DNA of 64,000 nucleotides, taken from contig OX597831.1 in assembly GCA_951406725.2 (NCBI GenBank), forward strand, positions 50,344,001 to 50,408,000. The letters run 5' to 3'. The position numbers and the translations under genes are program-made. The first letter of the stretch is position 1. Every line of letters starts with the position of its first letter. Origin of the DNA: Octopus vulgaris (lineage: Eukaryota). The notes beneath the pieces were generated by a model, which had not been told where the DNA came from, did no database searches, and saw nothing but the letters and a program-made list of their open reading frames with translations. Positions 1-64,000 of the stretch are shown piece after piece.

Positions 1-499
1 ACCCGCTCCCCTCCAACAAGAAAACAGAAAAGAAAAGACACACAAAACCAAGACACAAAAAATGAACCCAGGCCAAACATTGTATGTATGACGGGAAAAG
101 AAAAGATTAAAAAGAAAATGGAAGAGTATCAATGGTGTGACAGAGGAACGATCAGGTATGCAGTAATTGGAAAAGAACGAATGGACGAGTTTATGGAGGT
201 GTGTGAAAGGGAGGATTGGGAAGTAGGTGAAGTGAGAATGGTTGAAAAAATCATGAGGGATTTGGAAGAGACGTTTGAAAAAAGGATGGAGATGGAAGGA
301 TTTTGTATAGGAACTGAACAAGGAGCATTTGTGTGGGATTAACAACTAAAGGACAGGTAAGTGATGCTAGCGGATGGGGCCGTTAGCATCACTTTCATAA
401 TATCATTTTCAAAATTCATCTTTCATTCTTTGTAATTGTGATGTTCTATGTCCCCAATGTTTGTAGTGTCCCCTCGTGGGTAATAAAGAAAGAAAAAAA
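1..499 (+). mobile_element. Possible 3' end of a non-LTR retrotransposon (terminal ORF fragment, 3' UTR, A-rich tail)
   Basis: Purine-rich ORF 88-342, then a T-rich segment, AATAAA at 482-487 and an A-rich tail. No diagnostic motif is recognised. Confidence 0.25.
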
Positions 500-1399
500 T
501 TGACTCTAGATGAATGTTGCTAATTTATATTGTAGATGCAGTGTAAGTTTCTACATAGTACAATCCATGTTTCTGTGGCGCAGAATATTCTGTCTCAGAG
601 AATCCAGTGCACAGTTGATGTTTATTTACGTTATTTACATATCGGCCATCGAAGAAAGAAGTCAAATGGGGTATGATTTTAACTCAAAAGGTAAAATTCC
701 ATAACTAAATACCGTAAATCCGGTATACGCAATAGAAGCAGTATTAAATTAAAGTAGCAATCTATGTATCATAATCAATGTTTATACACAATTTATACGC
801 CAGTTATTGAAGAATTCAGCTGAAGCTCAGAAAGGTTGAAATACATTTCATGTTCCCACTGGCCACTGCTGGGAACACTTTTCCCCTCTCCCTGACAATT
901 ATTGTGTTCTTAACAGAGTATGTCATTAAGAGATAATATCTCAGGAGAAATACCACAGTAACTGGCTTATGAGCGGTGTATATGCATTAACCATGATGCA
1001 TAGATGGCTATATTACATACTGTAAAATATTCCGTAGGACTCTAAAGAAAACTTCAATCAATTTGCTTTTCTCTTGATATATTCTTACTGGGCATCAGTT
1101 CACCGACCTAATATCGCCTCTCCTTAAACCAGTTATAATATTTATTTATTTATTTATTTATTTAGCGTTAAATGTATTACTGAGTCCGTGTCAGTAACAC
1201 CTTGCAATGACTTCACACAATCTTCTATATTTTAAAAAGTGTAATATCAGCAACAGTAAATAGCTACTTATAGCAACGACAAAAATAATCCTATCCCGAC
1301 AAAATCCTATATAAATCTTTAGGTTAGTTAGTTGTTTGAAATTATGGAATATCGGGTTAAACTCATAATATTTACTTTTGATATTTTTCATCTCTGGAC

Positions 1400-1750
1400 G
1401 ATGGCGAGCAGGGTGAACCGTCAGCGGCATTTCGTTCGTCTTTACGTTTTGAGTTCAAATTCCACCGAGGTCCACTTTGCTTTTCATTCTTTCGGGGGTC
1501 AATAAAATACGTATTAGTTCAGTACTGGGGGTTAATGCAATCGACTTATCTGAAGTTGTTGGCCTTCTACCAAGATTTGAAACCAATAATTTTAGTTCTA
1601 GAAGGCGGTGAACTAGCAGAATCGTTAGCAAACCGGGAAAGATGGTTAGTGGCATTTCGTCCGTATTTACATTCTGAATTCAAATTCTGCTGAGGTCTAC
1701 TTTGCTTTTCATGTTTTCGGGGTCGATAAAATAAGTACCAGTTGAATACC
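1400..1750 (+). mobile_element. Two tandem decayed copies of SINE family 2
   Basis: Both share 'gagttcaaattcc.ccgaggtc.actttgc.tttcat..tt.cggggtc.ataaaata' with the better copy at 57489-57720. Confidence 0.7.
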
Positions 1751-1869
1751 AATAATTTCATCCGACTTCACAGAAACTTTTGGTGTTGCGGCACTTTGTC
1801 CGTCTTCACAGTACCTTCGACAGAAGTTTATTAAACTTCTGCTATCTATACATTAGTATAGGCACCTAT

Positions 1870-2169
1870 GTGGAGGTACATGGCCTAGTAGCTAGAGCAG
1901 CGGATTCGCGGTCGAGGGATCGCTGGTTCGAATCTCAGACCGGGCGATGTGCGTGTTTATGAGCTAAACTCCACGCGGCTCCGGCTGAAGGTAATGCCGA
2001 GATTATGCTGACTCTTTCGCCACAACTTTCTCTCACTCTTTCCTGCTGCATCTTGCAGCTCAGCTGCGACGGACCGGCGTCCCGTCCAGGTGGGGAACCT
2101 ATACGCCAAGAGAACCGGGAAACCGGCCCTATGAGCCAGACATGACTTGAGAAGGAACCAATAACAACA
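1870..2169 (+). mobile_element. tRNA-derived SINE, family 3
   Basis: A-box-like 'tggcctagtagc' and B-box 'ggttcgaatc', with an (AAC)n tail. 12-bp TSD ATAGG(C/T)ACCTAT at 1858-1869 and 2170-2181. Homologous to 17393-17719. Confidence 0.8.
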
Positions 2170-2947
2170 ATAGGTACCTATATTTCATATAAGCATTTAA
2201 ATTAATTGCATTTAAATTAATTGAATTAATGCGGAGGACCAACATTGGTTCGTGAAAATGCGTTATCTGAAAAGGCTTTCGAATCAAAGTTTCCAGAAAA
2301 TCGTTGTTGTACCTATATGCTAAGGCAATTTTGTCACGTGGAATTGTTAGAACATTGAACAAAGACTGGCAGTAATTTAGTCAGTGTTAGTTACAGCATG
2401 GGTTCAAATCCCATGAACAGTAACTTTGGCATTCAGCTTTCCAGTGATAGTAACTAAGAATGATCGAGCGTTGAAGTTCGATTTAATTTACTAGAACCTC
2501 TTCCACAAATGTATGTCATTGTGTCAATATTACAAATCCCTAGTGTATAATCTATCAGACATGCCGCGTTGGGAAATGTTCATTTATTTTGATATATTTT
2601 TGCTTGTATAGTTAATTCCCGATAGAATCCTATATAAAATAATAAAGATGATTGATCATCTATTTATCATCTCATATAAAACCATTAAACAATTGCTTAA
2701 TTAAGTATGATTAATATATCGTCTACACTGAAGAAAGTGTAAGCGCAGCAACAATGAGTGGATGAACTTATATCTCCAGTATTCCCTCCTGCCCATTGAT
2801 GTAGAATTTCCAGTGAGGATGATTTGGTCTTTCATTAGTAAAAGTTCCATATCTTATATGCCTACAATATATTAGCTTCCTACCAGTTACTACAGCTTTC
2901 ATTCAAAACGTACTTTCCCAGTTTGAGAAGTTATATGAATATATATA

Positions 2948-3107
2948 GGCGCAAGAGTGGCTGTGTGGTAAGTAGCTTGCTTACCAACCACCTGGTTATG
3001 GGTTCAGTCCCACTGCATGGCATCTTGGGCAAGTGTCTTCTCCTATAGCCTCGGGCCGACTAAAGCCTTGCGAGTGGATTTGGTAGCTGAAATAAGCCCG
3101 TCGTATA

Positions 3108-3176
<69 letters not shown>

Positions 3177-3461
3177 ATGTCTGTCTGTCTGTCTGTATGC
3201 ATGTATGTATGTATGTATGTATGTATGTATGTATGTATGTATGTATGTATGTATGTATGTATGTATGTATGTATGTGTGCATGTTTGAAAACCGATGCTG
3301 GTGTGTTTACGTCCCCGTAACTTAACGGTTCGGCAAAAGAGACCGATAGAATAAGTACTAGGCTTACAAAGAATAAGTCCTGGAGTCGATTTGCTCGACT
3401 AAAGGCGGTGCTCCAGCATGGCCGCCGTCAACTGACTGAAACAAGTAAAAGAGTAAAGAGT
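2948..3461 (+). mobile_element. tRNA-derived SINE, family 1, with internal (TA)n(TG)n(TATG)n microsatellite
   Basis: A box 'tggctgtgtgg', B box 'ggttcagtcc', conserved 3' module ending 'caagtaaaagagtaaagag'. Four near-full copies occur in the window. Confidence 0.85.
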
Positions 3462-4637
3462 GTATGATCATTAAAACAATGGATGATCACATTGAAATAT
3501 CCATTAACTCTAATATATCTAGTTATCTTTTAATTTTCGATTATAATTCAATTAAAGCTAGTCAAGAATGAGTTATCTGCTTTCTATTCTAAGTTAAAAG
3601 TTTTACAGAAACTTTGAACGTAAAAATATCGCATTCCAGTCACCTAAATATCCGATGCAGTAAGATTATTCAAGAGAAATCAATACTTAACAACGATCCT
3701 CTTAGCTTTTAAGATATATTAAATTACAGTCACCTTTGTTTTACATTGTCAATTTATGTTGTTATTTCGATATTTGACACTGTAATTCAGCTCGAAATTA
3801 CTGTCGATCAATTCGATATATAATCGAAGTAAATTAATGTCTGTGTTTCAGGCATGGTATAAATAGATCTACATTAGCCAAATGTAAAACAAAATGTATA
3901 AAACTGACGAATGGAAATATACTATGTACTTATATATACAGAAAATTGCATATAAATACGTACTGTTAACTGACCAAAATTATTCATTAACTTTATATAT
4001 CCCTTTGAAAAGAATTTGCTTTCTCTGAAGCTGAAAGAAAATATACTAAATCTTATAATTCTGTTAGGTGCTTCCAAAAGAAACGTTATTTTCTAGTTTT
4101 AGAAACGCTAAAAAATACAATCAGCATTTCTCGATTAATCTAATATCTTAAAAAGCCAACACATTCAGGAGATTATTTACTAATAAAAATACTATTAGTT
4201 TGAATCTACATATATTGGCTATTTTGTGAACACTCCAAAACTATTTAAAAACTAACAGTATTGGGCAGAAAATAATATCATTGCTGGTCAGTAATTTCAA
4301 ACGAGGCGTCAATAGTCATTAATACAACAATGAACTGCGCTGCTGCATTGTATTATATGACTAAGTCGCTGGAATTAGTTGTTTTACTCTCAAATGTAAA
4401 CAGAATAATTTAACGCTTCAAGTTTCGCAAAGTAGAGAATTGCTGCGTCGTAAGTGTGTTAGAAAGACTTCCACGTTGTATTTTTTTTGCTTCATTTACG
4501 TTCTAATTTGAAATCCCACTGAGGTGAACTTTGCCTTTCACTCTTTTGGAGTCGATAAAGTAATCTCTAGCTAAGAATTGTGGTCAATGTAATCTACAAC
4601 ACCCTCCGACGAAATTTCAAGTCTTATGCCTGTAGAT

Positions 4638-4992
4638 TAGTGGTTCTCAACTGGGGGTCTATATGGTCCATGAAGGTCCTTATAAGATTTTGAGGGGTCC
4701 ACGTAACAAAATAGTAAATTGGGGATCCACAGTAATATTTTAAGGGCCCCTGAAAAAAGTTTTGGTTTAAATGTATATACTGGTGTGTATTGCAAGAAAC
4801 AACAAGCATTTTACATAGTTCAACCTACACAATTTAATGTGTGAAAAACGAAATAGGAATTTTGAAAGACGTTTCTATAAAACAAGTTTTAAACATCGAA
4901 TGACTAGAATGGCCAGATTTTAAACACCTGAATGGCCAGAATAAAATAGTTATCAAAGGGATCCATCGACAAAAAATGGTTGAGAACCCCTG
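4638..4992. mobile_element. Non-autonomous hAT (Charlie-like) MITE
   Basis: TIRs 'tagtggttctcaac' / 'gttgagaacccctg'. Perfect 8-bp TSD CTGTAGAT at 4630-4637 and 4993-5000. Inserted next to a family-2 SINE remnant. Confidence 0.85.
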
Positions 4993-5980
4993 CTGTAGAT
5001 GATACGATTATTATTATTAATATTGTTGTCGATAAGGCAGTGAGCTTGTAGAATCTTTAGCACACCAGCTAAAAATGCTTAGCTACATTTCGTCTGTTTA
5101 TTTTCTGGTAGAGCAGAGTGAGAGAGTGGAGGACAAATACTTTGGAAGAGTGGAAGACAAATACTTATGGCCAAGGCCTTATCAACATTTTCAAGTTTCA
5201 CTTGTAAACGAAGGCAAGAGTAGAAAGGGGATATGCTGTCTCCCAGTAAGTTTATTGAAATGTGGCTGAATGCGTCAAGATCCAAGTTAAGCATGTGCCT
5301 ATAGACTGAAGAAGGTTGATGTCGAGAGGGCTCTTGCCCCAGTGTTCAGTGCCATTGTGGTTTTGTGGTGTCACCACAAGCAGCCACAGAAAGTTTCCCA
5401 TTTTTCAGTAATTTTTCGTTGTTAAAATTTATATTACTAGCGGGTTTTTTTAATGTTCACACTCTTCAATTTACGTAACCCCCGCATTATTTGTCCTGTA
5501 CCGTCCCAAATGCTTTGTGTGAACCCTGAGTAACGAATAAAGAAAACACTAATATCATTATTCTTGGTGTACTCGAATGTTTTACATTCAGAATCAATGT
5601 CATTGTTGCCGGGTCACAATCGTTTTCCTTTGATATCGATGATTTTCTTACCATCTTTGTTGTTCCCAATAGAGCAGATCTCTGAATTAATGCAACTTTG
5701 GCAGTTACACCAATCTCAGTAAGAGAACTGTTAAGTCTGAGATAATGATAATACCTGAGGCATCTCTAACAACTGGGAATATTTTTATAGAAACCCTCTA
5801 CAGTCACTTTATTACTCTTGCTGTATCCTGATAGTTTCCTATTTTCTCCTGTTCACCACCACATTCATATCCGTAGATACAGCCAAATCTATGATGATGC
5901 AATCTGGTCACAGGTAATTTCGTGAGTGGTCTGTACAATAACAAATCCCCTGAAGTTTTGTACTGCTCGTTCTCAAGAAG

Positions 5981-6291
5981 CCCATCGTCTTGAAAAGGTC
6001 ACTGATTAACCTTTGTTGAAGAATGATTAACGAAATACCAATGTTTCCAGAGATGAATTATTCAAACACCAAACAATTCCTCTCAACACATGGCTATGAT
6101 GTTCCCCCGCTACTTCTGCTCGTGATCAGAGATGCCCATATCATCAGCCAAGAAGGTGCATGCTGGTTAAAGCCAAATAACTGACAAGCAAATCTGTAGC
6201 ATTGAGCATATTTGCTGTAGCCCAACTTCTATACCAAGACAAAACGTGTACATAACACTTCCAAACAGTTAAGATGAATAGTCATGAGACC
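5981..6291 (-). repeat. Partial copy of the AAT-associated ~540-bp repeat at 40038-40574
   Basis: Reverse complement matches ~40040-40380, e.g. 'ctacttctgctcgtgatcagagatgc' and 'tataccaagacaaaac'. Confidence 0.8.
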
Positions 6292-6314
6292 CATAGCCTG
6301 GCAATTCTTTTCCT

Positions 6315-6344
6315 CTTGTTGTTGTTGTTGTTGTTCTTCTTCTT

Positions 6345-6432
<88 letters not shown>
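6315..6432. repeat. Compound trinucleotide microsatellite (TTG)n(TTC)n(TTA)n
   Basis: Directly visible; forms the tail of a Dong-type 3' end at 6433-6459. Confidence 0.95.
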
Positions 6433-6435
<3 letters not shown>

Positions 6436-7329
6436 GTTTGACTTTTACTTTGTATTTGTTCAGTTCGTCTAATGTCCGTGTGGTTACCCCTACTCCATAT
6501 CTAAGGAGTGAAATCGCCCAGGTTTTGATAGCTTCAATCTTATTTCGCCCATGTAATTTCGACTTAAGGATCAGTTTCAGTCTGCGCAAGTACTCCACTT
6601 TAAAGTTTTCTGTCATCGCTTTCTCCATCAATTTATCCACATTCCCAAGTACTTATGGCCCGTCTCTTCAATCTGCTTCATAACCTTCCTCGACGGTATC
6701 GCTAGACCGGCCATACATTTAATTTTGCCTCTCTTCAAGACTAACACACCACACTTTTTCAGTCCGATATCGACACTGAAAGTACGAGGGAACTGACTTG
6801 GGATTCATCTTTACCATAAAGTTTGAAGTCATCCATGAATAACAAGCGGTTGACTTTTTGTTTGCGGCTTTTGAATACATACCCAGCTATTGCTTTCCTC
6901 AGAATCAGTGTTAGTGGTATCATGCACAGTACAAAGATCAGTTGGGACAGTTAGTCCCGTTGGAAGATGCCTCTCCTGATTTCTATTGTCCCTAAATTTC
7001 TTCCATATGCCGTCAGTTCCATCCTCCACTTCGCCATACTTTTTTGCAAGCAATCGTTCAACATTCGATGCAGTATCAAATAGGTTCATACATTCCATAA
7101 ACCAAGAATGTGGGATCATATCGTATGCCTTACGATAATCGATCCATGACATAGCTAAGTTAGCTTTCCTCCTTTTGAAATTTCTAAGTACATTTTTTCT
7201 ACCAGGTTTTGATCCTTGGTAACTCAGCACTTACGCTTGCCACATTTCTGCTTATGTGGCAGAACTACACTTTTTTCCAGATATCCGTACATTGACTCTG
7301 CGAGTATTTCAGTCAATAACTTCCACATA

Positions 7330-8247
7330 CGAGGGGCGTTCAATAAGTAATGCTCCTGACCCACTTGCAGTTATTTGATCTAGCTGAAATTTTGCATGTA
7401 CAATTTATATATTCATAGATTAAGTGGCAAATTACAGCTCTGAAATAATTGTGGTTTCTGATTTACAGGTGTTTGAACTGAGTCAAGTGTGAAATGGAGC
7501 CTGTTGAATGTCGAGCAGTGATCGGGTTTTTGTATTTGAAAGGACGCACACCACGGGAGACTTTTGATGAAATGAAAGTAACTTATGGTGATGATGCCCC
7601 ATCATATGACCTTGTAAAACGCTGGCATCGTGAATTCAAACATGGTCGGAACTTTGTGGCAACAGCTCCCAGATCTGGTCGCCCCCCTTCTGCCATTGAT
7701 GAGGCATCTGTCCGTCATGTTGAGGCTGCCATTTTGGAAGATCAACGCATAACTATTCGCCAAATAGCCCATGAGGTCAAGATTAGTACCGGGTCTGTAG
7801 AAACTATCATTCATGACCATTTGCATATGCAAAAGGTGTCTGCCAGATGGATTCCCAGGTTGCTCACATCTTTCCAGAAGCAAGAACGTGTCGATTGCTC
7901 GAGGATGAATTTGGAGATGTGCCAAGAAGATGAGTCAAACATTTTCAAAAGACTGATTACACAGGATGAAACCTGGGTCCATCACGATAATCCAGAGACC
8001 AAAGCCCAGTCAATGCAGTGGACACACCGTGACTCACCTCCTCCAAAGAAGGCAAGGGTGCAGCCCTCTGCTGGCAAGGTCATGCTCACAGTCTTCTGGG
8101 ACCAGGACGGAGTACTGATGACAGATTTCCTGGCAAAGGGTGCCACAATTACAGGAGCCTATTATGCTTCACTTTTGAGGAAATTAAGAGAAGCTATCAA
8201 AATCAAGAGGCGGGGCAACGCGCATGTCGCCAGATGAGAAGCACAGG
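7330..8247 (+). mobile_element. 3'-truncated mariner transposon (irritans/Bytmar-like) nested in the Dong-like LINE
   Basis: TA at 7328-7329 followed by the TIR-like 'cgaggggcgttcaataagtaatg'. The right TIR is missing. Confidence 0.85.
7494..8237 (+). pseudogene. Mariner transposase, truncated before the 2nd and 3rd catalytic Asp
   Basis: HTH region, 'PRSGRP', 'WIPRLL' (WVPHEL-like), 'ITQDETWVHH' (first D), 'GKVMLTVFWD'. The ORF ends at a deletion, 247 aa. Confidence 0.9.
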
Positions 8248-10311
8248 ATATCGGCCTTTAATTGTCTACGTGTTGCCTTTTTCGATGCTTTTCAAGCACA
8301 GCACTGCCCTACCTATTATCAACCACTCTGGTGTTACTTGTTCAGTATTTAACAAGGTGTTGAGTTGCGCATCTATTGGTGCATGACATTCACCAATCTT
8401 TTGATCCAGTAGCCTTGAACTCCATCTGGTCCCAGGGCCTCCCAGTTGCCTATTTTTTTGTTGATTTCCTTCACTTCCCTTACTGAAATGACTGGTTCTG
8501 CCTGTTTTGGACAGACTACTGTTTGTTTCAGTTCTTGCAACCATTCAGCATCCTTCTTGTTCTCCTTGTCTTTGCTCCAGATGTCACTCTAAAACCTTTG
8601 ACTTTCAATATTATCTGGTATCAACTTTTCATCTGTACGCTTTTCATCTATTCCTTTGTAGAGTCTCCTCTGATCTACCCCGAATAACCTATTCTACTGG
8701 TATCCCTTCATTCTTTGGTCGTATCTTACCATCTTTGCCTCCTGTGCAACGAAGCGCTGTTTAAGGTCCTCCATTATCACTTTCGAGCCCTATCTTTCCA
8801 TATTATACTTCCTGTTCATTCCTATTTCATTCACCTCTAAGCCTCCACCCCCTTTCTTTTCGGTCTAACACAGAAATGCCCTTCGAGAGCACATCTTTCC
8901 CCGCCTGTATTCTTCTTTTCTACCATGGCTCTTTTCTTTTGTGACTCCCATTACATTTCTTTCTCTTGACACCAACGCCTACATTTTCTGCTACAACAAT
9001 ACTCACTTAAGAATACTTAACTTGATCAAAGTATTTGTTTCTGTGATATTTTTGTTCTGATGTATTTCAGAATTTCGTTCACGTTTTAACTTCCTTCGTT
9101 CAATTTCCACCTTTTAAAGGTTGCAAATAATGTCGCTATCGTTCTCCTGTAGCATTGCCTGAATTATGTTGTAGATTGCATTTAGCCCATCTATCCCGTC
9201 ATCATTAGTTTTATTGTCAACTTCCAAACCATCTTCATGTACCTCATCGAGCAAGCTATCATTGTTCCTTTCCTGTTGTTTATTAGACATCTCACCTCTG
9301 TTTTCTGCTGTGGGATTACTGTATTTTCATAATTTCCTCTGCTGTTGTTTTCCAACAGCCATCTTTCCATAACTTCGATCTCTACTTCTGTGAACCAACA
9401 AATTTTTCTAACTGTTATAGCTTGATCGCATAATCTCTATTCCGTGAGTTGAAACAATCCTCTTTTTCTCCATTGATCATATATTCATTGTCGGATTCTC
9501 TTAAGATGAACACCATCTTCGTCTATACGGGTGGCTCAGGTAGTAACATTCCATTGCTGGTCCCTTGCTGGATAAGGACAGACTGGAGTCAGACCAGTAT
9601 CTCTAAGCCTGCTGGGTTTGACACTTTCACCATGAAGGGCTTCAGTTGCATTACCATTGTTATTCACAATATTTTGTTCTTTCACTGTCACTCATAGGAG
9701 GTAGCGATTATCAGGTTGCACAATTAACAATGTTTTTCATTGCGCACCATCAATAGCTGTATCAGCAATCAGAGTATAGGGTGATTCCAGCCACTTCATT
9801 TCATCATCATAATCATTATTATTATTATTATTATTTTCATTTTTTACTACTATTTGTCATTGTTAATATTTCCTCTGATCCTACATGAGTTTTGGCTAAA
9901 TTATTGTTAATATCATTATTACCATCTTTGTTATTAAAATGTTGCTTAGTTTCAACTTTTGTCTTGTACTTGAGATAATCATAAACATGTGAGTGTTTAG
10001 GGGAATGGTGGGAGCAAGCGAGGCGGGGTTGGTGAAGCGATTAAATTCCACAGGTCTGTAAATAGACCTGATGGTAAATAGACCAGATGGTGAAGAGATC
10101 AGCAAAGGGAATTCCTGTGCGATAAGGAGACAAAAGCTGCCTCACACACTTGGAGTCAGCAGAGGCCAAATGTGTTTACTACTACTAGCGATTATTATTA
10201 ATATTACTATTACGTTCTGAGTTCAAATGCCACCTAGGCTGACTTTGCCCTTCATGCCGTGGAATCGATAAATTACGTACCTGTTGAGCACTAAGGTTGA
10301 TCTAATCGAAT

Positions 10312-10366
<55 letters not shown>

Positions 10367-11181
10367 AAGTTTCTAGCCCTATGCCTGTATTCGAAGAATT
10401 CTTCTTCTTCTTATTATTATTATTATTGTAGTCGTTATTATGATTCGTGCAAGGTTTTTGAAGGGTCACACACAGCGTTTTTTTTTTCTTCGAGAAGAAG
10501 TAAGAGCAAAGCTAGTGATTAAAGAAGAAAAAGGAAGGTACTTAATTCCTCCGACGCGAAACCATGGGCTTTAGAACACACAACAGAAGTAAAAATATTT
10601 CGAAAGTAAGCGTGATGACAGGTTAAAACCGATTCCCGGTGACCCTTCATCCTTAGATATTATTACATGAAGAAACGATTATCTCATTTGAAGTACAGAC
10701 AAATTTATCAAAAATAATAATTGACGTGTGATAAATTCTACTTATCCGTTTGTCACTGATAACTTAACCCGTACACTGTATATTATCATTTGATGGATTT
10801 TTGCAGTATCCCTCGAAATATAACGACATTATTTGTGACACCATCTTTACTTCAACATCTTTCTTGGTGGTCGTCAGAGTGAATGAATTACTTTTAATTA
10901 TATTGTGAAATTAAATAATATTGTGCTTCCAAGTTACAACGTCAATTTGCTTTACTTTCATAACTTGTTTTATATATTTTTATATATTCATATTTGTTAC
11001 ATATTTTAGTGTTCAGTTATGCAATATTTTATATTTTCTCTTGCTTCCATTAAGATATTTTCTATTATTGCCTACGTTTTCATTTCTGGCTTTATCTTTT
11101 ACTTCTTTCAGTCAGGGGAATGCGGTCAAGCTTAAACACTGGCCTCGGGGTTTTTGTCAAACAAATATACCCCAGTACTTA

Positions 11182-12045
11182 CAAGGGTTAAACAAAATAA
11201 TAGAAACACTAGCATCATAGCATCATAATTTTGATTATTTTTATGATTTTGACTTATTTATTAGTGTTGCTTAATATGTTTTGCTAAAATTGTTTGTTTT
11301 TTTTGTTCAGATATCATCAGAAAAAGGTAATTAAAATTCATTAAAATGACACATCTATCGGACTTCCAAAGTGATTAAATTGTTGGTGCCCGTGTGGCTG
11401 GGGCTAGCGTGACGAAGACAGCTGAAATGTTTTGTGTATCAAGAAGTACTCTCTCGAAAGTAATGACACCCTTTGACAAAGAAAACGCCGGAGAAAACCA
11501 AATCTTTGAGATAGGGACTGTCGGAACCTTACGCGGATTGTTAGAAAGGATCACAAAAGTACAGCTCTCAAAATTACTGCAAAGATTAATGACCACCTCG
11601 AAAACCCAGTTCCTACAAAAACTATTCACCGGATTTCGTGGGAGGGCTGCAGTCAGAAAACCCTTACTTTCAAAAATAAACGTTGCAAAGTGTATAGACT
11701 GGAGTAAAAACCTCTAAGACGACTCCTCTTTACTTTATTTCCGACCACCGATCGAGTATACGTGTGGAGACAGCCAAAAAAAGATCACAATATTATTGAA
11801 CATTTATGGTGCATTGTAGAAAAAACAAGTAAAGTGTCTATATCCTCCACCATCATCACTACAAAAATTGGAGACTGTTTTAGCTGAAGAATAGACAAAA
11901 ATCCCTTCGCAAAAAATTCAAACTTTGTTTGAGTCCATACCCCATAGAATTCCAGCTGTAATTACTGTCAAAGGTGGTCCTGCCCGATATTGAAATAAAT
12001 TTGTTTGAAATTTTAAGGTGTTTCTATTATTTTGTCCAGCCCCTG
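11182..12045 (+). mobile_element. Decayed Tc1-like transposon with internal deletions
   Basis: Imperfect ~28-bp TIRs 'caagggttaaacaaaataatagaaacac' / 'gtgtttctattattttgtccagcccctg'. Peptide 'AGASVTKTAEMFCVSRSTLSKV...GRAAVRKPLLS'. Confidence 0.85.
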
Positions 12046-12771
12046 TTTTATTTATAAAAGTCTATTACTTCTTCTATCAGCTTCTCTTGCTAAGCGGGTC
12101 AGTTACGGGGATGTAAACAAATCAACATCAAGTTGCAAACAGTGGTAGGGGCAAAAAAACACACAGTTACACACATACACTCCTGCACACACAAACACAC
12201 ACACATTCAGTAAGGTACTTAAATACCACTTGCTATAATTAGAGCCATCGCTCCAAAACTACCACCAACTCACTGTTAAGAGACACGCGAGCAATGTATT
12301 GAACATAAGAGAAGCAGGCTTACATTGCGTGTCAAACAGTAAGGAAGGTATATTTCAATATCAATCGATTTCAACCACTGTATGAAAAGCATTCTGTGGG
12401 ATCATCAGTTGAAAATAATATTTTTAACATCTATTTCTGAAATATTCATCACATTACCTCGTGTGCATTCTTTACTCTAAACGTCCCCGCGACATTTAAA
12501 ACAAAACTATCCTGATAAACATTTTAAAACCACGATTCAATTGTAGCACCAGTAGAGGTAATTATAAGACCAGAATTAAATTCGATTTAATAAGTAACGC
12601 TATCACCTTCAACTGATTACCAACGCGGGAAGCTTGTTTGAATTAGTTCACTTTGAAAAAATCGCAGCGTAAGGATCCTTAATGAAACTGCATCAACTAG
12701 GATGTATCATTGCATACAGAGCAATACGCAGTCGCTGCAGTAGAAGCATATGTTGGTCATTGTTATATATG

Positions 12772-13174
12772 CTCTTTTACTCTTTTATTTGTTTCAGTCA
12801 TTTGACTGCGGCCATGCTGGAGCACCGCCTTTAGTCGAGCAAATCGACCCCAGGATTTATTCTTGGTAAGCCTAGTACTTATTCTATTGGTCTCTTTTGC
12901 CGAACCACTAAGTTACGGGGACGTAAACATACCACCATCCGTTGTCGAGCGATTTGGGGGGAGGGGACAAACACAGACACACAAACATATACATATATAT
13001 ATACATATATACGACTGGCTTCTTTCAGTTTCTGTCTCCCAAATCCACCCAGACGGCTTTGGTCGACCCGAGGCTATAGTAGAAGATACTTGGCCAAGGT
13101 GCCACGCAGTGGAACTGAACCCGGAACCATGTTGTTGGTAAGCAAACTACTTACCACACAGCCACTCCTGCACC
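12772..13174 (-). mobile_element. tRNA-derived SINE, family 1
   Basis: Reverse complement of the 2948-3461 family. Confidence 0.85.
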
Positions 13175-14276
13175 TAGAAAACTTTTTAATATAAAAAGTT
13201 TTGGTTGTGAATAAATCTCCACTCTCTTCTTGGTTTTCATTTTTACACACACACAGACATGTATATATATACATACATGCGACAGTTTCCGTCTACCACA
13301 TTCTATCATAAGGTGTTGGTCAGCCAGGGGCTATAATAGATGACATTCAGCCCAAGGCCGTAAGATACCGTGCAGTGGGACTGAACCTGAAACTATGTGC
13401 CAGTTTCCTTCATACGAGGTCGGTCAATTTTCACTTTCACTTCCACCACCTCAATAAAATGAAACGGGAGTCGATATAATCGACTAAGCTCAAGCCTGAA
13501 ATATTGCTGGTATTGTTCTTAAATTAGAAACTATTATTAATTAATATGATAGATTGGGATTATCGCTATGGGAGTGTCGTAGAAAATATATTGAGGTATT
13601 TTTTGAAATCAGGTTGAGGTCGAACCGGGTTATAATTTGTCAGTGCGGGATCGATCAAATATAGTCATATAATGAGATCGTTGTAACCGAAAAGCCGGCG
13701 CCACTCTCAAACACGCTGGACTTGTACATATGTAAGAAATTATTATAACTCACATTTATTTTCATATTCATTCGATACTCTATGTTTACGCACGCTCTCT
13801 CTTTCTTTAATTATAATGATAAAAGATATCACCAATGCAACAATGACAGACGATTTCGTTTAAGTATTTCGCTACATACAAACGGATATGCGTGGAGGGA
13901 ATGTGTATGTGTGTGTGAATATTTATTCCAATGCCGTTGGGGAATGAGGAGTCTGATTGTGTTTTCCTCAGAAGGCAATCATACAAATTCTATAGCTTTA
14001 TTCGTAATATGAATTTATTCGCTCATAGCGAATGAACAAACAATTAGCTCATAATAAATGCCAAGTTGAATGAACTATTCAACATTGAAACTTATTAAAA
14101 CACTTGCAACCGATTTGAACAAATGACAGGATCGGTTGTTTTAATTTCTGTAGACATTTCACTCAAGGCAAACCACAAGTGTCCACAATATTCTCGCGAG
14201 CTAAGTTATAAATTAGCATAAGAGACTATATACACTTCCTACATAGGTGTATGTGTGTACGTGTGTGTCTGTCTGC

Positions 14277-14279
14277 ATA

Positions 14280-14363
<84 letters not shown>

Positions 14364-14401
14364 CATATATATATATGCATATATATATATACATATATAC
14401 A

Positions 14402-14451
<50 letters not shown>

Positions 14452-14465
14452 CATATATATATATA

Positions 14466-14511
<46 letters not shown>

Positions 14512-14592
14512 TATATACATACATATATATATATATATATACATATATATATACATATATATATATATACATATATATATACATACATATAC

Positions 14593-14634
<42 letters not shown>

Positions 14635-14700
14635 ATATACATATATATATATACATACATATATATGTATATATATACATATTTATATATATAATGTATA
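14277..14700. repeat. ~420-bp interrupted (TA)n/(TACA) microsatellite
   Basis: Directly visible; explains the six-frame YI-repeat ORFs. Confidence 0.95.
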
Positions 14701-15363
14701 ATGCATGTATATATGTATATAATGTATGTATATGCATGTATATATTTACATGTCTGTGTGTGGAGTGGAGGGTGCTTGTGTGTGCATCTATGTATATGTA
14801 CAAATAATGTTATCTTTATACTGAAATAGGTCGGGAACAATGAAAGAGGCGCTCCTCTGAAATATATTTAGCTTACCAAAGAAGCTAGTTTTGTTTTTAT
14901 CGAATATTGTTGCCCATGAGACTGATTTCAATTACCACAATTAGCCCGTGCAAACTTAGGTACATTTAGTAGACAGCAGGTTGTGATTAAAGGATGATTT
15001 GACTGCTATTCTTATTATCATTAAGGATGATTTGACTGCTATTCCTATTATTATTAAAATGGATGGTAATTTTTATCAGGGTCAACTTAGCTTAATGGTA
15101 GACCAGATATTTTCCTCCCTATAAGGGTAAATACCCAATCCCTCTCTGTTATTTTCACAGTTATACTGCGGTAGAAATTTAGTTTCTTGTCTATTAAATA
15201 CCAGCACGTCCGACGCTTGCATACTTTGTTTATAAAATATTCTCGCATTTGAATAGCTATTATTTAGCCTTAAAATTGACGGTAAATGTTATCAGAAGAC
15301 GTTCAACTTAATGGTTTCGCAGCTGTGATCGAAATTTACTTTCTTATCGCTTATATATATATA

Positions 15364-15427
<64 letters not shown>

Positions 15428-16483
15428 TGACAACAAAAGAATGGATGAGGCGTCGATATTATGTAAAATAGAGGAATTTATCTGCAGATATATAAACGTA
15501 TTGCGATAGACTGGCGTCCCGTCCAGCTGGGGGCGTGGCACACACATACGCCACAGAAACCGGGAAACCGGGTCCATGAGCCTGGCTAAGCTTGAAAAGG
15601 GCGACGTCTATCGTTTTATATAAACGTATATACATATATATATGTGTATACAAATGAGTTATATATGTAGATATGAAGGTGTAGATGTGTTTGACAGGAG
15701 GGTGCATTTGTGTATATACATATATAAATCATTTGTATATTGAGGTTTTGTGGCGAATATAAATGTTTTACGGTTATGTTTTTGACGTCTGTGTTTTTAT
15801 TTGTATATACGTCTATCTGCGTATGTATGTGCATGTGCGTATAGACTATGTTTTGTATATCCGCGAATGTACGTGTATGTGCGTATAGAGATGTGTATGC
15901 ATGTAGAGATGTGTATATGAGCGTAGTGAAGCGTGCATGGATATATATGCATGTGTATGTGCGTGTAAGCGTGTATATATATATATATATATATATAATA
16001 ACAATTTAATAAATAAAACATATGCATACATACATACATATATGTACATACCCACATCTATATGTGGGTATGTACATATATGTACGGACTTTTTTTTAAC
16101 AACGAAAAACAGAGTACAAGACATACAACACAAGGAACATTCCCCTTCTTCAGCTGCCCCAGTTTCGACTCAATGCGTGTTTCTGCCCTTACCTTCGAAA
16201 CAACCAAGTTACTACCAACATGGACATATATACTAATAGATATGGCTTGAAGGATATTTAACTGCATTTTGGCTCAGGTCTTGATATTATACAATATTGT
16301 CGTTTCGCTGAACCATACGTATAAACAAATATACATAAGAAAATGCGGTATAAACTGACAGAATTGGTTGCTATTTCTAGAAGTTTCAGAGAAGCTACTG
16401 TAGGAATTAACCACGAACATATAAAAACGCGAGACGTCATCCTTCTTCTATTCTTTTGGCTTCTGTCTGCCTATTTCTGTCTC

Positions 16484-16550
<67 letters not shown>

Positions 16551-17392
16551 ATTTCTCGCCATATGTCTCACTTATCTCCTAAAGTTCTACGAATCCATAC
16601 AGAGAGAAAGAGAAAAATAAATATCAAAGAACCCAGAAGATGGAAACACAAAATGCAGAATTTGGCACACAAATGTTCTTTCAAATTCTTTCTTTTCCTG
16701 ACACTGCCAATCTTCCCCCAAGTTCTTCATAATATATATTAATTTGGCATACAATCGGACATACTTTGAGGGTGATTTGGCTACTATTTTTCAAAATAAT
16801 TTTCATACAATTTTCTTATGTGATCAATAATAATATTCATAATTTTTGAGTGGTTGTTTTCTATGTTCTGAATACAAAAGAGATATACATAAAAACAATT
16901 CAGCACACATACGTACACACGGATATGCCCATATCAAATTTTGTGTGTGCGAGTTCATGTCTGTGTGTGTGAATATTTGCTTGTATGTGTATGTGTGTGC
17001 TTGCGCGAGTGCGTGGCTCCCTCAATGAAGTACTGTTCCAATATCTGGGATGGTATTGCTACTCGGACGTCCTGGATGGAGAAAGGAAACTCGACTGGCT
17101 AGCATTAATTCACTAACGGACATATCGCAGCCCCGGGTACACAGGTGTACGATATACTCTCTGCCTTCTACGAATACTCTACTGAATGGCCTCTACTTCT
17201 CAGAGTTGTCGATATCTCGGTCCCCCTTCTCTTTATATCGACTCCAATGTTCAACTGGAGCAAGTTTATCATTATCGAAAGGATAAATGGAAAAGTTTAC
17301 CAAGATGGAAGTTGAACTCATAATGTAAAACCAGAAGAAATGCTGTTAAACATTTTGTTCAACATAATAACGATTCTGCTAATGTATAGATA

Positions 17393-17719
17393 AAACGATA
17401 ATCGATAAACGTATCATTTTTCAAACCTAACCAGGCTCATGGGCCGGTTTCCCGGTTTCTGTGGCGTATGTGCCCCCCCCCCCCCAGATGGACTGGACGC
17501 CAGTCCATCGCAGCGTTACTCAAGAAACAAGAAGAGAGAGTGAGAGGAAGTTGTGGCGAAAGAGTACACCAGGGGTCACCACCACCCCCAGCCGGAGTCG
17601 TGGAGCTTTTTTATGTGTGTCCGCTCAATAAACACACACAACGTCCGGTCTAGGAATCGAAACCGCGATCCTCCGACCGCATCTTCACTGCCCTAACCAC
17701 TGGGCCATTGCGCCTCCAC
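17393..17719 (-). mobile_element. tRNA-derived SINE, family 3
   Basis: Homologous to 1870-2169. 13-bp TSD TAATGTATAGATA at 17380-17392 and 17720-17732. Confidence 0.85.
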
Positions 17720-18264
17720 TAATGTATAGATATAGATACAATTTGCAGAAAATATATAAGCAATACGCAATAGTAGGCGGAATATCTCTATGCCGCCATT
17801 AAATCTTTGTTATTGTATCTTGGAAATTTGCCAACACCATACAAATTAATTCTATATCACTGCTTTACTTTTTGTATTATGTCAGCTGGTTAAATAATTT
17901 ATCAATAATTTATCAATTAACTAAATGTTTGAGCAATAAATTTTTCGGATGGTAGTGAGTGTTTTTTCATTGCAACAATGTAACCACCTTACTCCGGATT
18001 TGTCCATTTGTCTGAGACAAATTCTTGCAACCGTCTTACAGTTTGTTGATGTTGTAGTCAATAAAAGTTGTAGTCAACAGGAGCTGACAAGAAAATTTCA
18101 AATTTCGAAACTATAGCAACACACACAATCCTCTAATTGTTTTTTTCTGCGCTTCTTTATAAAGTACACCTGGATTTTCTAAGGAGATGGTATCAAGTAG
18201 ATATATACAGGTATATATGTGTGTATATAGACACACATACACTCACATGCGCGCATATATATAT

Positions 18265-18675
18265 ACTCTTTTTACTCTTTTACTCTTTTACTTGTTTCAG
18301 TCATTTGACTGCTGCCATGCTGACGCACCGTCTTTAGTCCGGCAAATCGACCCCAGGACTTATTCTTTGGAAGCCTAGTGCTTATTCTATCAGTCTCTTT
18401 TGTCGAACCGCTAAGTTACGGGCACGTAAACACACCACCATCGGTTGTCAAGCGATATTGTGGGGACAAACACAGACACACAAACATATACACACGCATA
18501 TATATGCATATATATATGACGGTCTTTATTTCAGTTTCTGTCTACCAAATCCACATTTATACTATAGCCCGAGGCTATAGTATAAGTAACTTGCCCAAGG
18601 TGCCCCACAGTGGGACTGAATCCGGAACTGCGTGGTTGGTAAGCAAGCTACTTACAACGCAGCCACTCCTGCGCC
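18265..18675 (-). mobile_element. tRNA-derived SINE, family 1
   Basis: Reverse complement of the 2948-3461 family. Confidence 0.85.
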
Positions 18676-18907
18676 TATACATATACATACACACACACAC
18701 ACACACATACACACACACATATATATATATATATACATACATTCATACATACAAACATACAGACATACACTCGCACAAACACTCACACACACACACACAT
18801 CTATATATATATATATACACCCGCAATTAGAAGATAAAAATCATTAAAATTTTTGTCAATGGCCAGGATATGAATAAACCCATTTGGGTAATTACATATA
18901 TAGAGAC

Positions 18908-19033
18908 TTATAATAGTATAAAATACAATTATAATTAAGGGAACCGAGGCTTCTGTGTCTATATACGTCTTTCTCCAGCGTATAGGCACACAGAAGCCTC
19001 CGTTCTCTTATATTTTATTTTATACTATTATAA
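18908..19033. repeat. 126-bp fold-back inverted repeat (hairpin/MITE-like)
   Basis: Perfect 18-bp outer arms TTATAATAGTATAAAATA (18908-18925, 19016-19033). Inner arms 'aagggaaccgaggcttctgtgtctatatacg' / 'cgtataggcacacagaagcctccgttctctt' around an 11-nt loop. Confidence 0.85.
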
Positions 19034-19730
19034 AACTCTCTCTCTCTATCTCTGTCTGCAGCTAAATATATCATATTTATTTATATTGTTCTCGCCAACC
19101 ACTGGCTTTTGATCGAATTTCTAGTTGCGTTGTGTGGCAACAATATTTCATATTAGAGATGGTTTCTGAATTTTATCAATGTTTGAACGTTTCGCTTAAA
19201 GTGATTTTTTGTTCTTTGTTACACGGGTGCCTTTTTGATTCAGTTAAATTCTACTCCCTGTCTTGCTTGTAAGTAATCTTGATAGTTTGTGTTACTATCT
19301 TCTATAGTATCGAATATGCTTTTTCGCCCTGTAGCTAAGGCTATTTATTTATGTTGTATTTTTATGGGTTTTTGTTATTGTTACAGATTTTTTTGATTTT
19401 TGTATCTTCAAGCTTTCAAATATATATCTATATTTTTCTCGTGAACACGATAAACATATCTCCTTATCTGTTATTTATATATTATTTTTATTATTTTGCC
19501 TCCGCATGTGTCGGCAGGTATTCAGGATAGATTTTTAATGCTAAGACGTGTATGCATTATTAGCTACGAATCAGGGTGTGCCGTATTTCTTCCTAATACT
19601 TTGCTTTTCATCATCTGGGGTCGAAGAAATGGGAAATATTTGAGTACTGGGCCGATGAATTCCACTTACACCCTCCTCCCAAAAATTCTGGCCTAGTCCC
19701 AGAGTTATGCTGGCAGTTATCCAATATATT

Positions 19731-19786
<56 letters not shown>

Positions 19787-20385
19787 TGCAAGCCACCAAC
19801 AGGACTCAAGATGCGTGCGTGTCCATAAACCATTATTTCCGATTTATTTCGCAGAACCCTCATTTTTTCACAACAGAAACGAACATGTATATATATATAT
19901 ATATATATATCCTGTAAATAATGATAATGGTATTTTTATATAAACTGAAAGTTCATGGCGATCACCGTACAATGACTAAGGAACATAGTCTGATAAAGGG
20001 GCATATATGCCCTCGACAGAAAAAGGGAGCTATTCTATCAGCGTGGATAATAGTTCGCGTTTGCTTTTATGTAACAGTTCGTGTTTGTCAACCGGAGTTC
20101 GTGTGTTTACGTTCCTGTAAACTAGCGTTTCGGCAAAAAACAGGCGGACTGAATAAATACCAGATTTTAAAAAACGCATAGGGGTCGATTCATTGAATTA
20201 ATAATTCTTCAAGATGGTGCTCCAGCATGGCTGCAGTCTAATGACAAAAACAACTAAAATATAAAAGATATGTGACATCTCTGAGTGAGAAACAAATTCA
20301 CTCACAATGCATTGGTCGGTTGGGGGTTATAGAAATGACAATGGACCTGAAAGTGCGTATTTTCAAACATTTTTAACAGATGCAA

Positions 20386-20416
<31 letters not shown>

Positions 20417-20949
20417 CATACTTACATGTATACACATTTGGGTTGTACATTTACCCAATGTTCTTACTACAGGGAAGAGGAATTTTTTTTTCCAATATAT
20501 ACACAATGAAGCTTTACTATAGCGTCGTATATTATCGACTGCTACTTCCAGTAAATATTGGTGCATTGTTGTACCACTATTCTACATTTATACTTTAACT
20601 TTATGTTGCTTTTTTTTACTGAATAGCTATACATTTGTATTACACGATTTAATAAATTATTCTTGGAAAACTTTTTCGCTGTTCTCGGTTCTATTAAGCG
20701 TTCAGGGGAGTGTGTTGGCACTTATGTAGCAACATACAAAATTTTGTCTGTTAAATCTAATGCAAAAGAAATAATCAAATTCACGTTAACAAACGTATTT
20801 TGGAGATTTCGAAATCTAGGTCCTAGATTATCCATATCTGGCTTCAACATTCATCTAATGTTCTTCCTACAGGTAAGATAAATCTTTTTGTGTTCGGCAC
20901 CTGCAAACATCTTTGCCAGTATATACACAGTGAAGCTTTACTATAGCGT

Positions 20950-20981
<32 letters not shown>

Positions 20982-20984
<3 letters not shown>

Positions 20985-22116
20985 GGGTTGAGCAAAATAA
21001 TGGAAAAACCTTGCATCACAACGTCATCATTTTGAAATATCTATAAAACCGTCAAAAGCTTGTTTCTTTTTATGTGTTTTGATTTATTATTAGTGTTGCT
21101 TAATATGTTTTGCTAAAATTGCTGTTCCTTTTCAGACATTATCAGAAAAGGGTGATTAAAATTCATTGAAATGACACATCTATCGGACTTTCAAACAAAT
21201 TAAATTGTTAGTGCTCGTATGGCTGGCGCGAGCGTAAGGAAAACAGCCGAAATGTTTAGGGTATCAAGAGCTACTGTCTCGAAAGTAATGACAGCCTTTG
21301 AGAAAGAGGAAAAAACCTCTTCGTCGAAACAAAACTCCAGAAGAAAACCAAGACTTTCAGATAGGGACCGCCGGACTCTTTCACGAGAGGATTGCAATCA
21401 GAAAACCGCTGCTTTCAAAAACAAACGTTGCAAAGTGTTTAGAGTGGAGTAAAAACGTAGGGAATTGGTTTCTAGAGCAGTGGAAGAATGTTATTTTCTG
21501 GGACGTGTCATCCATTAGCTTATTTCCGACCACCGACCGAGTATCCGTGTGGAGAGAGCCAAAAGAAGCATTGCATTTGACTCAGACTGCCTTCTCTTAA
21601 ACATAGAGAAGGATCTGTGATGATCTAGGGGTGGGGTTGCTATATCTTGGAAATCCGCCGGCCCAATGGTTTTCCTTCATGGAAGAATAAATTGTGAAGA
21701 GTATTTCAGCATTTTATCTGATCAAATTCATCCTATGGTTTTGGAACTGTTTCCGGAGAGAAACGCATTCTTTCAAGCTCATAAAGTACCAATTCACACT
21801 GGAAAATCGTTACTGAATGGCACAAGGAACATTCTTGTGAAGTTGGACATCTTATTTGACAACCGCAGTCCTCACGTCTCAATATTATGGAACATTTATG
21901 GTGCGTTTTAGAAAAACAAGTAAAGAGTCCATATTTTCCACTAGCGTCACTGCAAGAACTGGAGACTGTTTTAGCTGAAGAATGGATAAAAATTCCTTTG
22001 AAAACAATTACCTCGTAGAATTCAAGCTGTAATTAGTGCCAAAGGCGATCCTACCCCATATCAAAATAAATTTGTTTGAAATTTTAAGTTGTTTCCATTA
22101 TTTTGTCCAATTCCTG
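20982..22116 (+). mobile_element. Decayed Tc1-like transposon, same family as 11182-12045
   Basis: TIRs 'caggggttgagcaaaataatggaaa' / 'tttccattattttgtccaattcctg'. Peptides 'AGASVRKTAEMFRVSRATVSKV', 'WKNVIFWD', 'FFQAHKVPIH'. Inserted at a (TA)n tract. Confidence 0.85.
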
Positions 22117-22167
22117 TCTATATACACATACATACATGCATGCATACATACATACATAGATACATAC

Positions 22168-22204
<37 letters not shown>

Positions 22205-22279
22205 CACAATATATATTTACATATATTTGTATTTACATGTACACGCCAAGCACATATATAAATGTGTGTGTGAGTATGC

Positions 22280-22323
<44 letters not shown>

Positions 22324-22741
22324 TGTGCTTGTTTGTTTGAATGTGTGCGGTGTGTGTGTGACTGTATTGAATATATTTCTTACGCACGAATATATGTGTT
22401 CTTTCATCGTTAAATAGTTGTGCAATTACAGAGGTCGTGTAATGAATAGAAACATAATTAAAATTGCATTGAAACATAAGTATGGCACAATATCTACGCC
22501 AATTGTCTTCGATATTAATGTTCAAAGGAGACACGAAGTCCCATAGCCTTACTAAGATCGCATGTAATAATTTCCTTCCAACTCTTTCTCTCTCCCACTC
22601 TTTTTCCCTCCAACTCTTTCTCTACCTCTGTATTATGTATGCATATGTGTATGTATATGTGTGTATGTATGTATGTATGCATGTATGTATGTATATATAT
22701 GTGTGTATATATATATCTATAGTCATATGTATATATGTATG

Positions 22742-22791
<50 letters not shown>

Positions 22792-24395
22792 TACATATGT
22801 ACACATATATGTACATATGAATATAGATAGATATATACACACATATACTTATACACACATACATATACATATATGCACACACACACACATATATATGTGC
22901 TTGTATATTCATATATGCATATATATATATGTACATATTTTTACATACATAGACGCACCAACCACCACCAATCCAGAGAAATATCTTGTATATAAATATA
23001 CGTAAATACATATACATTGAGATGAAAAGAGAGAGAGAGAGAAAGAAAAGAGGGAGAATGTGAATGACGATGGAGAGCAATCGTTGCTTAGTAAGTTAAT
23101 TCGTTTATTCTATCGATGAAAACATTGCGTTAATTGAAAAATACCGTATATACAATTATTAGTGAAAACTGTTGTCATTTACCATAGTAATATATACGAA
23201 ATTCAATAATTCTTTCAAGAACTTTCAAAATACTTGGCTAAATATTTAAACATCATTTTTGAACATTCTTTCAAAGTGACATTGGTGGCAATACTTCATC
23301 TATTCAACGGTTTATAAAAGCATTTTTTTCACTAAAGGCACAATGATTGAAATTCTGGTGGGGTTGTGCTAGTCGATAACATAGACCCCAGTGTTAACTG
23401 GTGCTTGGTTTATCGATTCCGAAAAGATGAAAGACTAGGTTGGCCTCAACGGTATCTGAACTCAAAATGTAGTAATTTGCTAAGAGTTTTGGTCGGCGTG
23501 TTAACTATTTTGCCATTTCGCCACTTCTATTCGAAAAAAATTACGCTGAAATTTGTCCATAAAAAAGTTGGACGTGAAATATAATTACGATGTTAGTTTT
23601 TGGACAAATAATTAAACTGATCATCTAAATCACTCCATATCATTTCCATCGCATCTGCCCCTGGTAAATAAATATTGTTCATGATCCATCGACGCTTCAT
23701 ATCTCTCTCGAGATCCGGTATTTATTGATCAATTTATATCGAGTCCAATTTATTTGTTTTTTTTTATTAATGTTCAATTTAATTGACACCTTCATTATCT
23801 AATACTTCGTATGCCCTAAGCTCATCCATACAGAGGCAGACGTGTGTCCGTTCATAACGATCTGTTTCCGATAACAATTAAGAAATGAAATAATACAGAG
23901 ATAGAATATTATAAAGATTATACAAAGCATGTTTTTAACAACCACTTCCTGAATAGAAACCACAAGTATCCTTGCTTCACCTATGTGTGTGAACTACTAG
24001 CAACACATTATAATACACAATCATCTAGCTTGGAGCAAAATGTAAGTCATATAACTTTTGAAGCCTATTACGAAAACTGCTGAGGCTCCGATGGTCTACG
24101 AGATGCATCTGATGTCATTCCATCGCTTCCCACCCACTAGGGACCAGTGCAGAAGGCAGTCGATACGATCGTGAAGCTTCTAGATACACGCCATCTTCCT
24201 TATCATCGTTTATACACAATGTGTAACTAGAAATTCCTTACATAGATCCTGCGAGGAAAGCGCAGTACCGCAGAAGACCCCTGGTAGCGATAAGTAGAAA
24301 ACCTGCGCAGCAGGCACACGACCGGAACATGGTTTGGATAGTGCATTTTAATATATCCTATCTAAACCCTAATATAAAATTTTAATTTAAAACAG

Positions 24396-24481
<86 letters not shown>

Positions 24482-25092
24482 TTTTTATGTGTACAAAAAC
24501 GGAATGGTCAATTGCCAGTTTAGCCAATAAAAACACACGCACTATATATTTGGTGTTAAAGATATTTATTTTTTACATTAATCTTAAAAAGCACATATAG
24601 TGGTCCTTTGTTTTCTTCTCACTTACTTGTGTCTCTCCTTATAATATATATATATTGTATATTTGATAGATAGATAGTGCGTCTATGTTTATTTAGTGTG
24701 TGTGTGGGGGGGATGCCTGTAATATTTGTATCTTCTGGTTATATACATTCTTGTAATTTGTATTTTGTTTTTGTTGTTGTTGCTTTTGTTCTAATTTTGT
24801 TCATGTGTTTACATCCACCCATTATTATCATTACATATGCTTGTATGTATGTATAACAACAATATTAGTAATAATAATAATAAATCTAATCGAGAAAAAA
24901 AAAAAAAGAATATACATATACATATATATATATATACATACATATACATATACATATATATATATATACATATATACACACATATATACACATATACATA
25001 TACATATATATACACATATACATATATATAGATATTCATTTCTATTTCTTTAATTACCTGTGTATTTATTATGTTTGCAGGATCCACTATTG

Positions 25093-28000
25093 TCATATGT
25101 TGTGGTGTGCGCTATTGCTCCATTCTAGTTTTCTATTCAGGCTAGGTTTATTTTCTATTATATGTGTAGCTTCTGTAATTTGTCTAATTGTTGCATCTGT
25201 TCTATGTGTGGACAATATCTTAATCTCTATGTTATTGATTGATCCCCCGTGTTCTTGTTCGGCGTGTTGGTACAGAATCGATGAGCTTTTACCTTCCTTG
25301 AGTTGTCTCCAATGTTCATTCACCCGCTCACCAATGCTTCTTGCAGTTTCCCTACGTATGTTACTGTCTTGTTACTGCATCGTCCCTCTATACATCTTAT
25401 ACTATAGACCACATTTCTGGCTTTACAGTTCGTTTGTGGGCTAAATCTACATACAGTGCAATAGTTTTCCGTACAGAGAGTTCTACTAAAAGGATAGGTT
25501 CTACCAATTATAGATCTGATAGGGTTGCCTGGCTTTTCAACAACCTTAATTCTTAGTTTAAGTTTATCTAGGGTCCTTCTAAAGCGGTACGCTAGTTCAC
25601 CTCCAGGGGTGGTGTCAACGAACATGACACTCTGGTATTTATGGCTATCATACCAAGAGTTGGCCTTCCTTATTTTCTTTTTTGTCCTTTCTATAGTGTT
25701 CCATGACTTGTTCCTATATAGTGGGCAAATCCCATTCCTATCATTACATAATATATTATCAAATTTCTTCATGGCTCCTTTGTATACTCTGATCCTTTCT
25801 TTATGGCTGTAACCTGAGAACTGCATGCGGTGAATGAAATACTGTATGTGTCTCTTTAATTCTGTAGGCTCGCACATGCGTGACACATTTCTCATTATTC
25901 TGACGAGGTCTGCCATCAAAATATTGAATTTGGCATTGCCCGCAATGGCTGAGTTCCGGTGGATCAGGTATTTTGAGGCCATAGGTTTTGCATAGTATGA
26001 ATGAAGGATTTGGGTTTTATTTTTCACAATTTCTAGCCAGAGTTCAGTGTCTAGTACTGGTAGTCTATGGTTGGGGTGTTTAGTGGGGTAGTCTATTGTG
26101 ACCTTAATACTCTGGTGGATGGAGTTAGCTATTTGCTGGATGCTCTCCATAGTATTAGTTTCTATTACTATATCAACAGTACTCTCTTGTGGGGGTGCCT
26201 TTACTACTATATTGGTATCATCAACATAGCGAGAGTACATGTTTACGAGTATGGATTTCTGCAGTAGGCATTCTTTAAGCCTTCTGTCCCACCATACCAT
26301 GAAGAGGTTGGCCACATCACCAGCGATACTAACACCGATGGCTGCCCCCTCGTCCTGGGCATATATTTTATTATTAAATTTAAATGTGTGGCCTTTTAGG
26401 GTAACTCTTATACTAGCTCCTAGTGCATGTGCGATCATTTTCTTTACCTGATGGACATTTGCGGGGCTCCGTATGGCTCTGGTCCATCCGCGCCATCTTT
26501 CTATATGTGTCTTCCTAGCCATAGAAGTAATTGTAGGCGGTCTACCTCTTAAACATCTACTGGGGCAGAAACTACTAAGATTATGTTTATCTAAGTATTC
26601 ACTATTATATGTCAGTCTAAGTAGGAGGCCCAGTTCTTCTGTGTCGACATTACAGAACTCCACCTGGCTCTCGTTGATCATCTCCACGCACTTCTCCACT
26701 GCAAAATCTACGTCAATCGATGGGTATAGGGATACCACATCCATGCTACCTACTATACATCCTGTCAAGTCACAAGTTTTGTTACAGTCACTGATCCTGC
26801 TTAGGAGATCTTCTGTGCTGTCACATACATCAGGTGACATCCTGATTATAGGGCGTATGATCATTGAGAGGAAGTAGGAGATTCTGTAATTGCTAGCGAT
26901 ATTCGCTCCACAGACTGGTCTTGTTGGTGGTCCTGCTATAGGGTCAGTAAAACCTTTATGGTCCTTGCGAAGTCCATACAGTGCCGGGATATCATTGTTC
27001 CAGGCTTGGAAATTCTTTGCAGTACGTTTCTGAGGTCCCAGAACAATTGTCCACATCATCATGTGGGCATTGAGGACCTTTTCTCTCTCCTCATGCGCCT
27101 GTACAGTTGTTACTTTTGTATTGGCGATATGAGGTTGCATTGCCTGGATGTAGTTCGGTAAGCTGTCTATTGACATCCTGCCGGACTTATCCGTGGGAAG
27201 GCATATCACCTCTCCGTTCCTCGTGCGCTGAATGAGCTTCTGTAGGCCACATGCAGGTTTAATCCCTAGTTGTTGGGCATCTGTCTTATTCTGTCTCTGT
27301 CTCTTAATGTATAAACCTAAAATCTGTCTAAGTTTGGTCCTAGCTATAGTGAACTGTGCTTCCATGTGGTCATTAGTACGTCTTGGGATGTATACCCTTT
27401 TGTTGAAGGGTAATGTTGTTGGATAAATTCGGTTCATGCAGTAAGTTTTGTCGCATACGTTGAAGAATTGAGTGTCAAAGGGATGGGTATACATGTCAAT
27501 GGTCTCTCTAGGGTTATCTTCATTATCGTTACTGTTTCCAACATCAGCCTTCCTATTATTATTATCACCATTACCACTACTACTACTACTAGTATTCCTA
27601 TTACCACCACAACTATCACTACTATCCTCATTACTACTTCTACTGTTACCATCACCACTACTACTACCACTATTATTGTTATTACCTTTATTCCTACCAT
27701 TGCCATTATTACTATCATCGCTAGTGATATATTCATTGTTCCTGTTTCTGGTATATGTGTTGTTTATATTAGTGTTGGGTTTTATGTCTGTCTGTTGGTC
27801 CCTGTCAATCCCCTTGTTGCGGTCGTTATTTTTGTTCCTATGAGTATTGTTATCTGTTTCAAGTCCGCTGACTCCCTGTCCAAGGATCCTGTTGCATTCA
27901 ACTTTATTCTCCATCGTGACCCCTATGACCCAACTTTTATTCGTGTTTTTGTGACTATGGCTATCTGTGTGTGTGTTTGTGTGTCGGTTCTCCCTATAAT

Positions 28001-29015
28001 TGTTGTTGTTGTTGCTGTTGTATACGATTTTTCTCTCTCTGTTTGTGTTTTTGTTTTTGTATCTATTGTTTGTGTCTATGCATACATTTTTTCTATTGTT
28101 ATTGTTGTTGTCGCTGTTAGGGTTCGTGTTGTTGTTGTTGTTGCCGCTGTTAGGGTTCGTGTTGCTTTTGTTGCTACGGTTGTTATTGTTGCGGTCATTA
28201 TTGTTTGTGTTGTTGTTGCTGCGGTTAGTGTTTTTCGCGTTGTTGTTGTTGTCGCAAGTGTTGTTGTCATAGTATCTATTTAAATTCCAACGTATTTTTG
28301 TGAACGACTTTTCAATCTCGGACAGGCATTTGATGGTATTCACTTTACTATACACTGCATACTTTGGTGGTAGTTGAAGTATCGATATTTCATCTGGGTC
28401 CGTTGTTACTCCCCCATAGATGTTCGCTTCATTGTCTTTATTGAACTCTTCTGGTAGTAGCACATCTTCCATAATAATTCCATTTATTGTATCTGGATAC
28501 TTCTGCTTTTCTTCCTTTGCGAGCTCATATTGACGTTTCTGTTTCAACCACGATAACTTCCTCTTAAAATGGATATTGCATTGGTGTATTACATGTCTGT
28601 TTTCTTCATATATTATATCCATTATTAAGGTTTTCTCCTTTCGTGTGGTGATACTTTTAATTTCTTTTAAAAATATACGTTTACGCTTCTCTTGTTCGCT
28701 CAGCTCTCTGTATATTCTATTTCTAATATTTACCATTAGCGTCCTTTTTAGTCTTTCCGCTTGTCCGTTAGTGAGGTCAAGCCGTTTAACGTTGGCTGTG
28801 ACCTTGTTGATACATATCCTGGACGAGACACATTGTTTTATAAAACGAAGCTGTTGCGTTGTCCCAGTTTTCTTTAGGCAACAAAATATAGTGTTCTTCA
28901 GCATCTTGCAAGCCTGGCTGTGGCTCACGTTAGTACGTTTAAATATTTGTTGTGCAAGATTTTTTATGTGAAGTCGTGTGTTGAAACAGATATTGTTATA
29001 TTTCGGAATGGTCAT
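25093..29015 (-). CDS. PLE-A polyprotein (N-terminal basic domain, Asn-rich insert, RT, thumb, Cys-rich linker, GIY-YIG), with a 1-nt frameshift near 25350
   Basis: 1231-aa ORF plus the 25093-25323 frame. RT motifs '[12 protein letters not shown]', '[20 protein letters not shown]', 'YSRYVDD', 'LPVLD'. Endonuclease 'VVYSIRC...YVG'. Confidence 0.9.
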
Positions 29016-29111
29016 ATTGCCAGTTTAGCCAATAAAAACACACGCACTATATATTTGGTGTTATTTTGCTTCAGTGATATTTATTTTTTACATTAATCTT
29101 AATCTTATTTC

Positions 29112-29156
29112 GGCCAAAGTTCTTTCGTCACACTCCTGTGACCGCATCAGTGGTCC
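29112..29156 (-). ncRNA. Hammerhead-like motif in PLE-A pseudo-LTR (non-canonical core)
   Basis: Reverse complement of 30729-30773. Confidence 0.5.
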
Positions 29157-29671
29157 TTTGTTTTCTTCTCACTTACTTGTGTCTCTCCTTACTAACCGTC
29201 AGCCATTTTGTATTTCTATTGTATGTCTTCATTTGCACATGCTTATATCTCTATGTGCGTCTATGTTTATTTAGTGTGTGTGTGGGGGGATGCCTGTAAT
29301 ATTTGTATCTTCTGGTTATATACATTCTTGTAATTTGTATTTTGTTTTTGTTGTTGTTGCTTTTGTTCTAATTTTGTTCATGTGTTTACATCCACCCATT
29401 ATTATCATTACATATGCTTGTATGTATGTATAACAACAATATTAGTAATAATAATAATAAATCTAATCTAGAAAAAAAAAAAAAAAGGATATACATATAC
29501 ATATATATATATATACATACATATACATATACATATATATATATATACATATATACACACATATATACACATATACATATACATATATATACACATATAC
29601 ATATATATAGATATTCATTTCTATTTCTTTAATTACCTGTGTATTTATTATGTTTGCAGGATCCACTATTG

Positions 29672-30464
29672 TCATATGTTGTGGTGTGCGCTATTGCTCC
29701 ATTCTAGTTTTCTATTCAGGCTAGGTTTATTTTCTATTATATGTGTAGCTTCTGTAATTTGTCTAATTGTTGCATCTGTTCTATGTGTGGACAATATCTT
29801 AATCTCTATGTTATTGATTGATCCCCCGTGTTCTTGTTCGGCGTGTTGGTACAGAATCGATGAGCTTTTACCTTCCTTGAGTTGTCTCCAATGTTCATTC
29901 ACCCGCTCACCAATGCTTCTTGCAGTTTCCCCTACGTATGTTACTGTCTTGTTACTGCATCGTCCCTCTATACATCTTATACTATAGACCACATTTCTGG
30001 CTTTACAGTTCGTTTGTGGGCTAAATCTACATACAGTGCAATAGTTTTCCGTACAGAGAGTTCTACTAAAAGGATAGGTTCTACCAATTATAGATCTGAT
30101 AGGGTTGCCTGGCTTTTCAACAACCTTAATTCTTAGTTTAAGTTTATCTAGGGTCCTTCTAAAGCGGTACGCTAGTTCACCTCCAGGGGTGGTGTCAACG
30201 AACATGACACTCTGGTATTTATGGCTATCATACCAAGAGTTGGCCTTCCTTATTTTCTTTTTTGTCCTTTCTATAGTGTTCCATGACTTGTTCCTATATA
30301 GTGGGCAAATCCCATTCCTATCATTACATAATATATTATCAAATTTCTTCATGGCTCCTTTGTATACTCTGATCCTTTCTTTATGGCTGTAACCTGAGAA
30401 CTGCATGCGGTGAATGAAATACTGTATGTGTCTCTTTAATTCTGTAGGCTCGCACATGCGTGAC
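29672..30464 (-). pseudogene. 5'-truncated third PLE-A copy: thumb end plus intact GIY-YIG C-terminus
   Basis: Reads uninterrupted 'NVVYSIRC...[16 protein letters not shown]...[10 protein letters not shown]...[17 protein letters not shown]' to the stop codon. Confidence 0.9.
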
Positions 30465-30728
30465 CCAAATCCTTCATTCATACTATGCAAAACCTATGGC
30501 CTCAAAATACCTGATCCACCGGAACTCAGCCATTGCGGGCAATGCCAAATTCAATATTTTGATGGCAGACCTCGTCAGAATAATGAGAAATGTGTCACGC
30601 ATGTGCGAGCCTAAATAAACATAGACGCACATAGAGATATAAGCATGTGCAAATGAAGACATACAATAGAAATACAAAATGGCTGACGGTTAGTAAGGAG
30701 AGACACAAGTAAGTGAGAAGAAAACAAA

Positions 30729-30773
30729 GGACCACTGATGCGGTCACAGGAGTGTGACGAAAGAACTTTGGCC
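30729..30773 (+). ncRNA. Hammerhead-like motif in PLE-A pseudo-LTR (non-canonical core)
   Basis: GG-A-CCA CUGAUGC G GUCACA[GGAG]UGUGAC GAAA GAAC UU UGGCC. Type I layout with C at position 9, one extra G and a minimal stem III. AATAAA follows at 30800-30805. Confidence 0.5.
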
Positions 30774-30869
30774 GAAATAAGATTAAGATTAATGTAAAAA
30801 ATAAATATCACTGAAGCAAAATAACACCAAATATATAGTGCGTGTGTTTTTATTGGCTAAACTGGCAAT

Positions 30870-33800
30870 ATGACCATTCCGAAATATAACAATATCTGTT
30901 TCAACACACGACTTCACATAAAAAATCTTGCACAACAAATATTTAAACGTACTAACGTGAGCCACAGCCAGGCTTGCAAGATGCTGAAGAACACTATATT
31001 TTGTTGCCTAAAGAAAACTGGGACAACGCAACAGCTTCGTTTTATAAAACAATGTGTCTCGTCCAGGATATGTATCAACAAGGTCACAGCCAACGTTAAA
31101 CGGCTTGACCTCACTAACGGACAAGCGGAAAGACTAAAAAGGACGCTAATGGTAAATATTAGAAATAGAATATACAGAGAGCTGAGCGAACAAGAGAAGC
31201 GTAAACGTATATTTTTAAAAGAAATTAAAAGTATCACCACACGAAAGGAGAAAACCTTAATAATGGATATAATATATGAAGAAAACAGACATGTAATACA
31301 CCAATGCAATATCCATTTTAAGAGGAAGTTATCGTGGTTGAAACAGAAACGTCAATATGAGCTCGCAAAGGAAGAAAAGCAGAAGTATCCAGATACAATA
31401 AATGGAATTATTATGGAAGATGTGCTACTACCAGAAGAGTTCAATAAAGACAATGAAGCGAACATCTATGGGGGAGTAACAACGGACCCAGATGAAATAT
31501 CGATACTTCAACTACCACCAAAGTATGCAGTGTATAGTAAAGTGAATACCATCAAATGCCTGTCCGAGATTGAAAAGTCGTTCACAAAAATACGTTGGAA
31601 TTTAAATAGATACTATGACAACAACACTTGCGACAACAACAACAACGCGAAAAACACTAACCGCAGCAACAACAACACAAACAATAATGACCGCAACAAT
31701 AACAACCGTAGCAACAAAAGCAACACGAACCCTAACAGCGGCAACAACAACAACAACACGAACCCTAACAGCGACAACAACAATAACAATAGAAAAAATG
31801 TATGCATAGACACAAACAATAGATACAAAAACAAAAACACAAACAGAGAGAGAAAAATCGTATACAACAGCAACAACAACAACAATTATAGGGAGAACCG
31901 ACACACAAACACACACACAGATAGCCATAGTCACAAAAACACGAATAAAAGTTGGGTCATAGGGGTCACGATGGAGAATAAAGTTGAATGCAACAGGATC
32001 CTTGGACAGGGAGTCAGCGGACTTGAAACAGATAACAATACTCATAGGAACAAAAATAACGACCGCAACAAGGGGATTGACAGGGACCAACAGACAGACA
32101 TAAAACCCAACACTAATATAAACAACACATATACCAGAAACAGGAACAATGAATATATCACTAGCGATGATAGTAATAATGGCAATGGTAGGAATAAAGG
32201 TAATAACAATAATAGTGGTAGTAGTAGTGGTGATGGTAACAGTAGAAGTAGTAATGAGGATAGTAGTGATAGTTGTGGTGGTAATAGGAATACTAGTAGT
32301 AGTAGTAGTGGTAATGGTGATAATAATAATAGGAAGGCTGATGTTGGAAACAGTAACGATAATGAAGATAACCCTAGAGAGACCATTGACATGTATACCC
32401 ATCCCTTTGACACTCAATTCTTCAACGTATGCGACAAAACTTACTGCATGAACCGAATTTATCCAACAACATTACCCTTCAACAAAAGGGTATACATCCC
32501 AAGACGTACTAATGACCACATGGAAGCACAGTTCACTATAGCTAGGACCAAACTTAGACAGATTTTAGGTTTATACATTAAGAGACAGAGACAGAATAAG
32601 ACAGATGCCCAACAACTAGGGATTAAACCTGCATGTGGCCTACAGAAGCTCATTCAGCGCACGAGGAACGGAGAGGTGATATGCCTTCCCACGGATAAGT
32701 CCGGCAGGATGTCAATAGACAGCTTACCGAACTACATCCAGGCAATGCAACCTCATATCGCCAATACAAAAGTAACAACTGTACAGGCGCATGAGGAGAG
32801 AGAAAAGGTCCTCAATGCCCACATGATGATGTGGACAATTGTTCTGGGACCTCAGAAACGTACTGCAAAGAATTTCCAAGCCTGGAACAATGATATCCCG
32901 GCACTGTATGGACTTCGCAAGGACCATAAAGGTTTTACTGACCCTATAGCAGGACCACCAACAAGACCAGTCTGTGGAGCGAATATCGCTAGCAATTACA
33001 GAATCTCCTACTTCCTCTCAATGATCATACGCCCTATAATCAGGATGTCACCTGATGTATGTGACAGCACAGAAGATCTCCTAAGCAGGATCAGTGACTG
33101 TAACAAAACTTGTGACTTGACAGGATGTATAGTAGGTAGCATGGATGTGGTATCCCTATACCCATCGATTGACGTAGATTTTGCAGTGGAGAAGTGCGTG
33201 GAGATGATCAACGAGAGCCAGGTGGAGTTCTGTAATGTCGACACAGAAGAACTGGGCCTCCTACTTAGACTGACATATAATAGTGAATACTTAGATAAAC
33301 ATAATCTTAGTAGTTTCTGCCCCAGTAGATGTTTAAGAGGTAGACCGCCTACAATTACTTCTATGGCTAGGAAGACACATATAGAAAGATGGCGCGGATG
33401 GACCAGAGCCATACGGAGCCCCGCAAATGTCCATCAGGTAAAGAAAATGATCGCACATGCACTAGGAGCTAGTATAAGAGTTACCCTAAAAGGCCACACA
33501 TTTAAATTTAATAATAAAATATATGCCCAGGACGAGGGGGCAGCCATCGGTGTTAGTATCGCTGGTGATGTGGCCAACCTCTTCATGGTATGGTGGGACA
33601 GAAGGCTTAAAGAATGCCTACTGCAGAAATCCATACTCGTAAACATGTACTCTCGCTATGTTGATGATATCAATATAGTAGTAAAGGCACCCCCACAAGA
33701 GAGTACTGTTGATATAGTAATAGAAACTAATACTATGGAGAGCATCCAGCAAATAGCTAACTCCATCCACCAGTGTATTAAGGTCACAATAGACTACCCC

Positions 33801-34792
33801 ACTAAACACCCCAACCATAGACTACCAGGACTAGACACTGAACTCTGGCTAGAAATTGTGAAAAGTAAAACCCAAATCCTTCATTCATACTATGCAAAAC
33901 CTATGGCCTCAAAATACCTGATCCACCGGAACTCAGCCATTGCGGGCAATGCCAAATTCAATATTTTGATGGCAGACCTCGTCAGAATAATGAGAAATGT
34001 GTCACGCATGTGCGAGCCTACAGAATTAAAGAGACACATACAGTATTTCATTCACCGCATGCAGTTCTCAGGTTACAGCCATAAAGAAAGGATCAGAGTA
34101 TACAAAGGAGCCATGAAGAAATTTGATAATATATTATGTAATGATAGGAATGGGATTTGCCCACTATATAGGAACAAGTCATGGAACACTATAGAAAGGA
34201 CAAAAAAGAAAATAAGGAAGGCCAACTCTTGGTATGATAGCCATAAATACCAGAGTGTCATGTTCGTTGACACCACCCCTGGAGGTGAACTAGCGTACCG
34301 CTTTAGAAGGACCCTAGATAAACTTAAACTAAGAATTAAGGTTGTTGAAAAGCCAGGCAACCCTATCAGATCTATAATTGGTAGAACCTATCCTTTTAGT
34401 AGAACTCTCTGTACGGAAAACTATTGCACTGTATGTAGATTTAGCCCACAAACGAACTGTAAAGCCAGAAATGTGGTCTATAGTATAAGATGTATAGAGG
34501 GACGATGCAGTAACAAGACAGTAACATACGTAGGGGAAACTGCAAGAAGCATTGGTGAGCGGGTGAATGAACATTGGAGACAACTCAAGGAAGGTAAAAG
34601 CTCATCATTCTGTACCAACACGCCGAACAAGAACACGGGGGATCAATCAATAACATAGAGATTAAGATATTGTCCACACATAGAACAGATGCAACAATTA
34701 GACAAATTACAGAAGCTACACATATAATAGAAAATAAACCTAGCCTGAATAGAAAACTAGAATGGAGCAATAGCGCACACCACAACATATGA
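30870..34792 (+). CDS. PLE-A polyprotein, second full-length copy, with a 1-nt frameshift near 34606
   Basis: 1262-aa ORF; YVDD at 33657-33668; GIY-YIG 'VVYSIRC...[16 protein letters not shown]'. One G is missing relative to the other copies (ctcatc-attc), and the consensus stop TGA is at 34790-34792. Confidence 0.9.
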
Positions 34793-35187
34793 CAATAGTG
34801 GATCCTGCAAACATAATAAATACACAGGTAATTAAAGAAATAGAAATGAATATCTATATATATGTATATGTGTATATATATGTATATGTATATGTGTATA
34901 TATGTGTGTATATATGTATATATATATATATGTATATGTATATGTATGTATATATATATATATGTATATGTATATTCTTTTTTTTTTTTTCTCGATTAGA
35001 TTTATTATTATTATTACTAATATTGTTGTTATACATACATACAAGCATATGTAATGATAATAATGGGTGGATGTAAACACATGAACAAAATTAGAACAAA
35101 AGCAACAACAACAAAAACAAAATACAAATTACAAGAATGTATATAACCAGAAGATACAAATATTACAGGCATCCCCCCACACACACA

Positions 35188-35465
35188 CTAAATAAACATA
35201 GACGCACATAGAGATATAAGCATGTGCAAATGAAGACATACAATAGAAATACAAAATGGCTGACGGTTAGTAAGGAGAGACACAAGTAAGTGAGAAGAAA
35301 ACAAAGGACCACTGATGCGGTCACAGGAGTGTGACGAAAGAACTTTGGCCGAAATAAGATTAAGATTAATGTAAAAAATAAATATCACTGAAGCAAAATA
35401 ACACCAAATATATAGTGCGTGTGTTTTTATTGGCTAAACTGGCAATATGACCATTCCGAAATATG

Positions 35466-35473
<8 letters not shown>
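35188..35473 (+). repeat. Right-terminal pseudo-LTR of PLE-A (direct repeat of 30611-30895), with hammerhead-like motif at 35306-35350
   Basis: Identical at offset 4577. It runs through the ORF start codon (ATGACCATTCCGAAATAT) and ends in (TA)n. Confidence 0.9.
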
Positions 35474-35543
<70 letters not shown>

Positions 35544-35589
35544 TAGATAGATAGATAGATAGATATTATGTATAAGTGTATAGCTATAT

Positions 35590-35960
35590 ATATATAACAC
35601 AGGATCTGTGTCTGTCTGTGTGTTTGTTATGTCATTAATACTCGAGAACCACCCAACCGATTTTAATGAAATTTTACACATGGGTCCTTGGAGTTTCATG
35701 GGCTAAAACAAAGTCAACTTTTTGCCTAATGCGTACCCAGGAGCGGATTAACAGCGTTTTAAAAGCATGTTTGCAGTGTTAAGGCCCGTAACTTGAAGAG
35801 TATCCAGTCGTTTCCCCCCAACTTGGCCACAAACATTAATTATGTTCCTGTTGACTAAAAGAAATTTCCGACGCGGATTATGGGTCCACCCCAAAAATGC
35901 AGATTATCAGATTTTAGTATACTGCATGGGGTTTTATCTAGATTTTGGGCCATTTTCCGA
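35590..35960 (+). mobile_element. Helitron/Helentron-like non-autonomous fragment
   Basis: 'gtgtctgtctgtgtgtttgt...aaccgattttaatgaaattttacac' resembles the 5' motif typical of invertebrate rolling-circle short elements. The 3' end was not located. Confidence 0.45.
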
Positions 35961-36411
35961 CGATAAAATATTAAAACTTCTTATGCGTTATTAGTAACGT
36001 ATGATATTTCATGAAAACTTTTTTGTCCAATTTGGCAGAAGAAATGAGAAGAACATTGAAATTTTTGCCGGCGCCCTGTTATGCTTCATGTTACCATCCC
36101 ACACACCACTGGGCCATATGCGTGCGTGCGCGGCTAGGTAAAGGCACAACAAACCCATTTATCCATTCTCCAGAGGTGCCCTGTTGATGTTTCACGTTTC
36201 CAATCCTGCAGCATAGCCCGGCAGCATATGCGCTTTCTATGTTATCCATATCTGGACTATATAATGCAAAATGTTGATACAAAAGACAACCTGCTGCTGT
36301 GACTCACTGTCATTTGAGTTTGACCGCGTGACCACTTCCGAAAGCTACGCTCGCCAACTGCAATTAGTCCCCACATGTGTTCCCTGCTTCGTTTAGTCGG
36401 ACGCGTAAATA

Positions 36412-36871
36412 CAGGGTATCCAAGAATTAATGAGGATTTGAGTGAAATCGGGTACGTTTTTTTAAAACTCACTTCATTTATGTTTATCATGTTTAATATG
36501 TATTAAAGTATATAAATTTTGAATTTTGCTTATAAATTTATTTTCATTCCTGTTGGACCCCTCTTATTTGTCCATGACAGCTTTCGTTCAATTTGGCAGC
36601 AATTTGGCAGCAATCGTTTAGATGAGCTTAAAGAACACATTCAGTTAGCAGTGCAGTAGCTAACTCCTGAAATGCTTCGAAATGTGTTTCACAAGGATAA
36701 GGACAGATATGAAGTACTCAGGGATAAAAACATGTTGAACATTTTCAATAAAAGTTTGACGCAAGATTCATAAACTTATTTATTTTGGTAAGAGACATAA
36801 AATTCTGTCAGTTTTTTTTTTTACATTTGCTCAATTTCATTGAAACAGATAGTTAATTCTACAACACTCTG
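36412..36871 (+). mobile_element. Internally deleted Tc1/mariner-superfamily element
   Basis: TA-flanked imperfect TIRs 'cagggtatccaagaattaa' / 'ttaattctacaacactctg'. C-terminal transposase-like peptide 'LDELKEHIQLAVQ*LTPEMLRNVF...KHVEHF'. Confidence 0.6.
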
Positions 36872-37449
36872 TATGGTGTAGTGTTAGTTGTTGCGTTGCT
36901 CGAGTAAATATTAAAATCAAAGGCCTTCTCGCCGTAAGCAACCCATCTTTTGTTAAGCATATTGTATCAAGGAGTATATTATCCAAAATGTATCTTTCTT
37001 TTATAGACGTGGCTGTGAAGTTGAGAAGCTTGCTTTCCATCCATGTCGCCTTGGATTCAATCCCACTGTGCAGCACGTTGGGAAATCTTCTATCATTACA
37101 GCTCCGTGCCGACCAAAGCCTTGTATATTATATAATTGCCATTATTGCATTGATATATAAAATAACATATACCATTCAATTATTATTGTCATATAATAAA
37201 CAAACAGAAGATTGTGTGTGATATTGATCTTTTTCTATATCAGTTAGTACATGTTTTTTTTCTTGTAAAATACACACATACAGGAGGAGGAAATCTACAT
37301 ATATATATAATCTCTTTGTATGTGGCTCCCGAGAAAGTGCAAGAGTAATTACCTGATCAACAACGGGTATTACTGCTAGTATATATATATATATATATGC
37401 GTGCGTGTGTGTGTGTCTGTGTGTGTGTGTCTGTGTGTGTGTCTGTGTG

Positions 37450-37517
<68 letters not shown>

Positions 37518-37589
37518 CAAGGTGCCGAATAAAAATGATTTGTATAGTAATGAGAATAAGAATAGATACATACCTGCATACAGAGACAA

Positions 37590-38190
37590 AATTGATGCCG
37601 AGCAATTGTTAATCAACACAACTGTGATGTGAATGGTAAGAGAGCATAGGACGAACCTAGTTTCAATGTGGCTTGACTACAAGAAAGTTTTTGACTCTAT
37701 TCCGCACTCATGGATGCTAGAAGCCCTTCACCTTGCTAAAGTTTCAGTGAGCATACTCAAAACCATAGCTAACCTGACTTCATAGTGGGCCACCATCCTG
37801 AAATGAAGCACAAAGAGTGACTATATTATCACTGATAGAATACAGTATCGCAAAGGCATATTTCAAGCCTTTCTGTGATGTTGCTTATACTTATCATTTA
37901 TGTTAAGAAAGAATGAAGGAAATCTCACTGGTGCATTAGCAAACAGGAATACCAAAGTTACACACTATTTTTTTGTGAGTAACTTGAAACTTTATGCAAT
38001 GAATATGCACGAGATGAAAAAGAGCCTTGACCTAGTTACATACTGAAAGGATGTAGGTTGGATTTGGGTCAGGGAAATGTTATCATATGTTTGTGAAAAA
38101 GGGGAAAACTGTAAACCAGACTAGCAACATCTCCATCAATGACTTGACTATTTTCCCTATATCTGACGAAGAATGTTACATATATCTATT
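37590..38190 (+). mobile_element. Old Dong/R4-like RT remnant
   Basis: Peptide 'NLVSMWLDYKKVFDSIPHSWMLEAL...QYRKGIFQ' with stops. Confidence 0.7.
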
Positions 38191-38806
38191 GGTGGATTAA
38201 AACTAGGACCTAGGTTTCAAACTCTTCAAGATATGCTTGTTAACGTAAACTTGATTAGCTCTCATCAGCTAGATTTACCAGAGCAAAATTTCAAATGTTG
38301 GCACGTTAAATCCAGTATACTCGCTTGAACGCAAAGCCGCTAACAGAAACGAGAACAGTGAAAAAGTTTAAAATATTGCAATACAAAATATTGATTTGCA
38401 GTAAAATAAAACACCGTACGGTTAAAGTATAAATATGAATATAGAATGAGGGAACAACAGTGCACCGACATTTACTGGAAATAGCAGTAACTATCAATGA
38501 GATGTACCTAAGAGAGGCAACTCTGAACGAACTTAATAAAGTCGTAGCTTTATATATCATTCAGTCAATACGTTGACTTATTTGCGCTAGTAGATCGCCT
38601 GATCGAGATAAACAACGAAGTGTTAGCGCGAAGCAGCGTTTAGGTATGAGCAGAATTTAGTCTAGTTGAAATATATCTGTCACATATTTCAACTGATAAA
38701 GGACAAATACACTGCACTTACCGTGGAGAAAAAATTTCTGAATGAACTGAGTGTTTTCACACCATTTTGCCACAAGAGAAACGTTTTCTCCACGTTAATT
38801 GCAGTG

Positions 38807-38871
38807 TATTATTATTATTATTATTATTGTTATTATTATTATTATTATTATCATCATCATCATCATCATCA

Positions 38872-38946
<75 letters not shown>
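38807..38946. repeat. (TAT)n/(CAT)n microsatellite
   Basis: Directly visible. Confidence 0.95.
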
Positions 38947-38954
<8 letters not shown>

Positions 38955-40037
38955 TATACACGCGCGAAACATATTCGAATGCGTAACCCGTAATGTGTAC
39001 TTCAATGTGCATAATCCACACAGTGTATGTTGGGCATTTTCAGTGCAATTTTATTTAAAATTATAGTTGGCATCCATGTGTGAATTTAATTAATTCAATT
39101 CAAGCTCCTGGTTAAGTTGAAGAGTTGTATTTTTCAGATTTCTCTATAACTGTTTCTTGTTTTTTTTTATTTAGTTTTTTGGTCTCTTTTTATCAAATTT
39201 GTTTATTGTTCAATAACTTTATCAATCTCTCGTACTTGCATGACGTTTTATGGGTTGATTAAAGAGGCTGAAACAGAAATTGGTATTATTGTACACACAC
39301 ACACACACACAGACATATATATTCTTTTACTCGTTTCAGTCATTTGACTGCAGCCATGCTGAAGCACCTCCTATATATATATATATATGTATATATATGT
39401 GTGTGTATGCAGATATATAGACAGAAGGATGGATAGGTACACTGATAAACAGAGGTAGATAGATTGATATAGATAAATATAAACATGCATGCGTTTATAG
39501 TATCTACACTCACACACACCCTTACACATATATATATATATATAAATATATAATGAAGGAATTTTTAATAAAGATTATTACAATGTGGCTCTTAGGAATG
39601 CTGGTTATAAATATCAACTTAAGTACACCAAATTTAAGCTCAAAAGACCATCACGAATTGGAACAACCTAGCACACAACGTAACACAATGAAGTATATTT
39701 GTAAAGTTAACTTCACCATAAAAAAGAAGAAAATTTTAAAAATCTGGACCAAATAACAAGACTTTTACTAACCAGATTTCTACCAATACCAATATTTCTA
39801 ATAAGATAAACAATTGTAATGTCACAGGCAGTCATTACGAGAAAAACATTAGCATAGCCGGGAATAGTAACACGAAGCTAAGTCTTTTCACAAAAAATCT
39901 TATCTTATTTCATCACATAATCTTAATTCCCCACACAACTACATAACCAACTTTAATGATGTCCAGTATTTTCTTAATAACAACAACAACAACAACAACA
40001 ACAACAATAATAATAATAATAATAAAAATCATAATAA

Positions 40038-40574
40038 TAATAATAATCATAATAATAAGTGGCTCTCATGGCTTCTGATCTTAACTGATTGGAAGTGTTA
40101 TCGTGTACATTGTTTTGTCTTGGTATAAAAGATGGGCTACAGCAAATATTCTGCTCAATACCACAGATTTGCTTGTCAGTTGTTTGACCTTCAGTTGAGC
40201 ATGTCCCTTAGTGGCTGACGATATGTGCATCTCTGATCACGAGCAGAAGTAGTGGGGGAGCATCATAGCCATGTGTTGAGAGGGATTCTTTGGGGTTTGA
40301 ATAATTCACCTCTGGAAACATGGGTGGTTCTTTCAACATCCTTAAACAAACCTTATTCAGGGACCTTTTGAGCGGGATGGACTACCCAACCTGAAGAAAA
40401 TTCTAACTGGGCCCCACCTGCAAGGTCATGTACTGTTTATCTTGATATGAGATCACCATGCGTGCACATATGGTTGTGATGCATGTGCCTGGTGTACCCT
40501 TATCAGACGGGTATATTGGGCTTCGTATATTTTACCCCAGCGTCACTTTGATGGCATGAACTGCTCTCTCACTC
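40038..40574 (+). repeat. ~540-bp interspersed repeat with (AAT)n on both sides (SINE-like or LINE 3' fragment)
   Basis: Second partial copy at 5981-6291. Followed by (AAT)n at 40575-40626. No ORF recognised. Confidence 0.65.
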
Positions 40575-40626
<52 letters not shown>

Positions 40627-43600
40627 GGACGTACCCCACAACCGGAATATTCCAACAGATGGCCATCCATGCTCATCACCAAATAATCAAAAGAAAAAGA
40701 AGGAAAAATGGTCTAGGGAAGATAATAAAGAAGTTCTTGAGGCCTTCTACCATGCCATATATTTCCCCACAGATAAGTCTAGCACTGTACAAGCATACTT
40801 AAACTGGAGACAGAAACACCCTGAAGTAAGACCCTACATAGACAGTAACAAGCTTGCCAATGTTAGAAGAAACATTATAAAAAAGAAATTACTGACTGAG
40901 GTAGAGATTGATCAGGTTAGACAAGCAATATCGGATAAAATGAACGAAGCTGCAGCTAGAGAAGATAATACAGAGGAAATGATTATAGACCAGCCCAGGG
41001 CGGATAAAAACGAAGAGAGGATTGAAAGAGTTAGTATAAGTGATAGGCAAAGTGAAATACTCCCTGAACCAATCATAAACACTAAGACAGATGAGCATCA
41101 AATAGATAAAGAAAGTCACACAAATATTGACCCAACAGAACTACATGAGCTAAAAAATCAAATCATGATTGAATGGCTGAAAATTAAAGAAACCAGCATG
41201 GATGAGCGTGATACACTTCCTAAAATCCGCAACTCTAACCAAAACATGAAAATAATTGGTAAAATCCGGCTTGCACTTAAGGATATAATTTCAGTTAATG
41301 ATGTTGATATCACAAACCTCAACCACCTATACTATGCATCCGCGAAAATCTCAACGATCCTATGTGGTGTAAAGATTAGAAACGGCAACAGTCCCACAAA
41401 AAGCCTCCTTGGCAAGAGCGTCTGCAACAACAAATTAAAATATTTAGATCTGACATTGAATATTTGAAAAACCTTAAGGCTCACAAAACTACCAAACCTA
41501 CAAAAACCCAAAAATTACTGAAAAAATACAATATGAAAACTATACTTGATATTGATGCCACCATAGAAACCATCAAACAAAAGGTATCTGCCAAAGCTGC
41601 CCGCATAGCGAGGTATGAAAAGCGTGTTAGATTTTTCAAGGACAACAACATGTTCAAAAATAACACCAAGAATTTTTACAGGAAGATAGGAAAAACAGCG
41701 TTTACTGCAGGGTCTGTACCATCAAAAGAAGAAGTGCAGAGATTTTGGAATAAAATCTGGGCAGAAGAAAAAACACACAACGAAAAGGCCCCCTGGATTG
41801 ACAGAATATCTACAGAACTGGACCCCTTAGAAGAGCAAAAGTGGGAGGGTGTCAAGGTAGAAGATATAAGATCTGCTCTCAGGAGGTCAAGCAAATGGAA
41901 GTCTCCAGGAAAGGATAAAATTCCTAACTTCTGGCTGAATGCCTTCCCAGAGAGCCATGAACTGCTAACAGAACTGTACAATGATGTTTTGCAACACCCT
42001 AGTAGGATGCCTCCTTGGCTAGTTAATGGGTTAACATTCCTGCTTCCAAAAAGTGAAGAAACAAATGAACCAAAAAACTATAGACCCATAACCTGCTTAA
42101 CAACTATGTACAAAACACTAACATCTGTCCTGACAGAATATACCTGTAGTTTTTTAACAGACAGCAGCATATTCCCTAATGAACAGAAACGATGTAAACG
42201 TGGATCCTACGGCTGTAAAGACCAACTACTCATCAATAAGATGATCTTAGAAGATTGTCACAAACTACACAAAAACTTATCAATAGCCTGGATAGACTAT
42301 AAAAAAGCTTTTGATAGCCTACCACATAGCTGGATTAGGAAATGCCTTGAAATGTATAAGATAGCATCAACTCTGCGAAACTTCTTGACTGTAAGTATGA
42401 GATCATGGAGAACCACACTAACTCTGAACAGTGACAGTGAATCCCTAAATGCTGGTGATGTAAAAATTCCGTGTGGCATTTTCCAGGGTGACTCACTGTC
42501 ACCACTCCTCTTTTGTTTATCGTTAATACCTCTCTCAAAGCTGCTCGATGACGCGCAGTACGGGTATAAAATGTTTGATAAAAATATAAATCATCTCGTT
42601 TACATGGATGATTTAAAGCTTTTTGCAAAAAATGATCAACAACTCAAGGGCTTACTAGCGATAGTCAAACAATTCAGTGACGACATCAGAATGCAATTCG
42701 GCCTCGATAAATGTGCAAAGGCTACCTTTATCAAAGGAAAAATGACAGAAACATCTAACGTTAACCTTGACCAACAGAATGTCATAAAAGAACTAGACCC
42801 AGCGGAGAGCTACAAGTACCTAGGGGTAATTGAAGGGAACGGAATAAGGCATTCAGAGATGAAGGAAAGGATCAGGAGAGAATGCTATCGAAGAGTGAGA
42901 GCAATACTCAAGACAGAGCTGAATGCAAGAAACAGGATCGAAGCGATCAATGCATTAGCTATACCAGTCGTGACTTACAGTTTCAATATTGTTAACTGGT
43001 CAATTACTGAAATATGTCAGCTCGACAGAAAAATAAGGAAACTGTTGACAATGCATAGAATGCACCACCCTAAGGCAGATACAGAACGACTCTATCTGCC
43101 AAGAAAAGAGGGAGGCCGTGGTCTTTTGCAACTGGCAATAACAATGAAGATTGCTACAATTGGCCTAGACACCTACCTGAAAAACTCTGCGGACTGGATG
43201 TTAAAACTTGTCTCAAAACATGAAAACAAGAAAGCACCATACTCAGTCACAAAACAAGCAAATGAATATCTAAGTGAATTCCGAATACAACCAATTTCGG
43301 AATTAGAGATAGATATACAAGAAACAAGCACAGAAAAAGCTAGGCGCATGAAAACCCGTGCCAAAACTGCGGCCTTAGATATTCTGAATAATAAATGGTA
43401 AGAAAAACCTCTCTATGGCAAATACCCTACCCAAAGAGAGCGAATAATGCAGATATCGACAAAGCCCTGACCCATCAATGGCTAATGGCCTCTGGCTTAA
43501 AATCTGAAACAGAGGGGTTTATCATAGCAGCTCAAGATCAATGCCTACCAACAAGAAACTACCAGGCCAACATATTAAAGATCAGAAGCAGTCCAACGTG

Positions 43601-44371
43601 TCGTGTATGCAAGCAACAAAATGAAACCTTGACCATGTGGTCTCCAAGTGCAGTCTCCTAGCGCCTACAGAGTATCTCAACAGGCACGATAGAGCTGCAC
43701 AATATATTCACTGGGTAATCTGTAAAAACCTGGATTTGCCCCATGAAAAAAACTGGTGGGAACACAAACCACCCCCAGTGCTTGAAAATGACCACATCTC
43801 ACTCCTCTGGAACTTCACCATTCAAACTGAGAGGAAGATAGATGCAAATAGGCCAGACATCATATTGAAAGACTTCAAACAAAGAACATGCCTCCTCATT
43901 GATATGACTGTTCCAATCGATATATACGTATCTGTCAAGACCTACTAAAAACTGAGCAAATATAAAGATCTTGAAATAGAAATCAGCAAAATGTGGAAGC
44001 TGAAGACTAAAACAATACCTGTTGTCATAGGTGCCCTGGGAATGATAGCAAAAGGGCTGATAGCTACCTAACTCAGATACCAGGAAACCCAAAAATGGCA
44101 AAAGTTCAAAAGATAGTGCTCATGGGAACTGCTCATATCCTACGCAAAATACTCTCTATGTAATCTCAAGGTTTAAAACAAACATAATTTTCGGTTTAAA
44201 AAAAAAAAAAAAATTTTTTTTTAGACATTCATTAGTACAACATCCCCACCCCCCAAATATATGGCACACTAGGCATAACAACAACATGAACTTCCAACCC
44301 TGTTGTCTCTTGAGGTCTCTGGGTGAGACTTGGAGCCAACTTGTACAAATATAAAGCAAAAGTCAAACATA

Positions 44372-44372
<1 letters not shown>
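40627..44372 (+). mobile_element. Near-complete Dong/R4-clade non-LTR retrotransposon with a few frameshifts/stops, flanked by (AAT)n
   Basis: N-terminal 'KWSREDNKEVLEAFY', RT (41464-43401), CCHC 'CRVCKQQNETL(DHVVSKC)', 'YLNRHD', restriction-like endonuclease 'RPDIIL..LIDMTVP..K..KY'. (AAT)n at 40575-40626 and 44373-44408. Confidence 0.9.
41464..43401 (+). pseudogene. Reverse transcriptase domain of the Dong/R4-like LINE
   Basis: 'WKSPGKDKIPNFWL', 'NYRPITCL', 'WIDYKKAFDSLPHSW', 'GIFQGDSLSPLLF', 'HLVYMDDLKLFA', 'FGLDKCA', 'YKYLG'. Confidence 0.9.
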
Positions 44373-44409
<37 letters not shown>

Positions 44410-45944
44410 TTAATAAGAATAATATTAATAAGAACAATAAGAATAAGAATAGCAATGTTAGTGATTGTGTTAATTCGAGAGGTAAAAAGAAATCTATACC
44501 TATTATTCGAATGGGTGACCCGTCTAACAAAAACCACCATATCAATAAGAAACACAATAACATAATTTAGATATTTCCTTTTGCTAAACATTTGAAGTCT
44601 AATTTTATAAAGTCTATTCGTTTTATTATTAACTAAAATTTTAGTAAATCTAGCTATGCTGGAATATTCAATAACAGAATGATTAGATTTGGCTTTCCTG
44701 CTTCTCCTAACTTATTTAGGATTATGACTTCCTTTAACAATAGAAATCTAAATATTTACTACAAGAATTTTACCTCCTCTACTTCTTATACCAACCCTAA
44801 TTATTCAAATAACTCTGTATCTTCTACCAACGATTCCCATAGTCACACAAACTCTTCTTCTATCAACAAATGTACACATAACAATAGTATGTCTAATATT
44901 AGTAACAACTGAGACTGTAGAAGCCCAAAAACCTGTGAGGTTAAAGGTAATTGTAAAATGAAAAATGTTGTATATAAAGCTACTATTACAATACATGATC
45001 TTTCTGGGTTTCATTATATAGGTTGCACGCAGAACCCTCTTAAATTACGTTTGAATAATCATGAATCATCTTTCAATGATCCTCGAAAAGAAAGTAGTAC
45101 TAGTTTATCCAAAAAGGTATGGCAACTTAAAAGGGACAACATAATTTTCTCAATTTCTTGAAATATTGTTTCTTCTGCCCCCTCTTATAGGATTAGAAAT
45201 AGAACGTGCTTTTATGACTTGAAGAATCTTATATAATTATGAAAACGAACGGTTCTATCTTAAATTCGAGAGATAAAAGTGTTTTGTAAACATATGTTCA
45301 AATTTATTTTTGTTAACGTTAAATAGTCTTATTGATTACCTCTTTTTCATTTTCCTATTAGTTCTTATTACACTCTTAGGTTATGTCTATAAAAGGTTTT
45401 TCTCAGTGTGTGCATGTATGCATGTGTGCCTTTGTGAGCATGTTTATGCAACTGTTCTCATGTTTTTATATGTATATGTATGTCTATATGTGCAGTAAAC
45501 TATAACATAAAAATAAGAATAAAAATCTAACGGATATGTTTTAGAAAATGGCAACAGGTCGCGGTTATGTATAATGTAAACAGGACCACGTATGCATAGT
45601 AGAATATAACGTAATAGGTATGCTATATGTGCATATAAAAGCATACATACACATAAAAATACACACACATATATATATACATATGTATATATATGCAAAT
45701 ACATATACATACACACATATACATATAGAGACACACATACACATACATATATAGATATACATGAATATAAAATGATAATTGAAATGTCTGTCTGTTTTCT
45801 CTTTCGTGCTATTTTTCCCTTTTACATCTTCCTTGTAAATATCCGATTTTCCCTATTAACGCTTTTGTATTCTCCATTATTGTATTTTATTTTAATTTAA
45901 TTTATTTTATTAAACCTTTGTTTCATGTCTTTTCAAAAATCTTC

Positions 45945-46015
45945 ACACTGATGAGAATGGCAATGCATAATTTTTTTCTTATATATTTTTATTGTCCTTT
46001 GAAATGCGCGTATGT
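45945..46015 (+). ncRNA. Minimal type I hammerhead ribozyme (canonical core) in the PLE-B 3' region
   Basis: ACA CUGAUGA (45948-54), stem II GAA..GGCAAU/AUUGUC.UUU, GAAA (46001-04), U[GCGC]G, UA, UGU. Predicted cleavage after GUA at 46012, followed by AATAAA. Confidence 0.75.
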
Positions 46016-46143
46016 AATAAATCCAAAGTTGTATTAAATCGAATTTTGATGCAACATCTTTTTCTCCTGCATTTGTATATAATTGTTTATGGTATATTTA
46101 TACCTATAACGATATTTTCAACATGTACATATATACATATGTA

Positions 46144-46188
<45 letters not shown>

Positions 46189-46196
46189 ATATAAAG

Positions 46197-46233
<37 letters not shown>

Positions 46234-46271
46234 AATACAAACATATATATACATATATATATATATACATG

Positions 46272-46325
<54 letters not shown>

Positions 46326-46346
46326 CATACATACATATATATATAT

Positions 46347-46392
<46 letters not shown>

Positions 46393-46566
46393 TAAATATT
46401 AGGGAATAAATCCAAATTTACAGGGAAAAAATCAGATTTAGGATTAAATCCAATTTTATAGTAAAATATTATAAAATATTATTAGAGACAAAACCACTAT
46501 TTTGCAAAACAAACAAGGAAAGACTTAATCAATACATAAAATTTTAATAAATAGTCAAAAAAACCG

Positions 46567-46609
46567 CCACTACAATCGTTTCTTGTCTTGATCGACAAAC
46601 TTCAGGTGG
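46567..46609 (-). ncRNA. Minimal type I hammerhead-like motif (U at position 9)
   Basis: Minus strand: CCAC CUGAAGU UUGUC[GAUCAA]GACAA GAAA C[GAUU]G UA GUGG. All three stems pair. Confidence 0.65.
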
Positions 46610-47034
46610 ACTTCAATCTAAAATATCAATATTTTAAAATATACAAATAATAATTTTAAAATAATTAAAGTATGAATGAAAAAATATAAATATATAATCC
46701 ATATATAACCTATATATAATCCATATATAATCAATATATAAACAATATATAAACTAAAATAAACCTATCAACAATTAAATATAAAATATAAAATATAAAA
46801 TATAAAATATAAAACAAAACAAAAAAATAATAATAATATAATAATAAACTATATATACACCCATACACATATACCTAATTATATATAACCATATCTAACT
46901 ACATACACTAAACCACACACCTATATATATATCCCTATACATACACATAAAAACGTCTAGGCAACTATAAATAAATAAAATAGCTAAATACTTCAACTCA
47001 ATACTTATTCATACTCCCACACACACACACATAC

Positions 47035-47290
47035 AACCCACATTCACGCTCTAGAAAACGGACATCACTCAAAATTATGAACGGAGAAATGGAATAAATG
47101 GAATTAAAAATTATATTCACTTGGTAAAACGAACACTACTTAAAAATTATGAATGAAACAATGCAATAAAACAACAGACATCGCAAATATACACAAATTA
47201 CTACGAATTCCTTAACAAACCTACCATGATAAACCAAAACTCACAAAAACATATAATGATAAAATCTCCCTTTACTAAACTTTATAACAT
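47035..47290 (+). mobile_element. Possible PLE GIY-YIG C-terminal remnant
   Basis: 'IHALENGH...TLLKNYE*NNA...INQ...SP' resembles PLE endonuclease tails; strongly decayed. Confidence 0.35.
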
Positions 47291-48262
47291 ACCTATATAG
47301 CAATCCCCCTAACCTAAACATTCACACACAAATACACACACGTAAACTACACACCCACGACATATACAAATACCCACACCACTTACACATACGAATACAT
47401 ACATATAAATATACGTAAGTAGGTAGCCGCATGAGTATGCATATAAATATTTATATGTGTATATAGAAAGAGTACGCATGTGTACACATACATTTCTATT
47501 AACATATATTCTTTCACCCATTCTAAAGGTGCATTTATACATATATGTACGCATACACAAATTCATATATATCGTTTGTCGGGTACCTATCAGACGAGAA
47601 AATTAATGCATGAACTCATAGTTAAGACGGGAAGAAACAATCAATATTATATATAATTTTTCACTCAAATTCGGTTTGAAAAATCGTTTATTATGGTAGT
47701 GCTTTCTATTACAGGCACAAGAGCTGACATTTTGAAGGGGAAGTCCGCCCGATTACATAGAACCCTGGGTTCAACTCTAACTTATTTCATTGAATCCCTA
47801 ATGATAAAAGGCAAGTTCAACTTTGATGCCATTGAAACTCAAGGTAAAACTGGAAGGAATTTCACTAATCGTTTAGTACAACGTATTAACTTTTCCGCCA
47901 GTTCGCCAAGCTTATACCGATTATTGTAATCATGTTAAGTTCAGAGAAAAAGATTTCTGTGTAAAAGGTAACTTACATAAATACACAGTTAAGCACGGTG
48001 TTTATGACAACAGATATGTTATGGAACAAAATATATTGTAGTTAAGACAAAGAGTTAGGAAAATTGGTTCGTTATAACAGGATATCCGGACATTGCAATT
48101 AGTAAAACATTGACATCATTAGAGTGAAAGAATAGGTGCAAGCTAAATACCATCATATTTAAGATGAACAGTGGTTAATATCACTGATTACTTTATAGTT
48201 ATAATCTTATATAGACATAATGGTAATTGTTTTCATTCTAAGTACAATTTGCTCAGAGGTAC

Positions 48263-48415
<153 letters not shown>

Positions 48416-49069
48416 AGTGTGTCAAGTTTTAAGAAGTGTTGACAGTTAAATGGCTATAAATGTATACTCTACAAATTTATCCACTCCTCTGCACTTGAAT
48501 GTAAAATTGTTTTTATTCTACCTTAACAGGAAAACATATAGAGATATATACATAAATATGGATGGATGGATGGTTGGAAATACTATATAAATATGTCTAT
48601 ATATATATTTTTATGTATATATTCAGACATTTGTTTGCATATATGTGTATATGCATATAGTTAAGGTAACAGAGATGCTTGATGGGGTGTATTTTCATTT
48701 GTGTACGTATGTCTTTGTATTGAGTACTACATATATGTTTGTGTGCATCTTTGTGAATATACCGTTTTGGAATGTATGTGGTGTCGACTTTTCCTTTCGT
48801 TATCGAAAAATTTGAAAAAGTTTGTGTATCCTATTGGCATTATAATGAACAAAAATTGTATTTGTTCAAACCTCTGTTGATCAGGTTGACTTTATTATTT
48901 TATTACAAGTTTTTATGACCTAAGGCAATTTAAGTTATATATAGGCAAACTAAAAATTTTAGTATTATTTATATAAGTCGTTTGTTTCATAAATATCCTT
49001 TAAAATCATTTGTGTTTGAAAATATCGTCTTTGAGTAATAGTTTTTTTATTATAACACAATTATCCAAA

Positions 49070-49350
49070 GCTTAACCGTGGTTCATATTTTTAAATAAAA
49101 TGTTCTATCCATTCATTTGTTCATTATCTGTTCTTGAATCTGAGCCTTTATAATTTGGAAATAATTTTATGTTAGTTACATTCGTTTCTACACACACTGC
49201 TACAGTTTCTCTAAGTGTAATTTGGTGGTGTTCTGGTAACAGATTTACTGTCTTGATGCCGACATTCATTTACGTAGTGATAATTTAGTTTGACCGATGT
49301 AGTTTTTCTGGCACACAACATGATATTACATGGATGAAATTATTAGTTTT
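49070..49350 (-). mobile_element. PLE GIY-YIG remnant
   Basis: Minus strand 'NFIHVISC..CQKNYIGQTKLSLRK*M...EHFI*KYEPRL'. Confidence 0.6.
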
Positions 49351-49777
49351 AAGTATAGCTCTCTTTCCTGTCAAGCGCGCATATATTTTATGTGTGAGTG
49401 TGTGTAATACAAATAAACATTTTCATAAATCCACCCATACGCACTCAAACACACATGCACGCATGCACACGAACACACATATAAGTTAAATATGTAACGT
49501 GCTATACAATACACCGTGTAATATACAATAATTACTTCATTAATATAATAGTGGATATACAGTATAACAGGGACAATTAATTACATAGCTGCTTCACGTC
49601 GCATGGATTATGTTTAATAGCTGAATGATGAAGAATATTTATGTATTCCTTCGGTGAATCTTATCAGAATGCTATACGTGAAGGAGCGATTGAGTTAATT
49701 GCCAATATATTTCAATAATCACAACTCATTATAAATACAAGCATGCATACACTCACATATGTGTAGATAGATATACG

Positions 49778-49824
<47 letters not shown>

Positions 49825-50199
49825 TATTAGAGACAAAATATATATATGGAAAATAAGACAATTTAGAAATGCTAATATAATTTTATCGTGAAGAGCATTT
49901 TAGAAGCAGTTTCAATCTTTGCAACTTTTTCAACTTAGAGGAAAACATGAAAAGCAATTAAATTGGGGAAAAATTAGATGAAATGTTTATTTTCTAAAAC
50001 AACGCCATAGTTTCAAATAGGTGGGACATTTTCCTTTCTCTCTCTCTCTCTCTTTCTCTCTCGCATACTTTTGTGAAATCTCAGTAGCTAGTTAGTAGCA
50101 GATTTGAAGAAATATGTAATATGAGAGATGCTGGTTCTGGATTTCGATTGTTTAAGCAGCATTATCCCCATCCAAGAACCCGTAACATAAATCAAAATT

Positions 50200-52710
50200 A
50201 CAGGGCACTCCACAACAACAGGGAACAACTACATAACAGATACCATCCCAATCACCTCAATAATTTTTTTAGACCCATTACGCAAATACAGTGATACCAG
50301 ATAGCACCAGATATACAGGATAAATCAAAAGTCATCATTCTAACATACAAAGAACTGACACTGAACCAAATCAACATACACTCCAAAGGGTCATTCACTC
50401 GCGTAAATTGTTTTTGGTTTGGCCTATGTGTTGCTCTCAATATCCGGAGCAAGTTAACACATATTAGGCTTTCCGTTGGCCTTGTTTGAAAGAGAACTCC
50501 GATCCCTCAATTAGCTCGACACATATACCACAGTTAGGTTTTCCGCAAGTACACACGTCAACCCACCCCAACGCCCCATCTACAACGAAATGAAAGAAGA
50601 CGTTGTGGAAGTCTGTAGAAAATTACGCCTCACCGAGGAACTATACGACAAATACGAGTACGAATCGTTAGCCCGAATTAGAAGTAACTACAGCAGTTCA
50701 AAAGGTAAGAACACATTTCTTGACTATTTTTTTGAACACCTCACGAATTACCCATGTCAACACATGCACAAATAAAAACACAAACCAAACTTCGGCAAAA
50801 GAAGACTGGACTGAGCCGAAGAGATTAAAGGATGATAAAACTATAACAACCAAAGAGACTGATAAAGGTCGTGCAGTTGTCCTAAGGGACACAGTATACT
50901 GTGTAACTCTAGTACTCTCCATATTCGAAGATACAACGTATTACGATAAGATGCAACACTACAGTCAGCAGAAAATAATGAAAAACCTAAAGACTATGTT
51001 AAACCTATACAGAGAAGAGCTCGCCGACAAAGAATACGACTATATGATTAACTTCAAAAGTAAATCCAATCAATTCTACGGTATTCCCAAGATACACAAA
51101 AGTGAGAAAATAAGTAACGCATGCGGGTGAGCCATAGATATAATAACATAATAGTCAAGGTACCTACTCCTAATGAAGTCAAATTAAGACGTATAATTAT
51201 AGGTCCCGCGTGCAAAACCCACCACCTCAGTAACGTTTTAGATACTCTCTTAAAACCATTTCTCAGACATATCAAAAGCTACAATAGGGACGACTTAGAT
51301 ATGCTCAATCACCTCCACGAAACAATGAATAAAACACCCTACTAGTATCCATCGATGTAGTCAAACTCTATTCTAATATCCTGCAGAGCGTAGGAATAGA
51401 GACAATCTAATTCTGGTTAGAGAATTACTCCAACGAACTCCCACACCGCATCAAAAAAGAATTCGTAATAGCAGAGATAATTTTCATCATGGAGTATAAC
51501 TTCTTCGTCTTCAAAGACAACTTCTATCGACAAAAATTGGGGCCTGCGACGGGTACGAGAATGGCCGCTTTTGCTAACCTAGTCATGGGATATGTAGAAA
51601 TCAGTCTTTATCGTAAGGTACTAGAAAAATACGGCAACCCATTCTTTCTCTACATAGAGAATAACTGGAAGTAGTACCTGGATAACTGCTTCAAACTTTG
51701 CCATGAAAGTATGGAGAGACATAAAGTATTTCAAACACTTTTAAACGGACTTGACATAAAAATTCAATTTAAGATAGAATATAGCCATCAACTTCCATTC
51801 CTCGACATCCTTAATAAGAAATCCAGTAACAAGATAAAAACAGACATATACTATAAGCCAATGGACTCCACACAATAGCCACCATTAAACTCATCCTACC
51901 CCAGACACACTAGAACGAATATCTCCTTCAACCTAGCAACAAGGTTTGTACTATAGTTCCTAATACAAGAACCAGGGACACACGACTACATGAACTAAAG
52001 GATACACTCATCAACAGGAACTACCCACCATCACTACCTGATATAGGCTTTCAACGTGCCCTACATATCAACATCCACGAACTCAGAGATCCCAATCTAA
52101 AGAAGGATTTACAACCAAAAGCCCAACTATACATCACACACAACCCCCTTAATAATAAAACATTCGCCTCCATCCTCAAGAACATTCCTTTACTAAAATG
52201 TGTCCACAGAATGAATCTAATCCTCCAGACGCACACTATCATAAACAGCAAAAGACTACTCAAGTTAATGAAAAGTCTTCTGAAACAAGCCCAAGTGTAC
52301 ACGTCAACAACACTAAAACTGTCAGTAAAAAAAATGCGGAAAACCTAACTGTGGTATGTGTCGAACTATTTGAGGGATCGGAGTTCTCCTTCAAACAAGG
52401 CCAACAGAAAGCCTAATATGTGTTAACTTGCTCAGTGTGTCGAGAGCAATACATAAGCCAAGCCAAAAACAATCTACGCGAATGAATGACCCTACATAGA
52501 TCCCAGATTAAAATTCAGGAATACAGAAAAATAGCATTTAGTCAACACACCGACATTTGCGCCACTAACGAACAACCTAACTTAAGAATTTTTCCCCTCT
52601 ATAAATTCAAGGACAATCCAACCTATAATCACCGCATTAGCAAAGAGTCATATTTTATCGCAAAATATAAACCCATTCTACCACAAATGACATTAATGCA
52701 AGGGTCTTAG
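50200..52710 (+). mobile_element. Decayed near-full-length PLE-C (RT + GIY-YIG)
   Basis: 'KETDKGRAVV', 'FYGIPKIHK', 'LVSIDVVKLYSNI', 'NFFVFKDNFYRQKLGPATGTRMA..FANLVMG', 'LPFLDIL', 'KTDIYYKP', 'QYISQAK...MTLHRSQI...ESYFIAKYKPIL'. Many frameshifts. Confidence 0.85.
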
Positions 52711-53609
52711 AATAATACCTATGCTAATATTAAAAACAATATATTCAGAACAGTCACTACCCATGAATTTATTCGGGACAATTCCAATCTCTACTGCTAT
52801 AACCACAACAGGTCAATTTTAGGTCACTTGACCATTTAAGAATAGTCTACGAACAGTCTACTACTGTCATACCTTTGCCCTCTTTTCCTCCTCCTTCTTC
52901 TTCTTCTTCTTCTTCTTCTTCTTCTTCTTCTTCGTCTCCTTTTTCTACTTCTTCTTTTCCTTCCTCTTTATTTTCTTCTTTGCCAGACAGCTACTGTTGC
53001 TTAAGCAATCAAAATCCAGAACCGACATCCAACATATCAAATATTTCTTCAGATCTGCTACTACCTACCTATCGAGCCTTCAAAAATGTAATTATATCGC
53101 AATATTAGCGCTGGTCTCCTTCTCTGTAAAAAGATATTAAAATGTCTCTACTGTTATGTGAAGAAGTGTGACCTGGTGATTAGGTTGTGGTGCTCACAAT
53201 CTTATAGTGATGTATTTGAAATTTAGACAGGGTTACGAGCTGTATCTTTCAAAAAGGCACTTTATTACATGTTGTCCCTGTCGACTCAGCCGAAAGTTCG
53301 CACGAAACTCTCTCCCCCCAACTGCGAAGGATGAAATGTCTTAGCTTGCTTACGACTATATGGGTACTTAAAAGATCCAGCAAAATTATGATATATGCTA
53401 CCAGATTAGTGAGGCTAGAGTTTCTTGGTCTCTTCTTACATGTAAAAGGTAAATGAGGTGAGATACAGTCAACATCGTAAATAAAACATTCTCTCTTTAA
53501 TTGGCGAATAACTAGTTTGTGCAACACATATATATTTTGATGAACGTTTTATAACTCAGTTCATTTTATTTATTATATATAAAAATAAATAATTAAATAT
53601 ATATATATA

Positions 53610-53690
<81 letters not shown>

Positions 53691-56600
53691 AAATGAACGT
53701 GAGTTTTACAGTTTTGTTTCGTAAATGTTCAAGGTTGATCTATATCAAGTAGCTTCAGTCTGCATGCTTTAGCTTCCTTACAATAGCAACAGTCCGGGTA
53801 CTTACTGACCAGGCCATGTACCTGGATATATTTTTGGGGCTTAAGCGGTGTCTACTTACTTTTGTGACGTCTGTGTTTACGTGTGCCTATGTTGTTTCGT
53901 GAGTTTTGTTTCGTAAATGAAGCTTATCAATAACAATAATTGTTTCAAAACGTATGAAGTGTCCTATACTTTTCCGTGTCAGTATCTTCCTTTTCTGTAT
54001 TCTTTTTATAATTGGTGGCAAGGACATTGAAATTAATGTATCAGTTGTTAAATTAGTTGTCATAAACGAAGTCTAATAAATTTAACATAAAAAATCCGCA
54101 AAGGCAAAGCAAAATGAATTTAGATTAAAATCTGCAGAAAGAGACACCAAACGTGTTTTCAATTAACTATGACACAAGGTTTATGGCCATAATGGCATTT
54201 CTCCATCTTCCCGCTCTCCACTCCTCTTTCTCTTTCTCCTTTTGTCTTTTTCTCCCTTCTTTCGCTTCCTGTTGTTCTCTTTCCCACGCACACAAACAAG
54301 CACAGTCACACACCAAATTGTGCTTATTTTTCAGTTATTTGATGAATGTTCCTTGTTCAGTTGTAAACTGTACTTTAAATCTCATTAAATAATATGTAAC
54401 ATTCACAGATTGAATTAATAATAGTTATTATTACATCCGAAACTAAATAAAATACTAAAGTATCCTTTATAATAAAAGCAATACAAAAAACAATAGCGAA
54501 ATAAATCAAATCATTTTTACACACTTGCATCATCTTCCTAAAGCAATTTACATCTCTACGCTTCTCTTTAATTGAATATATACCTTTCACGTGGTCATTG
54601 CCATAATCTTACTTTAAATTATTGCATACATTTGTCTGTTTGTACGCGCACTCGAGTGTGTGTGTGTGGGTGGGGTGAAGTTGTTTAGTCAAAACGATAG
54701 AATAAAGGAAAGAATATTTTGTCAGAAATTTAGTTACGTATACTTTGCTTTTCATCCTGTGCCGGTAATACACCGATAACAAGTTAACTAACTGATGAAT
54801 TAACCGTGCATTTTGACGATCAGTATACTGTCGTTCTATGAAATGGAGTACCTACACTTACTGTAACTTTGAAGCGGAATCAATGTGACACTATGTGACG
54901 AAGTCTGGACTTTTTGAATAACACTTACACTCCAGAGACAGGGTGAGAGAGGAGATAGAAGGAGGAGTGAAACGAAAGAAAGAAAATAACGCAGTGAAAA
55001 GGAAATAGATTCAAAAGTAGATTGCCATTTATTTATCGATTCAAAACTAGATTGACATTTATTTATTCCTTTATCGAGAAAGGGAATATTAATATCGGTG
55101 CGTTTTGAGCACAGAAAAATAAACGAGACGCCATAAATACATTTCTAATCAAAATATTCTCCCCTATAATGCACGTTTAAAAAATATGTCGCAGAATCGA
55201 TATATGGTGGACAAAATGTGTTGTGGTATTTTGTTGTGATCCATTACGTCCTGCTGTTCATTCTTCCCATCGTTGAATTTTCCCTTCACCGTTTTACCGT
55301 TTCAGGTCAATACAAATTTATTGGTTTGCCCCCTGTAAATATTTGGCCTTCTACTTCGAGGAAAAATAATTATTTTGATGTCCATATTTTTATATATCAT
55401 TATGTAGCTCTAAATAGCAGGGTGAAGACGCGTGGCTTACTGGTTTGGCTCATTCATGATTGTACGATTATAGTTTCGATTCTTGGATCGGGCGACGCGT
55501 TTTGCTCTTGAGCAAAACACTTCAATTCAATCGGCTGCCAACAATGAGTAACCCCTTGAAGGACCATTGACCCATCCTGGTGGGGAATATATACACTGGG
55601 AAACCGGGTTTTATAAGTTGGTTTGATTTAAGAAAGTAACTTTACCTTTTTTTATCCGCAAAGAAAGAGAAGTTGGGAGAGTTGCCAGATTTTATCATCA
55701 TCATTACGGAACAAATACGCCAAGCGATCAGGTTTTCAATTTGCAGCGAATAAATAATGGTGGTTAAACTTGTTAAAAAGCCAGATATATTATAGTAGAT
55801 GTCGTCAAGTATCTACTACTGATGTTATCGACTCCGGGAAGATCAGGCTGACGATTGGTCTCTGTAGTATTCACAACATGAAGTGATTTAAGTAAATACA
55901 GTAGGCTCTATTTCTTTTTAGGATTAGCTCTCTAAGAAGAGGGTGTATCCATTGTCTTTAAATGCTCTCTTAAAGTGGTAAATTATCAAGAGTTATTTTC
56001 CTCTTGAACAATTTATATTAACCAATGCATGACATGCATAAGAAGACAATTACTAGGAGCATAGAATGTTACTGCGTGTCCTAGGGGTATACAAATAATG
56101 TGGGGTGTACAAATAATGTAAGTTTGAATGGAGGTAGCAAGAGAAACCAACCAAATCAGAGGGACAGTTGACGGTTTAGTAGATATAGAAAGGAAAGAGC
56201 AAGATGGTGCATCAATGGGCTAGATTTTGAGTTTAAAAGTAAGCGGCATTTTGCAATCAATCGGGTGATCATGCATTGTAGATCCCACTCTAATAGATGT
56301 GGGAGACATATTCCATTGTCGCTTTGTATGTTTTGAACATTGAGCTGAGAATATGGTTCGTAAATATGGGAATGTGTTATGTGACAGTGCAGATATATTA
56401 GAATATATGATATATTAAAAACTTGCAATTAGGTTTTCGGTAGTTATTCCACTGTCTTACAGGACAAGTCGATAATCTTACATCTGGATGTTCTGTTTTA
56501 TCTAACCATCGCAAGTTGTTCAACAACTGGTTTCCGACTATTAAAGATCACGGTCACGATCTCTGTATTTTCATTGTTAACACACAGCTGGGTTTTCATT

Positions 56601-57419
56601 AACCAATCTATTAGTCTGTCTGTCTCCGTTTGTATATTTTGAACATTCTAAGATATCAGGCAAATATCGTTCGCAAAATCCAGATACTGTAATGTCTACA
56701 TTTACGACTAACGTATGCCAGCCATGCGACCTGTGTAGTTTGTTGCATAACTCAGTCAATTATCATCAAGGAGATTCTCAACGATAATAGAAAACTATGT
56801 TTCATTCCCTTATTCTTCTTTCACTTCGAAGGGTTTTCTCAGTCTCCGCACTGAGTATTATTTAAGAAATGCAACTTTTCTTAGCTGTTGAATTATTATG
56901 TTATATTCGGAATATCGGAGGTTGGTAGACATAATATCACGTAATTTGAATCAAATAAGTGAAGTTGAGAATGAAGGAAGTATGCCATTTCTAAAATTGC
57001 ACAGTGATAATTCGGAGTGTTAGAATCTGATCAAGGCACGAATAATATTTCTTAAATATATAATTATGAGTTTAAATTTTCCGGCATCGTCAACATCACT
57101 AGTGTTCAATTAGCTACATGAGCGCCCACCGTGATATTTTTGGCTCTGCTGTCACCTTTGGGTTTTTTCTTTCGTAGAATATATTTTAAGAATAATCGTT
57201 GCAATTACTCTGCTTGTTACTGATACAGATATTTTAAAACGCCAGTTATTGCATCCATTATGATCACACCTTTTGGTAGTTCCACTAGTAAGTCATTTTC
57301 CAATTCTCTATATATCCTGTATCGGTTTCATGGCTACTGCTGAGTTTACGTCTGTACTTGCAAGTTTTCCAAAATGCAGTATTTTGACACTAAATCCGTG
57401 AAAACTGAATTCAATTCGC

Positions 57420-58450
57420 TGGCTCTTTTCAGCATCTTACTGGAGCGTACTATGAACGATGTTCTCGAAGACCATGTGGTTACAGTTAAGGCGGCAAGCT
57501 GGCAGAAACGCTAGCACGCCGGGTGAAATGCTGATCGGTATTTCCTCTGCCGCTACGTTCTGAGTTCAAATTCCGCCGAGGTCGACTTTGCCTTTCATCC
57601 TTTCGGGGTCGATTAAATAAGTACCAGTTACGCACTGGGGTCGATACAATCGACTTAATCCGTGTGTCTGTCCTTGTTTGTCCTCTCTGTATTTAGCCCC
57701 TTATGGGCAGTAAAGAAATAGGTTACAGTTAGGATCGGAAGCAATAAAACCTATTTATGATTTACTGCTGACATTAGTGGACTGGCGGAAAATGTGATGA
57801 AATGAGTGAATTAGTAAGACACATTGATAAAGCTGCCATCAAGATTAGAATGAAAATCTGTGCCAATGTTTCGATCTTGACAGATAGCGCTGTACAACGG
57901 CAGAAACTAGAGATTGTACAGTAGCTCAAATGCCTGGAAGAAATTATTAATGATAAAGAACCGGAACAACGGTTGTACTAACTAAAGGCAAAACAATATG
58001 GTGAGATACGAACGCTGCTATGAATATCTAAGTCAGATTTGTGCGTGCACTAGTACTTCCTATTTTCATGTACGCATGCAAGATAAGAGCTCACACTTCA
58101 GCGATGATTCAGTGAACGACACTGGTGTTAGAACTGAGTTGCTACCGACATAAGTTAGGAACATAATACTCGGATCCCACATCACAAGCGCAGTTTCTCG
58201 AAACCACCCACAATCACATTGGTCCCCTTGAAGATCTTAGAACGATGAAAGACAGAAAGGTAAGGTGTATGACCAGGTAGCAAGATCCAGTGTCCTTGTA
58301 AAATCCAATTTCCAATAAACCATTGTGTAGGAAAGAAAGCATAGTAAGTAGAATGACTGAAATGCTCATGAAATGAACAGGAAATTGATTAATAAAAGCA
58401 TGAACTCTGTCACAACTAGTGTGCAATATGTCACGACGCCTTCCTAAGTT
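57420..58450 (+). mobile_element. Old RTE-like LINE RT remnant, interrupted by a SINE
   Basis: 'LFSILLERTMNDVLEDH', then after the SINE 'F.ADISGLA...ELVRHIDKAA...MKICA'. Confidence 0.55.
57489..57720 (+). mobile_element. SINE family 2, well-preserved copy
   Basis: A-box-like 'tggcagaaacg' and B-box-like 'gagttcaaattcc'. 11-bp TSD GGTTACAGTTA at 57478-57488 and 57721-57731. Confidence 0.85.
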
Positions 58451-58599
58451 AGATCGGAGGTTGGTTCCTCAAACTAAGGTCAGCACTTTTAGAGCTTTTA
58501 TGATTCACTCGACTGTACACAGTTGAATGCTTACGTCGAAGAGTTCATGGAAGTTTTCAACTCAACTTTTCCTCTGCTCCAATGCTTTCGTAACTATGA

Positions 58600-59050
58600 A
58601 AAGAGTCGTCCACAAAAGTGGATAAAGAGGAAGAATACCAAGTTTCTGTCCAAACATTTTAAACAGAAAAGTTTCATTAGTAATTTTATACCTATCGCGT
58701 TGTATAGAGCCGAAACATGGCGAAATATTCTCAGCAGAATTGTAAATATTAGTTACCAGACTATTGTGAGAAACGAAGAACTCAGAGCCAAAATCATGTC
58801 GGAAACTGTTGGCGAACAAATGGTGAGGGGTTAATGCAGACGAATAGGTTTGATGTTAATAAAACCAGAAAGCTGTTTGGCAAGGGAAGCCCTGAATTGG
58901 AAACTGAAAAGAAAAGAAATGTAAGTCAGATTACCTGAATGTTATTCAGCGGAGTCTGAAACGTAATTGTAGAAGGAAGAAATGACATAGAATTAAGTAA
59001 TTATAAAATCTCTGAATGCGTGGGGAAACTGGTGGAGCAAAGCTAAATTG
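58600..59050 (+). mobile_element. Old RTE-like LINE C-terminal remnant
   Basis: 'PIALYRAETW..ILSRIVNISY...RNEELR...RIG...AREALNWK..RKR', followed by (GAT)n/(GAC)n. Confidence 0.55.
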
Positions 59051-61440
59051 CATCAGGAATTCGGATTTGCCATGATGATGATGATAATAATGATAAAGAC
59101 GACGACGACGACGACGACGACGACGATGATGAGGATTGTGATATATCAGAATTTTATTTCACCAATGAATGTGAAATATAATTTGAGGAAAACTCTTAAT
59201 GAAGGATATACGATAATTTCAATATATGCAAGTCGTTCCCATTTGAAATTAAAGAGATTAGCAAAACATATTTAATAGATAAACATAGATGCAAGGAGAT
59301 GAAGCGAATACTTAACAATCCTGCTCAAGAGGCGAGATAATATTTAGCGATGTTTGTAATTTACTTCAATCTTATTCAATGACTTTCAAGTACTGAAGCC
59401 GGATATTAAATAACACACACTCCGATTTTAAAACACCGGTATAAATAAACTGGTGAACATTTATTGGGATTCCAAAACGTCTTCTTTGTATTTCAGGTAG
59501 ATAGCATTATTTATTAAGAGAACCGAGTTAATTATATGTATGAGCCATCTGAACAAATCAAATGTATTTCACTATAAATTACATTTTAAAGAAATTCACG
59601 AGATTCAGGCACAGCAGATAAGATTCGATATATTAAATGTTTGTGACTGCAATATAACCATGACTCGAAGGCAGCCGAGACGAAAACAGCCAGTCCGTAA
59701 TATATCCGATATATCTTGGAGTAGGTAGACTAAAAATGTATTTGAGGAAGACTAAGATCAGCTGGCAATGAAGGATAAGGTGGCTTTCCTGAAAGGCTGA
59801 ATTGTGTCGGACTGTTTCACTCCTACTTCCGATTCAAAACCGGAAAGTGGATTTGTTCAATTCAGGCGACTGTGCACAATTTTGTTCGAAATATGCAATC
59901 AGTCAATGGAGGTGGGGTTCTGCCCATATTGGTTTTGTTGTATAATATCGTGTTAGAGTTAGAGCTTGTTGATTTGATGAAATAAATAATTATCTTCCAA
60001 GAAAAGTCATACTATCATTGGCATGATGCAGTTGTGTGTGATAATTGGTTGTGCATCAGAAAAAATGTCTTACAATATCTATCTTTTCAGTATTTTAATT
60101 AAATTACTGCTTGGATCAGGTTCTGCCTTTCATTCTGGCACGGAAATTAATAGCTATCTCAGACATTTACTAGATTCAATTTATTCGGTTTTCCAACCTT
60201 AAAGTGCGTGTCCTTCTTTTGCTATATACCACCATGATCGCCTCTGAGAGAATTTCCCTCAGTTGCAGTCGGAGTTCAACAAATTGATAATGGAGAGAAA
60301 GAAAACATTTAACATTTTAATTAACCGGTAGTTTTTTTTTTTACTTTCCTATTTTCTATCTATATGAACTGTATTTAATAAATACATGGCTACAGTTATG
60401 TAAGTTGGCATGAAGAGAAACAGACATAAGCTTTTCCCTCAAAACTGGATCGTTATCATTGGACAGGTTTCTACGTTTAAGATCCAAAACATTTCTAGCT
60501 TGACAGATCTACAGAAAAGGTTCTGTGTCTATTTACGACACAAAGGGATCGCTTCTAGTAAAAATTGTAGAAATTGACTAGATAAAGACTTTAGGATCTT
60601 CATAAAAAGATTAGCAGATAATTTAATATTTGCACAAGAAATGCCATTACAAGTGTTTCTTGCAGAAATATCGACATCAATCATTCTAGCATGGTATAGA
60701 AACATTGATGCTCACTTAATGGTGGGAGTAAACAAGAAAATGAAGACAAGTGATATCAAAGAGATTTGAGAAGGAACCTTGATCATATTCTTCCTTCTGT
60801 TTCTGAAAAGTAAAAATGTAACTGAAAATAAATTACCTCTTCTCATGGAGTAGTTTATGAAAGAATGTTCCTCGTCAACGGATAGAAATTGATAAATCGA
60901 TAGTTGGAGCACATGGATATTTACCTGGAGTTCTAATATAAGCGCATGATTCCTATTGATATTATTTGTTAGTTGATATTGCTGTAGATTTACTATGTAT
61001 GTGTGAATGTTGAATGGCCGGACTCTAACAACTAATGTGTGAATAAGTGTCGTTTCTTAATCCCTCACTGCTTTTATTGCAGTGATGTTCTGTGTCATGG
61101 TTAAATGTACCGAAACATTTTACACCGTGTGTGTGCGTGTGTGTGAGAGAGAGAGTGTGTGAGAGTGTGTGTGAGAGAGAGAGAGAGGAGGAAAGACAAA
61201 ATAACAGAAAGGAATATCCAAAGACTGATGTGTCAGCCTCAGTAGAAGCGGAAACAAGAAATCATTTTGCTCATTTCGTATCATCTTATTGAATCGCCTA
61301 TTTTTAAAATTATTTTAATTTCTTAGATATGTTATCACATATAAGCATCTTGACAGCCAGCCAACACGAATGAAATATAACACTGCACATTACTTGAACA
61401 TGTTCTTTTATGATCCATGCCATTCTCCAAGCAAGGGTTT

Positions 61441-61847
61441 ACTCTTTTACTTGTTTCAGTCATTTGACAGCGGCCATGCTGGAGCACCGCTTTTAGTCGA
61501 GCAAATCGACCCCGGGACTTATTCTTTGTAAGCCCAGTACTTATTCTATCGGTCTCTTTTGCCGAACCGCTAGGTGACGGGGACGTAAACACACCAGCAT
61601 CGGTTGTCAAGCAATGCTAGGGGGACAAACACAGACACACAAACACATACACACACATACATATATATATATATACATATATACGACAGGCTTCTTTCAG
61701 TTTCTGTCTACCAAATCCACTCACAAGGTCATTGGTCGGCCCGGGGCTATAGCAGAAGACACTTGCCCAAGATGCCACACAGTGGGACTGAACCCGGAAC
61801 GATGTGGTTGGTTAGCAAGCTACTTACCACACAGCCACTCCTGCGCC
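61441..61847 (-). mobile_element. tRNA-derived SINE, family 1
   Basis: Reverse complement of the 2948-3461 family. Confidence 0.85.
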
Positions 61848-62743
61848 TACGTTTGTGTATCTTTCAAGAATCAAGTGTCTTTCTAAATTAACTTAAATTA
61901 CTGCATTTTGTCTAATGTGATAAACTGGGACAATCATTTAAGATTCGAAGAAAACGCTCTCCGGTTCTTTACGTTTTGTCTTTAACAAAAGTCAAGATCA
62001 AGTCTGCTTTTTCTGTAGTTTTGGAGCCGATAATATAATGGATCAGTTACGTACTGGGGTTGAAAATATCGACTAACGACATTTCACAAAGTTTCAGTAC
62101 CTATATCAGTAACATTTATTGTATTTCCTTTTCTAAGTTTACGTAGAAGACGATTACGAATGTTATATTTTACTATATCTCAGTGTGACTTCTAAATTAC
62201 GAGTGGAATTCAGTAGACGAAAAATGTAGGACAAAACTGTGTGCTTATATTAAAAATTAAAGTAGAAAATTACTAGGATTACTAATTTCACAGCAGTTTC
62301 TTCAAAGCGTATCGATTACGTTGTGAACTAAACATCAATTATTTAAAACGGCAAATAAAAAAAGTCTACAACAGACATGTTGATATAATTTACTCACAAG
62401 CATCCAACAATTTTACGTCTCAACTGTTTTCAGTCTCAGAGATTGATCATCTTGGGGACACATTTTGGGCAACTCTTTTCGAGAAGCGTACCGCATGACA
62501 CTGGGCTCATTATCAGGCAATACTAAAACAATTCAAGACAACTTTTCGTTGTGTGTGCCATTCAAAAATTTCCCAAGGCTGATTCTAACTATGCCATTCG
62601 CTTCACAATTCATTTTTCTAAAGATATGCATCATCCTCTCCCACTCGACGCCTCTCACACACATACACACACGCGCTCACACATAAAAAGGAATACGTTT
62701 TCTTTCATTTTCTAGGTTGTTTCTTTATTTCGTATATGTGTAC

Positions 62744-62783
<40 letters not shown>

Positions 62784-64000
62784 ATCGAGGGCTATTACTG
62801 TGCGTAAAAGCCACATACTTTAATGAGACTCTAAGGTCAAACTACTTGAATAAGTATACACACGCGCCGACATCGTGAGAATGAAAGCTAGGAGAAATTC
62901 CTTCAATAAAAATTAGTATACTACTAATGATTTCGTGGTCATCATATATTACCATGTTCACCACTCATCAGTACGAACATAACCGGGAAAAATAATATAT
63001 AAACATCTGTACATATCAAACGAACACAACACATCCAGAAGAGCATATACAAATGTTTATATTTATAAAACCAATTTAAAGGGGTCCCTGCCTAGTTAAT
63101 CTCGCCACCTGTGTATAATATATAGCGGTTCAATATTTGTAAATAAAATATAAGGATAAAATATCTATAAAATTCCATCGAGTAGCCAGCATTGATTCAA
63201 ATACGACTCTGCTAGAGATCAAACGCATCGAAGAAGGGAAAATATATTTTCAGACATTCGATGTTTTCATCTATTTGCCATTCTTTTATTAGCCATTTTA
63301 CTTGTGCATTAATCCTATTTAAAAATGGAAGCGAACAATCACACCAAATTTCATACTCTGCTTTGTACGTGTCCAACAAAAGAGCCATCCTTTACATTTC
63401 TTTGCGTTGTTTTTGGTGTATAATCATCACAGTGTATAACGTAATTATATAACAAATGAGACAAGAGAATATGTTACACAATTCAATTTTCTATCAGTAT
63501 AGTCTCCTCTTCTTGATATTTTTATACTTTTTTTCTGCTTTCTCCCATTTTGTTTTAATATTTCTCTTTTCCATCATTATATCTTGCTATATTTTTTACT
63601 GACGTTTTCTGTGTTATATCCATTTATTATAACCAGTTTCCTATTCATTCTCCTTCTGGAGATTGAGAACAGGATCTTTCAATTTTTCGCCTCTTTTGTT
63701 TAATTTATATCGTTTTATTTTTAGTCATAATCAAACGTAGACTGATTTTCTGCACTTAACAAGAATGGCTGTTTAGATCTACATCGTTATGTGCATAGAA
63801 AAAACGTGAACATATTGGCACAGTTTCATATGATTTTTCTGTCTGTTGTTAACACACTGAGCATGAGAAACTCTTCAAACAATTTTTGTCAGTGAGAAAG
63901 GAACACGCAAAAGTATTTCAACATGTGCATTAAGTAGGTAATGTTTTATCGCTACAATAGTTAGAACGTGTATCGTTACTACACAGAACTTTATTGATAA

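Follow-up and report, generated by a model that had tools for sequence, protein, structure and literature searches.

The closest described systems are the EN+ Penelope-type elements (PLEs), as drawn in PMC8557442 (Fig. 2) and as represented by Pen2a and Pen3 of Adineta (PMC3846280). Their insertions contain a partial tandem and a head-to-head inverted copy that is 5'-truncated, with microhomology at the joints and a tail of 30–40 bp, which an insertion unit has at one end only (PMC8557442). The terminal repeats carry a hammerhead, the target is (TA)n, and the ORF contains an Asn-rich tract, which lies between the RT and the thumb or nuclease. How the tandem and inverted arrays are built has been named as an open question (PMC8557442). 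The single in vitro PLE system, Poseidon_Ac of the green anole, stops at initiation: both strands are extended, at AT-rich targets, from two start sites which bound the tail and lie in the 5' part of the ORF, at +111 to +118 (PMC11167929).

A second comparison is provided by twin priming in L1. This leaves internal duplications with a median of 22 bp (10.1101/2024.08.27.596794) and microhomology at both joints (PMC2912911). In the literature searched, which did not extend to the key 2005/2006 PLE papers or Repbase, there is no description of twin priming in PLEs, of full-length inverted pairs, or of a PLE that combines a C-terminal nuclease with a fingers insertion in its RT. The fingers insertion has so far been regarded as a feature of telomerases and of N-terminal-nuclease PLEs.

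Here we describe an array of approximately 11 kb in Octopus vulgaris, consisting of two nearly identical full-size PLE copies arranged head to head and flanked on both sides by (AT)n. Copies placed head to head with a tail on one side are the published footprint of PLEs, and it is the size alone that is extreme. The initial annotation of this DNA called the arrangement more extreme than those established. It is possible, if doubtful, that the element represents an undescribed and widespread aquatic lineage, having a C-terminal Nematis-type nuclease and a fingers insertion of telomerase length, and also that the locus records two-ended full-length priming with a twin-priming jump.

Organisation of the array

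The array was analysed within a window of 64,000 nucleotides. Its parts, in order along the window, are as follows.

24392–24477: left target, a (CA)n then (TA)n microsatellite
24479–24696, minus strand: 3' terminal repeat of the left copy (L) with the long tail, ending at ORF+58; gapped, with the hammerhead core missing
24697–25279, minus strand: 3' UTR region of L, with an internal TA/TG-rich microsatellite, a T-run and the out-of-frame end of the nuclease
28990–29274, minus strand: 5' terminal repeat of L, 285 bp, identical to the 5' repeat of the right copy (R); hammerhead-like core from 29150
29275–30464, minus strand: M, a 5'-truncated upstream tandem copy, contiguous with L and beginning at element position 34001
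30463–30464: J1, the inversion joint from M to F, with a 2-bp AC microhomology (4 of 5 bases alike)
30463–30613, plus strand: F, a 151-bp inverted fragment equal to element 33870–34020
30611–30613: J2, the joint from F to the start of the terminal repeat, with a 3-bp CTA microhomology; 1,167 bp of the element are skipped
30611–30895, plus strand: 5' terminal repeat of R, 285 bp
30729–30773, plus strand: hammerhead-like motif of minimal type I, with a 6-bp stem II and C, not A, at core position 9
35188–35472, plus strand: 3' terminal repeat of R, the short end (ORF+26); hammerhead-like core from 35312
35473–35565: right target, an (AT)n, (AG)n and (AGAT)n microsatellite

R extends over 30611–35472 on the plus strand and comprises a unit of 4,577 bp followed by the terminal repeat of 285 bp. 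L, on the minus strand from 29274 to 24690, reads as the reverse complement of R. Over 4.58 kb the arms differ by four substitutions and three one-base indels (25352, 34607 and 24712) and are 99.8% alike, a near-identity over 4.6 kb that is far beyond chance. The initial annotation had reported reverse-complement arms of this length, in the order pLTR-ORF-pLTR-partial ORF (all minus), inverted fragment, and pLTR-ORF-pLTR (plus), around a 1.3-kb asymmetric spacer made entirely of the element. All of this is borne out, the spacer consisting of M and F. The four amino-acid differences that it listed (DDT/DDI, QS/QC, PVL/PGL and KN/KS) are found at 33670, 33774, 33829 and 33865; it counted two indels where there are three, and started the array at 24501, whereas the left end reaches 24479. 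The four substitutions are private to R and all lie inside 196 bp (P = 3e-4 under random placement).

The spacer is asymmetric and the two flanks of the array differ, unlike a fold-back read. F is 100% identical to 33870–34020 in both arms, and it overlaps the start of M by 20 bp (34020 against 34001), or by 15 bp without the microhomologies. Such an overlap is expected by chance in about 1% of cases on a unit of 4,577 bp, a figure computed for 23 bp and for a single case noticed afterwards. An overlap of 20 bp at the stop of the opposite cDNA, together with the CTA and AC microhomologies, is what twin priming would leave at an inversion joint. Inspection of the array centre revealed no microsatellite and no target remnant. 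Splicing was considered as the source of the 1,167-bp skip and was rejected, because J2 has no GT donor.

The two ends of the array are not equivalent. The left tail is 32 bases longer than the right (ORF+58 against ORF+26), and the tail is present at one end only. The left terminal repeat contains 219 bases compared to the 317 expected, in the form of six exact blocks and five gaps, four of which hold short AT-rich filler. The gaps are probably a sequencing failure. An old, decayed solo repeat was rejected as the origin of this tail, because the intact blocks carry no substitutions. Stems I and II of the hammerhead-like motif fold (z -1.5). An Rfam search produced no hammerhead match, the only matches being low-complexity microRNAs, and an unaltered hammerhead core is present 3' of the match in 4 of 55 related loci.

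The element and its relatives

The coding features of the two copies are as follows.

25320–29015, minus strand: ORF of L, 1,231 aa as assembled, with a frameshift at 25352 inside the GIY-YIG domain
30870–34658, plus strand: ORF of R, 1,262 aa as assembled, with a TERT-like RT and a frameshift at 34607 in the nuclease
33215–33495 (approximate bounds), plus strand: insertion of about 70 aa between RT motifs A and B, conserved across the lineage
34410–34658, plus strand: Cys linker (C-x4-CxxC-x7-C) and start of the GIY-YIG domain

The initial annotation described two complete ORFs, which is incorrect for the sequence as assembled: both are frameshifted within the GIY-YIG nuclease. The reading frame of L breaks directly after the YVG of GIY-YIG, and that of R ahead of the HxxxxH, E and N residues of the nuclease; among L, M and R, the nuclease end is in frame in M only. 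A predicted protein from O. vulgaris (P0001) matches the ORF of L at 796 of 796 positions. Because the identity includes the frameshift, this is not independent evidence. That the start of P0001 is spliced out of M's UTR was checked and not confirmed.

The assignment to PLEs made in the initial annotation is supported by the TERT-like fold, the C-terminal GIY-YIG, the terminal repeats with their hammerhead-like motif, and the (AT)n target. The pseudo-LTRs, partial tandem, inverted copy and one-sided tail characteristic of EN+ PLEs are all present. The structural model has a pLDDT of 91. TERT chains occupy Foldseek ranks 1–7 and 15 places among the top 17 VIA rows, the best with Z 15.5 and an rmsd of 3.4 over 265 residues. 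The ORF has no match to Pfam RVT_1, and a PDB sequence search found no PLE. The GIY-YIG family PF01541 matches M with E 5e-4, just under the curated cut-off, and the nuclease motif residues are conserved in a 69-row alignment. The ORF of R also has an Asn-rich low-complexity tract, at about residues 250–500; in this case it is upstream of the RT, in contrast to its position in published PLEs.

The spacing between RT motifs A and B is 131 aa, and the extra 70 or so residues are found in all 110 measurable relatives. Telomerase RT and the Naiad/Chlamys elements have an insertion at the same place. The length here is within the range for TERT, which is also the top fold match, whereas Naiad/Chlamys have an insertion of 20–40 aa and an N-terminal nuclease, not a C-terminal one.

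Among the named clades, Nematis resembles the Octopus element in its C-terminal GIY-YIG, its CX2-5CxxC linker with a short spacer (7 aa here) to the next Cys, its CCHH with HxxxxH, and the end of its nuclease, the comparison being made by eye with the rows of the published Fig. S2. It differs in having an A-to-B spacing of about 63 aa (a row counted in Fig. S1), with no fingers insertion, and in having DKG in place of DKS. The spacer of 7 aa is shared by 56 of the 91 relatives (of 120) in which it is measurable, a minority having spacers of 17–26 aa. The relatives have TDKS in 89 of 120 and DKT in 12 of 120; RW is present here, and RWK in the relative P0002.

The Hydra clade is similar in the RT marks KDHK, DK(S/T) and RW(K), its defining motifs being DKT and RWK, and in the (TA)n target and aquatic hosts; it has a hammerhead, where the Octopus element has the hammerhead-like motif. 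However, it has no CCHH and no fingers insertion, its linker is CxCX5C, and it is less than 3 kb long, while the Octopus element has CCHH, CX4CxxC and the fingers insertion, lacks CxCX5C, and is 4.6 kb long. Neptune combines a canonical RT with a long Cys linker, of about 25 aa beyond the CxxC, in contrast to the 7-aa spacer and 131-aa spacing seen here, and Penelope/Poseidon lack the Cys-rich linker between RT and nuclease, present here as C-x4-CxxC.

In an RT tree built from the family together with unnamed loci and controls of canonical type, the family stands apart from six canonical-type PLEs of corals and flatworms with 100/100 support. With its extra RT residues, a nuclease like that of Nematis and RT marks like those of Hydra, the element is a candidate for an undescribed PLE lineage, the comparison with the named clades being one of sequence motifs and spacing. 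A large C-terminal-nuclease lineage with a longer fingers insertion would have a bearing on the evolution of both PLEs and telomerase.

Origin of the array

We hypothesise that the array is one young insertion into an (AT)n tract, primed from both cut ends, in which the two cDNAs were joined head to head in a manner resembling twin priming. We give this close to an even chance of being correct. The layout, joints, overlap and end offsets are read directly from the assembly, as is the class of element from its domains, and from them we infer the enzymatic steps, their occurrence in one event, and the full-length right arm. The left end would prime at ORF+58, the outer of two start sites, and copy the whole unit, the cDNA then running on into the upstream tandem unit (M) as far as element position 34001. 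The right end would prime at the inner site (ORF+26) and copy the whole unit up to the start of the terminal repeat. A three-base homology would then let the 3' end of the right cDNA jump to the RNA serving as template for the left cDNA, where it would land 20 bases behind the end of the left cDNA and copy a further 151 bases, giving F. The cDNA ends would anneal through two to four bases, and each would template the second strand of the other.

The overlap of F and M, combined with microhomology at both joints, matches the geometry that L1 twin priming produces, and this argues for one event. L and R moreover agree at 31021, 31938 and 31955, three positions at which every compared contig of runs X1 and X2 has a different base, which points to one source for L and R. 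These bases could also be shared consensus errors or mark a minor subfamily, because contigs drop rare variants. The single recent event put forward in the initial annotation gains support, on which that annotation did not draw, from the shared bases, the 20-bp overlap, the tail at one end and the clean centre, and we retain it as a suggestion.

The likeness to L1 lies in the outer end of the inverted segment, which lies no more than about 20 bp from the stop of the opposite cDNA, and in the small internal duplication with microhomology at both joints. It is not complete. The end of a full-length cDNA, not target DNA, would serve here as the internal primer, the enzyme is of a different class, and the array lacks poly(A) and shows no target duplication; a microsatellite target hides duplications. 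Compared with the published PLE architecture, the inverted copy is a full unit plus repeat, and the fragment F that links the two halves is additional. The start sites proposed here (+26 and +58) bound the tail and lie in the 5' part of the ORF, as in Poseidon_Ac, which belongs to a different clade (no Cys linker) and has its starts further downstream.

Twin priming predicts that, across copies of the family, the end of the inverted fragment tracks the start of the opposite copy, as in L1. Tracking of these two coordinates would separate two-ended priming from self-priming by genome data alone. If true, two-ended priming with a twin-priming jump would account for the formation of head-to-head arrays in PLEs.

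Two-ended priming fits only slightly better than fold-back copying of the first cDNA. In the fold-back event, also a single one, the left end alone would prime, and the 3' end of the cDNA would snap back on part of L, making F, and then jump to the L 5' repeat and copy L as R, to be joined or cut at ORF+26. One proposal has head-to-head joints in PLEs arise by self-priming (PMC3846280), and nuclease-mediated resolution has been put forward as the source of the tail (PMC8557442). Copying from L would account for R being equal to L at the arm-shared bases, and also around the T-run, where M differs. It would need two jumps, however, and explains the 20-bp overlap only loosely. Inspection of the joint sequence showed no palindrome, and L's own indels are missing from R, although these are possibly assembly errors. 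We consider this origin unlikely.

It is improbable that the real allele is an ordinary one, comprising L, M, F and a 285-bp inverted repeat, with R inflated in the assembly by chimeric reads or mis-resolved repeats. Inflation would require two template switches at terminal repeats, and R has a clean short end of its own; the missed bases at the outer end of L, for their part, fit a long inverted repeat in nanopore reads, if it was nanopore-read (PMC7229812). The ordinary form is nevertheless the one drawn in PLE papers, and assemblers are known to have difficulty with structures of this kind (PMC8557442). Both arms have private errors, and none of the listed contigs bridges the joints. In X1 and X2 every bin of the element has coverage. 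The depth on both sides of J1 in the short-read contigs of X1 equals single canonical contigs, so that no contig bridges J1 there, and none of the 16 pieces listed, out of about 500 in X1 and X2 and with some records dropped by a filter, bridges J1 or J2. One head-to-head loose end in X2, at 30469, was not counted as support; this run has palindromic loose ends, which we take to be proximity-ligation linker. Two raw-read runs that carry the label of this species, X21 and X22, do not cover the element: their reads fall in 6 and 12 of 30 bins, mostly as repeats or diverged pieces, and are uninformative on the array.

Among contigs of the family, the R base is unsupported at 33829 and hardly supported at 33774, and at 33865 it is unsupported in the one X1 contig listed across that position. 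Taken with the indels and the gapped left tail, these bases indicate that the consensus here probably contains errors. Polishing with reads that span J1 was considered as a source of R's four substitutions and dropped, as only 33865 matched by eye. If the right arm were an assembly product, the locus would be an ordinary PLE insertion; the joint geometry and the question of the lineage would still stand.

Slightly more improbable again is an ordinary short form that subsequently gained R through a DNA-level step, either L-templated repair of a break in the inverted repeat or homing of a second copy into that repeat. The final layout would be the same, and the PLE nuclease is able to nick its own repeat. 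Error-prone repair synthesis can give clustered substitutions, as are seen in R. A second rare event would nonetheless be needed within a very short time, the arms being 99.8% alike, and the repeats of R carry no scar apart from one further substitution, at 35465 in the 3' repeat. Two independent opposite insertions into one microsatellite, with or without a later central deletion, would suit a young, multi-copy family that targets (AT)n, but are very improbable, as there is no target remnant between the copies, one end is long and the other short, and the F/M overlap and arm-shared bases are left without explanation.

Transcription, secondary structure and other content of the window

The initial annotation expected kilobase dsRNA from read-through, and a cruciform-prone site; neither expectation is supported. 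Both ORFs point outward, and the sense transcripts of L and R are therefore not complementary. A 1.3-kb spacer disfavours cruciform extrusion. ADAR hyper-editing of the arms was rejected: A to G accounts for 2 of the 5 R-private substitutions, and the differences between the arms form no A-to-G series. Scanning of 145 of the window's 153 filtered frames turned up one RT remnant and no host coding exon, and three long frames of the window, also scanned, gave a mariner transposase and a LINE RT.

Layout of the array

Self-comparison of the window resolves the ~11-kb insertion into two head-to-head arms of a Penelope-like element (PLE), the left arm L being the reverse complement of the right arm R, with two shorter pieces between them:

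30611-35472, plus strand: R, a 4,577-bp unit followed by a 285-bp terminal repeat
29274-24690, minus strand: L, the part aligned with 30611-35195 of R
up to 30464, minus strand: M, a 5'-truncated upstream copy running seamlessly on from L and beginning at element position 34001
30463-30613, plus strand: F, an inverted fragment (element 33870-34020) identical to both arms

The aligned arms differ by four substitutions and three one-base indels, one indel more than the initial annotation had counted; the alignment also reports an eighth event, an end effect. The left boundary, previously placed at 24501, reaches 24479. This is ORF+58 (position relative to the ORF) and the right end is at ORF+26, an offset of 32 bp. 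(AT)n adjoins the array at both outer ends, and self-comparison found no further copies of the element in the window, simple repeats aside. Near the 3' UTR T-run, M is unlike both arms at three places (29469-29488), either because it derives from another source unit or because of homopolymer error.

The standard PLE footprint combines a partial tandem with a neighbouring inverted copy, itself 5'-truncated, and a one-sided tail of 30-40 bp (PMC8557442). Inverted copies in Adineta are most often arranged head to head, and long structures, tandem or inverted, are also reported there (PMC3846280). For an anole PLE, AT-rich DNA is cut, both strands are extended, and two internal start sites delimit the tail (PMC11167929). 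A full-length inverted partner was not described in the literature covered, which includes the accessible text of PMC12910113, PMC6431247, PMC13282606 and 10.64898/2026.07.22.740005, the 2005 and 2006 PLE papers being outside reach. The array looks like a genuine extreme of a layout already known for PLEs, and its joint is informative.

Joints and mechanism

At the joint between F and the terminal-repeat start of R (J2), the end of F (34020) meets the repeat through a CTA microhomology. At the inversion joint between M and F (J1), the start of F (33870) meets the start of M through an AC microhomology, with four of five bases alike. From these coordinates, the end of F lies 20 bp beyond the start of M (15 bp without the microhomologies), a closeness expected by chance about 1% of the time on a 4,577-bp unit, for a single case noticed post hoc. 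In L1 twin priming (10.1101/2024.08.27.596794, PMC2912911, PMC12350158 and 10.1101/2024.12.14.628481), a second primer pairs with an internal site of the same RNA, short homology lets the two cDNA ends anneal, and the median internal duplication is 22 bp. A literature search for twin priming in Penelope elements yielded nothing relevant.

We propose that both target ends primed, the left at +58 and the right at +26. On this view, the cDNA from the right would complete one unit, jump to the RNA serving as template on the left and copy 151 bases, after which both cDNA ends would anneal. The bases at 31021, 31938 and 31955 are common to L and R and unlike all family contigs compared, which fits one source for both arms. 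Fold-back copying of L to produce R, the main rival, accounts for this sharing too. The other rivals are a later DNA-level expansion of the array, and inflation of the array in the assembly. In contig set X1, the depth bins flanking J1 match single canonical contigs and J1 is therefore not bridged there, which may mean that X1 comes from another animal or that a contig was dropped. None of the 16 contig pieces listed, of about 500, bridges J1 or J2, and contig set X2 is not decisive. Two raw-read runs (X21, X22) do not cover the element at high identity; they carry the same species label as X1, and label or population may differ.

Frameshifts, left tail and clustered substitutions

The array had been described as containing two complete ORFs, but as assembled each arm is frameshifted inside the nuclease, by indels at 25352 and 34607. 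L stops directly after YVG, R breaks frame upstream of the nuclease HxxxxH, E and N residues, and the nuclease end is in frame in M only. At a 5% share threshold, the family contigs list no indel at the equivalent positions of M, so that each frameshift is private to its arm; each either arose by new mutation or is an error in the consensus.

The left terminal repeat retains 219 of 317 expected bases, in six exact blocks separated by five gaps, four of which hold AT-rich fillers with short remnants of the lost bases. In nanopore sequencing of inverted duplications, the second arm is known to suffer missed and miscalled bases (PMC7229812). A failure of this type would be the likeliest cause of the gaps.

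Four substitutions private to R are all non-synonymous and fall within 196 bp (33670-33865; P = 3e-4), ending 5 bp short of the starting position of F. Three of the four could be checked in family contigs and are not family alleles.

Both ORFs face outward, and a hairpin RNA would therefore require read-through across the centre. The suggestion of an ADAR substrate gains nothing from the R-private substitutions, of which two of five are A-to-G changes; they do not form an editing series. Cruciform extrusion is disfavoured by the 1.3-kb spacer.

Identity and lineage of the element

The top protein match is an Octopus vulgaris predicted protein with 796 residues identical to L, frameshifted end included, and hence is not independent evidence. 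Pfam gave no matches on the long ORFs of L and R, and GIY-YIG slightly below cut-off on M only. A reverse transcriptase (RT)-nuclease model built from 69 sequences has a mean pLDDT of 91. Telomerase RTs rank first in a fold search with it, and its ESM Atlas neighbours are clusters with HTH_animal, RVT_1 and DUF8422. Single-contig depth over the 5' ORF is 599 (X1) and 1,959 (X2), against ~23 and ~58 for rare contigs, hinting at a few dozen long copies, with the caveat that depth is not copy number.

Two additions to the ORF stand out:

31620-32370, plus strand: Asn/Ser-rich low-complexity tract of ~250 aa, in frame, upstream of the RT
33215-33495, plus strand: ~70-aa insertion between RT motifs A and B, also in related proteins P0002-P0120 and P0240-P0387

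The richest 100 aa of the tract hold 49 Asn; none of the 120 matches exceeds 22. The tract is reminiscent of inserts rich in Asn in the Penelope ORFs of Adineta (PMC3846280).

Some residues are conserved within the motif A-B insertion itself. The spacing of the motif A aspartate and the motif B glycine is 131 aa in the element, 127-138 in all 110 measurable first matches (120 in total) and 120-164 in the 69 of 148 representatives that are measurable, compared with 60-63 in all 90 measurable canonical-type controls (of 119), which are mostly near-copies from corals. By our own count on rows of Fig. S1 of Craig (PMC8557442), it is 60-63 in Penelope, Poseidon, Nematis and Neptune, ~84 in one Naiad and ~118 in human TERT. 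The insertion-bearing lineage is large and environmental, with a C-terminal nuclease; a profile search returned 3,212 representatives at E <= 1e-30, not all belonging to it. In a 30-row tree, 18 family rows are split from six canonical-type and six nuclease-not-seen rows by a 100/100 branch. P0108, a family member, was left out as its anchor motif is absent, insert columns were retained, and the reference rows include no named Neptune, Nematis or Hydra.

The nuclease resembles the Nematis type, and some RT marks resemble Hydra. In the PMC8557442 supplement, six family motifs have no match and three others match rows of Hydra or Chlamys alone; KDHK has 15 matches, both of those listed being Hydra. 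The element is a candidate for a new PLE lineage. Counting against novelty are a short Cys-rich insert at the same RT position in Adineta Pen3 and Pen5a (PMC3846280) and the sporadic presence of regions of this kind in Coprina (PMC8557442). The family may already be in Repbase.

One related protein, P0096, is an Octopus gene model placing an RT fragment of the element ahead of a leucine-rich-repeat F-box protein; it is probably a chimera created by annotation at a different locus.

Hammerhead-like motif

All three intact terminal repeats carry a minimal hammerhead-like motif, with C at core position 9:

30741, plus strand: core position 9
35318, plus strand: core position 9
29144, minus strand: core position 9

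An Rfam search did not detect the motif in these repeats. Core position 9 is A in the related metagenome loci L002, L004, L005 and L031, and the predicted cleavage position, 30768, is C, not T, in most X1 family contigs. A bulged base before helix II is usual in minimal hammerheads (PMC4209133). Among 55 related loci examined, out of 73 fetched, nine have sense-strand hits to a loose, uncontrolled pattern; in four of them the core is unaltered and lies 3' of the match. In the distant relative L004, the end that bears the hammerhead is repeated in inverted orientation over 61 bp at the 5' side (1-61 against 3126-3186). Terminal direct repeats occur in L001, L002, L006, L020, L026 and L031, and may reflect tandem arrays or assembler overlap.

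Other features of the window

Outside the array, Pfam on 145 of 153 filtered frames and three long frames found transposon pieces only, a search that could miss short host exons; the nested inverted repeats gave no Pfam matches. The hammerhead at 62931-62971 is unrelated to that of the array and is likely a terminal-repeat or retrozyme stub.

6832-7230, minus strand: RT remnant (Pfam frame scan)
7482-8237, plus strand: mariner-type transposase remnant (Pfam Transposase_1, HTH_48)
40628-43401, plus strand: long non-LTR retrotransposon ORF in two frames (Pfam RVT_1)
50066-53090: nested inverted repeats, 139-bp arms (90%) around 1.8 kb, within 99-bp arms (80%)
11223-12046 and 21052-22117: dispersed older repeat family, 78-87% identity (self-comparison)
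12772-13176, 18275-18677, 61438-61849 and 2934-3461: dispersed older repeat family, 78-87% identity (self-comparison)
62931-62971, minus strand: second hammerhead, canonical core, ~150-190 bp from (TA)n at 62746-62779

Follow-up and report, generated by a model that had tools for sequence, protein, structure and literature searches.

A degenerate Penelope-like element of Octopus vulgaris split within an Asn-rich stretch by an R4/Dong-type LINE

The window analyzed here is a 64-kb stretch of the Octopus vulgaris genome (64,000 nucleotides of contig OX597831.1). On its sequence features, the element at the center of this study, hereafter PLE-B, is a dead, 5'-truncated Penelope-like element (PLE) with Hydra-clade features, lying between (TA)n tracts and interrupted by a high-copy repeat and a LINE (Table 1). 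A preliminary description of this DNA had the nesting right, and its coordinates, reading frames and repeat length needed correction; the inserted repeat, given there as 540 bp, measures 515 bp (40060–40574).

Table 1. Features of the PLE-B locus and of the elements inserted in it (positions are those of the window).
Feature	Position	Strand	Basis or remarks
Outer (TA)n tract where the 5' end of PLE-B is truncated	39528..39551	none	Sequence; likely insertion target
PLE-B RT thumb C-terminal motif, F-N-x-x-Y-x-x-A-L-x-x-x-G-Y-x-x-x-L-x-Y type	39552..39632	+	Profile; copy begins here
PLE-B expanded Asn/Thr/Ser-rich spacer, left part	39633..39975	+	Frameshifted in this copy
Left half of the (AAC/AAT)n run	39976..40059	+	28 codons, 24 Asn
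Very high-copy non-coding repeat, unclassified, followed by (AAT)n	40060..40574	+ (inferred from AAT side)	515 bp
(AAT)17 separating the 515-bp repeat from the LINE	40575..40625	+	
R4/Dong-type LINE, near full length	40627..44372 (start approximate)	+	Pfam, relatives
Right half of the run: (AAT)12, then decaying into AAT/AAG/ATT codons	44373..44453	+	20 of 27 codons Asn
PLE-B spacer remainder: degenerate W/F-N-P-P region and second Asn/Ser-rich stretch	44454..44909	+	
PLE-B CxCx5C-type linker and GIY-YIG endonuclease	44910..45330	+	Relatives and profile; several stops
PLE-B 3' UTR, broken by AT/AC microsatellite	45331..46128	+	3' end approximate
(TA)n tract 3' of PLE-B	46129..46399	none	

The GIY-YIG endonuclease of PLE-B has 2230 relatives at E ≤ 0.001 and a profile match at E 8.4e-38. 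In translation, Cys is absent from the stretch separating the GIY and YIG halves of its core, which lacks a CCHH motif. The CxCx5C motif of the linker occurs in 102 of 150 relatives; in PLE-B a stop codon (TGA) stands in place of the first Cys and the spacing is kept. The right-hand frame carries stops at 44568, 44634, and 44910, all upstream of the endonuclease. Motifs RW[KRQ] and DK[TS], found in all four full-length relatives, belong to the RT N-terminus, a region missing from this truncated copy. A motif scan found hammerhead-core-like words in the 3' UTR (45948–46005), where a hammerhead fold is unsupported (z +1.3) and an Rfam search returned no hammerhead match.

The two pieces flanking the insertions, 39552–40059 and 44373 to about 46120, are collinear halves of one PLE. 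A thumb profile built solely from right-piece relatives (21 sequences) matches the left piece at E 2.2e-6, a collinearity beyond chance and the sole significant match among 432 six-frame chunks of the window; these 21 relatives were picked by a motif already noticed in the left piece, and an unselected 45-protein profile scored the left thumb motif at a mere 4.6 bits (E 0.32). Both flanks are also low-copy in four of four public sequencing runs, as is the left spacer (39633–39975), and the right/left depth ratio of 2.4–3.0 is what 5' truncation predicts. Contiguity of the halves is thus argued for by collinearity and depth, and the assignment of both pieces to one PLE family is borne out; word-indexed protein searches, whose silence is weak evidence, found no close PLE-B family members spanning the tract. 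That the pieces come from different copies or families, joined by chance or by recombination across repeats, is scarcely credible. Two points do speak for it: no contig of the four runs bridges the insertion among the joints listed (15 of 1235, rows at repeats excluded), in itself a neutral result, and the Asn-rich spacer between thumb and linker, at about 220 codons against 29–58 aa in the 21 relatives, exceeds theirs four- to sevenfold. Against it, the pieces share strand, correct motif order, and matching low depth, no conserved block is missing, nothing overlaps, and (TA)n stands at both outer ends.

Within the spacer, the left half of the run consists of AAT, nine AAC, and AAT, with AAA/CAT interruptions, and the (AAT)12 beginning at 44373 is in frame with the Cys linker and the GIY-YIG domain. 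NFNDVQYFL (39949–39975) leads straight into the left run in a frame that is open from 39871 on only. The thumb motif is read in a different frame, so that at least two shifts of frame are required across the left piece. One frame of the left spacer encodes 17 Asn, the other two 4 and 7, and the longest open stretch is 68 codons, not beyond shuffles; open-frame lengths across the spacer are likewise not beyond chance, 123 and 104 of 1000 shuffles doing as well. Excision of 40038–44372, as proposed in the preliminary description, lands in an Ile frame, whereas removal of 40039–44372 or 40060–44372 keeps the Asn frame. A frame kept after excision was rejected as evidence, since any in-phase join of two AAT runs gives it.

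The pure run may never have coded poly-Asn in an active element: slippage and insertion tails could have grown it from a few AAY codons after the death of this copy, a reading we regard as rather unlikely. In its favor, the frame entering the run is open for 35 codons only and differs from the thumb frame; a one-base difference at 39891 that links two of the frames is present in three of four runs, yet at about 9–13% of depth; one contig, from a single run among the four, differs by one base at 44503, which would shift the run out of the endonuclease frame; and a mixed (AAT)(AAG)(AAC) array without a PLE exists at 6305–6433. Weighing against it, the run sits in the endonuclease frame on the right (chance one in three), grades on both sides into Asn-rich mixed codons (the spacer outside the pure run is 18–24% Asn), and is accompanied by a second Asn-rich stretch in the same frame (within 44454–44909, 28% Asn across 60 codons). 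Moreover, N-rich inserts are known to arise at short (AAY)n motifs (PMC3846280). Slippage after death would be compatible with the explanation of the nesting given below, and it weakens the word 'coding'.

The inserted LINE is laid out as an N-terminal region, reverse transcriptase (RT), CCHC knuckle, restriction-like endonuclease, and 3' UTR. Its RT matches Pfam RVT_1 (E 1.2e-26) and was likewise confirmed with the ESM Atlas. This copy is disabled by four frameshifts and two in-frame stops, and is collinear across five frames with single-ORF relatives of about 1150 aa; in run contigs, other copies of the LINE differ at its frameshift sites. Among 34 long relatives, CCHC is found in all and the [RK]PD motif in 33; an N-terminal zinc finger is found in none, nor in the 5' ORF of the LINE in the window, unlike R2. 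With (AAT)17 at the 5' junction and (AAT)12 at the 3' junction, the element is flanked by (TAA)n on both sides. Domains, collinear relatives, and junctions agree with an R4/Dong-type LINE with AAT at either side, as had been proposed; among the 120 matches listed, none is named Dong or R4. The N-terminal region (40628–41464) gave no Pfam match for a diverged Myb/SANT-like domain, whose published detection needed HHpred. A crude descriptor gave no match for a 5' HDV-like ribozyme, and the copy is probably 5'-truncated.

The 515-bp repeat has the highest depth in all four runs, and a second partial copy, 84% identical, lies at 6293–5993. It matches no Rfam family at gathering score, with merely low-complexity miRNA matches below that score. 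Searches for Pol III boxes, a match to the HDV-like descriptor, and a 3' end shared with the LINE found none of these, which leaves the label 'Dong-derived SINE' unsupported.

The LINE may have landed in the AAT tail of an earlier 515-bp insertion, or both may have been inserted together through a template switch, so that the PLE run was hit once; we hold this possible but lean against it. The 5' junction of the LINE adjoins the pure (AAT)17 downstream of the repeat rather than the mixed AAC/AAT run of the PLE, and LINE and repeat are also neighbors, in opposite order, across an AAT array at 6.3–6.5 kb. Conversely, the repeat and the LINE have no sequence similarity beyond that of shuffles, and whichever order is assumed, AAT ends up at either side once a triplet-repeat target is duplicated, so the junctions are uninformative on insertion order. 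Either variant is compatible with the preferred explanation and alters the order only.

AAT arrays also occur in the window outside PLE-B, where we counted five merged (AAT)5+ arrays in 64 kb, about one per 13 kb. One of the five (6375–6431), 34 kb away and without a PLE profile match, is joined by a 30-bp stub 90% like the LINE 3' end, abutting it at 6462–6375, and by a 310-bp piece of the 515-bp repeat. In summed contig depth across four public runs, the LINE 3' part reaches 639–782 times the highest PLE-B bin and the 515-bp repeat 4152–5074 times, with 30–70 times for the LINE 5' part, all rough figures: summed contig depth is not copy number, and short overlapping contigs likely inflate high-copy families. 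In single-locus depth units, PLE-B stands at roughly 10–45 and the LINE at thousands to tens of thousands, in counts limited to sequences at least 85% alike, which exclude any further PLE families bearing Asn runs.

One further family in the window, PLE-A (two copies), has an ORF-keeping Asn-rich segment of the Adineta type: an uninterrupted 261-aa insert with 85 Asn codons and an open ORF. It is AAC-biased, its longest pure AAT run being three units. Among 150 protein relatives, an Asn run of four occurs in two and none is longer, in what is a biased sample of intact called proteins.

The preliminary description had proposed that Asn expansions of PLE proteins create and spread specific targets for a LINE. 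What stands of this is that an R4/Dong-type LINE with AAT on both flanks interrupts a single PLE within an Asn-rich stretch; the nesting is real and the proposed parasitism system is unsupported. That Asn-rich expansions of PLE ORFs form a meaningful mobile source of targets in a specific parasitism of one transposon on another is very improbable. For it, both insertions sit in what is the sole pure AAT/AAC run found within a PLE here, truncated copies of a PLE are able to move such runs into fresh (TA)n sites, and transposons are a known target class of sequence-specific non-LTR elements (PMC4640811). Against it, the target is generic (AAT)n, and host arrays of it occur at about one per 13 kb here; PLE-B is orders of magnitude rarer than the inserts on the rough depths above; the same inserts occur in the PLE-free array at 6.3–6.5 kb; the Asn insert of PLE-A, lacking a long AAT run, is unhit; and long Asn runs are rare among the protein relatives. 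The host copy, moreover, lacks an RT core, so it was presumably dead before the LINE arrived. A still broader idea seems to us highly improbable, namely that Asn-rich spacers expand independently in several PLE clades unrelated to one another and that those maturing into pure AAT runs are preferred mobile pads for the LINE and its passenger repeat, the LINE both profiting from and capping poly-Asn expansion. Were enrichment in PLE-borne runs shown genome-wide, the coding sequence of one retroelement would be building targets for another.

Ordinary nesting explains the locus very probably: the LINE would have landed in the PLE-B run as a seeker of any (AAT)n, not of Penelope elements. Set between (TA)n tracts, the two flanks represent, in collinear order, a single kind of PLE; the spacer of this family would have gained about 190 low-complexity codons, like the N-rich inserts of rotifer Penelopes. 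One truncated copy without the RT core may then have brought the run to its present site, where the LINE endonuclease, following established Dong biology, would have cut (TAA)n and primed reverse transcription, leaving AAT on both sides. The 515-bp repeat may have come by the same or a similar route, and all three elements have decayed since. At this single locus, the PLE-B copy probably supplied the AAT site. Two insertions lie in the one PLE tract examined (n = 1), an outcome that enrichment would also give.

Tx1 is an example of a non-LTR element that specifically targets another transposon. Such elements form a listed class (PMC4640811), which the present case resembles in that one transposon lies inside another; it differs in that the target here is a generic microsatellite common outside the host element, (AAT)n, rather than a sequence peculiar to it. 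In most insects, molluscs, and cnidarians, the target of Dong is (TAA)n (PMC7998251), and Octopus bimaculoides is reported to have a Dong family whose ORF is complete (R4/Dong sources: PMC7998251, PMC3812793, PMC3774820, PMC9115989). Our LINE agrees with R4/Dong elements as described in these sources in its single ORF, RT, CCHC knuckle, and restriction-like endonuclease, in having no N-terminal zinc finger, and in (TAA)n at both sides; the likeness is one of domains and junctions, and this copy differs in being disabled and probably without its 5' UTR.

(TA)n serves as the insertion site of Hydra-clade PLEs (PMC8557442, section 11). PLE-B shares with them a C-terminal GIY-YIG domain without the CCHH Cys pair, a CxCx5C-type linker, the same thumb motif, and (TA)n flanks (39528–39551, 46129–46399), and differs by some 190 extra low-complexity codons in the spacer from thumb to linker (PMC8557442). 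It is not Hydra-1_Obim, which is 2507 bp long with different thumb and hammerhead sequences, and three short PLE-B motifs have no match in the supplement of that article, where long runs are shown in part (PMC8557442).

In the rotifer Adineta vaga, Pen2a, Pen3, and Pen4 carry N-rich inserts of 460–554 aa with 25–30% Asn, the ORF often being intact, and Pen2a is itself inserted in an N-rich Penelope segment, described by the authors as an attractive target (PMC3846280). The notion of such a segment as a target had thus already been raised, for another Penelope; the preliminary description had presented its parasitism of one transposon on another as not recognizably described before. Dong targeting of (TAA)n, Asn-rich PLE inserts, and the insert as a target (for another Penelope) are all published. 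PLE-B resembles the Adineta vaga inserts in its long Asn-rich segment between RT and endonuclease, tied to (AAY)n motifs (PMC3846280); it is shorter, with a pure run, a Hydra-type host, and a frameshifted frame, and the element inserted in it is an RLE-type LINE rather than another Penelope. In the available portion of PMC8557442 we found no prior report of Asn-rich inserts in the Hydra clade. Asn-rich ORF inserts, known from rotifer Penelopes, appear in this octopus in two PLE families unrelated to each other, PLE-A with open ORFs and the Hydra-type PLE-B.

The three-element nest in a dead, truncated Hydra-type Penelope-like element (PLE), hereafter PLE-B, is real and cleanly readable. The layout given in the preliminary description (PLE, repeat, AAT, LINE, PLE) is borne out by the sequence with small corrections: the inserted repeat is present but measures 515 bp rather than 540 bp, and the tract resumes in the frame of the Cys linker and GIY-YIG domain, but stops at 44568, 44634 and 44910 interrupt that frame before the endonuclease. 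On the left, open reading in the NFNDVQYFL frame begins only at 39871. Excising 40038–44372 in silico, as first proposed, results in an Ile frame, and a left cut at 40039 or 40060 gives the Asn frame, which is no evidence because in-phase joining of any AAT runs yields the same.

Features of the nest and of other elements in the window
Feature	Position	Strand	Remark
NFNDVQYFL	39949-39975	+	continues into AAC/AAT run
Left AAC/AAT run, 28 codons	ends 40059	+	
515-bp repeat	40060-40574	+	
(AAT)17	40575-40625	+	between repeat and LINE
LINE	~40627-44372	+	
(AAT)12, decaying to mixed Asn-rich codons	from 44373	+	in frame of Cys linker and GIY-YIG domain
Second, diverged R4/Dong-like LINE	9365-5640	minus	
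Mariner ORF	7482-8237		Transposase_1/HTH_48; within second LINE
PLE-A inverted pair	24435-35513		97.8% identical over 4.9 kb
Part of PLE-A (~1.5 kb)	28990-30467		duplicated once more
Decayed non-LTR RT fragment	37600-38197	+	
Two short inverted matches	50066-50547, 52335-53090		80-90% identical, ~2-3 kb apart

The linker of PLE-B is of the CxCx5C type (motif in 102 of the 150 relatives listed), its first Cys being a stop in this copy; the GIY-YIG core has no internal Cys, (TA)n borders both outer ends, and RW[KRQ] and DK[TS] occur in all four full-length relatives. Such a linker, a Cys-free core, (TA)n flanks and motifs of these two types are Hydra-clade marks in the available text of PMC8557442. 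The accessible part of its supplement holds Hydra-1_Obim (2507 bp, (TA)n), whose thumb motif is of the same kind as that of PLE-B but differs in sequence, and three short PLE-B terms had no match there. The copy begins within the thumb and the RT core is missing; it would therefore be unable to move by itself. Hammerhead core words lie at 45948–46005, where a hammerhead fold is unsupported.

Collinearity, rather than sight of another copy, suggests that the halves of PLE-B are contiguous. The right piece has 2230 relatives at E≤0.001, 150 of which are listed; 21 of the 150 carry both a thumb motif and a downstream W/Y-F/Y-x-P-P motif, 29–58 aa apart, and PLE-B has the same two ~220 codons apart, inserts excluded (39588–40059 plus 44373–44567). 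A thumb-block profile of the 21, chosen by a motif pattern previously spotted in the left piece, matches 39552–39632 (E 2.2e-6), directly after the (TA)n tract, as the sole significant match among 432 six-frame chunks of the window; against a profile of 45 relatives of at least 240 aa, taken without that motif selection, the same stretch scores only 4.6 bits (E 0.32). Both pieces have low, similar contig depth in four public sequencing runs (right/left 2.4–3.0), and no contig bridging the tract is among the 15 of 1235 joints listed, rows at repeats excluded.

PLE-B likely has an Asn-rich spacer; active elements of the family may or may not have encoded a long, pure stretch of poly-Asn. One frame of the left piece holds 17 Asn, versus 4 and 7 in the other two, and its 68-codon open stretch is equalled in 123 of 1000 shuffles, as is the 38-codon stretch on the right in 104 of 1000. 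Among the indel rows listed, 12 of 44, a one-base difference at 39891 joins two left frames (three of four runs, ~9–13% of depth), and another at 44503, in one contig of one run, would put the run out of frame; all four runs have differing sequence somewhere between 39637 and 39745. A second Asn/Ser-rich stretch (44733–44912) directly precedes the Cys linker, and since one relative (P0017, 51% identical) is Asn-rich at the matching place, this part may predate the PLE-B family.

The LINE contains Pfam RVT_1 and follows proteins of ~1150 aa, each encoded by a single ORF, in collinear order over five frames, that is, with four frameshifts, plus two in-frame stops. Among 34 relatives of at least 1050 aa, all have a CCHC knuckle, 33 the [RK]PD endonuclease motif and none an N-terminal C2H2 finger. 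With (AAT)n at both ends, these domains fit the R4/Dong type, consistent with the label first applied; none of the 120 matches listed is named Dong or R4. According to the text available, (TAA)n is the insertion site of R4/Dong elements in the majority of insects, molluscs and cnidarians (PMC7998251; PMC3812793), a Dong family is on record in Octopus bimaculoides (PMC9115989), and a Dong 5' ribozyme adjoins TAA repeats (PMC3774820). In the four runs no part of the window is deeper than the unclassified 515-bp repeat, in which scans found neither Pol III boxes nor a match to an Rfam family, and which is not similar to the LINE.

Elsewhere, the second LINE ends abruptly at ~6462, where 30 bp of the nested LINE's 3' end stand as a stub. 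Beyond the stub lie (AAT)19(AAG)n(AAC)n and a piece of the 515-bp repeat 310 bp long; past this piece are weak endonuclease-like traces (5904–5640, E>1). PLE-A, an unrelated Penelope-like family, forms a young pair between (TA)n tracts, with ORFs of 1234 and 1265 codons encoding DKSG, YVDD, a Cx4CxxC linker and GIY-YIG, and a 261-aa Asn-rich insert N-terminal of the RT core.

The preliminary description took the Asn tract of the PLE for a special landing pad for the LINE, a reading opposed by abundance, AAT supply, a control locus and PLE-A. In all four runs, the LINE 5' part, the LINE 3' part and the 515-bp repeat reach 30–70, 639–782 and 4152–5074 times the summed depth of the highest PLE-B bin, where summed depth is not copy number and holds to order of magnitude only. 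Scaled units are ~8–44 for PLE-B, ~1,500–30,000 for the LINE and >100,000 for the repeat, based on residual depth of the window's own letters in runs X1, X2 and X4 (11, 10 and 6 hand-picked rows of 40 listed, zero and large residuals dropped); the large figures are likely inflated by overlapping short contigs, relatives <85% alike are missed, and, in favor of a landing pad, PLE-B is the one PLE family counted. PLE-B aside, the 64 kb contain five merged (AAT)5+ arrays, and at one (6375–6431, minus), with no PLE match, the stub, 90% like the LINE 3' end, is followed by the array and the repeat piece. The PLE-A insert, with 29 AAT and 56 AAC codons and at most 3 AAT units in succession, has no insertion. 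Against these lines, the sole pure run inside a PLE in the window took two; judged from one locus, insertions may be enriched in PLE-borne runs. Most likely the nest is an ordinary outcome, in which a very common AAT-seeking LINE would have met one more AAT run, here in a dead Hydra-type PLE.

Searches of an open-access library, where the original Dong papers appear only as references, brought up no report of a Dong element inserted in the Asn tract of a PLE. In the accessible portions of the sources, the targets of sequence-specific non-LTR elements include transposons and microsatellites (PMC4640811), and rotifer Penelopes have N-rich ORF inserts linked to short (AAY)n motifs, a Pen2a insertion into an N-rich segment being read as a sign of an attractive target (PMC3846280); the PLE-A insert site differs from the rotifer insert places given in that portion.
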